From an uncultured archaeon (lineage in GTDB: Archaea > Thermoplasmatota > Penumbrarchaeia > JASLWR01), in assembly GCA_964430885.1 (NCBI GenBank), contig CAYSHM010000004.1, positions 96,001 to 160,000 of the forward strand: a stretch of 64,000 nt of DNA. Reading direction: 5' to 3'. The notes beneath the pieces are model-generated. The model worked only from the letters and a program-made list of their open reading frames with translations. It had not been told where the DNA came from and made no database searches. Both the position numbers and the translations under genes were made by a program. Positions 1 to 64,000 of this stretch are shown piece by piece. Position 1 is the stretch's first letter. Each line of letters starts with the position of its first letter.

Positions 1-447
1 AAAGTTGATCTGATTTCCCGAATCAGACCGATATTGTCGAATATTGCTTCGGATTATTTCAGGCAGTTAACTCAGGGCAGATATTCCCGCTTAGAGATCG
101 ATGAGAACTACGAGATATTTATCTATGATGGGAACAACCCTTTTCCGGTTGCACGGTTCTCAGGAGGTGAAGAGGACATTGCAAACTTGAGTCTAAGATT
201 GGCCATTTCAACAATTATTGCAGCTACAAAGAAAAAACAGGGTTTGCAGTTAATAGTCCTAGATGAGATATTCGGATCCCAGGATGATAATAGAAGACAG
301 AATATATTGAATTCCATTTCAAATCTATTGAAGCGTTTCCAGCAGGTTTTTATTATAACTCATATTGATCAGGTAAAAGAACACATTGGCAATGTTGTGA
401 TGGTAGAGGAGGAGACCGACGGCAATTCCAAAATCGTTAGCACCTGA
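1..447 (+). CDS. SbcC/Rad50-family SMC ATPase, C-terminal part (5' truncated by window)
   Basis: Frame open from base 1; ABC signature FSGGEE, Walker B LIVLDEIFGSQD, H-loop IITH. Confidence 0.9.
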   Translation, partial: KVDLISRIRPILSNIASDYFRQLTQGRYSRLEIDENYEIFIYDGNNPFPVARFSGGEEDIANLSLRLAISTIIAATKKKQGLQLIVLDEIFGSQDDNRRQNILNSISNLLKRFQQVFIITHIDQVKEHIGNVVMVEEETDGNSKIVST

Positions 448-562
448 AAATTAAATAAAGAGAATCATATGCATGCAGGATAATATCTCATTGAGATTAT
501 TAAGCTAGATGAATTTGTTCAGAATTAGATTTTGCCTGAATCTTGCTTAGAAGGGAAGTGAT

Positions 563-1660
563 TCACATGTGCTGACGTTCCTGCAGCCACTTTAAAATTT
601 TAGGATTTCTATCTATTATGATATGGAGTGGGGTGATGAGCCAAGGCAGCATTGATAGGGAACCAGGCCGTTCCCAGACCAGCTCCTTAACTGCCAAATT
701 AACCTTCAATCGTTTCAGTATCTTTTTTCTCCACAGTTTTTCGTATTTTTTTAGATATGAAAGAGGTAGCTTCTCCGTGATGCATTTTCCGGCAAGACTG
801 CCCGCGATCTTACCTGCCATCATGGCATTTCTTATGCCTGCGCCTCCAAAGGCATTGACCATGGATGCGGCATCCCCCACAAGCATTAAATTGTCTTTGA
901 CGGTTATATCCGGCGGCCGTGCTAAGGGCAGAGCCCCCGCACCATAATGATGTTTCTCAGCACCGGGATAATTCCGCTCAATGAAGTTATCCAGTATAGG
1001 TTTTAGATTGCCTCTTTTACCTCCAATGGACCCAAGTCCCACATTAGCTGAATTGTTGCCTTTTGGGAACACCCACGTATATCCTTTAAGACCTTCCCCT
1101 CCCATATATACTATGCATCTATCTCCATCGATTTTATTGGATTTCACCATATATTTTACTGCCACACCCAAATCCTTTTGGGGTATTTTCTTAACTATGC
1201 CAGCGCTCTTCCCTATTGTGCTCTTCACACCGTCGGCGGCAATTACAATCTTTCCTTTGATCCTTTTTCCGTTTTTTAGCTTGACACCGCTTTTATCTCC
1301 ACTTACCACTGTTCTGTTCAATTTAAGGGTTGCTCCACTGTTTACAGCTCTCTCAATAAGATGTTTTTCCAGAATATCACGGTTTAGGATCCCCATTTTG
1401 ATCCCTGTGACATCAAAGGACTTACCATTGGGAAAGATGACCCTTGCGTTCTGGAGTTCTCGGGCAATCCAATCTCCTTTGGGATCAAGTGAGAATTCGT
1501 CAAAGGTGCCCATGGAGGTAAGTTCTCCGCATATGACAGGGACTCCCACATCCTTCCGCCTGTCCAATACAATTACTGAAGCTCCGCTTCGCGCTGCATA
1601 ATCCGCTGCTAAAGCACCGCCGGGACCAGCACCCACCACGATAATATCAAAAGAACTCAT
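563..1660 (-). CDS. Geranylgeranyl reductase family FAD oxidoreductase (digeranylgeranylglycerophospholipid reductase-like)
   Basis: VVGAGPGG Rossmann motif, PVICGE, AADG, YTWVFPKG, LVGDAA; start moved to ATG 1660 behind a GGAGG RBS (upstream ORF extension runs into the tRNA). Confidence 0.88.
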   Translation of the reverse strand: MSSFDIIVVGAGPGGALAADYAARSGASVIVLDRRKDVGVPVICGELTSMGTFDEFSLDPKGDWIARELQNARVIFPNGKSFDVTGIKMGILNRDILEKHLIERAVNSGATLKLNRTVVSGDKSGVKLKNGKRIKGKIVIAADGVKSTIGKSAGIVKKIPQKDLGVAVKYMVKSNKIDGDRCIVYMGGEGLKGYTWVFPKGNNSANVGLGSIGGKRGNLKPILDNFIERNYPGAEKHHYGAGALPLARPPDITVKDNLMLVGDAASMVNAFGGAGIRNAMMAGKIAGSLAGKCITEKLPLSYLKKYEKLWRKKILKRLKVNLAVKELVWERPGSLSMLPWLITPLHIIIDRNPKILKWLQERQHM

Positions 1661-1696
1661 AGAACCTCCAGAACATCTTATAGAATAGAAAAACAG

Positions 1697-1770
1697 AGCC
1701 ACCAGAGGGATTCGAACCCTCGACCTGCTGATTACAAGTCAGCCGCTCAACCGGGCTAAGCTATGGTGGC
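1697..1770 (-). tRNA. tRNA-Thr(UGU)
   Basis: GCCACCA/TGGTGGC acceptor stem, anticodon arm CTGA-CT-TGT-AA-TCAG, GGTTCGAATCC T-arm; no encoded CCA. Confidence 0.95.
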
Positions 1771-2077
1771 AGTTATGATACCTATGGGAACTATGAACTA
1801 GTATATAATTATTTAACTACAAAAAATTTTCAATTTTCCTCATTAAACAGTAATATCACTGGTCCATTCAGTTTAGGGATATGTGCAGCTTTAAAAAGAA
1901 CTCAAATATAATGGGTACTACACACTTTTATATATTTTATTACCTTTAGCTATAAATTACGGTGTTTGATGCCTGAAATAACACTGTAAATATCAGTGTG
2001 AATAATAGGGCTCAATTACATATTCATATAGTCAATAAAATGGGTCCATTCAAGGCCCCAAAGAGAGTGTGATAGCG

Positions 2078-4795
2078 ATGCCAGCAAGAGGAGGACGGGG
2101 ATCTTTTCCATCAGTAACGTATCAGAGCAACGATGACCTAAAGGAGAAACGCCACAGGTTGCTCTGGAAATATACTGTAAAAAAACCCATTACCTGCGTT
2201 TCAATATCCCAAATTGGTCATCGCGTTGCCATTGGCTCTGAGGATAATTATATCTATTATTTTGATAAGAGAAAGGAATTGATATGGGATTTTAATTGCG
2301 GTTCGAAGGTTCTATCCATCGCTTTGACGGAAAAGGGGAAAAAAATAGTGGTGGGAACCCGCAAAGAACTATTGCTGCTCTCTCAGCAGGGAGGGGTTAT
2401 CTGGAGGAAGAACGTTCTAAACGGGATCAACCATGCTCTCATCACAAGCGACGAAAAGGTGATAGTCGCAGCCTGCGTATCCAAAAAGATATTTTTCTAT
2501 GATATGGAGGGAATCCTTTTTTCACAGTATCACACAGAGGCTGAGGTATCGGTTCTGAAGAGGACCAAAAATGACAGCTATATTGTGGCCGCTTCCATGG
2601 CCACAATTATACTATTCGATAAGACTGGAAGACATCTGTGGAATTATAAGACCAAATGGAACATCAATGCACTTACGATATCCCAATTCGGGGAGTTCAT
2701 AATAAGCGGGGCCATGATGTCTCTCTATTGTTTGAACAAGATACCTGATCTTATCTGGAAGACCACTGGGAAGTCAGTTGGAGATGTGGTTGAGATATCA
2801 CCTGAGAAGAATTATATTGTCAGGGGAGGCCGTGATGGGATAGTATCCTGCTATGATCTCACAGGAGAGGTTTTATGGCAGTACAAGACGGGATCAGTTT
2901 TGGCAACACCGTCAAAACCAGTTACTAGAGGAGTTACTTCCCTAGCGCTCAGTAAAATGGGCCTTTATATAGTCCTGGGTTCTGTAAATAAGAAGGTCAG
3001 TGTCCTATCAAGGGATATGCAGATGATATACCGTTTTGAGTGCGATGATGAGGTATTTGATATTAAGATGTCAGAAGTAGGAGAATCCATGGTTCTCGTA
3101 TCTGGGAGCACTCTATATTTTATGGAAAATATAGGTTTCTATCCTATGCTATTCGATGACGTCCGGGAAAAAGTGAACACTGCTGATGACCACGGTTTGA
3201 ATCTAACAAAGATGGAAAGGCTGTACAAGGCTTCTGAAAATTCCTACAAAAAGAAACAGTATTTGAATGCCTGGACCTATTTGCATTCTGTGCTGAAGGA
3301 AATGGATACCCAGAAAAAACACAGGATAAAGGAACTGCTCCCCCAGGTAACAAAGAAAATGGTTCAGAAATCCAAGGAAGGCCGGGACCTTGAAGAGGTG
3401 AAGAGGTTATTGGCACAGGCCAAACACATCTATAAGGAAGGCAGGTATTATGATGCCATACGGGGATTCCAGCATGTATTGGATGTGATGGAACGCCCGG
3501 TTGAGAGAAAACGGCAACCTGTTCGAAGAATCCCCGAACCTAAACCTGAGCCTGAACCTGAACCTGAACCTGAACCCGAACCCGAACCTGAATCTGCGCC
3601 AGTAAGAGAAGTAATAAGGGAACCTGAGCCTGAACCCGAACCTGAACTCATGCCTATTGATGAAAACGCACGGGTTACCTGTCTTGAAAACATTCAAAGA
3701 TTGGAAAGTGAGATACTGACTCTTCGAAATCAGGGCCTGAACTATGAGCAGGTCGAGGAATTGTTGATGAGGGCCCGGATATTATTAAAGGAAGGAAATC
3801 TTGATGGATGCTTAGGTCTTACCGATCAGGGTTTAGCCATTTCCAACAATCTGGCACAGAGAGGGGAGGAACACAGGGCATTGGAATACCTCAGTAAAGG
3901 CACAGAATGGATCCAGAAAGCAAAAACCATGGGAATTGATGCTGCTGAGCATGAAAGAACCATGGCCCGAGCCGTTAAGGCTTTTGAGCAGGAACTGTAT
4001 GCTGAATGTATCAATTTTATTGATGAACTCGAAGAGGAAATAACCCGGGATATGATGAGAACTTCCCCGGAATATCGAAAGGCTGCCGAAGAGATAGAGA
4101 GTTTATCAAAGGACGTTTCTCGATTAAAAAATGCGGGTATCAATACGGTTATTGTGGAAGATATACTTCTCAAATGCAGATATAATTTGGATTCCAATCC
4201 TGCATTGGTTATGCGCCTTTTAGACGATGCCAGGGACAAGGTGGAGGAACTCCGTTCGGAACATGACGATATATCAATGCGTTTCAAGGAAATGCAGAAA
4301 AAAATAGATGAGATGGGCGAAGAGGGTTATGATATGACAAAGACCCAAAACGCCTATCATGACGGCCTTATTGCTCTGTACAGTGGAGATACAAAAAAAG
4401 CCTTGGCATTTTTGGAGACAGCCAATGAACACCTTCAGAACGTTCTTTCAAGTGGGAAAATGGAAGGTGAAGAAGATCCTTTGGTGTCTTCCCTTAAAGA
4501 GCGTAATAATGAACTTGAGGAACAGATCAAGGAACAGGCAGATAAGATAGAGCGCAAGGAGAGGCAGGTTGAAGAATTGGACATTGTTATTAGAGATTTG
4601 AAGGAAAAGATCAGGGAGATGGAGGAATCACAGCCCAAGCTCAAAGATTGTCCTGATTGTAATAATCAGCTTCCGGAGGGAAACATTTTCTGCGGCAAAT
4701 GCGGTCATGAGTTCGAAAGGCTCTGTCCAGAATGCAGTTCCAAGGTACCCAAAGGGTTCCAATTTTGCGGCAAATGTGGCCACAGAATGATCTGA
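2078..4795 (+). CDS. Cytoplasmic WD40/PQQ-like beta-propeller + Glu-Pro linker + helical repeats/coiled coil + double zinc ribbon protein
   Basis: Repeated blades (LLWKY, LIWDF, HLWNY, VLWQY); (EP)n tract; helical repeats; C-terminal CPDC..CGKC..CPEC..CGKC; no signal peptide. Confidence 0.8.
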   Translation: MPARGGRGSFPSVTYQSNDDLKEKRHRLLWKYTVKKPITCVSISQIGHRVAIGSEDNYIYYFDKRKELIWDFNCGSKVLSIALTEKGKKIVVGTRKELLLLSQQGGVIWRKNVLNGINHALITSDEKVIVAACVSKKIFFYDMEGILFSQYHTEAEVSVLKRTKNDSYIVAASMATIILFDKTGRHLWNYKTKWNINALTISQFGEFIISGAMMSLYCLNKIPDLIWKTTGKSVGDVVEISPEKNYIVRGGRDGIVSCYDLTGEVLWQYKTGSVLATPSKPVTRGVTSLALSKMGLYIVLGSVNKKVSVLSRDMQMIYRFECDDEVFDIKMSEVGESMVLVSGSTLYFMENIGFYPMLFDDVREKVNTADDHGLNLTKMERLYKASENSYKKKQYLNAWTYLHSVLKEMDTQKKHRIKELLPQVTKKMVQKSKEGRDLEEVKRLLAQAKHIYKEGRYYDAIRGFQHVLDVMERPVERKRQPVRRIPEPKPEPEPEPEPEPEPEPESAPVREVIREPEPEPEPELMPIDENARVTCLENIQRLESEILTLRNQGLNYEQVEELLMRARILLKEGNLDGCLGLTDQGLAISNNLAQRGEEHRALEYLSKGTEWIQKAKTMGIDAAEHERTMARAVKAFEQELYAECINFIDELEEEITRDMMRTSPEYRKAAEEIESLSKDVSRLKNAGINTVIVEDILLKCRYNLDSNPALVMRLLDDARDKVEELRSEHDDISMRFKEMQKKIDEMGEEGYDMTKTQNAYHDGLIALYSGDTKKALAFLETANEHLQNVLSSGKMEGEEDPLVSSLKERNNELEEQIKEQADKIERKERQVEELDIVIRDLKEKIREMEESQPKLKDCPDCNNQLPEGNIFCGKCGHEFERLCPECSSKVPKGFQFCGKCGHRMI
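3533..3646 (+). repeat. Hexanucleotide (CCTGAA-like) coding repeats giving two Pro-Glu tracts
   Basis: cctgaacctgaacctgaacctgaacccgaacccgaacctgaa, with a shorter second tract about 25 nt downstream. Confidence 0.9.
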
Positions 4796-4849
4796 TCAAA
4801 TAGAATCTTGACAATTTGAGGTGAATGCCGCAGCAGTATTAAGTCTTCG

Positions 4850-5776
4850 TTAAATTCTACACCCCTGAAGAGACGATTTCTCCTCAAAGGGTTCGATGTG
4901 AATAGAGAGGAGAAGCTTATTTCTGAATTTCGTTTTCAACCTATTTTCCACTCTGTTAGCGATGGCATGTCCCCTTCTCACACTCAGCTCACCCATTACT
5001 AGAATATGAACATCAAGAGCAATCTCATCTCCTATTCTGCGTGTCCTCAATTTATGCGCATCCTTAACTCCCTTTGTTGCGATTATTATTTTCATGATCT
5101 CTGAATTGGTTGAACTGTTTAGAGATTTCTCAAGTAACTGAGGAATGCACTCTTTCAGTATTTTGACTGCCGCGGCAAGGATGATTATTGAAACCACTAA
5201 ACCCGCGATGGGGTCAAGTATTACCCAACTGCCGCCAAGCAATAAGGCACCACCGATGCCAAGGACGGCGGCCATGCTTGATAATGAATCGGTCCGATGA
5301 TGCCAGGCATTGGCTTTAAGCAGGCTGCTGTTTATCTGTTCAGCCTTTCTGATATTATATTGATATAGTGATTCCTTTATGCCTATGGATAGGAGTGCAA
5401 TGGCAAGAGTTATCCATCCAGGTCTTGTAAACTCCGAACCGCGGGAAAGTATGTAGAAATCTGTGGCGCATTTTACAGCGATCCCCAGCGATATTCCAAT
5501 CAGTATCATCCCTATCATAAAGGATACAAAGGTCTCATATTTCCCATGTCCGTAATTATGAGTCCTATCCGAAGGCTTGCGGGATTTTTTAAAACCCATG
5601 AAAACCCCGATATCCGAGCCCAGATCGGAAAGTGAATGGAAACCATCGGCGACCAGAGCACTGCTGCCTCCAAGCAGACCGCCAGAAAGTTTCATCAAGG
5701 TAAGTCCTATGTTCACCAGAAAGGATGTCTTGGCTGCTTGGATACCTATATTGCTCCTTTCTACCTCTTTTTTCAT
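4850..5776 (-). CDS. Cation diffusion facilitator family transporter (FieF/YiiP-like)
   Basis: ALVADGFHSLSD, HNYGHGKYE, NAWHHRTD motifs; C-terminal dimerisation domain ending HIEP. Confidence 0.93.
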   Translation of the reverse strand: MKKEVERSNIGIQAAKTSFLVNIGLTLMKLSGGLLGGSSALVADGFHSLSDLGSDIGVFMGFKKSRKPSDRTHNYGHGKYETFVSFMIGMILIGISLGIAVKCATDFYILSRGSEFTRPGWITLAIALLSIGIKESLYQYNIRKAEQINSSLLKANAWHHRTDSLSSMAAVLGIGGALLLGGSWVILDPIAGLVVSIIILAAAVKILKECIPQLLEKSLNSSTNSEIMKIIIATKGVKDAHKLRTRRIGDEIALDVHILVMGELSVRRGHAIANRVENRLKTKFRNKLLLSIHIEPFEEKSSLQGCRI

Positions 5777-5942
5777 GGAAATTCACCCCCAATGATCTGA
5801 TTATGACCACCATAGAATTGCAGGTTTTAAATACCGCGGAAGGACAAGAGTCTTATTAGAATTTGGAGTGTGAGATGTCACAATGTAATAGTTTGACGAA
5901 AACTGGCGGAGCAATATGGAAGCCAAAGACAGCACTAAGTAC

Positions 5943-6707
5943 CTAAAATACCCTTGAAGTTTTCTCAGGTGTGATACCTTTCTCAGGTGTGATACTGTAG
6001 GTCATTATGGCGGCTTTACCGGGGTGGTTCCTCACCTTTCTTACTATCAACCTTGTCTCATAATCGGAACCGATCTGTTCGATGTTCATCTCAATGACAA
6101 TATCAGAAATGGAATCCAGTGCATTCTCAACTTCGCGGGTTTGGGTGCCAGCCATGATGGTAATGAGTGCAATACCCTTGTTATAATAGGTGTGTGCCTT
6201 TATGGTCCTCACAGAGGAAAGAACTCTATTTTTAGGATAGTTCTCAAGAAAGAAATCCAGTGAATCCACCACAACCCTGAATGGAGGATTTAGATCCGCC
6301 ACCCGGTAGGTCATATCCAGAAGAAAGTCGATTGCTTCTCTTTCCTCGGATTTCGTAGCTTCGATCAATTTCAAGATGTCAGATACCGTAAGACCGTCCC
6401 TTTTCAATCGAGATACTTCCAATTCTCTGGCTAGAACCTTATCGAAGTACGCTGAAGCGATATCAATGATATCCAGATTAGTTCTCCAATTGTACTGTTT
6501 CAATAATCTAACAACATCTTCCAGTCTCTCATCCGTGGAAAAATAAAGAACATCTTCCATTGGTTCTGCACCGGATACGAACTGCTTTGCGAAAAGATCC
6601 ATTCCTGAACCTGGCATACCCTTGACCAAGATCGTGGAACCATGGGGAACCCCGCCATCTATCAGTATCGAGTCCAATTTTGGAATACCTATACTCGCGC
6701 TTGGCAT
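5943..6707 (-). CDS. KaiC/RAD55-like RecA-superfamily ATPase with degenerate Walker A
   Basis: SIGIPKLDSIL.GGVP.G, P-loop GMPGSGMD (Lys absent), YFSTDE, VVVDSL, VRKVRN. Confidence 0.85.
   Translation of the reverse strand: MPSASIGIPKLDSILIDGGVPHGSTILVKGMPGSGMDLFAKQFVSGAEPMEDVLYFSTDERLEDVVRLLKQYNWRTNLDIIDIASAYFDKVLARELEVSRLKRDGLTVSDILKLIEATKSEEREAIDFLLDMTYRVADLNPPFRVVVDSLDFFLENYPKNRVLSSVRTIKAHTYYNKGIALITIMAGTQTREVENALDSISDIVIEMNIEQIGSDYETRLIVRKVRNHPGKAAIMTYSITPEKGITPEKTSRVF
5961..5995. repeat. 17-bp direct repeat with 18-bp period (encodes ITPEK-G-ITPEK)
   Basis: tttctcaggtgtgatac at 5961-5977 and 5979-5995. Confidence 0.9.
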
Positions 6708-6719
6708 ATCATTTCCCTC

Positions 6720-7292
6720 CTATTGCTTTCTTAGATCCACTGTTTCATCGCAGTTAAGCCTAAGCATCTCCTCCATCTCACCATCCAGTTCATGACCTAT
6801 GGATAATAGAATGGCAAATATGTCCCTTGACCTCAATCGATTGATGAAGACGTGAAGGAACTCTTTTAAAATTCTTTTTTTGTTATAAATGGATAATACA
6901 TTTACTGAATCCAGAAGGACAAAGCTTTTTGGTGTTCGGATCTGCCTATAAGCCCAGTCCACCTTAAGAAGGATGGTTTCCAGGACCGTAGGGCTCTCCA
7001 GATTGACAACATTGTCGGATATTACTCCTTTACCTCCTACTGTATAGGATATGCAATCGATGAAGTAAATATCCGCCATTGGGACCTTCTCAGCCCTGAG
7101 TTTGCTCATAATTGCCCTTGCTGGTCGGGTTATTGTGATATAACTGCCTCCCATTTCTCTCTGTTCAGTGGTATGTATCATGGCATTTGTTATGGCGGGA
7201 AGATACATGGTTGTGTCCACGAACAATGCAGATATTGAATATTCAGGCATGAGATTATATTGTTCCATAAATTGCTCATCAAAGAGGCTCAT
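6720..7292 (-). CDS. Inactive KaiC/RecA-fold protein with no Walker A
   Basis: YITITRP, IYFIDCIS, VLLDSVNVL, CDETVDL resemble inactivated archaeal KaiC-like domains; abuts both neighbours. Confidence 0.7.
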   Translation of the reverse strand: MSLFDEQFMEQYNLMPEYSISALFVDTTMYLPAITNAMIHTTEQREMGGSYITITRPARAIMSKLRAEKVPMADIYFIDCISYTVGGKGVISDNVVNLESPTVLETILLKVDWAYRQIRTPKSFVLLDSVNVLSIYNKKRILKEFLHVFINRLRSRDIFAILLSIGHELDGEMEEMLRLNCDETVDLRKQ

Positions 7293-8033
7293 TTAATCAC
7301 CCATAGTACCCCATTTTAATATCGGAACCATCAACATACCTTCAGATGTCAGGTCCATTACATATTTCGCTCTTGAATGGGCAGCCCCTCTCATCTTTAT
7401 TATCTGGAGGGTTCTGACCAGATCGCCCATTCTATACAGGTCCTCAAGAAGAAGAATTCCATCCGCTACGGCTTCTTCAGTCTCATATCCGGAATGCCTA
7501 CCCTTTCCAGCGTCCAATTCCGACACCATAAGGGTCGTTACGTCCAGCTCTGAGAATTTTCTAGAGATGTTGAAAAGAAATTCTCTCATAGTGGTCTGCT
7601 GTCCCATTCTGGATGAGATTGCGGTTATGGAATCTACTACCGCTCTTTTGATGTTTAGGGCCCTAACAGTATCCACAAGCGCCCATAGAAGAGTGGCTAC
7701 ATCCTCTATAGCTCCATCCTTGCCCAGTAGTCCAAGCCTTTTGTAGAGCTTGGCCACATCTATGATGAATAATTTGTTCTCTTCAAGGTAGGATTCTGAA
7801 AAGAAGGAAAAAGCCCTCATGTTTTCCAGAAGTTTTTCAAAGGGTTCGGTCAGTGAGAAATAAACCCCATTTTCACCCCTGGCAGCACCGTAGGATAGGA
7901 ACTCGATGCCCAGAGTAGTCTTACCTGTGCCGCAGGCACCGGAGAGTAACACAACATTACCCCTTGGAAGTCCGCCGTTCAAAGCGGCATCTAATCCATC
8001 AATTCCTACAACACATCTTTTTCTTATTTCCAT
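7293..8033 (-). CDS. KaiC/RAD55-like single-domain ATPase with intact motifs
   Basis: GIDGLDAALNGGLP, Walker A GACGTGKT, YFSLTE, Walker B AVVDS, ADGILLL, IIKMRG. Confidence 0.9.
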   Translation of the reverse strand: MEIRKRCVVGIDGLDAALNGGLPRGNVVLLSGACGTGKTTLGIEFLSYGAARGENGVYFSLTEPFEKLLENMRAFSFFSESYLEENKLFIIDVAKLYKRLGLLGKDGAIEDVATLLWALVDTVRALNIKRAVVDSITAISSRMGQQTTMREFLFNISRKFSELDVTTLMVSELDAGKGRHSGYETEEAVADGILLLEDLYRMGDLVRTLQIIKMRGAAHSRAKYVMDLTSEGMLMVPILKWGTMGD

Positions 8034-8341
8034 CAGCAACTTGATAGCACCTGATAATTTAAAAGTTTAACTATTTTAGAATGGAATGAAATAATAAAAT
8101 GGCAGTACATTCGATGTTTTAGGACAATTAATTAAAAATTAACACTAGGAATACTTTTGATAATTTTTCCAAGAATACTAGTTGCTTCATCACTAATAAC
8201 TGCAATCTTCGGGAAAAATTGCATGACCGCAGCAAAGTGAAGATTTTGAACCAATAATCACTTGATATGATCGCCAAAGGTTATGTCTTCGACTATAAAA
8301 GGGCATAATTATTTATTATTTAATCACTGATAATAAATCTC

Positions 8342-8938
8342 ATGGTCTGGGGTTTCAAAAAGGAGAATAATTTTTATAAAAGGGTAATGAAAAATATAAA
8401 AATGGTGAGAGAACAGGGTGAATCCCCTCGTGTGGATGTTACCTCTATTGACTCAATGGATCACTATTTATGTGACATATGCCAATCGTCCATAATCCGT
8501 TCAGACCTGATACAATGTTCCTTTTGCGGCAGATGGGTCTGCAGGTCAAAATGTCTAATAATGGAGAACGTAGCGTGTATGAACTGTTATGCAGTGATAA
8601 AACTAATGCGGGAATCCGATCAGCGCCAAAAGAATACAGCATCACGGAAGAGAATTCCGAAAAGGACAGTTATCAAGGATAAACACAATGCTCGTCTTCA
8701 GAAGAAACGGACGGATATTGAAAAGAAACGGCAGATAAAAGAACTGGAATTGGAAGAGAAAAGAATTGAATATGAGCACAAAAAACAGGTAGCGAAGCTG
8801 AAGAAAGAACTGGATGAAGTTAAATCGAATAAAAGCAGCAAATCTGGACCGCAATCTGATGAAATTGAGGGAAAAGGAGCAGATAAAGGAATATTATCGG
8901 CTTTGAAGAAAATTAAAAAAATGAAGGATGAAACCTAA
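8342..8938 (+). CDS. Hypothetical protein with 8-Cys zinc finger and basic coiled coil
   Basis: C-x2-C-x11-C-x2-C-x4-C-x3-C-x7-C-x2-C followed by Lys/Glu-rich helix. Confidence 0.75.
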   Translation: MVWGFKKENNFYKRVMKNIKMVREQGESPRVDVTSIDSMDHYLCDICQSSIIRSDLIQCSFCGRWVCRSKCLIMENVACMNCYAVIKLMRESDQRQKNTASRKRIPKRTVIKDKHNARLQKKRTDIEKKRQIKELELEEKRIEYEHKKQVAKLKKELDEVKSNKSSKSGPQSDEIEGKGADKGILSALKKIKKMKDET

Positions 8939-9008
8939 AAATCAGCGATATTGTTTTTATGATTTATATTTAGAAGTAATTATATTTTGACCTACGCAGG
9001 TGATACAT

Positions 9009-9224
9009 ATGGATAAATTGAACGCCCTAGCAGTTGAATTAGGATGGATAGATAGGCTGAATCGTGCCTATGCTTACACGAATCCGCCTAAACCACGGCG
9101 CAGGCGGAGAATGATAATAATTATTCTATTTGCTTTTGTTCTTGGAATGGGCTGCGCATCAACAATTTTCTGGTGGGATTCTTTATCCACTTTCTTTTCA
9201 GAAATCGGTAATTACTTTACTTAA
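9009..9224 (+). CDS. Small single-pass membrane protein
   Basis: GGTGA RBS; PRRRRR followed by a hydrophobic helix. Confidence 0.6.
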   Translation: MDKLNALAVELGWIDRLNRAYAYTNPPKPRRRRRMIIIILFAFVLGMGCASTIFWWDSLSTFFSEIGNYFT

Positions 9225-9328
9225 GCCGAATATCACCCCATATATCATCGGTCCGATTAATCATAGGTCATTTGGTTTTTATTGATAACTAATATTAATT
9301 ATAATTATTTAATTATAAATTTGGAGGA

Positions 9329-10993
9329 ATGATGTTGGCTGGATCAGCATTCATAATTAGAACTAAAAAAGCGATTCTTTTCAGAACGTTTCTTCTTGTC
9401 TCCTTTTTATTACTAACATTGTCCATATTGTCTACTCCTGGAAGTGCAAATGATATCAATGTTGAGGAATCTGACGAAGCCTATAATAAGATTGTGGAAC
9501 CGGAAGGGAAAGCGGTTTTCGAATGGACTATCCACAACCTTCAGGATGTTTCGGTGAATGTGACCATAGAAATTGATACCATGATGAAACAGGATTGGGA
9601 TGCATATCTTTCGGATATTCGTTTTGAACTCCCTCCCCAAAGCGATCCCAACTCCTCCAAAACGGTGAACTTAACTATAACAACAACTTCGGACTTTGAC
9701 GGTGAAAAGATGACCTGCAAGGTTACTTTCACAACGGATACCTCGGCACAATCCAAGGTCACAACCACAAAACTGGATATCCCTGAGGAGGATAAAGAAC
9801 TCATTTTCATGGGTTACAAAATACCTCTTCCTTCATCCCTGAGGACTATGTGGGGGCATTTTTTAGCTTCCTTGGGAATATGGATAATCATAGCTATTCT
9901 ATCACATATACTTCTGAAAATTGTTATACCTAGGTTGACCAAGAAGACAACCACCGAGGTAGACGATGACCTTGTAAAGGCTGTAAATACTCCCTTATTC
10001 GTGATCATAATACTATATGGATTAGTGGAATCCCTGAAGTATTTGGAAATGTCTACTTCCATCATACGCAGGATCAGGATCCTGTATGATTTCACAGTCA
10101 TTTTAATGATCGTATTAATGAGTTACAGGCTTTTCCGAGTTCTAATGCTGTATGCCTCAGAGCGCTGGTCAAAGAAGGGCGGGAACAAGATCAAAAGCAC
10201 ATTAATGCCCCTTATGGACAAACTCGGCAAGGCCATTATATTCATAGTAACGATTATGCTGCTATTGGACTTTTTTGGGGTGGACCTCACGGTTTTCGTA
10301 GCCGGCGCCGGTATTGCGGGCTTGGTGATAGCATTCGCAGCTCAGGAGACCCTGGCCAATTTCTTTTCAGGTATATTTCTAATTATGGAACCCAAATTCA
10401 ATCAAGGGGATATGCTCTTGATGAATGATGAAATCTACGAAGTAAAGGAGATAGGTCTCAGGTCAACCCAGCTGTATAATGTGATCCAGCATATGGATAT
10501 GATCATACCCAATCAGCTCCTAGCCTCTTCCCAATTGATCAACCTTTCACAGCCGGATAGAAAGTTAAGGATGAAGGTCAGGATACCCGTGGGTTATAAC
10601 ACTGATGTCGGCCGGTTGGAGGATATGATGAAAGAGATATCGGAAAAACACACGGATATAATAACTGGAATAGCCTCCTACGAACCACTTCTTTACTTTG
10701 ACAAATACAGTGCGTCATCACTGGATTTTGTTTTCATGTTCTGGATCAATAATTTTTATAGGAAATGGGAGATCCAACACAGGGTGCTCAGGGATATCAA
10801 TACCATGCTCAGGAAGGAAGGTATAGAAATACCCTATGATAAGAAGGTGATCACCTTGAAAACAATGGAGCCCATGGGACCACTTGGAGTAATAAATGGC
10901 ACTGAAAAAGGCCGCACAGGAAAAAAATCCGGGAAGAGTCCTTCAAAAGGGGCGAGGAACAGTAAAAAGAGACCATCTCGCAGGAATAAATAA
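9329..10993 (+). CDS. MscS-family mechanosensitive channel with N-terminal extracellular Ig-like domain
   Basis: AGAGIAGLVIAFAAQETLANFFSG pore helix, EIGLRST, IPNQLL, GIEIPY; signal peptide and beta-rich domain precede the TM helices. Confidence 0.92.
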   Translation: MMLAGSAFIIRTKKAILFRTFLLVSFLLLTLSILSTPGSANDINVEESDEAYNKIVEPEGKAVFEWTIHNLQDVSVNVTIEIDTMMKQDWDAYLSDIRFELPPQSDPNSSKTVNLTITTTSDFDGEKMTCKVTFTTDTSAQSKVTTTKLDIPEEDKELIFMGYKIPLPSSLRTMWGHFLASLGIWIIIAILSHILLKIVIPRLTKKTTTEVDDDLVKAVNTPLFVIIILYGLVESLKYLEMSTSIIRRIRILYDFTVILMIVLMSYRLFRVLMLYASERWSKKGGNKIKSTLMPLMDKLGKAIIFIVTIMLLLDFFGVDLTVFVAGAGIAGLVIAFAAQETLANFFSGIFLIMEPKFNQGDMLLMNDEIYEVKEIGLRSTQLYNVIQHMDMIIPNQLLASSQLINLSQPDRKLRMKVRIPVGYNTDVGRLEDMMKEISEKHTDIITGIASYEPLLYFDKYSASSLDFVFMFWINNFYRKWEIQHRVLRDINTMLRKEGIEIPYDKKVITLKTMEPMGPLGVINGTEKGRTGKKSGKSPSKGARNSKKRPSRRNK

Positions 10994-11162
10994 GGACAGA
11001 ATAGAATATATTATACGCCAATCAGCTTCGGATATTGTTCGAACATCGTTCTATAAATTATATATATACAGAGGATATTATAATAACTGATAATGGTTCC
11101 TAAGGATTGAAATCAACATCTTTCTTAAGGAATTCAGAAGTTTGGAAACGAGGTACTCAGTT

Positions 11163-12443
11163 ATGATATCAAGTCATCTCCGATGGACGCTCTATCTATC
11201 TATGGGGTTGATGATTATAGCACTATTTGCCCCAGTCAGCCTTGAAGCCCGCTCTTCCTCTGCAATCGTGATAGGCAACATTGAAGATCAGGGATACGAC
11301 CCCCAAGATGACGGAGTTATTGATTTTCTCAAAGTATCCGTGAATGTGAACGTTGAGGAGGAAGGAACATATACTGTCTACGGTCTAATTGAAACAGTAA
11401 ATTTCGAGCTCATTTCATCCAATAATGCATCATTTTTACAATCAGGCAATGGGCAATTGATGGTGAAATTTCCTGGCTGGCAGATATACGAATCCAAACA
11501 GAACGGACCTTATACTATTCATATTCGGGTGACGGATTCACAGCAGAGTGTGTCCGCTACCCATATCACTTCGTCCTATTCCTTTGAGGATTTCAACCCA
11601 TCAGTGGAATCACCGCGTTTGCCCATTTATAATGAGAACCTGACACTTGAATTTGATTCAGTCATGACCAAACCTTCTGTTACTTTCTATCCGACCCAAT
11701 ACAAGGAGAATTACAATTTCCGATTATCCTTCGATAGAATACTTGGCTTTGCAGACGATGGAGACGGCGTTTTCACTTCCCAGGATACTGAGGTGATCCG
11801 TGGGGACCTTTCTGAGAAGATATGGGGCTGGTCCCTGAAACAGGAAGGCTCTTCCATAAGGCTGAACATTCATAATACAATCAAACTATGGGATGTAGAG
11901 GGGCAGATGGAGATGGGAACAGTTGATATGAGTTTCATTTTTAATACCAATATCCAGGGCACTTACAAGAAATTTGATATAGATATGGTATTCTCCCAAG
12001 GTCTGACGGGTGTGGATTTCATATCTCTCGAACAGCATCTTGTGGATGAATCCCTGAAATCCGATTTTGAGGTGACGAATCTAGGAGGAACCACTAGGAT
12101 AAAGTTTGTCGACGAACAATCCGAGGAATTAGCGTATTACGAATGGCTGGAGGAAGCAGAATTCTACGGAGCCTCGGCCATGGAGAACAACAGCCTGAGT
12201 CATAATTATGAGAAGAGTACGAGAGAGATGACTCTTTATGTTCACTATCCTTATACCTCAGACTGCCAAAGGATATTCCATGATCCGGTGGTAGGCCTGA
12301 ACTCTAATGTTCTGCAGAGAAGAGGCCCGAATATTATTGAAGATGTGGTCAATGACCACAGTTTGCTGGTCTTTGGTGTGGCCTTTGTAGTAGGCACCGT
12401 TTTTGTCTTGCTTTCCCTGAGATATCAGAGGCGGCATGGGTAG
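11163..12443 (+). CDS. Secreted, C-terminally membrane-anchored hypothetical surface protein
   Basis: Signal peptide, DPQDDG/DDGDG Ca-binding-like loops, C-terminal TM helix followed by RYQRRHG. Confidence 0.75.
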   Translation: MISSHLRWTLYLSMGLMIIALFAPVSLEARSSSAIVIGNIEDQGYDPQDDGVIDFLKVSVNVNVEEEGTYTVYGLIETVNFELISSNNASFLQSGNGQLMVKFPGWQIYESKQNGPYTIHIRVTDSQQSVSATHITSSYSFEDFNPSVESPRLPIYNENLTLEFDSVMTKPSVTFYPTQYKENYNFRLSFDRILGFADDGDGVFTSQDTEVIRGDLSEKIWGWSLKQEGSSIRLNIHNTIKLWDVEGQMEMGTVDMSFIFNTNIQGTYKKFDIDMVFSQGLTGVDFISLEQHLVDESLKSDFEVTNLGGTTRIKFVDEQSEELAYYEWLEEAEFYGASAMENNSLSHNYEKSTREMTLYVHYPYTSDCQRIFHDPVVGLNSNVLQRRGPNIIEDVVNDHSLLVFGVAFVVGTVFVLLSLRYQRRHG

Positions 12444-12562
12444 GTGATATGGGCGGATAGTCAAATCAGACAAATTTCATTCATTTTTTTCTATCACAAA
12501 ACTCGATTTTAGTTTCGATAATGGAAAATTGATTTTAATATTGTGAAAGATATAGGCCCCTC

Positions 12563-13183
12563 ATGGATAAACGTTTTTTTCCAGATACTGTGATACTCGC
12601 CTCTTCATCCCCGGGTAGAAAGAATATTCTGAGGAATGCAGGATTTGAGGTAGTAGTAATGGAGCCTTGTGTCGATGAAAACGATGTGGAAGACATTAAT
12701 AATGAAATGTTGCCAGAAACACTTGCAGCAATGAAAGGTGAAGCGGTAACAGCTAAACTGCGAAAGGAAACCCATAGTGATCCAAGAATAGTGATTGCTG
12801 CAGACACACTTTGCTTTTTAGATGATGAAATATTGAGAAAACCCAGCAATAGGGAAGATGCCATGAGGATGCTGTCTGCAATGTCAGGAAACTGGCATAA
12901 GGTTATTACGGGTTATTGGATAAGCTATGGTGGCAAGACCATTTCCGGATCAGACACTACCAGAGTGAAGTTCAGGCCCATATCGTTTTTAGAAGTGGAG
13001 AATTATTTGGAAACGGAAGAATATAAAGGTAAAGCAGGCGCATATGCAATTCAAGGTATAGGCGGGTGTTTGGTCGAGAAGATCGACGGCTGCTATTTCA
13101 ATGTATGTGGGCTACCTCTTTCTGCAGTTTGGTCTTCCATAATACGTTTATTCCCTAACTTGAACAATAAAGAATGTGATTAA
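12563..13183 (+). CDS. maf: Maf-family nucleoside triphosphate pyrophosphatase
   Basis: ILASSSPGR, IAADT, LRKP, GKAGAYAIQG, NVCGLP. Confidence 0.93.
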   Translation: MDKRFFPDTVILASSSPGRKNILRNAGFEVVVMEPCVDENDVEDINNEMLPETLAAMKGEAVTAKLRKETHSDPRIVIAADTLCFLDDEILRKPSNREDAMRMLSAMSGNWHKVITGYWISYGGKTISGSDTTRVKFRPISFLEVENYLETEEYKGKAGAYAIQGIGGCLVEKIDGCYFNVCGLPLSAVWSSIIRLFPNLNNKECD

Positions 13184-13328
13184 TTTTAGGCATTAGAAAC
13201 TCTAATTTATCACACCTTTTCAAGAAATACTTCGAATTTTGTTCTACTACAGTTCGAACATCGTACCAAAATCCTTTTTATATAGGGGGTAGTATTTGTT
13301 CTTATGAATTTACCTTTAAGGTGAGAAC

Positions 13329-16300
13329 ATGCTCTCTGAAAAACGAAAAAAATATTATTCGATACTATTTGTATTGATTCTGTCATCCATGGCCTTCGGT
13401 ATATTGGTTCCAGCGTCCTCCGCTGCTTCGGAAGATTCGGATTTCGATGGATTGTCAGATGATTATGAAAGATTAATTGGAACTGACCCATTCAATCCTG
13501 ATACCGATGCGGATGGTATGAACGACGCGGACGACCCCACTCCAAAAGGCGGTCTGTTGAACACCGAGGAAGTGTGGACCACCTGGAATATTACTGGCGA
13601 TATGAGTTTGCAGGTTATAGAACAGGGTCAATCCTTCAATGTTTCCTTCCACATATCTAAGTTCAATCCCGATGGGACCGAGGAAGTGCTGGAGAATCTG
13701 GATGCTTATCTATATGTGTATATCAGCAGAAGCTATTCCACCTATCTCAGACTGGATAAGATATCCATTCAGGCTACCATCGGACAGTACGAGCTCAGTT
13801 ACCGATCCAACGACCCTGGCAAATACCGCTTCATTCTGGGAGTGAACGCGAGCCAGATAACATTAGGAACCCATGCCACCTCTTTGGAGATGGATAAATT
13901 ATCCAGTGAGGGTAAGATAGGTTATATTCAGGGAGCGGCCTACCCCCCTTATCACACCACCGTTGCCAGCCTCTATCCCGTTCTCCTTCCAGGACATAAG
14001 GCGCACTACAATATCCAGCGGTACGAGTATGCCCCGCTAGATAATAGTTATTTATTCCTGAAAAGATTTGCCCAGCATTACTCCCCCACAGCGGCAGTCG
14101 GCTCTCTGTATGCCCCTTCAGCCGGAAGCGTCGTTGCTCATCTCTTCAAGGATTCATTGATAAGCAAACAGAATCTATGGGCCCCTGTAGGCGGTCTTGA
14201 GTACAATGTCACCCTCCTCCATCAAGGCGGGTATAATATGGCGGTTACAGCCTATGACACAGAGATAGCCTGGGACCACTTATATTCTCAAAAGTTCCCC
14301 TTTTCCACTGCATATACCTCCATAATTGATCCAGTCTATAGCTGGCTTGAGGTATCACCAGGTACACCAGAGGTATTTCAGAACGTCCAATTCATTGCCA
14401 ACAAATACACTGTAACCACTTCAATGAACGAATCGGCATTCAGCCATTGGTACAGGGGCGGGGGACTGAGGTTTATCATCGAGAATCACCCTGAACATGC
14501 TCAGCCTCATAACACCGATGTCTGGATATCCTTGTTCTATTATGTTTATGATCACTCGGCCAGGACAAGAATGGCCTATACCATGTTCGACAGGAATCTT
14601 ACGCTTAACGGTGATGCATCCACGTCCTTCCAATTAACCCTGCCGGGAACATATGCGGCAGCAGTGAAATATTCTCCAGTCCTCCCAGGCCACCCCCAGC
14701 AGAATTTCCCCCTTTACAGTCGATACGGCTACAAGATCAGGAATGACTATCACGATATCAGCTATTTCCAATGCATAGGGCCGGAATATGTAAATGTGTT
14801 CAAGGACGGGAATGTATATTTCACCCAGACGGGGATAAATGTATCAGTAACCGGCACCAGCAAAGGGAGCATGATGACAGGGCGTGATGCGGCGGTTTAT
14901 CTGGACGGAGTTTATAAAAATACCTTCACCTTCGCTGGAAATTCCAATGATCTGGACCTCGGACAGTTGGCAAAGGGAGCCCATGACGTCCATGTGCTCA
15001 CAATATATGATCAGGACACCAGAACAATAATCGAATCCCTGGGGCTTAGTAATTTCCATTACAACTGGATTGGTCACTGCAGGTTCGAGGTGAAATCCTT
15101 CCTCGTTCATGCCAACGCACCGTCCAACGTTATCAGGGAGCGGCAGGCAAATGTCAGCGTTCTAGTTTACGGATACGGGATGGAGCCTGTTAATAATGCC
15201 CAGGTGAAGATAGAAGCGGACGGCTATAATGCTCCAAGGATACAGGTTGGTCAGGGAACGACAGCAGTGGATGGTACTGCCAAGATAGGTGTGGTTATAC
15301 CTTCCAACGGAAGATATTATCATACTTTTCATATCACCGTGAGCAGGGGCGGGTTAACAGAATCTGTAACTTCCTATTTCTATGCTAGGAGCAGCGTGGC
15401 CAAGGGATTCATTCATACTAATAAACCCATTTATCTTCCAGGGGACGATATCAAGGCCCAGTTCTCAGTATATGATGTGGACGATGCGGCGCCGCATTCC
15501 GGTGAAGTGGAGCTCAGATTGACCTATAGAGGCAACAACAAAGATATCATCTCCGAGCAGGTTGTTCTGGATGAAATGGGGTCCGGGGAGATGGATTTCC
15601 CAATCAGCAGGGATGCACCTTGGGGGGATTATACCATTTCCGTCCTCAGTGACGGATCTGCAGTGGCATCTAGGACCATAGAGGTTCGATATTATGAAAC
15701 TCCCGATACCCGTATAGTTTTCGATGCGTCCCTGGATCTGAGGACCGGCGAGGTTGAGATCCCCGTCCAGGTGGAATATATGTTCGGTTCACCCGTGAAT
15801 CAGGGCAGCGTCCGCTATATCGTGGAGGGATATTCCAATACCTATGTCTATCCCCCTTACTATGGATATTGGTTCATGGACTGCGAGAGCGATGGAATAT
15901 CCGACTGTGCCCTCCCCTACTATGGATGGTACGATCCTGCACCTTTGTTCAAAGAAGATACTAACGTAAGTGTTCTGGGCGGCAGCGCCAATATCACCTT
16001 GAACATACCGAAAGGCGTTAAGCGGCTGTCCATAGCTGCCGAGTTCAGCGATGATTTTGACCATTATTCTGAGAATACCATTGAATATTTTGTCGGGGAA
16101 TCACCTGACCCCGAACTCAAAACAGGTTTAGAGCTCACCCCAGCAGAGAACACATTCACCGTTGGGGATGACATATCCTTCTCACTGCATACATATAATT
16201 ACAAGGATGCGGTCAATGAGGAGGCCGGGGACCTAGAGGAGGAATTTCAGGGTGATGTGAGCACATTCCTTCTTCTGAATGTCACTTCCATGAATGCAGA

Positions 16301-19300
16301 CAGCGCGGTAACCTATGAAGGTGTTTTTGATCTCTATACTGATCTGGAAGGATTGACGGTCTTTGACCTAGAGGAATTGGGATTGGACATTTACAACAAC
16401 TCGGTGAGTGGCAGATACTACTACAAGCTGACCCTTTCAGTGGTGGGCGAAAGCACCCCCCCCGCTACTTTGGAATACTCCTTTTTCATACATTGGGTGG
16501 AATACAGTATCATTTCCAGTCCCAATAGCTTCTCGCCGGGTGAGAACGCCACCATAACTTTGGAAGCCGAAAATAAACTTCATACACTGGATCCAGATTA
16601 TAACTATTCCCTGATCATAACCAAAAGGGATCGTTATTACGGATATTACAACTACTATTACAATTCATATTACGATCACGCACCGATATTCTCTCAGATG
16701 GGTGCAGCTTCAGGACGGAAGGAGATAACATGGCAGGTACCGGATCATATCCCCCAGGGTCTGTACATTGTTAGAGCTGAATTTTCCAATGACAATTACT
16801 CGGTTTCCATGGAGCACGAGGTTGAGATCGTTGATGTACCTCCGCTGAGCATTTCTCTTTCAGCTACTCCTTCCAGCTATTACCCTGGAGACCAGGTGGA
16901 TTTCAGTTTCACTCTCTCAGGGAATTTCAACGGATATGTCTATCTGTCCGTTGATGCGGGTAACGATCATCTTATGGAAAGCCGTATGACTGCAGGCAAT
17001 AACGGGGTATTTACCATTTCTACTTTGGACTGGCACAGTGATCTTTCCGGGACAGTTTATCTTATCGATCCAGATGGACGATTTATCAGCTCTAGCGTTT
17101 CGGTCAAATACGGCATTGATGTGCTTGATATATCTTTGGAGATGAATGCCAGCTCATATGAACCGGGAGACCAAGCCCAACTATCTGTTGAGGCCCTTAT
17201 GAGCGACGGTAGCCCTGCAGAGGGGGCTCATTTCTCACTCAGTATTGCGGATGCGGGAATATTTGAGATAGCGAATGATGCGTCAGCAGGTGATTTCTAT
17301 TCATCTCTGGTCACACCCTATGAGTTTGATTGGGGTTATAGATCTGTATTGAGCTGGTCCAGCGATACCTGGTATCCAGTGGGTTATACCAATATGACCA
17401 AGGGTTATTGGCCATATATCAATCCTGAAGAGCACCCCTGGGATGACGATTACGACGGCGACAGTGCAGGGGGCGGCCAGGGTATGCAGGGAGGGGCCAA
17501 TGACGGAATACCTGAAGGCGATATGGGGGAACAGGCACCCCAGGATGCAGAGCTGAACAACGACCTTCAGGAGCAGCTTGATAATACCGATGTTAGAGAA
17601 TGGTTCACGGATCTGGCCCTATGGCTTCCGGCGGTGATATTGGATGGGAATGGCATGGCATCCATAAATTTCACCCTGCCGGACAATATCTGCAAATGGC
17701 GGGTGAGGGGCACCGGCAGGACCCATGGACTTATCGGGGGTGAATCAGTCATAGAATTCAATGTATCCAAGGATTTCTTTATAGAGCCCAAGCTGCCCTA
17801 CAAGGTTACACAGGATGACGAATTGGAGTTTGACGTTCTCATCTACAACTTCAACAAAAATTCGGTCAATGCCCGGCTTGGAATATCTGCAGGGGAATGG
17901 CTGGGTGTGTTCGGACAGGTTGAGGTTAACATCACCGCCCCTCCAGACACCATTGAGACCCACACATACAAAGTAAAGATATTCGGATCAATGACCAACA
18001 ATCTTACCATTATATGCAGCGATATGGGTGCAAATACTGATGCAGTGAAGAAGGAAATGTTCGTAAAACCCAATGGAGCGCTTTATACCTCTCATCTTAC
18101 AGGAGCGGTAGATCCGCTTTCAGAGGAGATATTGGCCTTCAAGGACGAACTGATCAATGGTTCCCAGAAGGTCATACTGCGCCTGGCACCTGGTTACGGG
18201 GGCCTTCTGAAGATGGGCTATTCCATGCTGTCAGGTTATCCCTATGACTGCACCGAGCAGATCACTTCCCGTTTGGTGCCTGCAGTTATTTTCAGGGAAT
18301 ATCTGAGGGCGACTGGCGGATTGAACTGGTATAACGACCGCCATCTGAAAAGGCGGATCTATACCGAACTGCAGTCTCTGCTTTCTAAGCAGCATCAGGA
18401 TGGAGGATGGGGATGGTGGAAGGGGGATCAAAGTGCACAGTGGATAAGCGGCTGGGTACTTCTTGGTCTGACCCTTACAAGGGATTCAGGGATCCTTGTA
18501 GATAATGCGGTCATTCAAGGGGCTCAGAGTTATCTTATGAACTTCCTTGCAGGTGAAGACCATTGGGAGCCTGGATTGGGTGATGATATGAACGGCCGTG
18601 AACTAACATCCTTCCTGTATTACGCACTTGTGAAATCAGGAGTTCAGGTACTGGCCAGAGTTGAAGATTACCTCTTAGCAGAATATTCCGGTGGAAATCT
18701 TACCTCATATGGTCTTTCATTCTATGGTCTTGCTCTGGAGGAAAAAGATGATTTCTACGGGGATGTATTAACTGCTCTCCTCTCCTCAAAAATTGCTTCC
18801 CATTACCAGAGCAATGAGGCTCTAGGAGGTCATATGGAAACCACAGGATGGGCCCTTCTGCTCCTCGCCAATGATGACACTGAAAAGGCCGAGATGAGGG
18901 AAGCGTTGGAATGGCTGAACTCCCGCCGGCTGCCCAATGGCGACTGGGGCACCACAACAGCCACTACCGCTTCCATGTTGGCAATACTTGAGATGGTCAA
19001 GAATGCCGATCCCACTGATATGGATGTGACCGTCAAGGTCAATGGTCGCCAGATTGCCGCTGAACATGTGGATGAGAGGGCGAACAGGGATTTCTACAAT
19101 CGACTGGATGCTTTGGATATTACATCATATATCCGGGTGAGCGAGCCTAACACTATCACTATTGAAAAACAGGGGAGCGGTGATCTGTTCTACGAACTCA
19201 CCTCGGTGGAATATCTGCGAAAACGTGTCTCCGTGGATTTCACCCAGCATTATACCGTATCAATCGGGTCCACTTTAGACGTTGAGATAACCGCAGACCC

Positions 19301-20720
19301 AGTAAACAGTAACACTCTCAAGGCGGAGGATGTGAATGTCAGATGTTTTACTGGCGACGGCCTCCTCCTTTTATCCGCAAACATCACTGAACCTGCAGAT
19401 CAGGATTCCCCCACTACCTTTTCCTACAAGTATCTGGCCAACAGGATCGGTAAGGCATTCATCTCCCCCGTCATATTATCATACAGACTGAACGCCGGCC
19501 AGAGGTCCAGCGGCCAAATAACCAAGTATTACGGTCCAATTGAGGTCAATATCACCGATTCACCGGCCCGCAGGAGCGGTGTTTACCCTGACGGAATTGT
19601 CCGCAGCGGACCAGGTAAGTTCAATCCAGTACTTACCAAAACCATCACTCCGCAAGTGGTGCGTGCAGGTGAGGAGGCTCAGGTGACATTGAAGCTGGAG
19701 ATGGACTCAATGGCTGCAATAGATGCCTTTACAGAGGATGCGGATCTGTACATACTGGATGAACTTGACGATGATTTCATAATAAGCAATGTCGGACAGT
19801 ATATTACAGGTGATGAAATATTGAAATTCCCCGTGGATATCAATACAAATGAGCAATCATTCAGCTATAAGATCACTTGTCAGGAGTCTCACTCCAAACC
19901 TTTAGGGTCTGCAGTTCTCTACAATGAACATCTTGCGCTATGCAGTTCAGATTCGCCTGAATTCAAGGTCATGGACGGAGCTTCCGGACTTATCAGAAGA
20001 TTCTCAGAATTGGTATCTGAGGTTAACAATGCGGTGGAGATCCACATAGCGGCCTGGTCAGAGGACGCTCTTGGAAATATTGCTCTAGAGGATTACCTCC
20101 CGCCGGGATTTGAGGTTGATGAAACCTCAGTTGAATCCATGGTGGCCAGCAGTGAACATGTCAGTTCCTACGAATTAACCTCTGAAGGAGTGGTATTCTT
20201 CCTATATTCTTCGGATTCGGAGGTTGAATTCAGCTACAAGGCAGTGCCTACAATTCCCGGGAGGATGGTGGCACCCTGCGCTATAATGTATCCTATGTAT
20301 TCACCTTTGGATACAGTAGAATCAGAGTCATATCTGTTGACAGTGGTCCCTGAGGGATCGGAATGGGCAGTGGAATATATTCCCATGGAGGACGGTCAGA
20401 ATTCACTGGTGAACAACTCCGACGGAACTGATCCGGCAGATCCAGATCCAGCGGACAATTCCACCGATAAAGATGACGATACGCCTCAGAACCCAAATGA
20501 AACTCCAGGTGTGTCAGTCCCAATCAGCGGCCCCGACGGTCCCGGGGACGGTACTGGGGATAACGTCCAGGAGCCACCGGAGGATGTGAATGATCCAGGT
20601 AACGGCCGCGGTGATGGGGAAGAGGCGGGGCCGCTTCTGGGCTTTATTATCATGGGTGCCTTGTTTTTGGTACTGGCAGTTTTGATGATAATAAAATATA
20701 AAAGTAAAAAGCGCAGGTAG
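13329..20720 (+). CDS. Alpha-2-macroglobulin-family thioester protein, membrane-anchored
   Basis: MG-domain motif HTNKPIYLPGD, post-bait VREWFTDLALW and LPDNICKWRV, thioester PYDCTEQ (CTEQ at 18249-18260), QHQDGGWGWW, C-terminal EDYLPPGFE..PMYSP; signal peptide; C-terminal TM + KYKSKKRR. Confidence 0.92.
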   Translation: MLSEKRKKYYSILFVLILSSMAFGILVPASSAASEDSDFDGLSDDYERLIGTDPFNPDTDADGMNDADDPTPKGGLLNTEEVWTTWNITGDMSLQVIEQGQSFNVSFHISKFNPDGTEEVLENLDAYLYVYISRSYSTYLRLDKISIQATIGQYELSYRSNDPGKYRFILGVNASQITLGTHATSLEMDKLSSEGKIGYIQGAAYPPYHTTVASLYPVLLPGHKAHYNIQRYEYAPLDNSYLFLKRFAQHYSPTAAVGSLYAPSAGSVVAHLFKDSLISKQNLWAPVGGLEYNVTLLHQGGYNMAVTAYDTEIAWDHLYSQKFPFSTAYTSIIDPVYSWLEVSPGTPEVFQNVQFIANKYTVTTSMNESAFSHWYRGGGLRFIIENHPEHAQPHNTDVWISLFYYVYDHSARTRMAYTMFDRNLTLNGDASTSFQLTLPGTYAAAVKYSPVLPGHPQQNFPLYSRYGYKIRNDYHDISYFQCIGPEYVNVFKDGNVYFTQTGINVSVTGTSKGSMMTGRDAAVYLDGVYKNTFTFAGNSNDLDLGQLAKGAHDVHVLTIYDQDTRTIIESLGLSNFHYNWIGHCRFEVKSFLVHANAPSNVIRERQANVSVLVYGYGMEPVNNAQVKIEADGYNAPRIQVGQGTTAVDGTAKIGVVIPSNGRYYHTFHITVSRGGLTESVTSYFYARSSVAKGFIHTNKPIYLPGDDIKAQFSVYDVDDAAPHSGEVELRLTYRGNNKDIISEQVVLDEMGSGEMDFPISRDAPWGDYTISVLSDGSAVASRTIEVRYYETPDTRIVFDASLDLRTGEVEIPVQVEYMFGSPVNQGSVRYIVEGYSNTYVYPPYYGYWFMDCESDGISDCALPYYGWYDPAPLFKEDTNVSVLGGSANITLNIPKGVKRLSIAAEFSDDFDHYSENTIEYFVGESPDPELKTGLELTPAENTFTVGDDISFSLHTYNYKDAVNEEAGDLEEEFQGDVSTFLLLNVTSMNADSAVTYEGVFDLYTDLEGLTVFDLEELGLDIYNNSVSGRYYYKLTLSVVGESTPPATLEYSFFIHWVEYSIISSPNSFSPGENATITLEAENKLHTLDPDYNYSLIITKRDRYYGYYNYYYNSYYDHAPIFSQMGAASGRKEITWQVPDHIPQGLYIVRAEFSNDNYSVSMEHEVEIVDVPPLSISLSATPSSYYPGDQVDFSFTLSGNFNGYVYLSVDAGNDHLMESRMTAGNNGVFTISTLDWHSDLSGTVYLIDPDGRFISSSVSVKYGIDVLDISLEMNASSYEPGDQAQLSVEALMSDGSPAEGAHFSLSIADAGIFEIANDASAGDFYSSLVTPYEFDWGYRSVLSWSSDTWYPVGYTNMTKGYWPYINPEEHPWDDDYDGDSAGGGQGMQGGANDGIPEGDMGEQAPQDAELNNDLQEQLDNTDVREWFTDLALWLPAVILDGNGMASINFTLPDNICKWRVRGTGRTHGLIGGESVIEFNVSKDFFIEPKLPYKVTQDDELEFDVLIYNFNKNSVNARLGISAGEWLGVFGQVEVNITAPPDTIETHTYKVKIFGSMTNNLTIICSDMGANTDAVKKEMFVKPNGALYTSHLTGAVDPLSEEILAFKDELINGSQKVILRLAPGYGGLLKMGYSMLSGYPYDCTEQITSRLVPAVIFREYLRATGGLNWYNDRHLKRRIYTELQSLLSKQHQDGGWGWWKGDQSAQWISGWVLLGLTLTRDSGILVDNAVIQGAQSYLMNFLAGEDHWEPGLGDDMNGRELTSFLYYALVKSGVQVLARVEDYLLAEYSGGNLTSYGLSFYGLALEEKDDFYGDVLTALLSSKIASHYQSNEALGGHMETTGWALLLLANDDTEKAEMREALEWLNSRRLPNGDWGTTTATTASMLAILEMVKNADPTDMDVTVKVNGRQIAAEHVDERANRDFYNRLDALDITSYIRVSEPNTITIEKQGSGDLFYELTSVEYLRKRVSVDFTQHYTVSIGSTLDVEITADPVNSNTLKAEDVNVRCFTGDGLLLLSANITEPADQDSPTTFSYKYLANRIGKAFISPVILSYRLNAGQRSSGQITKYYGPIEVNITDSPARRSGVYPDGIVRSGPGKFNPVLTKTITPQVVRAGEEAQVTLKLEMDSMAAIDAFTEDADLYILDELDDDFIISNVGQYITGDEILKFPVDINTNEQSFSYKITCQESHSKPLGSAVLYNEHLALCSSDSPEFKVMDGASGLIRRFSELVSEVNNAVEIHIAAWSEDALGNIALEDYLPPGFEVDETSVESMVASSEHVSSYELTSEGVVFFLYSSDSEVEFSYKAVPTIPGRMVAPCAIMYPMYSPLDTVESESYLLTVVPEGSEWAVEYIPMEDGQNSLVNNSDGTDPADPDPADNSTDKDDDTPQNPNETPGVSVPISGPDGPGDGTGDNVQEPPEDVNDPGNGRGDGEEAGPLLGFIIMGALFLVLAVLMIIKYKSKKRR

Positions 20721-20848
20721 GGGCACTAACAATATTTATTCTCCGCACTCCTCGGTTTGGGCCGTATTAACTCATGGAAGAGCATATCTGATCATGTTGG
20801 ATGGAATGAAGGCCTGTGAAAGGGGATCATTAAATTTTAGGTGAATCG

Positions 20849-22897
20849 ATGTCAGGTCCCTACAAAGCTCCGGATTGTTCCCATAAAATTGAGCTTGATG
20901 ATTTCAATCATGGGGATTACCGAATACCTGGATCCTTGTCATCAGGTATGCTTCAAAGGAGTGATAAGAAGAAGGAGATGATGGAAGAGTACGGCGGCCG
21001 CAAGGCAACTGCAATGACCGCCCAAGAGAGCACGCAAAAGGCTGCAAATGTTTCGAGATTTGTTTTCCGAATGCCTGACGTTCAGAAGGTTATAGGTCCA
21101 ATAGTTCTTGTCTCCTTCCTCTGGGGTTTTCTTTTCGAACTTGCCTGGGGTGATGTGGCTTTTAATTCGATAATGGAAAGCAGTTTGGGATTGTTCCTGC
21201 TGCCTGCATTGGCCTCAGTTCTTGCCTCCTTCTTGCTGGATAAGCTGATGAGGGGGCGGCTTTATGTAAGGAGAGCTGCGTTTCTGTCCCTGATTTCTTT
21301 GCTCTCAATGGCGCCAGTCATGCTGATAATGTTCATACTGGACATATCATTGGATATTGATCTGTACATTATTCTAGTATTTGCTTATGCTTCAATTATC
21401 TGGGTAAGACATCTCTTTCTCATCAGTATATCCAACAGTAAACATCAGAGAGTTTTTCTGATATCCATTACCCAATCAACCCTAGGATTTATGGCAGTTC
21501 ATTATCTATATCCGTCTGAAGTAGCTAACATGGATTGGTACGTTTCCCTAATTTTCTCACTTATATTCTTATCAACCATTGTATGGTTCCTAGAGATAGT
21601 TTCATCTCCCGTGAAGACCGATTTCAATACCAATCTATGGGAAAATGTTGGTAATGCCATAGCCCATCTGACGGAAAGGGGGGATAAGGGCGTAAGCGGT
21701 CTTGAGTCGTTCTTCGCGAGTTTTTCCGAGGAGATAGATGTCTACATGGCAGTTGTAGGTTTCCGCAGTTTGAAGAGAAGAAGTCTGCGTAAAAAGAAAG
21801 CCAAGGGTGAAATAAAAGAAGGAGGGAACAAGGGTAAAAACGGCGCCCCACACCTAAAGGAACGCTTGAAAGGACTTTTTATCATCCCCTATGTTCACCC
21901 TGGTCCCTTTGGAATAATCGGCGGCAGCGACCTGAGAAGAAAACTTATGAGATATATAGGTAAGCTCTCACACCACACTGTACTTTTCCATGGGACTGCT
22001 ACCCATGATATAAATCTGGCCTCAACTGAGGAGACCGGGAAAATTGCTGACTCAGTAAGAAAATTGACCCGCGGTATAAAATATAAAAAGACAGCAAGCC
22101 CGTTTGTAAGATATCATAAGGATTTCCATATGTGCACTCAGTTCTTCGGCGATGGTGCCGTCAACGTATATTCCTCGGCACCAAATCCCACGGATGATAT
22201 TGACTATGCAACAGGGAACATGGCTGTTCAGGAGGCCCGGCTCCAGGGGGCCGAAAGAGCGGTGCTTGTTGATTCGCATAATTGTCTTGAACCAGGTGTT
22301 GGAGGAATACATTTCGGCACCAGAAGGAGCTATGAGATACTTGAATATATATCCGAGAGCATTGTGAAGGCAAGATGTGGCATGTCAAAGGGAGTTCGTG
22401 TCGGAATAGCCCAGGATGCAGATTTCACAGTTGACCAGGGCATATCGGACGGCGGCATACAGGTAATAGTCGTTGAGACAGGGGGGCAGAAAGCAGCCTA
22501 TGTGGTATTCGACGGGAACAACATGATTCCAGGTCTAAGGGAGAATATAATCAAATCAGTCAGAAAAAAAGTTGATGAATGCGAGGTTTTCACCAGCGAC
22601 AATCACAGCGTCAATGTTAATCTAGGCGGATACAATCCCGTCGGTTATCTTTATTCTCCGGAGGACCTGGTGAAAAGAACATTGCGGGTATTTGATGCGG
22701 CCTTAAAAGACCTGGAATCGGTGGAAGTAGGTATGAACACTGGTTTTGCACGCAGCGTCAAGGTGTTCGGAGTTGAGAATACCGCCAGACTTACCTCGAT
22801 GATAAATTCGTCAACATCCATACTTTTAAAGAGCGCTTTAGCCACTATAACTGTGGCTGTATTGAGCTGCGGATTGGTTATTACTCTGCTTCCTTGA
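20849..22897 (+). CDS. DUF2070-family archaeal membrane protein
   Basis: Multi-TM N-half; HPGPFG.IGGS, HG..THD.N, DSHN, DGNN, TSDNH motifs. Confidence 0.85.
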   Translation: MSGPYKAPDCSHKIELDDFNHGDYRIPGSLSSGMLQRSDKKKEMMEEYGGRKATAMTAQESTQKAANVSRFVFRMPDVQKVIGPIVLVSFLWGFLFELAWGDVAFNSIMESSLGLFLLPALASVLASFLLDKLMRGRLYVRRAAFLSLISLLSMAPVMLIMFILDISLDIDLYIILVFAYASIIWVRHLFLISISNSKHQRVFLISITQSTLGFMAVHYLYPSEVANMDWYVSLIFSLIFLSTIVWFLEIVSSPVKTDFNTNLWENVGNAIAHLTERGDKGVSGLESFFASFSEEIDVYMAVVGFRSLKRRSLRKKKAKGEIKEGGNKGKNGAPHLKERLKGLFIIPYVHPGPFGIIGGSDLRRKLMRYIGKLSHHTVLFHGTATHDINLASTEETGKIADSVRKLTRGIKYKKTASPFVRYHKDFHMCTQFFGDGAVNVYSSAPNPTDDIDYATGNMAVQEARLQGAERAVLVDSHNCLEPGVGGIHFGTRRSYEILEYISESIVKARCGMSKGVRVGIAQDADFTVDQGISDGGIQVIVVETGGQKAAYVVFDGNNMIPGLRENIIKSVRKKVDECEVFTSDNHSVNVNLGGYNPVGYLYSPEDLVKRTLRVFDAALKDLESVEVGMNTGFARSVKVFGVENTARLTSMINSSTSILLKSALATITVAVLSCGLVITLLP

Positions 22898-22997
22898 TTT
22901 TAAAAATCAATCTATAAGTTGGAGTTCTCAGTTCCAACCAAATTGTGAAAAATACCCGAGCAATAAATAAATAGAAAACTAACGTTAATATTATGTT

Positions 22998-25900
22998 ATG
23001 TTCCGAATTTCAGATATTTTCAGCCCCTTGAAACAGTTGGTTTTTCCTCTTCTTTCTGTATTTCTCCTTCTAACAATACTTTTCCAACCATTTGTTGATG
23101 CAGGGTTCAAATTTGATCCACAGGTAACTCAGCCTTCACATTCCCTTGATTTTGCCAGGATCGAATGTGTTTCTTCGTATGAGGAAGATAAAACCCGGGA
23201 GGACCATTCCCATCTATTGAACTATGATGATGTTGTTCTTATAGTCAATGATAACTCCCAGATGTCAAGGGATGTGGCGGATTATTTCGTTGCTAACCGA
23301 AATTTTCCAGTTAATAATATCATCAATATCACAGCTCCTACTGGTGAGACGGTCAACAGGAACCAGTTCAATGATTTCAGGGAACAGATAGAGGAGAACA
23401 TCACTGACCGGAACCTAACTCTGAAGATCAATTATATTATTACCACAAAAGGGGTGCCTCTACGGATATCCGGCGGGGCGAACCAGAGAGCCAGTGTCGA
23501 TTCGGAGCTGGCATTGATATTGAACAGTAACCAGAACTATATAGGCAACAATGGCTGGATGATAAATCCCTATTACGGTCAGTTCAAGCCCTTCACCTCC
23601 AAAAAATATGACATGTATCTGGTCACGAGACTGACGGCCTATACTTTCGATGAGATCAAAGCGATAATAGACAATGCTGCAAATTCCTTAAATGTCACCG
23701 GAGAGTTCGTTCTGGATGTGGACCCTGGCCGAGACGGATCACCGGGATACAAGATTGGTAACGATTGGCTCCGCAGCGCCAATCATACCCTCTCAAATAT
23801 GGGCATGGATACCTACTTCGATACAACAAATACCTTTGTTAATAACCGAACGGGCGTAATGGGTTATTCATCCTGGGGGTCCAACGATGGGCATTGGTTC
23901 AAGAACCTTGTGTCCAACTCTAATATGGAGACTGACGGTAATGGTGATGATATTCCAGACAGCTGGTATCCTGTTGAACAGGCGAACAGCAGTGTAAATA
24001 GAAGTGATGAGGACTCCTACAGGAACACCTATTCAGTAAAACTCGCCCGCCAGAATTCTGGAGATGGTGAGGTGTCGCTCTATCAGGATTTCTACGTGGA
24101 GCCCGATAGGAGATACTACCTTTCAGGATATGCCAATCTATCCGGTGTTAGCAGCGATGGATACGCCCGTCTGAGAATAAAGGCGGTGGATTCCCATGGC
24201 GATGTGTTATGGAACAAGTACGGTACCCAAAGGAGGGGAACTACCAATGAGTGGAAATCCATGGGTCAGCTTATTTACGAGCCTATACCAGGAGTTGTCA
24301 GGCTCGAATTGGGATGTACGCTCTTCAAGTCATCTGGAACTGCATATTTTGATTACGTAAGGCTCAATGAGATAAGACCTCATATGGAATTTCTTCCCGG
24401 AGCAATAGCCGAAACCTTCGTGTCCACCGGCGGCAGGAGCATGACATACGGGACCGCTTACGGTCAATCCCTGGTTGCCGATCTTCTCAGAGAAGGTGTT
24501 ACAGGGGTTAAAGGATATACCTGGGAACCATATCTTTCCGCAATATCCCATCCTGATAAACTCCTTCCCTGGTATGCCTCAGGATATGATCTGGCCTCAT
24601 CATTCTGGGCGGGGTCCCAGTTCATCGGCTGGATGGGGACGGTGATCGGCGACCCGAAATGCGCTCCTTACTACTACTCAAGGCCCGATCTTGAGGTGAC
24701 ATCCTTGGAACTGTCGCATGCCGAACCGTCGCAGCATGAGGACCTTCAAATTAATATAACCTTGACCAACAGCGGGTTCGGGGATGCGGACTCCACTTTT
24801 AGTATCACACTCTGGAATGACAGCATAGGGGGTGAGGATCTGGATACAAGATTCCACTCCCTTTCAGCAGGAGGGAATTTGGCCTTGACCTTCAAAATCG
24901 AGGCAACCCAGATGAACGGCACTAACCGTTTTGTCCTGGAGGTTGACAGAGGCAACAACATACTAGAGACCGATGAGAGCAACAATATTGAGCTTATTGA
25001 ACTCTATGTGAACGAGAGGCCTAAAGCTGTATCCCAGTTTCCACATGTGGAGGTTTTGGAGGACTCATTCAATAACTCTCTGGATCTTACGGATATGTAT
25101 TTTTCAGATAGGGAAGGCGATCTACTTCATTTCAGGGTTGAACCTCATGGTATATCCGATTATATATTGAATCGACTGAATTACTCAATAGAAGAAGGAT
25201 ATCTCAATATCAGCGTATACGATAACATGACCATCCAGGATATTGTTTTCAGAATTTACTGTGACGATAGGTATCCAGTTGGTAATGATATTTTTCTTGA
25301 TCTCTACGTTTCAGTGCTCCCGATAAATGATCCCCCTTTCCTCTGGAAGACTCCTTTACCCATAGTATTGAACGAAGGCGGGATAATCGAATCCCAGCAG
25401 CTTAAGGAGAGGGATATTTTCAGGGATATTGACAGCGATGACCTGTATTATGCCATAAGGATTATGGAAATGGAGGAGATTTCAGGGATATCCCCTGAGG
25501 AAGTGAACATCACCCTCAAGGTCAACGATGATATCAAGGTGATAAGTCCCGGTGACTATTACGGCAACATTACCCTTAGAACCTTTTGCTGGGATGAGCG
25601 GTTCAATCTCAGCGCCCTGTCCATGAACGATACCGGACCTTATACCTGGATAGACCTGGTTATTAACATTCAACCAATAAATGATGCTCCTAAATTCGAA
25701 GAGGAGGATGTATATGTTTTCATTCCAGAGGATGCCTATAAGTATCCCACTCTTAATCTGTCCTCAGTATGTCATGATATTGACAATGATTTTGATTCTC
25801 TGAAGTGGGATATATCAGATATAGTGCCTCAGGGGAAGGCCGAAGCCAATATAGAAGATGGGCGCCTTTTAGTAACTTTACCTCTCAATTATACTGACGG

Positions 25901-26858
25901 TGTACTGATGAAATTAAGGGTCAGTGACGGACAATACACTTCAGATTGTTATGTTCATCTGGAGCCAGTTCCTCTAAATGATCTTCCGGTTCTGAATATT
26001 AAGTCCTTATCTGAAAAGGCTGATGGCAATCTCAGCTTGAAACTGGAATTTACCGACAGCGACACGGCGGCGACGGATATGAGATTTAATATTAGCGTGG
26101 ACAGGGAAAGCAATCTAAATGTACCCTTACTGGAATTCATACCGGTTTCTGAGAATTCCTACCGGACCTCAATGACGCTGGTAATTGATCATCTGACGCT
26201 CACACCGGGCAATCATACCCTTTGGGTGGAGATTTGGGATTCAGAGGATACGTGGTCTGAAGCTATGGCTTTGTTCTTGGTACCTGAACCCCAAGGAGGC
26301 GAGAACGGCGACGATGATGATGACAACAATGTATCTGATGATGACAATGACGATACAGGCGGTTCGGACGACAATAGTGGAATAAACGAAGAATCGGAAA
26401 AACCATTCTACTCCGAGCCTGTGAACCTTATAGTTGCAGGGATCGTTGTAATCCTGATAATTGGCAGTATAGCTCTTGCCCTGGCCCTTCGGAGAAAGAA
26501 GAGTAAGAAGGAGGTTAAGGGCGGTCCATCAGGTGAAGGAAGTATGGATGACATTTATGGCGCTTACTTGGATGAAATGGCTTTTGGGGAAGACGAGGAA
26601 ATCGAGGATGAGGGTTATGATGATGACAGGATTATCCATGAATCTTTGGGTCATTCTGGAATCAAGGTGAAAGAAGATGACCTGGATATGTATCCACCTG
26701 ATGATGAAGATGATCTAATCTTGGAATCTCAAGTTGAGACAGAGGGCATTATGGTTGCATCTGAGCATAGTTCCGATGCGAGTTCACCCGACGAGGAGGT
26801 AGGGATGGAGGATGTAGAGGATGAAAAAAGCTCGAAAATACCGCCCCCTCCCAAATAG
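22998..26858 (+). CDS. TIGR03790-family surface protein with carbohydrate-binding-like insert, CARDB and cadherin-like repeats, TM anchor and acidic tail
   Basis: VVLIVNDNS..S..VADYF, SVDSEL, SWGSND, FLPGAIAETFVST, QSLVADLLREGVTGVKGYTWEPYL, VIGDP; CARDB (PDLEV..ETDESNN); PINDPP/PINDAP repeats. Confidence 0.8.
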   Translation: MFRISDIFSPLKQLVFPLLSVFLLLTILFQPFVDAGFKFDPQVTQPSHSLDFARIECVSSYEEDKTREDHSHLLNYDDVVLIVNDNSQMSRDVADYFVANRNFPVNNIINITAPTGETVNRNQFNDFREQIEENITDRNLTLKINYIITTKGVPLRISGGANQRASVDSELALILNSNQNYIGNNGWMINPYYGQFKPFTSKKYDMYLVTRLTAYTFDEIKAIIDNAANSLNVTGEFVLDVDPGRDGSPGYKIGNDWLRSANHTLSNMGMDTYFDTTNTFVNNRTGVMGYSSWGSNDGHWFKNLVSNSNMETDGNGDDIPDSWYPVEQANSSVNRSDEDSYRNTYSVKLARQNSGDGEVSLYQDFYVEPDRRYYLSGYANLSGVSSDGYARLRIKAVDSHGDVLWNKYGTQRRGTTNEWKSMGQLIYEPIPGVVRLELGCTLFKSSGTAYFDYVRLNEIRPHMEFLPGAIAETFVSTGGRSMTYGTAYGQSLVADLLREGVTGVKGYTWEPYLSAISHPDKLLPWYASGYDLASSFWAGSQFIGWMGTVIGDPKCAPYYYSRPDLEVTSLELSHAEPSQHEDLQINITLTNSGFGDADSTFSITLWNDSIGGEDLDTRFHSLSAGGNLALTFKIEATQMNGTNRFVLEVDRGNNILETDESNNIELIELYVNERPKAVSQFPHVEVLEDSFNNSLDLTDMYFSDREGDLLHFRVEPHGISDYILNRLNYSIEEGYLNISVYDNMTIQDIVFRIYCDDRYPVGNDIFLDLYVSVLPINDPPFLWKTPLPIVLNEGGIIESQQLKERDIFRDIDSDDLYYAIRIMEMEEISGISPEEVNITLKVNDDIKVISPGDYYGNITLRTFCWDERFNLSALSMNDTGPYTWIDLVINIQPINDAPKFEEEDVYVFIPEDAYKYPTLNLSSVCHDIDNDFDSLKWDISDIVPQGKAEANIEDGRLLVTLPLNYTDGVLMKLRVSDGQYTSDCYVHLEPVPLNDLPVLNIKSLSEKADGNLSLKLEFTDSDTAATDMRFNISVDRESNLNVPLLEFIPVSENSYRTSMTLVIDHLTLTPGNHTLWVEIWDSEDTWSEAMALFLVPEPQGGENGDDDDDNNVSDDDNDDTGGSDDNSGINEESEKPFYSEPVNLIVAGIVVILIIGSIALALALRRKKSKKEVKGGPSGEGSMDDIYGAYLDEMAFGEDEEIEDEGYDDDRIIHESLGHSGIKVKEDDLDMYPPDDEDDLILESQVETEGIMVASEHSSDASSPDEEVGMEDVEDEKSSKIPPPPK

Positions 26859-27057
26859 ATTATATTGATTCACCTAGCCGAAAGCTCTTCAATAATGAAT
26901 GATTTTTTAGAATATAAATGGAAAATGTCATATAACTGGGTGTTGTTTTTTAAAGGAGATTCAATATTCGGTATGCTTCAAAATCTTTGAATAATACGGT
27001 TTATCGATCAAATGATGTATCATATCGATATGCTCTGCAGTTGAGGTGAGTTGTCAT

Positions 27058-30000
27058 ATGTCCGGAAATAATGAGAATATTAGAACAAATAAAAGGTTGA
27101 TACTTATTTTGGTTTGTCTGAGTTTATTGCTCCAGGCCTTAGTAATTTATTTTCCAGCGGAGTCGCAGGGTGAAACTGTAATTTCGAGGGATACTCATAT
27201 CAATGGGGAACAGATCTGGAGTTTTTTAGGAAGCCCATATATTATCAAGGGAAATGTGTATGTGGATAATAATGCCATTTTGACCATAGGGGCCGGAGTA
27301 ACAGTGAAGTTCGATGAGGATGCCCAGATGATAGTCAACGGAGGACTAATAATTGCAGGTATTTCAAATAATCCAGTAATTTTCACGACAAATTCAACAG
27401 TACGGCCCGGACCTGATGAATGGAATTATCTCGGCCTCAATCCGTCCGATGAAATTGTTAGCATAGATAATCTCACCGTTCGATACAGCAGGTACGGTCT
27501 CCGCTTTGCCGCAGGATGCAATGGAGTGGATTGGCATTTCAATAATATCCTCGTAGAGACGGTGAACACAGGGGTTTTTATGAATGCGGTGGATAAGATC
27601 AAGATAGATAATATCGAGATCCAGAATTGCCAATGGAAGGGAATCAGTATGGTTGGATCCATCAATGTGACTTTTAATAAATTCAATATCACAAATACCC
27701 TTCAAGCAGGAATAATCCTCGACAATGTTCAGGATTGTGTTTTTCGCGATGGGGACGTTAGTAATTCCGATACGAGCGGCATCACAATGATTTCTACAAG
27801 TAATAATAACAAGGTGATCAATACAAAGTTCCATCGATGCAAAGCGGGTGTTACAATATATTCAGGGTCCCGAAACAATATCATAGATGGATGTGAAATT
27901 TATGAAAATCTTGAATCAGGGTTAGATACGCCAACTGATAACGGAGCGGTTTTCAGAGATAATGAATTACATTCAAATCCTGAAAATTTTGCATTAACTC
28001 CACATCAAAACTATGATCTGACATTCCAAAACGTCAATACAGTGGAAGGCGACCCGGTAGTAACTCTGGAGGATACATCAACATATGAGGTAGAGGGATC
28101 CCGGCAATCTGTTGGTATGCTGATAATTAAAAACTGCAGTAATATTGGGGTTTCAGGTCTGTACCTTCAGAATAACACTCCATCAATACTTGTTCATGGT
28201 TCTTCCAATATCAGGATTGGCAATTCAACATTTTCCTCCTCTCCCGAAGGCCTTCGTACCTATCAATCAAATAACATTCATATCAACAACAACACCTTCG
28301 ATCTTCATGGACTCCCTAGTGCAGGGGTTTATGTGGAATACTCCAACCAGATCAACATATCAAAAAATCGTTTCTTTGATATACCTGACGGCAATGAAAA
28401 TAATAATCAATCAATAGGGGTCGCTATAGGTGAGAGCCATCATATTTGGGTGGATGGCAACGCCTTTGAAAACGTTACTACTGCTGTTGCAGCCGGAATC
28501 GATTCCGGCGATTGTGATAGGTTATGGGTGGCGGATAATAACATCATTTCACCGAAAATAGGTCTTCTCCTGGCAAATGGACGTAGGTATCACGTAATGA
28601 ATAATAGGATTGACAACGCAGAAACAGGTGTTATGCTCCTGATAGTTACTCAAAGCGAAATTAGGGATAATGGAATACTCAATTCGGAAAACTCCGTTGT
28701 GCTATTAGGGGTGAATTGGACAAAAATTGTGAATAACCTGTTCCAGGATTCGCAGAGAGGTTTGAATCTATCGATGTCGCTTAATAGAGGCAGGGGTGGA
28801 ACAAGATGGGTCTTACCTCCAGATTTTTTCAAGTCTGAAAATAATTCAATTTATTACAACGTTTTCAAGGATATAACAGATCCCCTTGTGAGAGGATTTG
28901 AGGAAGTTAAGAACTTTTGGAACCATTCAGAATTCCTTGAAGGGAATTATTGGTCTAACTACATGGGAGCTGATGACGGCAGCAATGGGGCTGTTCCCGG
29001 AGACGGTATAGGGGATACGCTGCTACCCCATGAGGACGTTGACAATTACCCATTCATGGAGGAGTGGGGATGGAGACCTGAAGTTCCGGTTATTGAACCT
29101 ATCCCGGAGAATTCATTCGATGTTGAATCCATAGTTGTCAATTGGTCCGAATCAAGCCAGGCTGAAGGATATGTCTTGCATATTTCGGAGGACGAGTCTT
29201 TCCAATATTTCAGAGAGATAGGGTCCCATAACAACTCAACAGAAGTATCCTTCATCGGTGAAGGTCATAAATATATGAGGGTGATTGCTGAGAACCAATA
29301 TGGTTTCAGAGATTTCTCGGATATGGTAATGACTAATTTCCAGCTGTCACCCTTGGAACCATTCAATCAAAGCGTTTCATTACCTCCTGAGGGCAACAGC
29401 ATCAACTTCAGCTGGGAATCAGTGCCAGATCTCAATGTGGAGGCCTTTGAGATATTGTTCTTTGAAGGAATTGAAACTCAATTTCCTCCCACTTCACCTT
29501 ACGCTTCTGGCTGGATAAGTACGAATGTCAGCCAGGAACAAAATTGGATATTGATTGAGGGTTTGGAAAATGGAATGAACTATACATTTACGGTTCGTGC
29601 ACTTGATAGTTTTGGACTCATTTCACCTGTGACAATATTAATATATGCCGCACCGCAAGATATCACACCGCCTGAAGCTCCAGGTCCTCTTACAATTGGA
29701 ACCCTTGACGCTTATTTCGTGGAGTTCAACCTGTCACCTCCTCCATCGGATGATATCAAGGAATACAGACTGTACAGGTCCACAGGGACCAGAGCTGTAT
29801 CCCTGGCATCCACAGCAACTGGCAATTCAACGGTCATTGCAGATGACAATCCCGTTGCAGGCAATTCCCAGTATGCAGTAGCTGCTGTTGATCATTCGAA
29901 CAACACTTCTCCTTATTCCCCATGGATTAATGTGACAGTTCCCTCGAAAAATTTTGCCCCTATCTTAAGCTCGAATTCATCACTGTTCTTCATACATATG

Positions 30001-31653
30001 TTTGAGGATAAGAAATATGAGGATTACAATCTGAAAAATCTCTTCATGGATCCTGATAATGATACCCTTGAGTTCGGCTATTTGGCCCGGGATAATTTAA
30101 CAGTTATTGTGGATCCTCTAACCGGCAATGCTACATTGACACCAGCTGAAAATTACTTTGGCCCCCTTAATGTCACATTCTATGCTAATGACACTGAATA
30201 CAATATCAGTGCTACTATTGATATTGATGTGGAACCTGTCAATGACTGGCCCATGATCCTTCAATTACTATCTCCCGCCCAGGGCGAGTCGGTTCTTTGG
30301 GGTTCACGGTTGCCTCTTGCTGTCAATGCATCGGATGTAGACCTTCCAAAAGGGTCCAGTTTGTATATATCATGGGTTATTCCGGGTAGAGGCATTATTG
30401 CCAATGGAGCGGATGTGATCTTAGACACTTCATCACTTTACCCGGGGGATTATCTTCTGATAGTGAATGTTACCGATGATCAAATGGCATGGGTCACTGC
30501 CAATGTATCCTTCAGCATTCTCCATATATTCCAGGCTTTAGGGGGGAGCGGGCCAATAGAGTTCAATGCAGGCAAGAGAACAGATTTTGAAATTGAGTTC
30601 TCCTACCAGGGTGAACTCACCGATAATGCAACAGCCTCCATAATCGTTGGATCGCCACTTTCAGATCACATTACTGTTGTCGAGGTTTTAAAGGATAACA
30701 ATTCCAAGAAGATCATAGTGAAAGGCTACGCCGATGTCCCCGATGATCAGGAGATCAAGCAATACAATGTCACACTTTCCATCAAGGTTGGCGGTAATGA
30801 AGCGTTTAGACATTCCATGAAAGTCAAGGTCAGCTCTTCATCCGGACCTGATGATAAAAAGGACGGCTCTGATGATGAGAGCGGGGGCGGATGGATTTGG
30901 CTGCTAATCATAATTGTTCTGGTTCTGTTTGTCGTAGTAGCTATAGTAGTAATTCTATTGAGAAAGAAGAGCAGGTCCGATGATATGCCTGGAGATGATA
31001 TGGATAGGGCCGATCCTGACTATGAAGGTCAGGGTGAGGATGCAGAGGACACAATGGCATATGAGGATGAATTCGATGATGGAATTGGAGGGGAAGCTAT
31101 TCCGGAAGAACCTTCCTTCATTGATGAGGAGCGGATGGATGGTGAAGATATTGAACCGCCTGCAGATGTTCCTGATGCATATCCTGAACCCGCCCCTGAG
31201 TCCGAATTTGAATCACTACCTCCAGTTCCGGAAGAGGAACAAGATGTGCCGGCCGCTGCGGAACCTATTCCTCCTGCAGCTGGCGCCCCGGTACTGAAAA
31301 GCGGCCATATGACGGAGGGTAAGTCGCCCAAAGAAAAGGTCCCGAAGATAGCAGTGGCCGAAACCTCTTTCACCTGCCGTATCTGTTTCGGAGTGGTCAA
31401 GGGAGGATTGCCGATAATCAAATGCAGATGCGGAAAGATGTATCATCAAACATGTGCGGAGAGAGTCGGCGAATGTCCAGGATGTGAATTTGATTATGGC
31501 AATTGGGATGGATTGAAGGAGGATTTCATCCCCACTCCTTCGGAAGACGATGATCTGGGGCCTGATACTGAGATGTCTGAAGATCAGGAAGAGGAAGTAC
31601 CTGCCGGAAAACAACCCAAGGCGGAGGACGATATGTTCAAGATAGATCTTTGA
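27058..31653 (+). CDS. Single-pass surface protein: right-handed beta-helix (NosD/CASH-like) + FN3 + cadherin-like + TM + cytoplasmic RING-like finger (paralog 1)
   Basis: SPYII.GNVYV, Asn-rich beta-helix repeats, GNYWSNY..DGIGD, FN3 (YTFTVRA), TM followed by RKK, CRIC..CRC..H..C..CPGC; GAGGTGA RBS before ATG 27058. Confidence 0.85.
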   Translation: MSGNNENIRTNKRLILILVCLSLLLQALVIYFPAESQGETVISRDTHINGEQIWSFLGSPYIIKGNVYVDNNAILTIGAGVTVKFDEDAQMIVNGGLIIAGISNNPVIFTTNSTVRPGPDEWNYLGLNPSDEIVSIDNLTVRYSRYGLRFAAGCNGVDWHFNNILVETVNTGVFMNAVDKIKIDNIEIQNCQWKGISMVGSINVTFNKFNITNTLQAGIILDNVQDCVFRDGDVSNSDTSGITMISTSNNNKVINTKFHRCKAGVTIYSGSRNNIIDGCEIYENLESGLDTPTDNGAVFRDNELHSNPENFALTPHQNYDLTFQNVNTVEGDPVVTLEDTSTYEVEGSRQSVGMLIIKNCSNIGVSGLYLQNNTPSILVHGSSNIRIGNSTFSSSPEGLRTYQSNNIHINNNTFDLHGLPSAGVYVEYSNQINISKNRFFDIPDGNENNNQSIGVAIGESHHIWVDGNAFENVTTAVAAGIDSGDCDRLWVADNNIISPKIGLLLANGRRYHVMNNRIDNAETGVMLLIVTQSEIRDNGILNSENSVVLLGVNWTKIVNNLFQDSQRGLNLSMSLNRGRGGTRWVLPPDFFKSENNSIYYNVFKDITDPLVRGFEEVKNFWNHSEFLEGNYWSNYMGADDGSNGAVPGDGIGDTLLPHEDVDNYPFMEEWGWRPEVPVIEPIPENSFDVESIVVNWSESSQAEGYVLHISEDESFQYFREIGSHNNSTEVSFIGEGHKYMRVIAENQYGFRDFSDMVMTNFQLSPLEPFNQSVSLPPEGNSINFSWESVPDLNVEAFEILFFEGIETQFPPTSPYASGWISTNVSQEQNWILIEGLENGMNYTFTVRALDSFGLISPVTILIYAAPQDITPPEAPGPLTIGTLDAYFVEFNLSPPPSDDIKEYRLYRSTGTRAVSLASTATGNSTVIADDNPVAGNSQYAVAAVDHSNNTSPYSPWINVTVPSKNFAPILSSNSSLFFIHMFEDKKYEDYNLKNLFMDPDNDTLEFGYLARDNLTVIVDPLTGNATLTPAENYFGPLNVTFYANDTEYNISATIDIDVEPVNDWPMILQLLSPAQGESVLWGSRLPLAVNASDVDLPKGSSLYISWVIPGRGIIANGADVILDTSSLYPGDYLLIVNVTDDQMAWVTANVSFSILHIFQALGGSGPIEFNAGKRTDFEIEFSYQGELTDNATASIIVGSPLSDHITVVEVLKDNNSKKIIVKGYADVPDDQEIKQYNVTLSIKVGGNEAFRHSMKVKVSSSSGPDDKKDGSDDESGGGWIWLLIIIVLVLFVVVAIVVILLRKKSRSDDMPGDDMDRADPDYEGQGEDAEDTMAYEDEFDDGIGGEAIPEEPSFIDEERMDGEDIEPPADVPDAYPEPAPESEFESLPPVPEEEQDVPAAAEPIPPAAGAPVLKSGHMTEGKSPKEKVPKIAVAETSFTCRICFGVVKGGLPIIKCRCGKMYHQTCAERVGECPGCEFDYGNWDGLKEDFIPTPSEDDDLGPDTEMSEDQEEEVPAGKQPKAEDDMFKIDL

Positions 31654-31920
31654 TCGCCTGCGAATAATCCAATGGCATTTATTACTGGTATCCTTCCTGT
31701 ATTTACATCAGTTATATTGATTGGAGAAATGAAGGAAATATAGGTATAGTAATTTAATTGGTTTAGTAGGAGATTCCCTGATTTTCTTCGGCTCTTTCAG
31801 CTCTTTCTTTGTTTTTTTTATATCTAATAGAAAATTAAAACTATGAAAACGTTTAATTCTCACGAAATCTAATATGTTTAAATCAGATTGAAAATCATAA
31901 TGCTTATGCGGAGTGTTAAT

Positions 31921-34900
31921 ATGATGTCGTTGAAAAGATATAGTATTCTATTGACCGCTTGTTTGTTGGTACTGCCAGGTCTATTGATATATTTACCGGA
32001 TACCGCGAGCGGTGCCACTGAACTGCCACTGAACTATCAGGTTGAAGGAGTTGAAGTATGGAACCCCCTGGGTTCACCGTACATTGTGGATGGGAATCTA
32101 TATGTCAAGCCTGGGGCGAGCCTAACGATTGCTGCTGATACAGTTGTCAAGTTCAGAGACGGGGCATCATTTTACGCTTCCGGAGATCTGCTGATTCAGG
32201 GAACAATTGGCCATGAGGTCATATTTACCAGCGACAATCCTAATCCTGCTCCAGGTATTTGGCAAGGAATATCCATGTCAAGTGCCAATACCAAACAGAT
32301 TGACAATCTGACTATTCGATATGCCGACCACGGAATAGATGGTGTGGAAACATGGATGGGAAGCGTTCATTTCAGCAATATAAAAATGGAGAACTGTAAT
32401 TATGGTATCTATTTTAAAATCGGCGGTGGTGCAAACTTCAATCATGTAATAATATCCAACTGTGACCAATCTGGCATCTATTTGAACGATTTTTCCGATT
32501 GTATTTTCAATGATGTGACATTCTTGAACTGTGAGAAGTACGGCATCTACCTAGAATCTGTTAGCGGGTGTCAATTCAACGGGATCACGGCTGACGGCAT
32601 CGGAGATTATGTTGTCAAGGTTGCCAATAACGTACAGGGTAATTTTTTCCGCGATTTTGATGTAAATAATTCATTTGGCGGGATCCGGATCACAGATAAT
32701 TCCTGTACTGGTAATGTTATCGATGGAGGAAACATCAGGAATTCCCAGGAAGCGGGTTTATATATAGATGTGGATACTGAAACAACGATCCGGAATCTGG
32801 CCATGGAACATAACTTTATGAATTTTTATATGGGTATAGAGGGTTTTTTTAATCTGAATATACCTGATTCAAATACGGTAAACGGTAAAAACCTTAGATT
32901 GTACCAGGATACTAACCGGCCATTAATTGATGGAGCTTTGGAGAACTTGGGAATGGTAATTATTGTGAATTCCTCAAATTTTGAACTAGCCAATATGAAC
33001 CTGGACGGCAATGGCTCCCCGGCACTTCTAATCAAGAATTCTAATAATATCGAGGTTAGGGATTCCTCTTTCTCCAATTATACCAGAGGTTTGCTTACCC
33101 TGGATTCTTCAAACTTGATAATACGGAACAACATCTTCCATCATGTCTGGGTTGATAATTATTTTACAATTTCAGTTGGTTTTGAAGAAGGCCAGAACAT
33201 TGTTGTCGATAATAATAGGGTTGAACATGGTCCAGTACGCGCACCTCAAAATAATAATGGAATAGGAATATATCTAATTCAGTGCTCAGGAACTCAATGT
33301 ATCGGAAATGAGATATCCGGCACTTTGATGGGGATAATTCAGGAATCTTATTTATATTCGGAGAACAATGTTTTCATCGAGAACACCATAACCAACAGCA
33401 ACTTCGGCATGGGATTGTTGGGAGGGTCTGTTTCATCAATCATGAACAACACTATTACTGGAATAGATATTGGAATGCTTTTGGATGAAATGAATCGGAG
33501 CAAAGTAAATAATAATATTATCATGGATGCCAGTGATTCCTGCATTATGGCCAATACCATCAATGATACGGAGTTCATAAATAATATATTCTCCTCTGCC
33601 AAGACAGGCCTGAATATTACTGATGAAATGTTCGGGGAATCGAGGAGCGGAGGTTTTGGTTTCCTTAGTTCAAGGTTTGAAGATCTTGAATTCGGCAACA
33701 ATACCATATACTATAATGTATTTGAGCAGCTTGATACACCCATTCTTCGCCCTTTCAACAAGACCAAGAACACATGGAACAACACAGAGGAAGGCAATTT
33801 CTGGTCAGATTATACGGGGCAGGATACCAATGGAGACGGCACAGGGGACACCATGCTCCCCCACCAGGAGGTTGATTACCTTCCATTGATGGAAAGACTT
33901 GTTTGGAGGCCGGAGGTCCCAGTGATCCATCCTCTTCCCTCCCTTACTGCTGAAAGCATTTTCAGGGTCAACTGGACACCCAGTTTGAGATTGGGGAATT
34001 ACAGACTATATTATTCATGGGAACCCGATTTCAACAATTCAATAGAGCTCAGTCTGGAGGATAACGAGACAGATGTTGAGATCCTGGAGGAGGGGATTGT
34101 GTACTTTAAAGTAGAGGCCCTTAACCAGTACGGCAGCAGGGGAATATCCGATAAGGTGGAAACCAATGTACAGTTCCCCCCTGCCATGCCCGAGAATCTA
34201 ACCGCAGTTCCCCTTGAAGAGGGCAAAGCTCTAAACGTTTCATGGGATGTCATCAATGAGACCCACCTGAAATTTTACGAGCTTTTCTACACCGAAAGCT
34301 CCGAAGATGAGAATCCTGTGGAGAGCTGGACCCGCCTTGAGTTCTCACCGGAAATAGGCTGGGTAGTACTACTTGATCTGACAAATGATGTGAACTATAC
34401 ATTCACAATCCGTTCCATGGATGATTTTGATCTAGTGTCGCCCTTTTCCGAATTCTTAAAGGCCAAACCCATTGATATACTCGCACCGGCTGCCCCGGAT
34501 GCCCTGGTCTTGGGTTATGTTGATGCCTATCTTGTGAGCTTCAATGTTCCGTCCACCTCCGATGGGGATATTAGAGAATACAGATTATACCGATCTACCG
34601 GTTCCAGAGCTGTGGAGATGGTTTCATCCGAATCTGCCGACGCAGATACAATAAACGATACAGACCCTCAGGAAGGGGAATCCCAGTATGCCCTGGTTGC
34701 AGTGGATACCTCCAACAACACATCCCCCTATTCACCCTGGTTCAATATTACTGTGCCGTCCAAGAACAAGGCACCTGTGGTTAATATCAGTTTGAAGGAA
34801 ATAGTATTGATTGAGGATATTGTATACACCAAATTCAACATGAGTTCGCTTTTCACAGATCCTGACGGAAATCCATTGTTTTATTCTCACGATCCTGTGG

Positions 34901-36414
34901 AGAACATGACAATTGAAATAGACGGGGTTACCGGAAATGTAACCTTCACGCCAGCTGACGATTTTCACGGAGTGATCAATGTAACCTTCTATGCCAATGA
35001 TACCCAGGTAGAAGTGAATACCACTATTATGCTCAGGGTGCTTTCAGTAAATGACCGGCCCGTCATTGAGAATGTCATGGCCTCAGGAGGACCTCAGGGA
35101 ATTGTCTGGGGTTCGAATATCAATCTTGAGGTTGTAGCCACAGATGTGGACTTGCCGGAGAACACCAGCCTTGATGTGGTTTGGAGTATAGAAGGAGGCC
35201 TTCCAATTGGTACTGGCAGCAAGATAGTTTTCGATTCATCAAAACTTGTCCCTGGCACCTATAAAATACTGGTGAATGTGTCCGATGAGAAGGGATTATG
35301 GGCTGCATCCCTTGTTCATCTGAAGATAGTTCATCTGTTCCAGACCGAGGATGATGGCCAGCCCCTTGAATTCCAGGCCGGAAAGAAGAACGATTTCAAT
35401 CTGACTTTCAGCTTTCAAGGAAATATTACCGGAAATATCACCGCGGAAATATTGCCGAATTCCACCCTGTCGGATTACATTACCATTGAGAAAATATATA
35501 TTGATTCGGAATCCAAAAAGGTTACCGTGAAGGGTTTTGCCGATCTTCCAGAGGATATAACCCCTAGCTTGTACAATATTACCGTTACCATCGATGTGGG
35601 GGATAACGAGGCCATCAGGCATACTTTCGAGGTCAAAGTTAATGAGGCAGATTCAGGCGGAGGAAAAACCGGAGGAGATAGCGAGGGCAAGGCCGATTGG
35701 TTCTGGTTCCTGCTTATAGGCTTCTTAATCCTTTTGATAGTGGTTATTGTTCTAGTTGTCATGTTAAAGAAAAAGGGCGAACAAGACCAAGATCCAGCTG
35801 AGCTCCTGGCCGAGGATACATCGGAACCGGATTATGAAACTGAGGAGGCTTTTGTCGAAGATGCTGATATGATCCCAGAGGCCCCAATTGATGAAGAATA
35901 CAATGAAATTGAACCCGAAGAGCCGCCTCTTGAGGAAACACCGGAAGAGGTACTGGAACCGGAGGCAGATATTCCGGAAGAAGAAGTCCCAGAGGAAAAA
36001 CCCAAAGCGCCTGCGGGTATAGCTATCAAAGCCGGCGCCCCCGCAAAAAAGGAATCCATAGCTGAGCAGGAACCTGAGATCACCTTCGCAGATTCGTCCT
36101 TCACCTGCCGGATTTGCTTCGGAGTGGTGAAGACAGGATTACCTATTATCAAATGCAGATGCGGGAAGAAGTATCATCAGACCTGTGCCGAGAGAGTAGG
36201 AGAATGTCCGGGTTGTGAGTTCGATTATTCAAACTGGGATGCCGAAGCGGCCGAGGAGAGGGCAATGGCCGGTGAAGAAAAGAAGGATGAGGAATCCGTT
36301 GATGAATCAGAGGCTGCTCCAGGTGATGAAACCTCAACGCCAGAAATGGCCACAGCAGATGCGGGAAGCGAAGAAGGCGATGAATTTGACAACATGTTCA
36401 AGATAGACATATGA
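31921..36414 (+). CDS. Single-pass surface protein: beta-helix + FN3 + cadherin-like + TM + cytoplasmic RING-like finger (paralog 2)
   Basis: Collinear with 27058..31653 (GSPYIV.GN, GNFWSDY, SNNTSPYSPW, NVTFYANDT, same finger, MFKIDI end). Confidence 0.85.
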   Translation: MMSLKRYSILLTACLLVLPGLLIYLPDTASGATELPLNYQVEGVEVWNPLGSPYIVDGNLYVKPGASLTIAADTVVKFRDGASFYASGDLLIQGTIGHEVIFTSDNPNPAPGIWQGISMSSANTKQIDNLTIRYADHGIDGVETWMGSVHFSNIKMENCNYGIYFKIGGGANFNHVIISNCDQSGIYLNDFSDCIFNDVTFLNCEKYGIYLESVSGCQFNGITADGIGDYVVKVANNVQGNFFRDFDVNNSFGGIRITDNSCTGNVIDGGNIRNSQEAGLYIDVDTETTIRNLAMEHNFMNFYMGIEGFFNLNIPDSNTVNGKNLRLYQDTNRPLIDGALENLGMVIIVNSSNFELANMNLDGNGSPALLIKNSNNIEVRDSSFSNYTRGLLTLDSSNLIIRNNIFHHVWVDNYFTISVGFEEGQNIVVDNNRVEHGPVRAPQNNNGIGIYLIQCSGTQCIGNEISGTLMGIIQESYLYSENNVFIENTITNSNFGMGLLGGSVSSIMNNTITGIDIGMLLDEMNRSKVNNNIIMDASDSCIMANTINDTEFINNIFSSAKTGLNITDEMFGESRSGGFGFLSSRFEDLEFGNNTIYYNVFEQLDTPILRPFNKTKNTWNNTEEGNFWSDYTGQDTNGDGTGDTMLPHQEVDYLPLMERLVWRPEVPVIHPLPSLTAESIFRVNWTPSLRLGNYRLYYSWEPDFNNSIELSLEDNETDVEILEEGIVYFKVEALNQYGSRGISDKVETNVQFPPAMPENLTAVPLEEGKALNVSWDVINETHLKFYELFYTESSEDENPVESWTRLEFSPEIGWVVLLDLTNDVNYTFTIRSMDDFDLVSPFSEFLKAKPIDILAPAAPDALVLGYVDAYLVSFNVPSTSDGDIREYRLYRSTGSRAVEMVSSESADADTINDTDPQEGESQYALVAVDTSNNTSPYSPWFNITVPSKNKAPVVNISLKEIVLIEDIVYTKFNMSSLFTDPDGNPLFYSHDPVENMTIEIDGVTGNVTFTPADDFHGVINVTFYANDTQVEVNTTIMLRVLSVNDRPVIENVMASGGPQGIVWGSNINLEVVATDVDLPENTSLDVVWSIEGGLPIGTGSKIVFDSSKLVPGTYKILVNVSDEKGLWAASLVHLKIVHLFQTEDDGQPLEFQAGKKNDFNLTFSFQGNITGNITAEILPNSTLSDYITIEKIYIDSESKKVTVKGFADLPEDITPSLYNITVTIDVGDNEAIRHTFEVKVNEADSGGGKTGGDSEGKADWFWFLLIGFLILLIVVIVLVVMLKKKGEQDQDPAELLAEDTSEPDYETEEAFVEDADMIPEAPIDEEYNEIEPEEPPLEETPEEVLEPEADIPEEEVPEEKPKAPAGIAIKAGAPAKKESIAEQEPEITFADSSFTCRICFGVVKTGLPIIKCRCGKKYHQTCAERVGECPGCEFDYSNWDAEAAEERAMAGEEKKDEESVDESEAAPGDETSTPEMATADAGSEEGDEFDNMFKIDI

Positions 36415-36577
36415 GCAGGCAGCAAATTTTCAGTTAGTTAGATTTGATAGCTATTCAGGGATTTATTCCCCTGAATTCGACTTGCGTTGAAATGAATTAT
36501 ATATTAAAAGGCCGCTTCCACCTCCAAATCAATTTGTACCCTTTTAGATTTAATAACTGGAAAATATGAGGGATAAA

Positions 36578-37507
36578 ATGGCACTCCAAAACCGAAGTTT
36601 GGTATCCCTGAACGATTTTGATAAGGAAGATATCGAAAAAATAGTCGATACAGGTATAGCGATTTCCAAGGATGTTTATGCTTATGGAGATCTACTGAAA
36701 GGATCTATTGCCGCGGTGAACTTCTACGAACCATCCACTAGAACCAGGTTGAGCTTCGAATCGGCAGTGCTTCGTTTGGGCGGTAAAATATTGGGTTTTA
36801 CCGATGCAGGAAGCACATCGGCCAAGAAAGGGGAGTCCCTTGCAGATACAATTCGAGTAATGGATGACTACTGCGACATAATTATTCAGCGTCATCCTAA
36901 GGAAGGCTCTGCAAAACTGGCAGCGCAATTCTCAACTGTTCCTGTAATAAATGCAGGTGACGGCGGGCATAGACATCCTACCCAGACCTTGACCGATCTG
37001 TTAACTCTAAAGAAAGAGTTCGGAAAGCTGACAGGACTGAAGGTAGCCTTATGCGGCGACCTGAAGTTCGGCAGAACAGTACATTCTTTACTGGAAACCC
37101 TTTCCCGATGGCAGAATAATTCTTTCAATCTTATTTCTCCTAAGGAACTTCGGATCCCGAAATGGCTGCGGTCCAACCTTGAGAATAAAGGTATTGATTT
37201 CATGGAGACCACCTATCTTGAGGAAGGCATCAAGAATGCCGATGTGCTCTATATGACCCGTATCCAGAAGGAAAGGTTTTTCAGTGAAGAGGAATATTTG
37301 AAACTGAAAGGCGCATATGTCCTTACCCGAAAGAAACTGCAGAAATCCCCTGAACATATGATAGTAATGCATCCTCTTCCGAGGGTTAACGAGATAGATT
37401 ACGACGTGGATAAGGATTCCCGGAGCAGGTATTTTGAAGAGTCCGCAAATGGAGTGCCTGTGAGAATGTCGCTGTTGGCTCATATATTGGGGAGGTGGGA
37501 AGAATGA
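36578..37507 (+). CDS. pyrB: Aspartate carbamoyltransferase catalytic subunit
   Basis: FYEPSTRTRLSFE, KGESLADT, HPTQTLTD, GDLKFGRTVHSL, HPLPR. Confidence 0.97.
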   Translation: MALQNRSLVSLNDFDKEDIEKIVDTGIAISKDVYAYGDLLKGSIAAVNFYEPSTRTRLSFESAVLRLGGKILGFTDAGSTSAKKGESLADTIRVMDDYCDIIIQRHPKEGSAKLAAQFSTVPVINAGDGGHRHPTQTLTDLLTLKKEFGKLTGLKVALCGDLKFGRTVHSLLETLSRWQNNSFNLISPKELRIPKWLRSNLENKGIDFMETTYLEEGIKNADVLYMTRIQKERFFSEEEYLKLKGAYVLTRKKLQKSPEHMIVMHPLPRVNEIDYDVDKDSRSRYFEESANGVPVRMSLLAHILGRWEE

Positions 37508-37938
37508 ATGTAAGACCCATCAGCAGAGGGATAGTTATAGACCATATTGCAACAGGCAAGGGTATTGAGATATTCCGGAAACTGAAATTACACGATGTTA
37601 AGTTCCCTGTTGTTCTATTGATGAACGTTGATTCCACCAGGTTCGGCAGAAAGGATGTGATAAAGGTTGAGAACCGCATTGATATCGACATGGACATGCT
37701 GGCCCTTATCGACGATCAGCTCACCATCAATATTATAGAGGATTTGGAGGTCACAGAGAAGAGGAAGCCAGCTCTGCCGGTACGCATTAGGGGCCTTGTA
37801 AAATGTCCCAATCCTAGATGCATATCCAATGAGGATGATTTTATTAAACCCGAGTTCGGTATTCTGAGCGAGGCTAACAAGAAGTACAGGTGCTGTTTCT
37901 GCGAGGAAGACATAGATCTCACAAATAGAAAATTTTGA
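37504..37938 (+). CDS. pyrI: Aspartate carbamoyltransferase regulatory subunit
   Basis: GIVIDHI, KDVIKVE, CPNPRCISN and CCFC zinc site; ATGA overlap with pyrB stop. Confidence 0.95.
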   Translation: MNVRPISRGIVIDHIATGKGIEIFRKLKLHDVKFPVVLLMNVDSTRFGRKDVIKVENRIDIDMDMLALIDDQLTINIIEDLEVTEKRKPALPVRIRGLVKCPNPRCISNEDDFIKPEFGILSEANKKYRCCFCEEDIDLTNRKF

Positions 37939-37983
37939 GAGATTCGTCATATCTATTTCAGTCGCTTCACTAAGAATAAAAGG

Positions 37984-38056
37984 CAGCCCCGGCAGGATTT
38001 GAACCTGCGCCTTCGGATCCAAAGTCCGAAATACTAGGCCACTATACTACGGGGCT
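37984..38056 (-). tRNA. tRNA-Gln(UUG)
   Basis: AGCCCCG/CGGGGCT acceptor, anticodon arm TCGGA-CT-TTG-GA-TCCGA, GGTTCAAATCC. Confidence 0.95.
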
Positions 38057-38276
38057 TTTTATATCGATCAAAAAACTACTTTTTGTTAACATGAAAACCT
38101 TATCTATTCAGTTTGCGGTTTTTGGTTAGCAAAAGTCAAGAGACTTTTTCTCACCAGTAAATATTATATTTTATACATTAATGTTGCTGTTGGAAATTCC
38201 CGCCACTTTCTTTTATAAGTGCTTATAAAGGAATCCGCATAAACGGTTAAATAGCGTCAAAACCTTATACCATATA

Positions 38277-39089
38277 ATGGCCTGGAATCAGCAAGTAATA
38301 TTTTTCTCTGCCTCGGCGATCGCTCTTCTTCCGACAGCATTTCTCATCTATCTTGCCTTGAAAAGGATATATCCGATTCTAGAGGACAGGAAACTTTTTT
38401 TTCTACTGGGTCTATCACTAATGGGGGGTGTGGGGGTTGCAGTGTTCCAGACCTATACAGGACTCTCTGTCAGCGGTTATTCCTTTCTGACCCTGGCAAT
38501 GATGGCTTTGGTTTATTCTCTTTTCGATAATCTGCTCAAGATAATAATCCTGAATCTGAAACGGTACCGGACAAAACCTGATACAACCTTTTATGGAATA
38601 TGTTTTGCCCTGATGGGATCAATGATAACCGCTTATATTGCAATGTATCTTTCCAGAAACTATGCGGATGATCCCGAGTATACGATTCGTTTGATCGGCA
38701 CAGGAATTATGCTGCTGGCCAGCGTTGCATATCATGGTGCAATGGGAGTTTACAATGGGTACTATTCTTCCGTAGGTCAGTTCTGGAGTTTTACACATAT
38801 GTCCAGGGTTATTCTTTTATCATTACCTTTCAATATTATTCTGTTCTACTGGTATTGGACGGATTTTTTGGATGTGATATCCATTTCCGTGGCTTTGATA
38901 TATTCACTCATAGTCCTAAGCCATGTTCTAAAGAAATATTTTCCTATTTCCCTTCAAAAGGATCAGCTCCCCCTTCTCACTGGCAGTAAATTCTGGGGCC
39001 GCGTTTCAAGGGAAGGCCGCGGGGGTAAGGGTAAGAGTAAGGGTGGAGTTATTTCTCAGTTCAAGGATATCAAACGGCGGGAAGATTGA
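38277..39089 (+). CDS. Polytopic membrane protein, distant PrsW-like topology
   Basis: About 7 TM helices; DNLLK and YHG at positions resembling the PrsW EExxK and His motifs but degenerate. Confidence 0.6.
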   Translation: MAWNQQVIFFSASAIALLPTAFLIYLALKRIYPILEDRKLFFLLGLSLMGGVGVAVFQTYTGLSVSGYSFLTLAMMALVYSLFDNLLKIIILNLKRYRTKPDTTFYGICFALMGSMITAYIAMYLSRNYADDPEYTIRLIGTGIMLLASVAYHGAMGVYNGYYSSVGQFWSFTHMSRVILLSLPFNIILFYWYWTDFLDVISISVALIYSLIVLSHVLKKYFPISLQKDQLPLLTGSKFWGRVSREGRGGKGKSKGGVISQFKDIKRRED

Positions 39090-39107
39090 ACGATAGTCCA
39101 AATTATT

Positions 39108-42100
39108 TTAATCATCATCTTCTTCCCAACCCACCCCTTTATCCTCTTCCATTCCTCCCAGTTCCTCGTGAGATTTTTCTTTCTCTTCACCACCATCCGC
39201 TTTTTTCCTTCTTACCAGTATTACAATAAGAAATATTACGATAACTATCGCAACGATAGCGATCAGCAGCCATAGCCACAGTGAGCTTCCCTCACCGGAA
39301 TCCTCATTTGAGGCGGTTTCCTGTACCGCTATATCGATTGTATAGATGTCGCTCTGCAGACCCTTTGAGTCCTTTACTCGAAGAGTTACAGTATATCCCC
39401 CTGCTTCCTGGAACTTTACGTCAACCTCATTGTTTGCAACCCATTGATCGTTCAGGATATTGTCAATATCAAAATTCCACATGTAGCCCACAATCGAATC
39501 CCCGTCCGGGTCGTCAGTACTGGCGCTGAAGGTGACCTTCTGGCCGATGCCTGGTTTCTGGGGCGAGAATGTGATCAAGCAGGTGGGCGGTAGATTGCTT
39601 GTGGTTTTAATGGAAAATGCTTTCTCTGTGATGCCACCGTCATTATCCTTTATCCTGACTGTCAGGGTATAATCCCCTTCGTGGGAATACTCGAGATAGA
39701 ACTTCCCGGAAGAACCCCATCCCTGCAGGTCCCCGTCCCCGTTGTCGAACCAATACTCGGTGATCTCGCCGTCAGGATCCGAACTGCGAGTAGCGTCAAT
39801 GGAAACCTTCTTTCCAACCGAGAATATATTGTCCTCCTGTTTTTTAAGGGTACCCTTGCTGCTTTTAACAAGGAGTACAGGTAATCGATTTGTAATATTG
39901 ATCTCCACGGTTTTGGTTGCGATGCCCCCTTCGTTATCCGTGACTGTGAGTACCATTGAGTATTTTCCATCCTCAACATAGGTATGTTTTGTCTGTGTCC
40001 CTTCATCAGTCTCTCCGTCTCCGAAATCCCACTGGTAAGAAATAACTTCCCCTCCGATATCCGGATCGCTAGTACCTGCAGCATCGAAGGTGATCTCAGT
40101 GTTTGTAGGGGCTTCCGTATCGGATATGTCCAGCACGATAAGCGGTTCCTTGTTCTTGACAATTATGGTAAATGAATCCTCTACCTTCGCCCCGTCATCA
40201 TCGCTGATATTGATTGTAGCTGGATACTCCCCCCTGCTGTCAAAACTATAGCTGATATTGGTCCCGAGGAATGTACCAATTCCTTCAATGTCCCAGGTGT
40301 ACATACTGATAATTCCGTCCATATCTGTGCTGGCTGAAGCGTCAAAATAGACATCGTCCCCAATTCCAATAGTTGTACCTTGCTGATTTCCGAAATGGAA
40401 ATCCAATTTGGGATCCCTGTTTTCAACAGATATGAGCCGATAGGTGCTCGACTCCAACCCGGAGTCGTCCGTTAATGTAAGCGTAACATTGTAGATTCCG
40501 TCATCAGCGTATTGATATTGGAATGACGATCCGTCCTTCTGTGTTCCATCTCCCATATCCCAATCATAATCTTCAACATCACCGTCAATATCATAGGACC
40601 TGTTTGCACTGAATGAGATCATCTCATAGGTCAATACCTCGGTCAGGTCAGCATCCAAGAGTGCTTGGGGTCTGGAGTTAATATTAAAGGTTCCCAATTC
40701 CACCATATTATTGTTTTCATAGGTCTCGTTTATCAGGTCATTGGGGTCCGCCATCAGGGTTAGAGTATGCTCACCTGAAACGGGATTATCCCAGGTCAAT
40801 TCAACTGTCCGCTTACCTGCAGCTCCGAATCCCAGACCGTAAAATGTTTTAGTGACGATCAGATTTTCACCGGCCGTTCCATGGTCCAAATAAAGTGCCA
40901 ACTCTATTTCATAACCCATGAATGTCTCCACAGGATTGCTTACTTCGGCAGTGATCATCACTGATTCATTGGTAATTATGGTCTGGGAGGATAGATCCAC
41001 CGCGTCTTCATCCAATAGAATATCGCCCTTTCGAAGAACTAGGGTCTTGGGAAGGAAAGAGTCCGGTCCGGTTTTTATCAAAAGACCGTGGGATCCTACA
41101 TCATATTGGATGACTGGAACGGTTTCTTTCATAATCGTATTATCGTTTGAGGTCGGAACCGTGATATTGGCTACAAAATCACCCTCGATATCCTGAGTGG
41201 AATATGTTATGCCGGATATGTCCTCATCGAACCTTATCTCGGAACTCTGAAAATCGCAGATGACCTGCATCTGGCCTCCCGGGTGTGCAATTCCAATATT
41301 GTTGGGCCCCATGGATACTCCAGTAGTTGTAACCTGCCAGATGTCGTAGCTTTTCAGATCCATATTTGATTCCTCAATGACCATCCCCGCAAAATCCAGA
41401 TTCTCAATATGCCATCTGGCGAAATTCTTTGCTTCAGGATAGAACCACCAATCCATTTTTCCCTTTCCTCCGTCAATATCGAGTGAAGCATCCACATGAT
41501 AACATCCCGAATAGGTGTCGAATCCGTTATTCAGGTTCTCTGTGTTGTTGCACCAATATTTTGCATACACCGGGCTGTCGGAGGTTATGTCATCACTCTC
41601 ATCGTCTATGCCCCAGTCGTTCATCCAATCAGGCAGGTTCATCTCGTAATGGGCATTGATATGGTAATTATGGGATGATGCCCAGGCATCTTGAGTGTAT
41701 AATGGGAAATCATAATCCTCTTCACCGGGAGATGACTGCAGGGAGTTCTGGGCATTTATCACCACCACACCTCCTAGTATTCCCTGTGAAGCATTGACAA
41801 CTATATGCAGGTCTCTGTAATCATTAAGCAGAGCCAGGTCTGATACACGGTACCACATGAAACCCTGTATCCACGATTGACTGGAATCAATTTCAAGGTC
41901 GACATTCTGATCGGGTTCACCATCAGGAGGGTCATCGGTGTCGATATTTAGGTGTCCGTCCCCGCTTACTCTGCCGTTATATAAGGTCAAATTATAGACC
42001 AGTTCGGTCCTTCCGTCATGCATCCTAACCTCGCTTATCTCGTCAACAACGTAATCTCCTATATCTACGAGGTTGATATAACCGTCTGGTTCCACAGCAA

Positions 42101-42311
42101 TCCGGGATGTGCGGTGATAAACCCACTTATAACCGGTATCCCATACTGGCAATTTGCATTCGTTTGCCCTGGTAGAGTTCAGTGAGATTTCACTTTTGCT
42201 ATCAGGATAAATATCATTGATGTCTGTGTTCTTTACCAAGATGTGAACCTGTGGCTCCAATAGAAAACATAATATGGCCAGGCTGAGTAGCACAATTTTG
42301 ATCTTTTTCAT
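39108..42311 (-). CDS. PKD-repeat/CARDB surface protein with C-terminal TM anchor
   Basis: Signal peptide MKKIK.., CARDB (DPNDLINETYENNN), five PKD repeats (WDMGDG, WDFGDG, Y.VTLT.TDD.G), TM followed by RRKK. Confidence 0.87.
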   Translation of the reverse strand: MKKIKIVLLSLAILCFLLEPQVHILVKNTDINDIYPDSKSEISLNSTRANECKLPVWDTGYKWVYHRTSRIAVEPDGYINLVDIGDYVVDEISEVRMHDGRTELVYNLTLYNGRVSGDGHLNIDTDDPPDGEPDQNVDLEIDSSQSWIQGFMWYRVSDLALLNDYRDLHIVVNASQGILGGVVVINAQNSLQSSPGEEDYDFPLYTQDAWASSHNYHINAHYEMNLPDWMNDWGIDDESDDITSDSPVYAKYWCNNTENLNNGFDTYSGCYHVDASLDIDGGKGKMDWWFYPEAKNFARWHIENLDFAGMVIEESNMDLKSYDIWQVTTTGVSMGPNNIGIAHPGGQMQVICDFQSSEIRFDEDISGITYSTQDIEGDFVANITVPTSNDNTIMKETVPVIQYDVGSHGLLIKTGPDSFLPKTLVLRKGDILLDEDAVDLSSQTIITNESVMITAEVSNPVETFMGYEIELALYLDHGTAGENLIVTKTFYGLGFGAAGKRTVELTWDNPVSGEHTLTLMADPNDLINETYENNNMVELGTFNINSRPQALLDADLTEVLTYEMISFSANRSYDIDGDVEDYDWDMGDGTQKDGSSFQYQYADDGIYNVTLTLTDDSGLESSTYRLISVENRDPKLDFHFGNQQGTTIGIGDDVYFDASASTDMDGIISMYTWDIEGIGTFLGTNISYSFDSRGEYPATINISDDDGAKVEDSFTIIVKNKEPLIVLDISDTEAPTNTEITFDAAGTSDPDIGGEVISYQWDFGDGETDEGTQTKHTYVEDGKYSMVLTVTDNEGGIATKTVEINITNRLPVLLVKSSKGTLKKQEDNIFSVGKKVSIDATRSSDPDGEITEYWFDNGDGDLQGWGSSGKFYLEYSHEGDYTLTVRIKDNDGGITEKAFSIKTTSNLPPTCLITFSPQKPGIGQKVTFSASTDDPDGDSIVGYMWNFDIDNILNDQWVANNEVDVKFQEAGGYTVTLRVKDSKGLQSDIYTIDIAVQETASNEDSGEGSSLWLWLLIAIVAIVIVIFLIVILVRRKKADGGEEKEKSHEELGGMEEDKGVGWEEDDD

Positions 42312-42460
42312 TAATATCCCCTCTGTCGAATCATGTGGGTTAATTAAAAACATATTCCAAACTATTGATTAAAAGGTTTATCCCATGTAGGAATGGAAAA
42401 AATAATGTTGGATTGGGTAATAAATATTTCAATATTGATTCAATCACAGGTGCATGACCG

Positions 42461-42847
42461 ATGAAGGGACAACATTCAAAACCTGTAAAAGGGCTGCTGC
42501 TGTTGCTGGGAACTTTATTTTTAGTAATTGGGATAGTCGGAATTTTTATCCCTCTTTTACCCACAACTCCCTTCCTTCTTATGTCGGCTCTCTGTTATCT
42601 TCGAAGTTCCAAGGGGATGTATGATTGGCTCATGACCAACCGGTTTTTCGGGAAATTTCTGACAGACTATATGAATGGCAGAGGCGTACCACTGAGGGTG
42701 AAGATAATCACCATTCTGGTTCTATGGGTAACATTATCCGCATCCGCATTTCTTTTTGTTGAAAAACTTTGGATGCGAATACTGTTGGCGGCAATTGCTA
42801 CGGGCGTTACCATTCATCTATTGATGCTTAAAACCAGGAAGGGTTGA
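42461..42847 (+). CDS. YbaN/DUF454 family membrane protein
   Basis: GIVGIFIPLLPTTPFLL..CYLRSS signature. Confidence 0.9.
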   Translation: MKGQHSKPVKGLLLLLGTLFLVIGIVGIFIPLLPTTPFLLMSALCYLRSSKGMYDWLMTNRFFGKFLTDYMNGRGVPLRVKIITILVLWVTLSASAFLFVEKLWMRILLAAIATGVTIHLLMLKTRKG

Positions 42848-42910
42848 AATCGGTATGATATTATTAAATAGCGATTTTTAATTTATATGCGTCAGAGATA
42901 TCTTTAATCC

Positions 42911-43306
42911 ATGGATGGGAGACAAAGCATGATATGGATAGTTCTAGCTATTGGAATATTGGTTGTAATTATAGGCTTAGTAATGTTGATCATGGTAACA
43001 AGGGAGATACATAGGACCAATGATAGGTACCCGGAAGGACACTATATTTCTATAGGTATAGCTCTGGGAATACCTTTGGGTCTTCCCATAGGATTGGCAG
43101 TGGGAAATATTGCATTAGGTCCTGCATTTGGCCTTCCAATAGGTGTGGCCATAGGTGCGGCTTTGGAATCCAAGGCAAGAAAGGACGGACGATTGAGGCC
43201 GCCGACAGCAAGGGAGCGAAAGGTGAAAAAGACATTTGTAGTTGCTGGAGGTGCGCTTCTGGTTTTGGCGATTATTTCATTATTTGTTCTTCTAATATTG
43301 AGCTGA
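42911..43306 (+). CDS. Small Gly-rich membrane protein
   Basis: GIALGIPLGLPIG..GPAFGLPIGVAIG glycine-zipper-like helices. Confidence 0.7.
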   Translation: MDGRQSMIWIVLAIGILVVIIGLVMLIMVTREIHRTNDRYPEGHYISIGIALGIPLGLPIGLAVGNIALGPAFGLPIGVAIGAALESKARKDGRLRPPTARERKVKKTFVVAGGALLVLAIISLFVLLILS

Positions 43307-43368
43307 GGTATTTTTCTTATACTAAATATGAAATTTGTTCAGGGTAATTATTTCCGGAGACGTTTAAA

Positions 43369-43710
43369 ATGGCAAAGATAAATGTGGATGAAGAGCACAA
43401 GAAAGCCCTGGATAATATAATGCAGACTGTACCAGGGGTAAGACCTGGAAAGATGTTTGGATACCCCGCTTACTATGTAGGCCGGAAGATGTTTACCTCC
43501 TTTTATGAGGACGGCGTCTGTGCAAAGGTACCTCTGGAGCTTAAAGAGAGACTAATAGAGGATGAAAATATTGAACCTTTTATTGCAATGGGGAGACATA
43601 TTAAGAAATGGGTGCTGATAAAGGTGACTTCTGCTGTTGACTATCAGAAATATGCTGATATATTTAAAACCTCAGCAGAGTATGTTGATGAACTGGTCAA
43701 GAAGAAATGA
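43369..43710 (+). CDS. TfoX-N/YjbR-like small protein
   Basis: GKMFGYPAYYVGRKMF..MGRHIKKWV pattern. Confidence 0.65.
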   Translation: MAKINVDEEHKKALDNIMQTVPGVRPGKMFGYPAYYVGRKMFTSFYEDGVCAKVPLELKERLIEDENIEPFIAMGRHIKKWVLIKVTSAVDYQKYADIFKTSAEYVDELVKKK

Positions 43711-43754
43711 ATAATTGCTTAATTGATATTTATTGGTCAAAGACGAAAAAACAG

Positions 43755-43829
43755 CGGACCCGACGGGATTCGAACCCGCGACATCCAGCTTAGAAGGCTG
43801 GCGCCCTATCCAGTCTAGGCCACGGGCCC
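43755..43829 (-). tRNA. tRNA-Arg(UCU)
   Basis: GGGCCCG/CGGGTCC acceptor, CCAGC-CT-TCT-AA-GCTGG anticodon arm, GGTTCGAATCC. Confidence 0.95.
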
Positions 43830-43863
43830 ACTATATGTGATTTTTTCATTGACAATGATATGT

Positions 43864-44703
43864 CTAATCCAAGTAGGCTTTCAGAACATCCAGGGTGTAT
43901 ATCATCGAAATGAGTTTGTCATTGTTATCAGTTACTGGCAGTTGACCGTAATAGTTCTTCCTCATCAATCTTGCAGCCTGTGCCATTGTTGATTTTCGGT
44001 AGACGGTAGTAGGTGATTTTACCATTACATCCTTTACCAGGTTGCTTGATATTGATAGTTTCTGTTCTTCATAGAAGAAAGTCATGATGTTCTTCACACC
44101 TTCCCAGGTCCATTCATCATCATCCAGACCTAGACCCAGCTCGGTTTTCGTCATAATTTCAGTTATTTCGGTCGTTGAGAATAGATCCCTATCAGTGATA
44201 ATTCCAGTAAGATTTCCCTTGCCGTCGAGAACAGGCATGGCATAATGGTCAGTTATCTTGATGATGGTGGGAAGAAGCTCCAGCGGCATCTCTTCCCATA
44301 CTGGGATGCAGTATCTATTCAGGTGGTCCTCAACAAGGATATCGCTGCATTTTGCTTCTATAACTGGAAGTAGTTCATAGGGGCTAACCAGTCCGACCAA
44401 TTCATTTCCCTTTACTACACATAGGTGATATATATTGTTTTCAACCAGGATCTTTATTGCCTTTTCCACGCTGTCCGAAGGCCTTATAGTGGGGGGCTCC
44501 CACTGCATCAGCAGTGCTAATTGGTCTTCTTTCGGTGATTCCAGAATGTCCTGTCTAGTGATGAACCCTGCGAGATTCCCATTATTCTTTATCACTGGCA
44601 TTCCTGAAATATTATTGGAAATGATCTTTTTCATTACATCGTACTTGGTACTGGGTATGGTAATTGAAACCGGATCGGTTATCATGACATTGCTGACATT
44701 CAT
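43864..44703 (-). CDS. Four-CBS-domain protein
   Basis: ISGMPV..LAGFITRQD, MPVLD..LTGIITDRD, QLPV; DDEWTWEG insert typical of an archaeal CBS family. Confidence 0.9.
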   Translation of the reverse strand: MNVSNVMITDPVSITIPSTKYDVMKKIISNNISGMPVIKNNGNLAGFITRQDILESPKEDQLALLMQWEPPTIRPSDSVEKAIKILVENNIYHLCVVKGNELVGLVSPYELLPVIEAKCSDILVEDHLNRYCIPVWEEMPLELLPTIIKITDHYAMPVLDGKGNLTGIITDRDLFSTTEITEIMTKTELGLGLDDDEWTWEGVKNIMTFFYEEQKLSISSNLVKDVMVKSPTTVYRKSTMAQAARLMRKNYYGQLPVTDNNDKLISMIYTLDVLKAYLD

Positions 44704-44953
44704 GTTATCACTCCTTTACTGGGGAAAAACGACGGGGATAATTATGTAATGCCCCTCTGCTGTAAATCCCTTTTTAATTGTGAACCAATAGGGGAGGTTT
44801 AGGAATAAGCGAAGTTATGACAATTTTTAATCTAAATACTTTTCTCCATTAAAATTGGTATATAAACAAAAAGGAATTATTCGACTGGTAGCCTTAAGCT
44901 GAATTGAGAAGTAAACAGAATGCATATGGGTTTTTATTGGTAATAAATGACCT

Positions 44954-46075
44954 TCAATTCTCATAGGTGAGGGTAACCGAAACCTTGTAATCACAGGTCT
45001 CGGCAAGTAGTTTACTGCCTCCATTGGTAACTGTCTTCTCCTTTGTGCTGATCCTTAAAAACCATTGGTCAACTCCGGAATAAGATAGTTCACCAGCATT
45101 ATCCGTGTGCAGTATGATCTCGCCTTCCCCGTTACCTTCACTGCCGCCTGTATCCTGATTGTACACTATTCCGTTCTCGGGGCTGATCCCAACGCCAAAG
45201 TATAGGTCCAGATCCCATTCGGTATCGCTCCAGATCAATTTCACCTCAATGTCAATTAGATTTGTCATATCTACTTCCGATAGGTTCCAATTATAATCTA
45301 TCTTCGATTCGTATACCTGGGAACTCGGTATCATAGAACCATTTCCGTTATTCCTTAACTCGATATCAATATAATATTTATCTCCGCCCTGTCCCTGGGA
45401 TACATATATCATGGTGGTTGCAGTGTCTGTAAGCCCACCGGAGTCAGTTACAGTTAGAATCACCAGATAATCTCCTGGATTTCTATAGGAATAAAATATT
45501 TCCTTCCCGTTGATATCCTGAATTCCATCGTTGTCCATATCCCATTGGAAGGTGAGGTCTGTCAGGGAATCCTCATTGTCACTGCTGTTAATGGCCGAGA
45601 ACTGTACGGGCTCGCTGGTATTGACATTGTTTGATGATACTTCAAAAACAGCGTTTGGCCGTGTGTTGTCCACAACTTTAACGGATATGGAATCACTTTC
45701 GTTAAGAGATATGCCGTTAATATCATCTTCAAGAGTGATATAGAAGGTAGCCGTGTATGATCCGGCCTCATTATACTCGTGCCAAGCAGTTACAAGTGTT
45801 CTTTCGTTCCAATCAATCACCCCGTCGCCCTCAAAATCCCACTTGTATCTGATCGAGACTTCAATGGGATAGTTCTGTTCTTCAGCATTGTTTTTCCCCA
45901 CGAAAGCCACTCTTTTACCTACCGAGGTCTTGATGTTCGAGCCGGCCTCAGGTTCACAAGTATAATCTTCTTCAGTTACAATATCATCCTTGATATTTCT
46001 CCAGGCGAGATAAAATACTGAACCTATAAGCAGGACGACAATCATGATTATGGCTACACCCTTAAAATCACCCAT
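44954..46075 (-). CDS. N-terminally anchored PKD-domain protein
   Basis: N-terminal TM helix; YKWDFEGDG and FQWDMDNDG PKD repeats; C-terminal WDLDLY beta-sandwich. Confidence 0.8.
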   Translation of the reverse strand: MGDFKGVAIIMIVVLLIGSVFYLAWRNIKDDIVTEEDYTCEPEAGSNIKTSVGKRVAFVGKNNAEEQNYPIEVSIRYKWDFEGDGVIDWNERTLVTAWHEYNEAGSYTATFYITLEDDINGISLNESDSISVKVVDNTRPNAVFEVSSNNVNTSEPVQFSAINSSDNEDSLTDLTFQWDMDNDGIQDINGKEIFYSYRNPGDYLVILTVTDSGGLTDTATTMIYVSQGQGGDKYYIDIELRNNGNGSMIPSSQVYESKIDYNWNLSEVDMTNLIDIEVKLIWSDTEWDLDLYFGVGISPENGIVYNQDTGGSEGNGEGEIILHTDNAGELSYSGVDQWFLRISTKEKTVTNGGSKLLAETCDYKVSVTLTYEN

Positions 46076-46126
46076 TTTATCACATTCCAAAGGGGAATTT
46101 AGAACCCTGAACGGAAAAAGCCGAGA

Positions 46127-46414
46127 TTAGAATATCTTTGCTACAATCCAACCGATGAACATTCCTATTGCCAATGGAAATGATATCAGCATCAGAAGGC
46201 TCTTTATTGCACTCCAGTCAAAGGCATCGGCAAAACCGTCCCAATTTATATGTATAAGACCGAAGTAGGAAAGTACAGCTATTACTATGATGGATATCAG
46301 TGCCCATTTAAAGGCTCTGGAAAGTATAAAGAATCCTATCAGAAATCCAATAATCAGTTCAACGCTGAGCAATGCGATGAATGCCGTTGTGCTTATCTCT
46401 ATTCCTAGAACCAT
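46127..46414 (-). CDS. Small membrane protein, FUN14-like
   Basis: GFLIGFF..K..LSYFGLIHINW pattern. Confidence 0.6.
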   Translation of the reverse strand: MVLGIEISTTAFIALLSVELIIGFLIGFFILSRAFKWALISIIVIAVLSYFGLIHINWDGFADAFDWSAIKSLLMLISFPLAIGMFIGWIVAKIF

Positions 46415-46489
46415 TTTGCATCACGTCCATAAAACCCTTTTAATATTATAAATAATTTTGGCGCTTCTTCCAATTAAAAGCCTGCTACT

Positions 46490-47539
46490 TCATACTATCT
46501 CGCCAGGGAATATTTTTTTGTCCTTTAGGCTTTTACCCTGTGTCACTTTGACCTTTTCACCAATGACAACCTTTTCAAGAGAAACATTTTCTTCGACTAT
46601 GGAATCTTTACATATATAGCTGTTTGAAAGTCTGCTCCCCTCTCCAATGGCAGAGTTCGGGGCGATTACCACATTTTTGAGTTTAACATTGTCGCCTATC
46701 CTGCAACCGTCATACACGTATACATTTTCCATCACTACACCCCGTCCCAGCTTTACATTCTCTCCAATGAAGCAATTTCCTCTTACCTTGACATTATCCA
46801 GAACCCCTGATGATATGTATAGATTGGTGCCTTTGTTCCGTGGGAACATGTTAATATTTCCATATATGAGGTCGGCAGGTCTTCCTATATCTAACCAAAA
46901 TCCAGTCAATCTCTTGCCGTATATGGGTTTGCCCATCTCAAGGAGCTTGGGGAACAGGTCCTTTGCAAAGTCCACATTGGTCCCGAAGGGAAAGAGTTCA
47001 AGGACTTCCGGTTCCAATATGTAGACCCCGGCATTTATCAGATTGGAGAACGCCTCTTCTTTGCTCGGTTTCTCCAGGAATCGTTCTATCCTGCCGTTCT
47101 CATCCATGCCCACTATACCGAACTGTGTCGGGTCCTCTACAGGAGTGAGAGCTATTGTTGCAACAGCACCCTTTCTTTTATGGAAATCATACAGCTCCTT
47201 GAAATCTATGTCTATCAGCACATCGCCATTGGACACAATGAAAGTTTCATTCAGTATTCCTTTGTTCTTTATAACGCCTCCGAATGTACCCAGGGGCGTA
47301 TCTTCAATGGAATAGATCATGTTTGATTTCCATTTAAGACCACTTCCGAAATGCTCAATTATATCCTCTGGTTTGTAGTACATGGTCATGAGAATATCAT
47401 TGAATCCGTCTCGCACTAGAGCGTCAACAAGATATTCCAAGGCTGGTTTCCCATCAACCTTGACGAATGGTTTTGGAAGGGTCTCGGTTATGGGCCTAAG
47501 GCGGGTGCCTTTTCCTCCTGCAAGAATAACGCCAATCAT
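46490..47539 (-). CDS. NDP-sugar synthase (mannose-1-phosphate guanylyltransferase-like)
   Basis: LAGGKGTRLRPIT..PKP, PLGTFG, FLEKP, INAGVY, WLDIG; C-terminal hexapeptide beta-helix. Confidence 0.92.
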   Translation of the reverse strand: MIGVILAGGKGTRLRPITETLPKPFVKVDGKPALEYLVDALVRDGFNDILMTMYYKPEDIIEHFGSGLKWKSNMIYSIEDTPLGTFGGVIKNKGILNETFIVSNGDVLIDIDFKELYDFHKRKGAVATIALTPVEDPTQFGIVGMDENGRIERFLEKPSKEEAFSNLINAGVYILEPEVLELFPFGTNVDFAKDLFPKLLEMGKPIYGKRLTGFWLDIGRPADLIYGNINMFPRNKGTNLYISSGVLDNVKVRGNCFIGENVKLGRGVVMENVYVYDGCRIGDNVKLKNVVIAPNSAIGEGSRLSNSYICKDSIVEENVSLEKVVIGEKVKVTQGKSLKDKKIFPGEIV

Positions 47540-47544
47540 AAATT

Positions 47545-48234
47545 TCACCTCTCTATTTTTTTCATAATGTCAAATCTTTCATCATATGCAACTATCACAA
47601 CATCAGTCATACCGAGGAATAAGCCGTTTTCAAAGATCCCTGAAATATTGTTTATGTCCTTCTCAAGTTGAGAGGGCAGGTTCAAGTTGAGGAACTCCAC
47701 ATCAAGAATATGATTTCCTGAATCAGTAACGAATGGTTCTTCACCTCTCAATCTCAGTTTTGGTTTTCCGCCCAACTCCTTTAGCTTTTTCATGTATGTG
47801 TCCGCCCCAAAAGGGTCAACCTCTACAGGCAAAGGCATTTTATCCCCTAGATGATCCACCATCTTGCTATCATCCACAATAATGATAAGTATCTTTGAAT
47901 TATCTGCAACTATCTTTTCTCTGAGAAGGGCTCCGCCCGCACCTTTTATTAGATCTAGATCAGGGTTCACCTCATCGGCCCCGTCTATTGTTAAATCTAT
48001 CACTGGATTATCTTGAAGTGTGGTCAAAGGTATGGAAAGCTCCCTGGCCAGTTCTTTGGTTGCTAATGATGTAGGTATGCCTTTTATTTCAATATTTTCC
48101 TCTCTGATCTTCCTTGCAAGTTCATGAAGTACATAGAATACCGTGGAACCGGTCCCCAGTCCGATTATCATGCCGTTCTCGACGAATTCCGCAGCCTTAA
48201 CTGCAGCTTTCATTTTCTTTTCCTCAGAGTTCAT
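47545..48234 (-). CDS. rpiA: Ribose-5-phosphate isomerase A
   Basis: GLGTGST, DGADEV, IKGAGGALLREK, TDSGN. Confidence 0.96.
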   Translation of the reverse strand: MNSEEKKMKAAVKAAEFVENGMIIGLGTGSTVFYVLHELARKIREENIEIKGIPTSLATKELARELSIPLTTLQDNPVIDLTIDGADEVNPDLDLIKGAGGALLREKIVADNSKILIIIVDDSKMVDHLGDKMPLPVEVDPFGADTYMKKLKELGGKPKLRLRGEEPFVTDSGNHILDVEFLNLNLPSQLEKDINNISGIFENGLFLGMTDVVIVAYDERFDIMKKIER

Positions 48235-48438
48235 TATTATCCCAAATTGCACAGCTTATTCAATTGATAATTTTTGGATTATAGAAGGCAGATGTAAGAT
48301 ATGTATTTAGTCCTATTATTTGTATTTCAAATTATCAATTATATGAAACCTGAATGTATAGTTTTTCATAGACGTGCAGATTTGTATCTGCATTGTTTCG
48401 ATGTATTTCGTACAAGAGGTCTATGAGGTGTTTGTAAA

Positions 48439-48873
48439 ATGAAAATGATAAGCAGGGCTTTTAAACACGGCGGGATGATACCCCGCAAATATACCTGTCA
48501 AGGAGATGACATCAATCCTGACCTCCACTGGGCCGGAGTGCCGAAAGGAACTCGGAGCTTTGCCCTTATCGTAGATGATCCCGATGCACCCCTGGGGACC
48601 TGGGTTCATTGGCTTGTGTGCAATATTCCTCCAGATGCAAGGCATATATCTGAGGATTCAGTCCCGCCCCAAGCAGTTCAGGTAAAGAACGATTTCAGAA
48701 AGGAGAACTGGGGCGGGCCATGTCCTCCCAGCGGTACCCACCGATATTTTTTAAAACTCTACGCTTTGGATACTGACAGGATAAATTCAGGCAACAAGAG
48801 ATCCTTTTACGCAAAGGTGAATAAACATGCAATTGCCGAGACAGTGATGATGGGCAGATACAAGAAGACATGA
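48439..48873 (+). CDS. YbhB/YbcL (PEBP/RKIP) family protein
   Basis: YTCQG, DDPDAP, WVHW, GPCPP, HRYF..YALD. Confidence 0.93.
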   Translation: MKMISRAFKHGGMIPRKYTCQGDDINPDLHWAGVPKGTRSFALIVDDPDAPLGTWVHWLVCNIPPDARHISEDSVPPQAVQVKNDFRKENWGGPCPPSGTHRYFLKLYALDTDRINSGNKRSFYAKVNKHAIAETVMMGRYKKT

Positions 48874-48910
48874 AAATCATCGCCCATGCTAGTTAGCTCG
48901 GTAAAAAAAG

Positions 48911-49040
48911 TGAGCACGGAGGGATTTGAACCCCCGATCTACAGGTATCTCCTGCTTTGCTGTAGGACAATGTGGCGTGAAGCTGCCCCATTTAGGACCA
49001 ACCGAAGCCTGTCGCATTATCCGAGCTATGCTACGTGCCC
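48911..49040 (-). tRNA. tRNA-Arg(UCG) with 55-nt intron at 37/38 (48947..49001)
   Basis: GGGCACG/CGTGCTC acceptor; ACAGG-CT-TCG-G|intron|A-CCTGT; BHB central helix CTTC/GGAG with 3-nt bulges; GGTTCAAATCC. Confidence 0.9.
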
Positions 49041-49170
49041 ACGATTTAACGGGTTTACGAATGAAATTGTGGGAACGTTTGTGACATTAATATGTAACAT
49101 TACGTGCCCTCGTACACCCAATTTACAACCGAAGCTAATTCCTTATATTAGTAATTATATTTTACCCGCC

Positions 49171-50181
49171 CTATAGTTGATATCGATAGTCATCTGATAC
49201 CTTTTGATACTCGTTTAGAGGGGATTCACCCATTAGTTCTCTTATCTGCGGAAGGTAACCTTCGCACCATCTAGAAGCCCATTTTTCCTTGAAGCTCATA
49301 CTAGCGTTTGACCCGCTTCTTTTATGATTGTAAAGTAATGCGAAGAACAGTTTTTCCCATTCATTCTGATTGCTTACATCGATATTCGAAATCTTTTCCT
49401 CGCCGACCGGATGGCGGATTATTAGATAATCATACCTGGATCTATGGCCGTGATGGGTATCGAATATTATACTGGAAACCGAGTCCCATCTTATTGAATA
49501 TTCAGTCTTGCCCCTTTTCCTCTTGATTTCTCTGAGCCCTACGATTATCTCATTATGCATTACCCATTTCTTCCAGAGGACCACACCTAATACGATGAAC
49601 AATATGCCTGTAAATCCAAGATACGAAAGGGCTTGGAATACATCTCCCCAATATCCCCATTCATTATAGACTACATAGGCACTTAAAAGCAGTGAAGCTC
49701 CTCCGAAAGCCAGTATGAATCCAACTAGGATGGTTTTCCAGGATTTGGATATGACCACCTTATAATCATTAGGGAAGTTCTTTATTATTAGTACCGACCG
49801 CCCCAATGCTACATAGAACGAGATGACATATCCCACCCACAGTAGAACAACTCCAAACATCAATAGAATACACAGCATATCCCCAAATGCGGTGATGGCC
49901 GATATCCAGGAAAACCCAATAGGTATAACGAGGCATAGGATGATACATAATACCAGCCATAATTTCTGGTTCATATTCCGCCCGTCGCTTTTCATTTTTA
50001 CAAATAAGAGAAATAAGGCAGTAATAAATATGGAGATACCAGTTGACACAAATCCGAACAGTATAGGTCTTTCTCCACCATTTTCGTCCTCTTCCTCTTC
50101 ATTCTGTCCGCTGACTGCATTCAATAGCAATGTGAAAACCAGGAAGATTGCAAATAGAATAATTAACTTCTTCAACCTCAT
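49171..50181 (-). CDS. Membrane protein with C-terminal soluble (bacterial PH-like) domain, paralog B
   Basis: Signal peptide, about 5 TM helices, then NEIIVG..YSIRWDSV; collinear with 50250..51221. Confidence 0.75.
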   Translation of the reverse strand: MRLKKLIILFAIFLVFTLLLNAVSGQNEEEEDENGGERPILFGFVSTGISIFITALFLLFVKMKSDGRNMNQKLWLVLCIILCLVIPIGFSWISAITAFGDMLCILLMFGVVLLWVGYVISFYVALGRSVLIIKNFPNDYKVVISKSWKTILVGFILAFGGASLLLSAYVVYNEWGYWGDVFQALSYLGFTGILFIVLGVVLWKKWVMHNEIIVGLREIKRKRGKTEYSIRWDSVSSIIFDTHHGHRSRYDYLIIRHPVGEEKISNIDVSNQNEWEKLFFALLYNHKRSGSNASMSFKEKWASRWCEGYLPQIRELMGESPLNEYQKVSDDYRYQL

Positions 50182-50219
50182 ATTGTCCTACTTCCTATCT
50201 GCTAAGCTCAATAATATCA

Positions 50220-50231
50220 ATTGAATAAATC
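50220..50231 (-). promoter_or_regulatory. Putative TATA-like promoter element GATTTATTCAAT (copy 1)
   Basis: Identical 12-mer about 35-40 nt upstream of both paralog starts, preceded by an A-rich BRE-like stretch. Confidence 0.45.
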
Positions 50232-50249
50232 TTTTTTTGATCAATCACA

Positions 50250-51221
50250 TCAGTAGTTCTCATTTTCCAATAAACGGTCAATTTGGGGGGCATATCCATT
50301 TGCCCATTTTCGGCCCCAGTCCGCTTCATATTGGAGGGATGCGTTCGAATCGCTCCGAGTGTGATTGTAGATTATAGCAAAGAAAAACATTTCAAATTCG
50401 TTGGGGTTTGTGATATCGGCACCTGATACGTCCAGTTTTCCGCTAATGTGATATATCCTTATTCTGTTATGGTGGGCGCGTCCCCACCAATGAGTATCAA
50501 ATTTTATTTTATGTACGAGATCCCAGGGTACTGAATAACTCCGATTGCCGGAAATTATTTTCATCTCCTTGGGGCCTACGGTTATCTCATTTCTTCTAAC
50601 CCACCTGAACCAAATAATCACACCGCCAGCTAGTGTGCCTATACCTCCAGCTACAAAATATAGACCAGGGTACAAGGAATCTGACCAATTTTTCGCTTCC
50701 GCATAAACAAAATAGCATCCATAGATCAATGTGGCGGCACCCATTCCCAATATCACAAATGCAATTATAGTTTTCCATTTCTTTGGAATTACCACCCTGA
50801 ATTCATCAGGGAAATCTTTAATGTACGCAACAGAACCGCGGTATGCTTTGTCGAATATTCCAATAAATCCTGCAACCGATCCGAAAGCTCCGATATATAG
50901 AACAAAACAAAGCGCCCCTTCGCCATCTGTAAATATTGATGACCAGAAGAATGATACAGGAAGTAAAAAACACATCAGAACGCAAAGCATCATCCAAAAT
51001 TTACGTTTTAATGATCTATTTGAGCTTCTTTTTTTAACAAATATCAGCATAAAAGCTGTAAACAGCAGAAATATACCAGACCAAAATAAGTTTGCCAAGA
51101 TAGGGTCCGTTTCATCTTCCTCCCCCTCATTTTTCAAATCCTGGCCCAAGACGGTGCATGATAGCAATACCGATATCAGTATGATTGTTGAAAACAGAAT
51201 AATGAACCTATGGAATATCAT
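50250..51221 (-). CDS. Membrane protein with C-terminal soluble (bacterial PH-like) domain, paralog A
   Basis: Shares IK.FP..F/Y.VVI.K.WKTI, NEI.VG, FDTH, FFA..YNH.RS.SNAS, GY.PQI with 49171..50181. Confidence 0.75.
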   Translation of the reverse strand: MIFHRFIILFSTIILISVLLSCTVLGQDLKNEGEEDETDPILANLFWSGIFLLFTAFMLIFVKKRSSNRSLKRKFWMMLCVLMCFLLPVSFFWSSIFTDGEGALCFVLYIGAFGSVAGFIGIFDKAYRGSVAYIKDFPDEFRVVIPKKWKTIIAFVILGMGAATLIYGCYFVYAEAKNWSDSLYPGLYFVAGGIGTLAGGVIIWFRWVRRNEITVGPKEMKIISGNRSYSVPWDLVHKIKFDTHWWGRAHHNRIRIYHISGKLDVSGADITNPNEFEMFFFAIIYNHTRSDSNASLQYEADWGRKWANGYAPQIDRLLENENY

Positions 51222-51255
51222 CTGAACTCCCTTTTAGGAAGTTTACATGATTCTG

Positions 51256-51267
51256 ATTGAATAAATC
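51256..51267 (-). promoter_or_regulatory. Putative TATA-like promoter element GATTTATTCAAT (copy 2)
   Basis: Same 12-mer as 50220..50231. Confidence 0.45.
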
Positions 51268-51298
51268 ATTTGTGCACTAATAATATCAATCTTCACAG

Positions 51299-53746
51299 CT
51301 ATTCCAAAAGGGTTTCTGAATAAATTTGGCATATTGTCTCGTACATGATATCCGCTGAACGCCATCTGTCTTCCTTGTTCTTAGCTAGAGCCTTTAAGAT
51401 GATTCGAGATAATTCCACCGGAACCTTGGGGTTTATGTCCGAAGCCGGCTCAGGTTTTTTATCGAGGACATTTTGTATTGCAACTACAGGGTCTTTATCC
51501 TTGAAAGGATGAACTCCGGCTGTAAGTTCGTAGATGACAGTTCCTAGAAGGAATATATCCGTGCTCCAATCCACATCGCCATATTTTTCAGGGTCCAGCT
51601 GTTCCGGTGCACAGTAGGAAATGGTCTTACTCCCCTTTTTCAGTTTTCCTTCTTCACCACCGGCCATGAACTTTCCGATCCCCCAATCACTGATCTTTGC
51701 CATCCCATCCACAGTGAATAGAATATTCTCCGGTTTTATATCTCTGTGAACAGTTGCCATTCTATGTGCGTATGACACAGCATCTAAAAGAGATATCGAT
51801 ATCTTCAGACAACTTTCCATGTCGAGATGTTTGTTCTTGATAAGGTCCTTGAGATTCCCACCTTCCATCAGTTCCATGGCTATAAAGGGTACAGGTTCGG
51901 TTCCGCTTTTGTAGAACTCCACAATATTGGGATGTTTCAGCTTACCCCAGATAGTGGCTTCTCTTTCGAACTTATTGTATACCGACATGTCAAGTGTTTC
52001 ATCCACCGCTTTAGGCATCTTAATGGCAGCTTTCCCATGTTCCAGACTTTTAGCACCGTAGACCTTGGCGAAACCACCTTCTCCAATTTCATGGGTCAGT
52101 GAATAATTCGGTATTATATTGGCAATATGCTTCTGTGCTGGCTCTTGCAGTCTTTTGGATTCCCCATGAAAGCCCGAAATTTTCTTTTCCTCCTCATCAA
52201 ATTGATATGTCCCCATGAATCTAGTCTTCCTCTTTTGACTGATCTTGATGACTAGAACCACTAGGAAAACCACGAACAGTACCATGATGATATAGAAAAC
52301 ATAGTTGTTAAATTCTTTAAGCCAATCCCCATTATCCCCTATTCCGTCTCCCATAGGCCAATCCTCATCCTTCCAATCACTTCCATCCTTTGGAAAATGA
52401 TCTAGTGAAAGGCCGGTTGTGGATTCTTTTTCACTCCAACCACTGTTCCATTCATCAGGATACCCGTCGCCATCCGTATCCTTGCTGGCCGAAGGATCAA
52501 TAGGAAATGCATCGAGTGCAAGGCCGGTTTGATTGATATGGTAACTCAGCGAGGAAGGGAGCTGATTCCATTCATCCGGAAATCCGTCATCATCGGAATC
52601 TTTAGATGCTTCGGTGCGGTTGGGAAATGCATCCAGATACAACCCTGAGGTCGAATCATCCTGTCCTTTACCCTGATTCCAGACCTCAGGAAATCCATCA
52701 TCATCATTATCCTTCGAAGCGGATATATCATTGGGGAATGCATCCTCTTCTAAGAGAAAACCGTCTTCATCGGGGTCCATATCCACCAGGATCATTGTTC
52801 CGTCTGAAAGTCCGAAGCAGCATTTATTTCCATCAGGGTGGATATCCGAACTATATACATCGGTCCCAGCCTTACCCAACTGATGCAGATGTTCCCTTCC
52901 TTCCAGATTCCATATGACCGCTCTTCCGTCCATCCCTCCTGATATCATATGTTCCCTTCTCCCCGCTATACAGCTTATGTCGGCGTCATGTAGGGTGAGC
53001 TCATCCTGCGTTGCCAGTGTTCGATTGTATATGTTAATTATACCATCTGTGGAGCCTGAAATGATCACATTTTCATCGAACCATAGAACGTCTACTACAG
53101 GCCCTTCATGGACATCCTCAACTACATCAAGGATTTTCGTACTGAGGTTATAGATGTAAATACTGCCGTCCTTATCTCCGCACACAATGCTGCTGTCATC
53201 GGGTGAGAAGCAGACTGAAATAGCCATGGTCTGCAGATCCACAGAATCGATCTGGCTCATAGCATCAGTGTCGTAGATGGACACCTTTCCGCTCCTTGTG
53301 GCTGCTGCAAATCTATTACCATCATTGGAGTAATCTACAGTGTCGATGCTCCCATACGGAAGAACTATGGATTCCTTCATCGCACCTGTAACAGTGTTGA
53401 CGAGATAGAGGGTGGAATTACCCCCGCTCACGGCCTTGCTTCCGATCACTCCTTCAGTTCCATCGTTCATTATATCAAGTGAGAATAGTTCGCCGCCCAG
53501 TGAAACTGAGTTCCTTAAACTGCCGCCGTAATTATATATCTCCACGAAGCCGTCCACGGTAACTGCCATGATGTTCTCCTTGCCAGGGATGAAACATAAA
53601 TCGTTTATACCCTCTCTATTCTCGGCGGTGATGGTGCTTGCAGAATAATAATTTTGTGTATCCTCGGCTGCCGAGGCTAATCCTGATAGGATGATTGCAC
53701 CAAGTAATAGTAATGCAGTGAAAGCCGTTCGAATAGATATTCTCAT
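51299..53746 (-). CDS. Transmembrane receptor-type Ser/Thr protein kinase (extracellular WD40 propeller + thrombospondin type 3-like Ca repeats)
   Basis: Signal peptide; WD40 repeats; four D[AH]FP..D.D.DG repeats; TM helix; GEGGFAKVY, AAIK, HRDIKPEN, DWG, YCAPEQ, DIFLLG. Confidence 0.93.
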   Translation of the reverse strand: MRISIRTAFTALLLLGAIILSGLASAAEDTQNYYSASTITAENREGINDLCFIPGKENIMAVTVDGFVEIYNYGGSLRNSVSLGGELFSLDIMNDGTEGVIGSKAVSGGNSTLYLVNTVTGAMKESIVLPYGSIDTVDYSNDGNRFAAATRSGKVSIYDTDAMSQIDSVDLQTMAISVCFSPDDSSIVCGDKDGSIYIYNLSTKILDVVEDVHEGPVVDVLWFDENVIISGSTDGIINIYNRTLATQDELTLHDADISCIAGRREHMISGGMDGRAVIWNLEGREHLHQLGKAGTDVYSSDIHPDGNKCCFGLSDGTMILVDMDPDEDGFLLEEDAFPNDISASKDNDDDGFPEVWNQGKGQDDSTSGLYLDAFPNRTEASKDSDDDGFPDEWNQLPSSLSYHINQTGLALDAFPIDPSASKDTDGDGYPDEWNSGWSEKESTTGLSLDHFPKDGSDWKDEDWPMGDGIGDNGDWLKEFNNYVFYIIMVLFVVFLVVLVIKISQKRKTRFMGTYQFDEEEKKISGFHGESKRLQEPAQKHIANIIPNYSLTHEIGEGGFAKVYGAKSLEHGKAAIKMPKAVDETLDMSVYNKFEREATIWGKLKHPNIVEFYKSGTEPVPFIAMELMEGGNLKDLIKNKHLDMESCLKISISLLDAVSYAHRMATVHRDIKPENILFTVDGMAKISDWGIGKFMAGGEEGKLKKGSKTISYCAPEQLDPEKYGDVDWSTDIFLLGTVIYELTAGVHPFKDKDPVVAIQNVLDKKPEPASDINPKVPVELSRIILKALAKNKEDRWRSADIMYETICQIYSETLLE

Positions 53747-53760
53747 TTATTTCCTCCATT

Positions 53761-55773
53761 TCATTCCTTTCTTCTGGCATAAAGTACAATGATGATTATT
53801 ATTACACTCAGGGTTACGGTAAGTACAAATAAAATGCCGAAACCGCCCATGCCAGAACTATCTTCTTTTTCACTGCTATCTCCAGCACCTGCATGAGAGC
53901 TGTCATCATCTTCATAGTCGAACTTGCTTGAGCCGCCCTGGTTTCCACCAGCGGTTCCGGTATCATCATATGTGAGATCATTATCGTCATCCAGGTCTTC
54001 GGCGGTATTATCGGGCTCATCGTCATCTACCTCCCCCTCCTCCTTTTCCTCCTCCTTTACCACCAGTATCATGGTGGTGTACTCAGTGACTATCTGGTGT
54101 TCTATTGCTGTATCGATGAGTTCCTGTTCATAGATGGAAGGGTCGTCCTCCATGAGCATCTTCTCCTCGCACCACCGAATATGCATGAATGCCCAGAAGG
54201 TTTCTATGAACTGATTTACCCTTTCTACCGAGAGGAAGCTTCCAGTAAAGTCCATGGATGAATTGCCGGCAGCCGAACCTGAACCCTGGAAAACAAGGTC
54301 ATTTGCTGTGTTCTTAACCTTGCCTACAACGCAGTGTTCCTGCCCCTGGAACAGGTAGGGGGCATGCCGCTGATAAACGCTCATGGCATTCTCATATTTC
54401 AGTTCCAGATCGAATATAAGGGGGACTGAAATGGTGTCATAGAAAGAAGTGATCTGCTCGGACATGTCTTTGGAATCATCTATCCGGTAAGCTCTTGCGT
54501 AGTTCATGAAGGACAGCCGTTCCAGAAATTCGAAATCCATGTCATAGCCGACACCTAGAGAAAAAATAGAGGTTCTGTCTGAATTCAGGTTCTTAATGTA
54601 TTCACAGATTGCAGGAGCGGATGTAATGTTTCCTGCAGTCGGATTTCCGTCTGTCAGAAAAACAATTATCTTCATCCGCTCGTCAGTATCCACGAAAATT
54701 TCCAATCCCTGTTCCAGCGAATCGACTATGTTGGTACCTCCCCCGGCATTAATAGTATTGATGTAGTCCTTAGCCTCTTGAATAGAGGTATTTGTGGGGT
54801 TTTGTATATTGTCTTTCCATACAGTGAAATCGTTAGAGAAAGAAATAATGTTGAACCTATCATATTCCAAAGATAGCTGGTCAACAATAACACCGAAGGC
54901 TGATTTGGTCTGATCCATCTTATCCCCCTGCATGGAACCTGAACGATCAACGATAAAGACAATGTCCTTCTTAAGAGGTTTTCCCCCCAGCTCGTTCAGA
55001 CCAGGAGCGAAAGTATGGACGAAATATCTATTTTCCTCTTCTTCGTGGAACAGTATGGTACCGTTGGTCTGAGTATCCATGGTTTCGAATTTCACTCCCG
55101 CCGCTTGATCTAGTTTATCATTTGACAGCTGTACGTCAAGTGAAAATCTTTTTGATCCTTTATAATTGATGAGATTCCTATCCAAATTTATTGTCCCATC
55201 AGAAATAATCATAGTACTTGACTCTACATTGAAGCTTAACTCAGCCCCTATTTTTGTAAACTCGGGCAGATGGTTAGACGGGGTTATACTGAACTCAAAT
55301 CCGCCCAGTTCTTTAACGAGGAACATGTTGTATGTATAGGATAAATCCATCATCTTGCCCGGTTCAAGGTTCAGAGTCATTGAAAAACGGCTCACAGATA
55401 GTTTTTCAAGTTTTATTGCACTCTTACTCTGATTCACGGCCTCTTCGTATTCCAGCTGGGCTTGTTTTGCTTCTTTTACTTCTCCATAGTAGGTCGAATT
55501 ATTATATTTCAGGGTGAGATTTGTTAAAAATGCTTCATCGGGGATGTCCATATTATATTCAAATTCCCGAGAGGTAGACCCGCCGTTCTTCAAGGTTAGA
55601 CTTGTAGTCACCGTCACGAAGGAATTGCTGATATCGACAGCAATTATCGGAGTACTTACAGTGATGTCGGATGCTCTTCCATTGTCTCTTTGTCCCTGAC
55701 TAGTAGGTATCACCGCAAGGAACAGCAAGAGGACAAATAGAAGTCCGAAATTTTTTCTGATGTTTTTTTTCAT
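53761..55773 (-). CDS. VIT + vWA domain surface protein (inter-alpha-trypsin inhibitor heavy chain-like), paralog 2
   Basis: VIT motifs (IPDEAFLTNL, GEVKEAKQAQLEYEEAV), MIDAS DRSGS/GGTN/LTDG, IVTEYTTM; tail GGFG + TM + RRKE; GGAGG RBS. Confidence 0.92.
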   Translation of the reverse strand: MKKNIRKNFGLLFVLLLFLAVIPTSQGQRDNGRASDITVSTPIIAVDISNSFVTVTTSLTLKNGGSTSREFEYNMDIPDEAFLTNLTLKYNNSTYYGEVKEAKQAQLEYEEAVNQSKSAIKLEKLSVSRFSMTLNLEPGKMMDLSYTYNMFLVKELGGFEFSITPSNHLPEFTKIGAELSFNVESSTMIISDGTINLDRNLINYKGSKRFSLDVQLSNDKLDQAAGVKFETMDTQTNGTILFHEEEENRYFVHTFAPGLNELGGKPLKKDIVFIVDRSGSMQGDKMDQTKSAFGVIVDQLSLEYDRFNIISFSNDFTVWKDNIQNPTNTSIQEAKDYINTINAGGGTNIVDSLEQGLEIFVDTDERMKIIVFLTDGNPTAGNITSAPAICEYIKNLNSDRTSIFSLGVGYDMDFEFLERLSFMNYARAYRIDDSKDMSEQITSFYDTISVPLIFDLELKYENAMSVYQRHAPYLFQGQEHCVVGKVKNTANDLVFQGSGSAAGNSSMDFTGSFLSVERVNQFIETFWAFMHIRWCEEKMLMEDDPSIYEQELIDTAIEHQIVTEYTTMILVVKEEEKEEGEVDDDEPDNTAEDLDDDNDLTYDDTGTAGGNQGGSSKFDYEDDDSSHAGAGDSSEKEDSSGMGGFGILFVLTVTLSVIIIIIVLYARRKE

Positions 55774-55914
55774 AATATTTCCTCCATATCCCAAATAGGA
55801 TAAAAGTGTATATTTATTAAATGTGATTCATTATTATAAATGTATTTTGGTACGTCCGTGGGATTATTATATAAAAATTTTGGAAATAAGGGAAGAACCG
55901 CTCTTATTATCCTT

Positions 55915-56874
55915 TCAGAAAGTAATTTGACGGCCCTTGGTTTTATTACCTTTCTTTTTCTTGTTGAAATAAATGACTGGCACCCAAAACAACAAGTTCC
56001 ATATGACAAAGAGTACCGTGCCCAGATATGTATGTACGAAGGCCATAGCCTCCATTCCATATCTCATAGCAATAAGTACCAGGATGGTCAATCTGATCAT
56101 GTTTGCCGAATATCCGATTATTATACCAAGGGCCGCTAATGGCAGACCTTTTCTAATGCTGTACCTTGAGGCTACCATATAGGATATCATCACTGCTAGG
56201 AATGTCGCTATTGAGAAATATCCTGAACACGGGGGGCCGATGTAGAGGGAAGTTGGTCCCGAAGGTGCGGTGAAGAATAATACCTGTTTATGCCTAGCTA
56301 TATCAAGTCCCAGTATGCCGAGCCATTTGGTCAGGGGCCCCACGGTGAATCGGATGTTCATGGTGGAGCGGAAAGCTCCTGATGGAAAAACGATCACAGA
56401 TGTCTTGTGTGCTATCACCACACCTAGTACGAATATCGCAAAGAAAATAAGTAGGAATCTGCTCTCCCAACTGAACTTCCGCTCCAGAATGGGGTATGCC
56501 GTTATAAATGATCCGAAGGCCAGAAGTACCAGGTCATAATTATTGAAGGCCGATTCACCTTTAGGAGTTGACAGAGTAAGAAGAAGGGTTACTAAGAGGA
56601 TTATTATGCCCAGAATGGGGAAATATATGCTCCTTTGCCTCTTTTCAGCACGTTTTTTACCCTCAACTTCGTTTCCTTTTCCTGATCCGAATCTTTTATT
56701 AATGAACCTATACGCTACCTGCACCTTGTCTTTTGTTCCCCAAATGCTGAGGCCGATTCCCAGCGCCATCATCAGCGGCCCTATGATCCATTTGAATGGA
56801 GTATGAGAATACACTACCATTTCCCTCATTCCAACTCCCGAGAGGAGCAGCCCCGCTATCACCCTAAATCTCAT
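55915..56874 (-). CDS. artC: Archaeosortase (exosortase family), ArtC/PEF-CTERM type
   Basis: Polytopic; catalytic PCSG, ANMIR and VHTYLG (Cys/Arg/His); directly downstream of a PEF-CTERM substrate gene. Confidence 0.8.
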   Translation of the reverse strand: MRFRVIAGLLLSGVGMREMVVYSHTPFKWIIGPLMMALGIGLSIWGTKDKVQVAYRFINKRFGSGKGNEVEGKKRAEKRQRSIYFPILGIIILLVTLLLTLSTPKGESAFNNYDLVLLAFGSFITAYPILERKFSWESRFLLIFFAIFVLGVVIAHKTSVIVFPSGAFRSTMNIRFTVGPLTKWLGILGLDIARHKQVLFFTAPSGPTSLYIGPPCSGYFSIATFLAVMISYMVASRYSIRKGLPLAALGIIIGYSANMIRLTILVLIAMRYGMEAMAFVHTYLGTVLFVIWNLLFWVPVIYFNKKKKGNKTKGRQITF

Positions 56875-56883
56875 ATGCTCCAC

Positions 56884-58914
56884 CTAATCCTTGATCCTTC
56901 TTCTTACGATTATCACCAGTCCCGCAAGAAGTATGGCGGGCAGCGCGAACCAGGGGAATTCAGGAGTATCATGCTCGGACCCAGAGTTCCGGAACCAGTT
57001 TCCGTCGTCATCATCCTCATCATCGGAATAGTCGAATTTGGAAGAGCTGCCCCCACCCCCGCTGTTGCCGTCTCCACTGTCATAGGAATAGTCATCTTGT
57101 GGTTGGTAACTGCTCCCCCCTGTGCCCCCGGAATTTCCGGTGTTCTCATTTTTTTCCTTTTCTCCCTCCGCCTCCTTCTCCTCTTCTTTCTCTCTCTCTT
57201 CCTTTTCTACGACAATTATCATTGTGGTATATTCAGTGACTATTTGGTGTTCAAGAGCAGTATCTAGCAATTCCTGTTCATAGATGTCTCTGTTGTCATC
57301 CCTGAGGATTTTCTCCTCGCACCATTTTATGTGCATGTAGGCCCAATATTTTTCCAGATTTGGGTTGATGTCATCAGAGGGTTTGAACTCTTCGTTAAAA
57401 TAGGTTGTGGAATTTACCGTTATACCCGATCCGTTGAAGGATACGTCTGTATCCGGGTCAGATACCCTGCCGACTATACAGTGCTCCTGCCCCTGGAACA
57501 GATAAGGCGCCTGTCTATGGTATACCTTTTCTGCATTCCCATAATTGAGCTCCAGGTCGAATATTAGCGGTGTGGATATTGTTTTGTAGAAATCAGTTAT
57601 CTGCTCCGATATCTCCTGCTTGTCATCGATCCTGTAGGCCCTGCCGTAATTATCCAGCGATAGTCTTTCAAGGAATTCGAAATCCATATCATACCCTACA
57701 CCTAGGGAAAAGATAGATATCCTTTCGGTATTCTTTTCCCTTATCTTTGTGCATATGGCAGGGGGCGATTCAATATAGCCTGTAGTGGGATTGCCATCAG
57801 TAAGGAATACAATTATCTTCATCCTGCCATTTTCACCCTGGAACATTTCAAGGCCTTTCTCTAGGGATTCGATGATATTTGTTGAACCTCCGCTGGCCAG
57901 ATCATCTATGTGATCCTTAGCTCTGCTCACATTATCATCAGTTGTATTCTGCAGTTGATTTTTCCAAACCATAACATTGCTGCTGAAGGATATGATATTA
58001 AATCGGTCGCGCCTGGATTCCAGTTCGTCTACAATAAGGCTGAAAGCTTCCTTTGTCCTGTCAAGTTTCTCACCTTCCATGGAACCCGAGGTGTCGATTA
58101 TAAAGACAATGTCCTTTTCAAGGGCCATTCCGCCCAGCTCTTTGCTGCCTGGAGAGAAGGTATGTACAAAATAAGTTCTCTCCTGGGAACTATGGAAAAC
58201 TGCTGTGCCTTCTACACTAGTACTATCAGTTTCGTAAATGACGCCAATTTCCCCATTAAGTTCATCCGAATCTACTTCAGTCTCTATTTTAATGGTGTTA
58301 GTGCCTTTATAATCCAGGTATTTCATATCAATTCCAACGGTTTCAGCAGCGGTTATCATTGTAGGACTTTCAATTTCAAAATCCACATCCAAAGGTCCGG
58401 AAATGTCTCCAGGAATTATATTCCCAGGTAGTAGCGATAGCTTATATCCTCCCAATTCCTTCACGAGAAACATATTGAAATTGTATCTGATTATAAGACT
58501 TGATTCTGGTTCCAGATTGATGGTTATTCCGAATCTGTTGACCGTTTTTTTTTCCAATTTCAAGGCATTTTTATTCTCACTTACTGCTTCTTGGTATTCC
58601 TTTTCTGCCTGATTTGCTTCCTTTACAACCCCGTAATAGACCTCCCCCATGTAATCAATGGTCAGGTTGCTTAGAAAAGCCCCTTCCGGGATTCTCACTT
58701 CAATCCTTTGTTCAGTATTCGCATCTGCGGTATTTTCCATCATGAACTCCGCTGTGATGGTTGCGAAAGAGTTCGATACCTGCACATCGATTGATGGGTT
58801 GCAGATATTGACGGTACCGCTGCTCTTGTTCCTCTCTGCATTAGCCACTGGTGAAAGTACAGCAGTTCCAATGAATAATACAGTGATCAGAAGGAATAAT
58901 GTCGCTTTTTTCAT
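56884..58914 (-). CDS. VIT + vWA domain surface protein with PEF-CTERM sorting signal, paralog 1
   Basis: VIT, MIDAS DTSGS/GSTN/LTDG; C-terminus TPEFPWFALPAILLAGLVIIVRRRIKD (PEF at 56956-56964). Confidence 0.92.
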   Translation of the reverse strand: MKKATLFLLITVLFIGTAVLSPVANAERNKSSGTVNICNPSIDVQVSNSFATITAEFMMENTADANTEQRIEVRIPEGAFLSNLTIDYMGEVYYGVVKEANQAEKEYQEAVSENKNALKLEKKTVNRFGITINLEPESSLIIRYNFNMFLVKELGGYKLSLLPGNIIPGDISGPLDVDFEIESPTMITAAETVGIDMKYLDYKGTNTIKIETEVDSDELNGEIGVIYETDSTSVEGTAVFHSSQERTYFVHTFSPGSKELGGMALEKDIVFIIDTSGSMEGEKLDRTKEAFSLIVDELESRRDRFNIISFSSNVMVWKNQLQNTTDDNVSRAKDHIDDLASGGSTNIIESLEKGLEMFQGENGRMKIIVFLTDGNPTTGYIESPPAICTKIREKNTERISIFSLGVGYDMDFEFLERLSLDNYGRAYRIDDKQEISEQITDFYKTISTPLIFDLELNYGNAEKVYHRQAPYLFQGQEHCIVGRVSDPDTDVSFNGSGITVNSTTYFNEEFKPSDDINPNLEKYWAYMHIKWCEEKILRDDNRDIYEQELLDTALEHQIVTEYTTMIIVVEKEEREKEEEKEAEGEKEKNENTGNSGGTGGSSYQPQDDYSYDSGDGNSGGGGSSSKFDYSDDEDDDDGNWFRNSGSEHDTPEFPWFALPAILLAGLVIIVRRRIKD

Positions 58915-59350
58915 TTTTATTACCTACCGTTTTCAATGTTTAATTTGCCTTGTTTCTTGGAAAAGTAATGTCCAATCAAAGGACAATTCCAATTCCGCAG
59001 TAATTAGCAAAAAGCAGAATATATATTGATTTTGGTAGGTTAATCGAAATGAGGCCGGCACATCTGTTGAAAAAATGAATGAAAAATATTTTTATGTTTA
59101 TCCTTTTCAGATTGGTGTGCTGAAGGGTGCAGACCTTGAAGCTGGGCGATATATTTTCAGGTCATATAGGCTTAACTATTTACAAGAATAAATTAATAAA
59201 ATAATATGTCCGATAGAGCAGTTACCGCAGGTGTTATTATAAAATAGGTGAACTTGAAATTCGATTATTCATCTCTGAATTCAACATAACGATCATCCTA
59301 AAGAATAGCAGTTTATTTTCTGCTGAGATGAATATTGACAGGCATCGGGT

Positions 59351-59590
59351 TTATGAGAAATCGATCACATCATACTTCTTGAAAAGTGCTTTAAGCTTAG
59401 CAGAAACCCTCTCATAGAGTGCTTCTTCCTCATCGTCCACAATGCCGTCCTTGTCTATCTCGTCCACGATATTGCTGGCGTGTTTAGCAAGCTTGATGAT
59501 TTCTTGGGTATCTATGATCTGGTCCTCTGCCACTTCTACCATGTATTCATTGATCTTCTTTTCAAGTTCTAAAAGTTTTTCCATGCTCAT
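59351..59590 (-). CDS. Small acidic helical hypothetical protein with EF-hand-like loop
   Basis: DKDGIVDDEE and EDQIIDTQE internal repeat; start uncertain. Confidence 0.6.
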   Translation of the reverse strand: MSMEKLLELEKKINEYMVEVAEDQIIDTQEIIKLAKHASNIVDEIDKDGIVDDEEEALYERVSAKLKALFKKYDVIDFS

Positions 59591-59718
59591 GATGTACACC
59601 ATTTTGTCTTTTTTGCGTCCCCGAAAGGCGCAGAAAATAATAGAAACATTATTCTATTTGAAAGGTGAGGTCATTATGAAAAATAAACGCACTGAGCCCT
59701 TCATTTTCCAGATATGAC

Positions 59719-61008
59719 CTATTCCTGCTCCAGCAAGTAGCTGCCGAGCTGTGCACTGCCCATGGCTATCTGCTCTCCAGATCTCATATCCTTTACTGTC
59801 ACCTTGCCTTCATTTACTTCGTTCTCCCCTATGATGCAGGCAAATTTCGTACCGATGGCATTTGCATATTTTAAGGCCTTGGATATGTTGCGTCCTCTCA
59901 ATTCCATATCCGCTTTTAATCCCATATTTCTCAATTCCGATGTCATAGCCGCTACGAATCCGATTTCATTTTGGGATACAGGGATCAGGAATATATCGGT
60001 CCCATTTATGGAATAGCTCCTGCCTTCCTGGATCAGTGCTTCCTGCAGTCTGTCAAATCCAAGTGCGAACCCCGCAGTGGCCGTCTCCCGGCCTCCGAAA
60101 AGCGGTATCAGGGAATATTCTCCGCCCCCGCAGATCTGTTTCTGGGCACCTAGGTCCTTACATTCGACCTCGAAAACAAGACCAGTATAATAATCCAATC
60201 CCCTGACTATACCAGGTTCGATGGTATACCTTTTCAGTCCAAGAAGTTCCATCCCCTTCAAAATATTCCTGAATCTTTCCAGAGGACCTTTGATATCTCC
60301 ATGAGTTTCTGCCAGTTCAAGGAGTTGATCCAGAACACTGCTGTTTTCCCCTTCTTCGCCCATCATTGTCAATTTAAGTATGTCGGATATGAGTTTGGGA
60401 TCACAATTCTTTTCGTACAGGAATTCTTCAACCCCATCAATGTTCGCCTTGTCGATGAGTATCATTGCTGCGCCCATATCTATTTCCTGCAGTTCTGTTT
60501 TCTTAAGGATGTTGTTGATTATTTCAAGATAGCCGATTTTTATCTCATATTTTTCCAGACCTGCGGATTTTATCATATCATTTGCAAGAACGGGCATTTC
60601 TGCCACGGCCAATTCAGTTGAACACCCGATCATCTCCACTCCAAACTGCCAGAATTCCCTGTACCTTCCTTTTTGGGGTCTTTCATATCTGAAGCAGTTA
60701 TCGAAATAATAGAGCTTCAAGGGTTTTGGCCGGTTCTGCATGGAACTCACATAGAATCTCATGGTGGACGCGGTCAATTCTGGACGCAGAGCCAGTTCCC
60801 TGCCTCCTTTGTCTGAGAAATGATAGAGCTGGCCCATGATATCTTCACCTGAACGCTTGGTAAACAGTTCCAAACGCTCGAAGGTGGGCATCTTGATCTC
60901 GGAGTATCCGTATTTTTCCCCCGTATTGGTTAATTTGTTCAGGATAATTTTCCTGAAGGCCATTTCCTCCGGCACGAAATCCCTTGTTCCTCTCGGTCTT
61001 TTTATCAT
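59719..61008 (-). CDS. hisS: Histidine--tRNA ligase
   Basis: RPRGTRDF, LRPELT, FRYERPQKGRYREFWQ, RGLDYYTG, GGGEY; start set at MIKRPRG. Confidence 0.97.
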   Translation of the reverse strand: MIKRPRGTRDFVPEEMAFRKIILNKLTNTGEKYGYSEIKMPTFERLELFTKRSGEDIMGQLYHFSDKGGRELALRPELTASTMRFYVSSMQNRPKPLKLYYFDNCFRYERPQKGRYREFWQFGVEMIGCSTELAVAEMPVLANDMIKSAGLEKYEIKIGYLEIINNILKKTELQEIDMGAAMILIDKANIDGVEEFLYEKNCDPKLISDILKLTMMGEEGENSSVLDQLLELAETHGDIKGPLERFRNILKGMELLGLKRYTIEPGIVRGLDYYTGLVFEVECKDLGAQKQICGGGEYSLIPLFGGRETATAGFALGFDRLQEALIQEGRSYSINGTDIFLIPVSQNEIGFVAAMTSELRNMGLKADMELRGRNISKALKYANAIGTKFACIIGENEVNEGKVTVKDMRSGEQIAMGSAQLGSYLLEQE

Positions 61009-61173
61009 ATTGCAAAACACCACTGATTGTTGTTCAGCCCTTTCTCTTCTTATTGGAGCCAAGCATTTATTTATATATTGATTTCAGAATTGGATACAAT
61101 AAATGCAGGTACTAGCTTTGCCATGCAACCTACTGGGTTACTTCACCTACATTTCCTCCTAACAACTCGAAAA

Positions 61174-61246
61174 TGCGGGTGCCGGGATTCGAACCCGAGC
61201 AAGAAGCTTGGGAAGCTCCGATCCTACCAGGCTAGATCACACCCGC
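61174..61246 (-). tRNA. tRNA-Gly(CCC)
   Basis: GCGGGTG/CACCCGC acceptor, GGAGC-TT-CCC-AA-GCTTC anticodon arm, GGTTCGAATCC. Confidence 0.94.
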
Positions 61247-61497
61247 ATAGATATATATCATTGGAATTTCCAAAAGGCCAAATTCCATATTAATTATTTT
61301 TGTTTTGAATATTGCATTATACCATCCAATATTAGAATTCCTTTTTAATTTGGTTTTTCTATTTAATTATTTAGAGCGACCATTTATTAAAGGTAATATT
61401 CGATAATAAATACGGATAATGAAAGTTATATTTCAATAAATATAATGTACTGGCATTCATTATGAATTTGTTGAACATGGTTCGGGTGTGATCTGAT

Positions 61498-64000
61498 ATG
61501 TCGAAGAGTTCTTTTTCATATATGGTAATTATATTGATTTCCCTGCTGATTTTGCCTTCAGTATTTGGAATAGTCAGGAATAACAAGACTGAAAGAATCG
61601 ATGTTGAATCTATACAGGATGTAGGGGATTTCTCCTTCTCCTCTCGGAACGCTACTGAGGGCGACAGCTGGACAATGTTCGGTTACGATCATAAAAATAC
61701 CCATAATTATCCACATATTGCTCCCAACGGCTCCACAACGGTTTGGGAATCCAATTTCGATTCGCGTTTCTTTTCATCTCCCTGCGTTGTGGACGGGAAG
61801 ATATATGTCGGTGGGGATGATTTCAAACTATATTGCGTGGATGCCGGGACGGGTCAGGTTCTGTTCGATCATTTTTTCCCTTCTCAGGTGACCGCCTCCC
61901 CCTGCGTTGTGGGAGATATTGTATATGTGGCCTGCAAGGATCACAAATTATACGCTTTTAACACCACAAGAGAGGATGTTGATTGGACCTATGAGGCCTC
62001 TGGCTCCCTGGAATCCTCTCCGATCGTAAGGGATGGAGCAGTCTACTTCTCTTCCTTCGACGGCAATATATATGCTGTAGACACCTACACTCATCAATTG
62101 ATCTGGAGATATGAATGCGAGGATGATTACAATATAACAACGACTGCAGCCATTCAGGGCGGCAATGTGCTGTTCACAATAAGCGATGTAAAAAACACCC
62201 GGTCCAAACTAGTATGCCTGGATGTAAATGGTTTTTCCGATCAGAACGACGGTTTTACAGGGGAATCAGATACATCCCCGGATGCTGGTGATCTGGTTTG
62301 GGAATACGAGATGCCTGATACATCCGACAGTTCACCTTCCATTATGTCGGGGAATGTATATGTTGGATGCGACGATCAGAAGGTCTATTGTATAGATATT
62401 GCCGATGGCTCTTACATATGGGATTCGGCCACTGATGATTCGGTGAAAGCCTGCCCTACCCCCGTTCTCTCCACTAATACTGTGATATTCGGCTCAAGGG
62501 ACGGATATGTTTACAGTGTGGATGCTTCAAACGGGGCTCTGAAATGGAAGGCTCTTATTGGCGACTCTATAATCTCACCGGCCACAGTTGCTGACGGCAA
62601 GGTCTATGTTGGTTCTCTGGATTACAATCTGTATTGTTTCGATCTCGCCGGCAACCTGGACACCACTACAGATCAGATATTCAGTGCTTATATGGGTGAT
62701 TCCATGTGGTGCAGAGCTGCACCGGTGATACACGGAGGTATGCTTTATCAAGCCTGTATGGATGGATCGGTTGCCAACAGCGGTAAGATAGTTGCTCTGG
62801 GCTCGCCGGATGTAGGGATCTACAATATCCTTCTCTCGGACGATCACCCTTTCCATGGAGAAGTAGTGGATATAAATGTATACGTAAAGAACAACCGTAC
62901 CGTAACCTGTCAAGCTGATGTGGAATGCTGGTATGCCAGCGGAGATAATTCCATTAAAGTGCTTATTGATACTGTTCATGTGAATTCACCCCCCAGAAGT
63001 TTGAAGGTGGTCACTGCTGAGTGGACGGCCAAACAGGGGATTTGGTATATTTGGATCAAACTCACCAATGTGACTCCCCTGGAATCCGCTGCGGATCAGT
63101 TCAACAACACCAATACCCCAGGGGAGATATCAGTATCTCCTGTGCCTTCTACGGAGTGGAATATGTTCATGAGGGATACTGCCCATTCATCCCATTCGTC
63201 AATCCCCGTAAATGCAGGGCGAATCGAGTGGTCATCTTCTCCCGGCGGTCATTTGTATCAGCCTGTGATCTCCAAAGGTTATCTGGTGGTTGCGGGTAAA
63301 GATGGGACGGTTTCCGCCCTTGATCAATACAGCGGCGATATTGCGTGGCAGAGGGAATTGGATGCGACCGCCCTATCCAATCCCACTATTCACAATGATA
63401 AGATATTTGTACCCTACGAAGGATTCCGGATACGTTCCATTGCCTTGGTTGGCGGACCTCAGCAGAATCCGGGGAAGGTCCTATGGACAAAAAGCTATCC
63501 TGAAATATCATCTCCAGTGACGCCGATAATGGCTCATAATGGTATTCTGGTAGTTCCAACGACCGGGGGCAATGTATATGCTATAGATGAGGACGACGGT
63601 ACCATGATCTGGTCCTGGAATCTTTCCATTGATATTTCCACAGTCCCCCTGATATTGGGAAATGAGATATGTGTATTATCAAATAATGGTGATGTATTTC
63701 TTTTGGACATTTATTCAGGTGATTATACGGGAGGTATTTCCCTGAACCTGACCTCACCTCTAACACCGACATATTATGGAAGTAAGATATACATTCCAAC
63801 AGAGAATGGAAAATTATATTCCTATTATCCCCTTCTGAATACCTCTGATTCCAGTGTTGATCTCGAGGTCAATATCACTACTCCACTTGTTAAGGCGGGT
63901 GAAAAGGATATAAAGGTTGTGGGTACTGAAAACAGTATCCGAATACTGGATTCCACGTTCAACACTATTGGCGAGGTGGAATTGGGAGGGGTTATTCTTC
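61498..64000 (+). CDS. Secreted PQQ/BamB-like beta-propeller protein (propeller + CARDB-like + second propeller), 3' truncated; absent from ORF track
   Basis: Manual translation: MSKSSFSYMVIILISLLILPSVFG..DSWTMFGYD..SSPCVVDGKIYVGGDDFKLYCVDAGTG; second EWNMFMRD propeller start near 63154; no in-frame stop seen in the stretches read, including the window end. Confidence 0.88.
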   Translation, partial: MSKSSFSYMVIILISLLILPSVFGIVRNNKTERIDVESIQDVGDFSFSSRNATEGDSWTMFGYDHKNTHNYPHIAPNGSTTVWESNFDSRFFSSPCVVDGKIYVGGDDFKLYCVDAGTGQVLFDHFFPSQVTASPCVVGDIVYVACKDHKLYAFNTTREDVDWTYEASGSLESSPIVRDGAVYFSSFDGNIYAVDTYTHQLIWRYECEDDYNITTTAAIQGGNVLFTISDVKNTRSKLVCLDVNGFSDQNDGFTGESDTSPDAGDLVWEYEMPDTSDSSPSIMSGNVYVGCDDQKVYCIDIADGSYIWDSATDDSVKACPTPVLSTNTVIFGSRDGYVYSVDASNGALKWKALIGDSIISPATVADGKVYVGSLDYNLYCFDLAGNLDTTTDQIFSAYMGDSMWCRAAPVIHGGMLYQACMDGSVANSGKIVALGSPDVGIYNILLSDDHPFHGEVVDINVYVKNNRTVTCQADVECWYASGDNSIKVLIDTVHVNSPPRSLKVVTAEWTAKQGIWYIWIKLTNVTPLESAADQFNNTNTPGEISVSPVPSTEWNMFMRDTAHSSHSSIPVNAGRIEWSSSPGGHLYQPVISKGYLVVAGKDGTVSALDQYSGDIAWQRELDATALSNPTIHNDKIFVPYEGFRIRSIALVGGPQQNPGKVLWTKSYPEISSPVTPIMAHNGILVVPTTGGNVYAIDEDDGTMIWSWNLSIDISTVPLILGNEICVLSNNGDVFLLDIYSGDYTGGISLNLTSPLTPTYYGSKIYIPTENGKLYSYYPLLNTSDSSVDLEVNITTPLVKAGEKDIKVVGTENSIRILDSTFNTIGEVELGGVIL

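Follow-up and report, generated by a model that had tools for sequence, protein, structure and literature searches.

Thioester macroglobulins are central in animal innate immunity, and in bacteria they are studied in a handful of Gram-negatives. CD109 is GPI-anchored, and C3 and TEP1 use a catalytic His for reaction with hydroxyl groups. The bacterial Type I relatives with solved structures, E. coli ECAM/YfhM (5a42, 4rtd, 4ziq) and Salmonella Sa-A2M (4u48), are tethered by an N-terminal lipid, and Type II A2M (MagD/YfaS), which has no CxEQ motif and comes with a six-gene mag-type operon, is described as trapping protease without a thioester (PMC5764988). In Archaea, a sequence analysis listed 27 A2M homologues with an intact CxEQ from 24 genomes, with a predicted signal peptide and Ig/MG domains plus a thioester domain (TED), often among putative surface protein genes, and placed them in an immunity/conflict context (Makarova, Wolf, Karamycheva and Koonin, 2021, PMC8416519). 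The main text of that paper deals mainly with Halobacteria and Methanomicrobia and nowhere uses the terms Thermoplasma, bait or membrane anchor, while its supplementary tables may list Thermoplasmata.

The locus described here lies in a window of 64,000 nucleotides (the whole stretch of DNA that was analysed; contig CAYSHM010000004.1 of assembly GCA_964430885.1), in which a sequence-only reading had singled out one gene as encoding a membrane-anchored archaeal alpha-2-macroglobulin. We favour, with a probability of roughly 60%, the view that its product, a secreted, type-I membrane-anchored member of the alpha-2-macroglobulin/thioester family, would act, by analogy with its characterised relatives, as a surface-tethered, bait-triggered covalent protease trap. 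The novelty first claimed for it was overstated, since archaeal homologues with CxEQ were already in print (PMC8416519), one orthologue bears the NCBI name 'alpha-2-macroglobulin family protein' and 31 of the 301 Thermoplasmatota genomes sampled carry genes with A2M domains. The protein is therefore a long and so far unstudied form of a family whose presence in archaea was on record; its novelty is moderate, not high, and it leaves the known range of the family unchanged. It shares with the homologues published in 2021, as far as that paper describes them, the archaeal host, signal peptide, Ig/MG domains, TED with intact CxEQ and surface-protein surroundings, but differs from them in being a long form, enlarged by an N-terminal extension and two extra domains and anchored through a C-terminal transmembrane (TM) helix. 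The literature searched contained no experimental work (expression, assay or biochemistry) on any archaeal member.

The gene and its host

The open reading frame is uninterrupted, contiguous and without a single difference in contigs from two sequencing runs that may have supplied this DNA; the gene is identical across contigs of four runs, with zero informative variants within it. An apparent C>A change at 17789 and two joints were rejected as variation, because they came from short low-depth contigs that matched short conserved stretches at 85-90%. The length of the frame and the Pfam E-values exclude a chance ORF. The archaeal origin surmised from the sequence holds, since the genome, recovered from a marine metagenome, carries an archaeal SSU rRNA and the relatives of the protein come from Thermoplasmata/Thermoplasmatota MAGs. 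A look for transcripts found no RNA run among four runs of one study. Long forms (~2,400-2,800 aa) group into one well-supported clade, which comprises some 22 sequence clusters and in which every taxon-named member belongs to the Thermoplasmatota. Feature coordinates are collected in Table 1.

Table 1. Features of the gene and its product, in window coordinates.
Feature	Position	Strand	Basis
TATA-like TTTTTATATA	13275-13284	+	putative own promoter signal, read directly from the DNA
GGTGA	13320-13324	+	putative expression signal, 5 nt before ATG
Whole gene, 2,463-aa membrane-anchored thioester macroglobulin (P0001)	13329..20720	+	ORF list, translation, Pfam domain order
Signal peptide, aa 1-33 (KRKK, hydrophobic core, ASSAAS)	13329..13427	+	hydropathy peak aa 9-33; putative cleavage site
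TSP3-like Ca-binding Asp repeat, aa 36-72	13434..13544	+	PF18884, below cut-off; Asp ladder conserved
N-terminal extension, aa 75-589, beta-rich with few helices	13551..15095	+	model 2 residues 1-515, pLDDT mostly 80-95
MG1-MG6 ring with bait-region domain, aa 590-1362	15096..17414	+	Pfam MG2, A2M_BRD; model 2
Bait-like segment, aa 1363-1420	17415..17588	+	acidic, Gly-rich composition; between BRD and VREWFTD..W at MG7 start
MG7 (Pfam A2M), aa 1430-1517	17616..17879	+	PF00207
CUB first half, aa ~1518-1621	17880..18191	+	model 1 beta strands 123-222, aligned within native TEP structures
Thioester domain, alpha/alpha toroid, aa 1622-1892	18192..19004	+	twelve helices, model 1 residues 223-493; PF07678
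Thioester motif C1641-T-E-Q1644	18249..18260	+	Asp precedes Cys; read from translation
CUB second half, aa ~1897-1963	19017..19217	+	model 1 strands 498-564; C4 alignments end at model residue 566
Extra beta-sandwich domain A, aa 1968-2076	19230..19556	+	model 1 strands 569-677; absent from solved TEPs; no Pfam match
Extra beta domain B, aa 2101-2225	19629..20003	+	model 1 strands 702-826; no Pfam match
MG8/bMG10 domain, aa 2232-2339, contains PMYSP	20022..20345	+	PF17973; model 1 strands 837-940
Acidic Pro/Gly-rich stalk, aa 2340-2431	20346..20621	+	24 D/E, 2 K/R, 14 P, 13 G in 92 residues
C-terminal TM helix, aa ~2434-2455, and cytoplasmic KYKSKKRR	20628..20717	+	hydropathy

Domain order and thioester motif

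Family membership and domain order are established by a Pfam scan, in which five domains score above curated cut-offs in the canonical order: MG2 (PF01835, aa 692-784, 47.0 bits), A2M_BRD (PF07703, aa 1176-1313, 31.8 bits against a cut-off of 22.7), A2M/MG7 (PF00207, 75.1 bits, E 3.9e-21), TED_complement (PF07678, aa 1632-1737, 46.9 bits) and bMG10 (PF17973, aa 2232-2326, 31.9 bits). The landmarks proposed from the sequence were thus recovered in the expected order, with MG10 appearing as bMG10 (PF07677 reached 18.8 bits, below its cut-off) and the short motifs lying where they had been placed: DSDFDGLSD at aa 36, GTDPFNPDTDADG at aa 51, VREWFTDLALW at aa 1422 (nt 17592) and PMYSP at aa 2322. 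PF00207 has no second match anywhere in the genome. Only 11 of the 2,463 residues are Cys.

The thioester motif is intact, as is the departure noted beforehand, an Asp instead of Gly before the Cys, which the close orthologues share. All 10 orthologues keep CTEQ unchanged, and the conservation of C, E and Q at overall identities of 29-52%, together with that of the surrounding YPY.CTEQ..S motif, argues for selection on the reactive site. In the wider sub-family CxEQ is intact in 18 of 21 members; the other three have lost the Cys and retain the architecture, so the thioester is not indispensable across the wider clade. These three members lend some weight to a different explanation, in which the A2M scaffold would serve the cell envelope as a structural or adhesive component or as a non-covalent cage of the Type II/MagD kind, and CxEQ would be left unconverted or be dispensable. 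Such a protein would have a precedent in MagD as described in PMC5764988, would accommodate the Asp before the Cys, and would fit the ~28 N-glycosylation sequons of the ectodomain (18.6 +/- 4.0 in shuffled sequences, with 28 reached in 10 of 500 shuffles), as expected for an envelope glycoprotein. This explanation is nevertheless quite improbable to our minds, for it runs against the invariance of C, E and Q and the conserved motif around them, and other family members with a non-Gly residue before the Cys have kept CxEQ. This protein further differs from Type II A2M in having CxEQ, and the loci compared held no conserved multi-gene operon.

When the protein is aligned to TEP1 with HMMER, W1746 stands opposite the His of YHKEM, in a column in which the Trp is conserved, and the adjoining H1745 is not kept in five close orthologues. 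Because the catalytic His is not conserved, Lys amines would be the probable nucleophile of any thioester reaction.

Predicted structure

AlphaFold model 1 (pLDDT 86.1, pTM 0.75) covers aa 1400-2340, while aa 1271-1399, including most of the bait, fall outside both this model and model 2 (pLDDT 83). Model 1 resembles native thioester proteins most closely, with Z 34.0 for A2ML1, 33.9 for A2M (rmsd 4.5 over 601), 33.7 for TEP1r, 33.6 for C5, 32.6 for C3, 28.9 for native CD109 and 24.9 for ECAM; activated states fit it worse (rmsd 11.7 for induced A2M, 7voo, and 12.0 for active CD109), and the predicted domain arrangement is native-like. These alignments span residues 26-940 of the model, of which only ~580-650 are aligned, and its strands 837-940 fall on the last MG domain of A2M, TEP1 and C5. 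A TED fold around CTEQ, on which the sequence-only reading depended, is predicted as a toroid of twelve helices (pLDDT mostly 85-96) whose VIA matches, taken alone, are the C5 TED 9y6c (Z 26.9, rmsd 2.9 over 265), C4Adg 1hzf (Z 25.8) and C3d (Z 24.7), the rmsd of the TED-only matches to C5, C4 and C3 being 2.9-3.4. In model 2 the MG1-MG5/6 ring (residues 516-1196) matches residues ~1-545/570 of the C3 beta chain, TEP1, A2M and CD109 (Z 14-16.4, with a high rmsd of 8-18 A).

The best matches in both sequence and fold, over MG7-CUB-TED-MG8 and MG1-MG6, are metazoan TEPs, namely CD109 (8s3o), A2ML1 (7q5z), insect TEP1 (2pn5) and the human A2M protomer (7von), at a sequence identity of 13-20% and with an N-terminal module and two extra domains added in the archaeal protein. 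The arrangement MG7-CUB-TED-MG8 is likewise shared with complement C3/C4/C5 (Foldseek E 1e-33 to 1e-27; Z 30-33.6), from which the protein differs in having no anaphylatoxin (ANATO) or NTR/C345C domain in the Pfam scan, no conserved catalytic His and, at the bait position, a disordered acidic linker instead of a folded ANA domain. Its acidic helix followed by VREWFTD..W presumably occupies the site of the C3 alpha'-chain N-terminus.

With ECAM and Sa-A2M the protein has in common a prokaryotic host, CxEQ, a bait region, an MG ring, a bMG10-type last domain and tethering to a membrane, facing outside of the cytoplasm, from which a monomeric 'snap-trap' mechanism may be expected by analogy. It is about 800 aa longer and less like ECAM than like eukaryotic TEPs, both in fold (Z ~25 against ~34) and in profile: the sub-family profile finds solved eukaryotic TEPs (CD109 4e-62, A2M 3e-58, TEP1 1e-55) ahead of the enterobacterial YfhM (8e-33) and Sa-A2M (9e-29). 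PF11974, PF17972 and PF17962 (bMG3, bMG5 and bMG6) were unreported at E <= 0.1, although divergence could hide them.

Membrane topology and anchor

The topology predicted from the sequence is that of a type-I membrane protein, and we regard it as established. A Sec-type signal replaces the lipoprotein signal of ECAM and Sa-A2M (the lipobox [LVI][ASTVI][GAS]C is absent from the first 40 residues), and 8 of 10 aligned orthologues have the N-terminal hydrophobic stretch. At the other end, the acidic stalk and the TM helix proposed beforehand are borne out by composition and hydropathy: a hydrophobic stretch (aa 2432-2459) precedes KYKSKKRR, nine of the 10 aligned orthologues likewise end in a TM segment (the remaining one being a partial protein), and orthologue tails past the helix run to 60-110 aa in the cytoplasm. 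No NCBIfam family, the models of archaeosortase/exosortase signals (PGF-, PEF-CTERM type) included, matched the last 60 aa at E <= 10, and anchoring by a TM helix is the usual surface attachment in the same organism, a plain TM helix being found in many neighbour proteins too. The likeness to CD109 that had been suggested stands as regards a C-terminus that holds the protein at the cell surface, but goes no further than analogy, since the anchor is a TM helix rather than GPI. The scaffold would thus be adapted to a cell with only a membrane and a surface layer to protect, by a TM anchor on a long acidic stalk and by additional domains, and does without a partner for cell-wall repair.

Bait-like segment and proposed mechanism

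The acidic, Gly-rich segment that had been read as bait-like just before VREWFTDLALW has 16 D/E, 10 G and 0 K/R in 58 residues, and trypsin-like enzymes would not cut there, since it holds neither Lys nor Arg. Its place is the canonical one for a bait, and in keeping with that role it is hypervariable in length (~50 to ~250 aa) and sequence across the sub-family; among six close orthologues its identity is 0.34 against a mean of 0.57. Weighing against the trap, besides the lack of Lys and Arg, is that it ranks only fifth among the least conserved 40-aa windows, the stalk (the lowest, at 0.22) and extra domain B being more variable.

If the protein is a covalent protease trap, as we favour, and works as A2M, ECAM and CD109 do, (i) a thioester linking Cys1641 and Gln1644 would lie buried at the junction of TED and MG8 in the native fold, (ii) an endopeptidase would cleave the exposed, disordered bait-like segment, (iii) the ensuing rearrangement would expose the thioester to a nucleophile of the protease, probably Lys amines, and (iv) the protease would stay at the cell surface, covalently bound and under steric hindrance. 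The targets of the trap could be foreign proteases or the cell's own large subtilases; the genome has six matches to S8 subtilases, lying in ORFs 663-1,552 aa long. A working trap would offer marine protein-degrading archaea a means of survival in protease-rich surroundings, and would give biochemists a monomeric membrane-tethered A2M that seems to resemble animal TEPs, in sequence profile and in fold, more closely than E. coli ECAM does.

Lineage-specific additions

A simple trap leaves unexplained the ~515-aa N-terminal extension and the two extra domains, which, together with the TM anchor, are the lineage-specific parts of the protein. In front of the extension lies the Ca-binding repeat that had been recognised in the sequence, and its Asp ladder (D36, D38, D40, D44, D53, D58, D60, D62, D66 and D69) is invariant in 10 of 10 orthologues, though TSP3_bac (PF18884) at aa 36-57 reaches 21.1 bits (E 2.9e-4), below the cut-off of 25. 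The extension itself is covered by no alignment of a PDB TEP to model 2, in which matches begin at residue 516 and are taken up by the MG ring. The extra domains after the TED, already suspected from the sequence, are modelled as two beta domains between CUB and MG8, the second preceded by a low-pLDDT linker (model 1 residues 681-696). Six sub-segments covering the extension and the extra domains gave no Pfam match above cut-off, and in the Atlas comparison the feature scores against Ig/MG-like clusters of Thermoplasmatota were 0.89, short of the lead level of 0.9.

These additions bear on a reading of the protein as a covalent tagger or adhesin of the complement/TEP kind, in which proteolytic or mechanical activation would let the tethered thioester bond to a foreign surface (particle, cell or virus), fixing the archaeon to it or marking it, with the variable extra domains as recognition modules. 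It is consistent with extra domain B, not the bait, being the least conserved folded part (identity 0.23-0.28 against a mean of 0.57 in six close orthologues), with the TSP3-like repeats, the many Ig-like domains and the large adhesin-like neighbour proteins, with the profile and fold scores that favour eukaryotic TEPs over enterobacterial A2Ms, and with the discussion of archaeal homologues as immunity/conflict proteins by Makarova et al. (PMC8416519). We nonetheless hold it to be unlikely, since the catalytic His for reaction with hydroxyl groups is not conserved and the anaphylatoxin and C345C domains are absent from the Pfam scan. Nor are the scores for eukaryotic TEPs a phylogeny: the tree contains no named metazoan sequences, and its sole entry named 'CD109 antigen', the metagenome protein P0195, sits in another clade of 54 rows, outside that of the archaeal protein, which leaves a special kinship with animal TEPs unsupported. 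More speculative still, and hardly to be expected on present evidence, is a membrane-tethered, complement-like covalent 'harpoon' that would be no inhibitor at all, in which a cut of the acidic bait by a foreign or own protease would expose the thioester and let it bond to a particle, neighbouring cell or virus chosen by the fast-evolving domain B and the N-terminal extension; if true, archaea would have put the scaffold of animal TEPs to use in surface recognition or innate immunity.

Genomic neighbourhood

The absence of a pbpC partner, noted from the window, extends to the whole 91.6%-complete genome, which has no PF00912 transglycosylase match and in this differs from the setting of ECAM and Sa-A2M, where pbpC (PBP1c) is the adjacent gene. 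A tblastn comparison of 18 window proteins with loci in five related genomes found Maf and the A2M again and nothing else, and none of 23 neighbours in related loci emerged as a recurring partner by Pfam, these being assorted surface proteins; a possible convertase or receptor, which a tagger might call for, was thus not found among conserved partner genes in these loci, which counts against the tagger. A 433-aa upstream protein was considered as the counterpart of the metallophosphoesterase upstream of the gene in relatives and rejected, the two being unrelated. The large adhesin-like surface proteins nearby carry CARDB, NosD/beta-helix and PKD domains. Neighbouring genes also include DUF2070, directly downstream and not found beside orthologues in the five loci searched by tblastn, and Maf, whose synteny is limited to two genomes of the same family.

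A complete archaeal A2M gene

P0001, the A2M protein encoded in this stretch, is a real, well-conserved and architecturally extended member of the A2M family. Its ORF, by ORF list and translation, runs unbroken for 2,463 codons and is the longest of the region by a wide margin (antisense ORFs within it reach only 81-93 aa), and a TATA-like box and a GGTGA, read directly from the sequence 5' of the ATG, are putative expression signals of its own. The source genome, of 3.13 Mb in 44 contigs and an estimated 91.6% complete, carries an archaeal SSU rRNA (1,503 bits) and this one A2M gene alone, and the sequencing runs containing the DNA (four runs, one study) are labelled marine metagenome, two of them being possible sources of it. 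G+C in the A2M gene (0.47-0.48 at 14001-20000) is raised when compared to the 8 kb upstream (0.36-0.44) and to the downstream DNA (0.41-0.46), which may come from Asp/Gly/Ala-rich composition or from foreign origin.

The motifs quoted by the sequence-only reading all lie where it had placed them, and the canonical order of A2M landmarks that it had proposed is borne out by five Pfam A2M-family domains scoring above curated cut-offs. Its N-terminal Ca-binding repeat stood in part: the motif is present, with an Asp ladder invariant in 10/10 orthologues, but the Pfam TSP3 score of 21.1 bits is under the cut-off of 25.

Features of P0001 and of its surroundings (window positions in nt)
Feature	Residues (aa)	Window (strand)	Evidence
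A2M ORF		13329-20720 (+)
Hydrophobic stretches	9-33; 2432-2459		only hydropathy peaks
TSP3-type Ca-repeat	36-57
DSDFDGLSD	36		motif
GTDPFNPDTDADG	51		motif
Beta-rich extension	75-589		predicted, model 2
MG2	692-784		Pfam 47.0 bits
A2M_BRD	1176-1313		Pfam 31.8 bits
Bait-like segment	1363-1420		composition
VREWFTDLALW	1422	17592	motif
A2M (MG7)	1430-1517		Pfam 75.1 bits, E 3.9e-21
TED	1622-1892		predicted, model 1
TED_complement	1632-1737		Pfam 46.9 bits
CTEQ	1641-1644		motif
First extra beta domain	1968-2076		predicted, model 1
Extra domain B	2101-2225	19629-20003 (+)	predicted, model 1
bMG10	2232-2326		Pfam 31.9 bits
Last MG domain	2236-2339		predicted, model 1
PMYSP	2322		motif
WD40/PQQ-like propeller protein		2069-4795 (+)
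Giant type-I surface protein run		22998-36414 (+); 39108-42353 (-)
WD40-kinase protein		51299-53746 (-)
Archaeosortase region		53761-58914 (-)
Archaeosortase C-like gene		55915-56883 (-)

Predicted structure

Model 1 (aa 1400-2340, 27-row alignment; mean pLDDT 86.1, pTM 0.75) is predicted to comprise, in order, MG7, the first half of a CUB domain, a 12-helix TED, the second CUB half, two further beta domains separated by a low-confidence linker, which agree with the extra domains expected after the TED, and a last MG domain. In a second structural comparison, using VIA-align against 981 chains, it matched TEP and isolated-TED structures alike; given these matches, the absence of a TED fold around CTEQ, named beforehand as fatal to the sequence-only reading, is not what the model predicts. 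Native states agree with this model distinctly better than activated states do (induced A2M 7voo, rmsd 11.7; active CD109 9fx3, rmsd 12.0; TEV-conjugated A2ML1, Z 24.4).

Structural matches of model 1 (VIA-align)
Structure	Z	rmsd / aligned residues
Native A2ML1 7q5z	34.0	5.6 / 649
Native A2M monomer 7von	33.9	4.5 / 601
TEP1r 2pn5	33.7
C5 7op0	33.6
C3 2a73	32.6
Native CD109 8s3o	28.9
ECAM 5a42	24.9	7.8 / 623
Sa-A2M 4u48	24.6
C5 TED 9y6c (isolated TED)	26.9	2.9 / 265
C4Adg 1hzf (isolated TED)	25.8
C3d (isolated TED)	24.7

Model 2 (aa 75-1270; pLDDT 83.2, pTM 0.55) aligns, from its residue 516 (aa 590) on, with residues ~1-545/570 of C3 beta chain, TEP1, A2M, CD109 and C5 (Z 14-16.4, high rmsd), and canonical MG1 is therefore predicted to begin near aa 590. 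What precedes it is modelled as a confidently folded, lineage-specific extension, in which no known fold was recognised.

Thioester motif and bait-like segment

The thioester motif, preceded by Asp as first read, is the sole CxEQ in P0001, and its four residues are invariant in 10/10 orthologues, as part of a conserved YPY.CTEQ..S stretch. Immediately ahead of the Cys stands Asp in the P0001 clade, His in the orthologue P0003, Gly in most others and still other residues in further family members; since this position varies among members keeping CxEQ, Asp is, judging from the alignments, a clade trait and no defect. In the wider 21-sequence alignment of the long-form sub-family (A3), CxEQ is intact in 18 sequences and the Cys is lost in three relatives, P0052 (STEA), P0059 (TSEQ) and P0060 (gap), all of which keep the long-form architecture. 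That P0001 itself is an envelope protein working independently of a thioester, as these three might suggest, is quite improbable for a protein whose site is invariant among its orthologues.

In a HMMER alignment, the His of the TEP1 motif YHKEM, which we take to be the catalytic His of C3 and TEP1, falls on W1746 of P0001, itself conserved, and the five close orthologues have T, A or Y in place of the neighbouring H1745. Absence of this His suggests that the predicted thioester is likely to be attacked directly by amines, as in A2M-type inhibitors. The top Foldseek matches of model 1 are complement C3b, C3, C5 and C4 chains (E 1e-33 to 1e-27), and the additions that mark complement proteins are missing from P0001; we regard a complement-like covalent tagger or adhesin as unlikely.

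The acidic, Gly-rich character ascribed to the bait-like segment is confirmed by its composition (16 D/E, 10 G and 0 K/R in 58 residues). On its C-terminal side it abuts a conserved L..ELE.T.VREWFTD..W, and its length varies from ~50 to ~250 residues across the sub-family, with TSP3 Ca-binding repeats inside the ~200-250-aa equivalent of P0053, P0057 and P0059 (A3). Identity in this segment stands at 0.34 among the six close orthologues, vs a mean of 0.57; conservation is lower still in the stalk, at 0.22, and in extra domain B, at 0.23-0.28. Of the folded parts of the protein, extra domain B is the least conserved among the six, which could mean that constraint is relaxed there or that the domain offers a recognition surface evolving fast.

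Proposed function and place among known systems

We put at roughly 60% the chance that P0001 would act as a surface-tethered, bait-triggered covalent protease trap, with a working mode like that of monomeric A2M, ECAM and CD109-type traps. Its targets might be foreign proteases or enzymes of the cell itself. Protease-rich surroundings are plausible for the host, because its genome has six matches to S8 subtilases, in ORFs 663-1,552 aa long, and uncultivated Thermoplasmata are reported, in the accessible text of PMC9123169, as degraders of detrital protein in marine sediments.

P0001 displays every sequence and fold feature of the A2M/TEP superfamily that was tested. It lacks two defining features of bacterial Type I A2M, the lipobox and pbpC adjacency, and, with CxEQ in place, does not belong to Type II. 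Profile and fold scores, which are no phylogeny, place it nearer solved eukaryotic TEPs than ECAM or Sa-A2M, and the sole 'CD109 antigen'-named sequence added to the tree fell outside its clade. P0001 represents no new kind of system and is not the first archaeal A2M to be noticed: 27 homologues with intact CxEQ from 24 archaeal genomes appear in the accessible text of PMC8416519. Experimental work on any archaeal member was not found in the literature searched, and P0001 is well suited to be the first archaeal thioester macroglobulin examined biochemically.

Relatives and distribution

A word-indexed search with P0001 gave 45 proteins at E <= 0.001 (6,856 candidates), nine of them full-length or nearly so: P0002-P0007, 48-52% identical, and P0008-P0010, 29-31%. 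P0004, with 2,520 residues, stands at 48%. The closest named one is P0007 (52%; NCBI 'MAG: alpha-2-macroglobulin family protein, partial [Candidatus Thermoplasmatota archaeon]'). When genome contigs were scanned by pattern, 14 candidate stretches emerged, six of them confirmed, with titles naming Thermoplasmata or Thermoplasmatota MAGs (five) and an 'uncultured archaeon' (one). In an exhaustive HMMER search with aa 1400-2340, 10,406 cluster representatives matched at E <= 0.001, of which 534 also passed E <= 1e-30; some twenty of the matches are long proteins (~2,400-2,800 aa) aligned over the entire stretch from MG7 to MG8.

The tree was built on the MG7-TED core: 189 of 193 collected proteins match the core HMM, and the 178 covering it were kept, leaving out 11 partial matches and four non-matching rows. 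FastTree placed P0001 in a 7-row clade (support 100) nested in a 22-row clade (support 99), in which a C-terminal TM helix occurs in 20/22 rows; P0007, among the two rows that have none, is partial. In 19/178 representatives (including P0062, P0069, P0076 and P0149), 3-8 hydrophobic helices lie mid-protein, near the expected bait position.

Matches to aa 1400-2340 occur in 14/41 related genomes, including all three others of the same family, and matches to PF00207 in 31/301 sampled genomes of the phylum (27/137 by genus; 12/214 among high-quality genomes). The proteins matched in this phylum survey come in a short (~1,450-1,720 aa) and a long (~2,390-2,790 aa) form. Some related genomes (G014, G040, G010, G005) hold long-form and short-form (~1,600 aa) genes together, ~10 kb apart on one contig in G014 (C165, L016/L017), with the short form giving the fuller matches to TED_complement, MG3, MG4 and A2M_recep.

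Surface anchoring and neighbouring genes

The predicted acidic stalk and C-terminal TM helix recur in the family, a TM following an acidic Pro/Gly-rich stalk in 9/10 aligned orthologues, the tenth being partial. The cytoplasmic tail has 60-110 aa in orthologues but is KYKSKKRR alone in P0001, whose last 60 aa gave no match to any CTERM sorting-signal model at E <= 10. Because an N-terminal hydrophobic stretch and a C-proximal TM helix recur in 8 of the 14 large or membrane proteins that were inspected in the window, this anchor is the host's ordinary mode of attaching surface proteins.

The genes upstream of the A2M gene encode an MscS-like channel, a type-I membrane protein (433 aa) that belongs to no family, and Maf, to which synteny with two same-family genomes is limited; downstream are a DUF2070 membrane protein, a CARDB protein (1,286 aa) and two NosD/beta-helix proteins (1,535 and 1,508 aa). 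Beside the orthologues lie various surface proteins carrying PKD, beta-helix, FG-GAP and beta-propeller domains. The expected lack of a pbpC partner extends to the whole source genome (91.6% complete), where no pbpC-type transglycosylase gene was found.

Together with a 1,081-aa PKD protein, the CARDB and NosD proteins make up a series of giant surface proteins of type I; both NosD paralogues have a Cys-rich CPGCEFDY motif and ~200-aa acidic cytoplasmic tails ending MFKIDL or MFKIDI. Elsewhere, an archaeosortase C-like gene (TIGR03762, 82.4 bits, below cut-off; exo_archaeo signature, 57.8 bits, above) stands between two paralogues, VIT-VWA surface proteins 677 aa and 676 aa long. Each of these ends in a TM helix and basic tail, and one weakly matches PEF-CTERM (E 0.15, below cut-off), an arrangement suggestive of a sortase and its substrates. 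The window also encodes an 815-aa protein with an N-terminal signal, WD40 beta-propeller, TM helix and C-terminal Ser/Thr kinase domain, and a 908-aa protein combining a WD40/PQQ-like propeller with double zinc ribbons.
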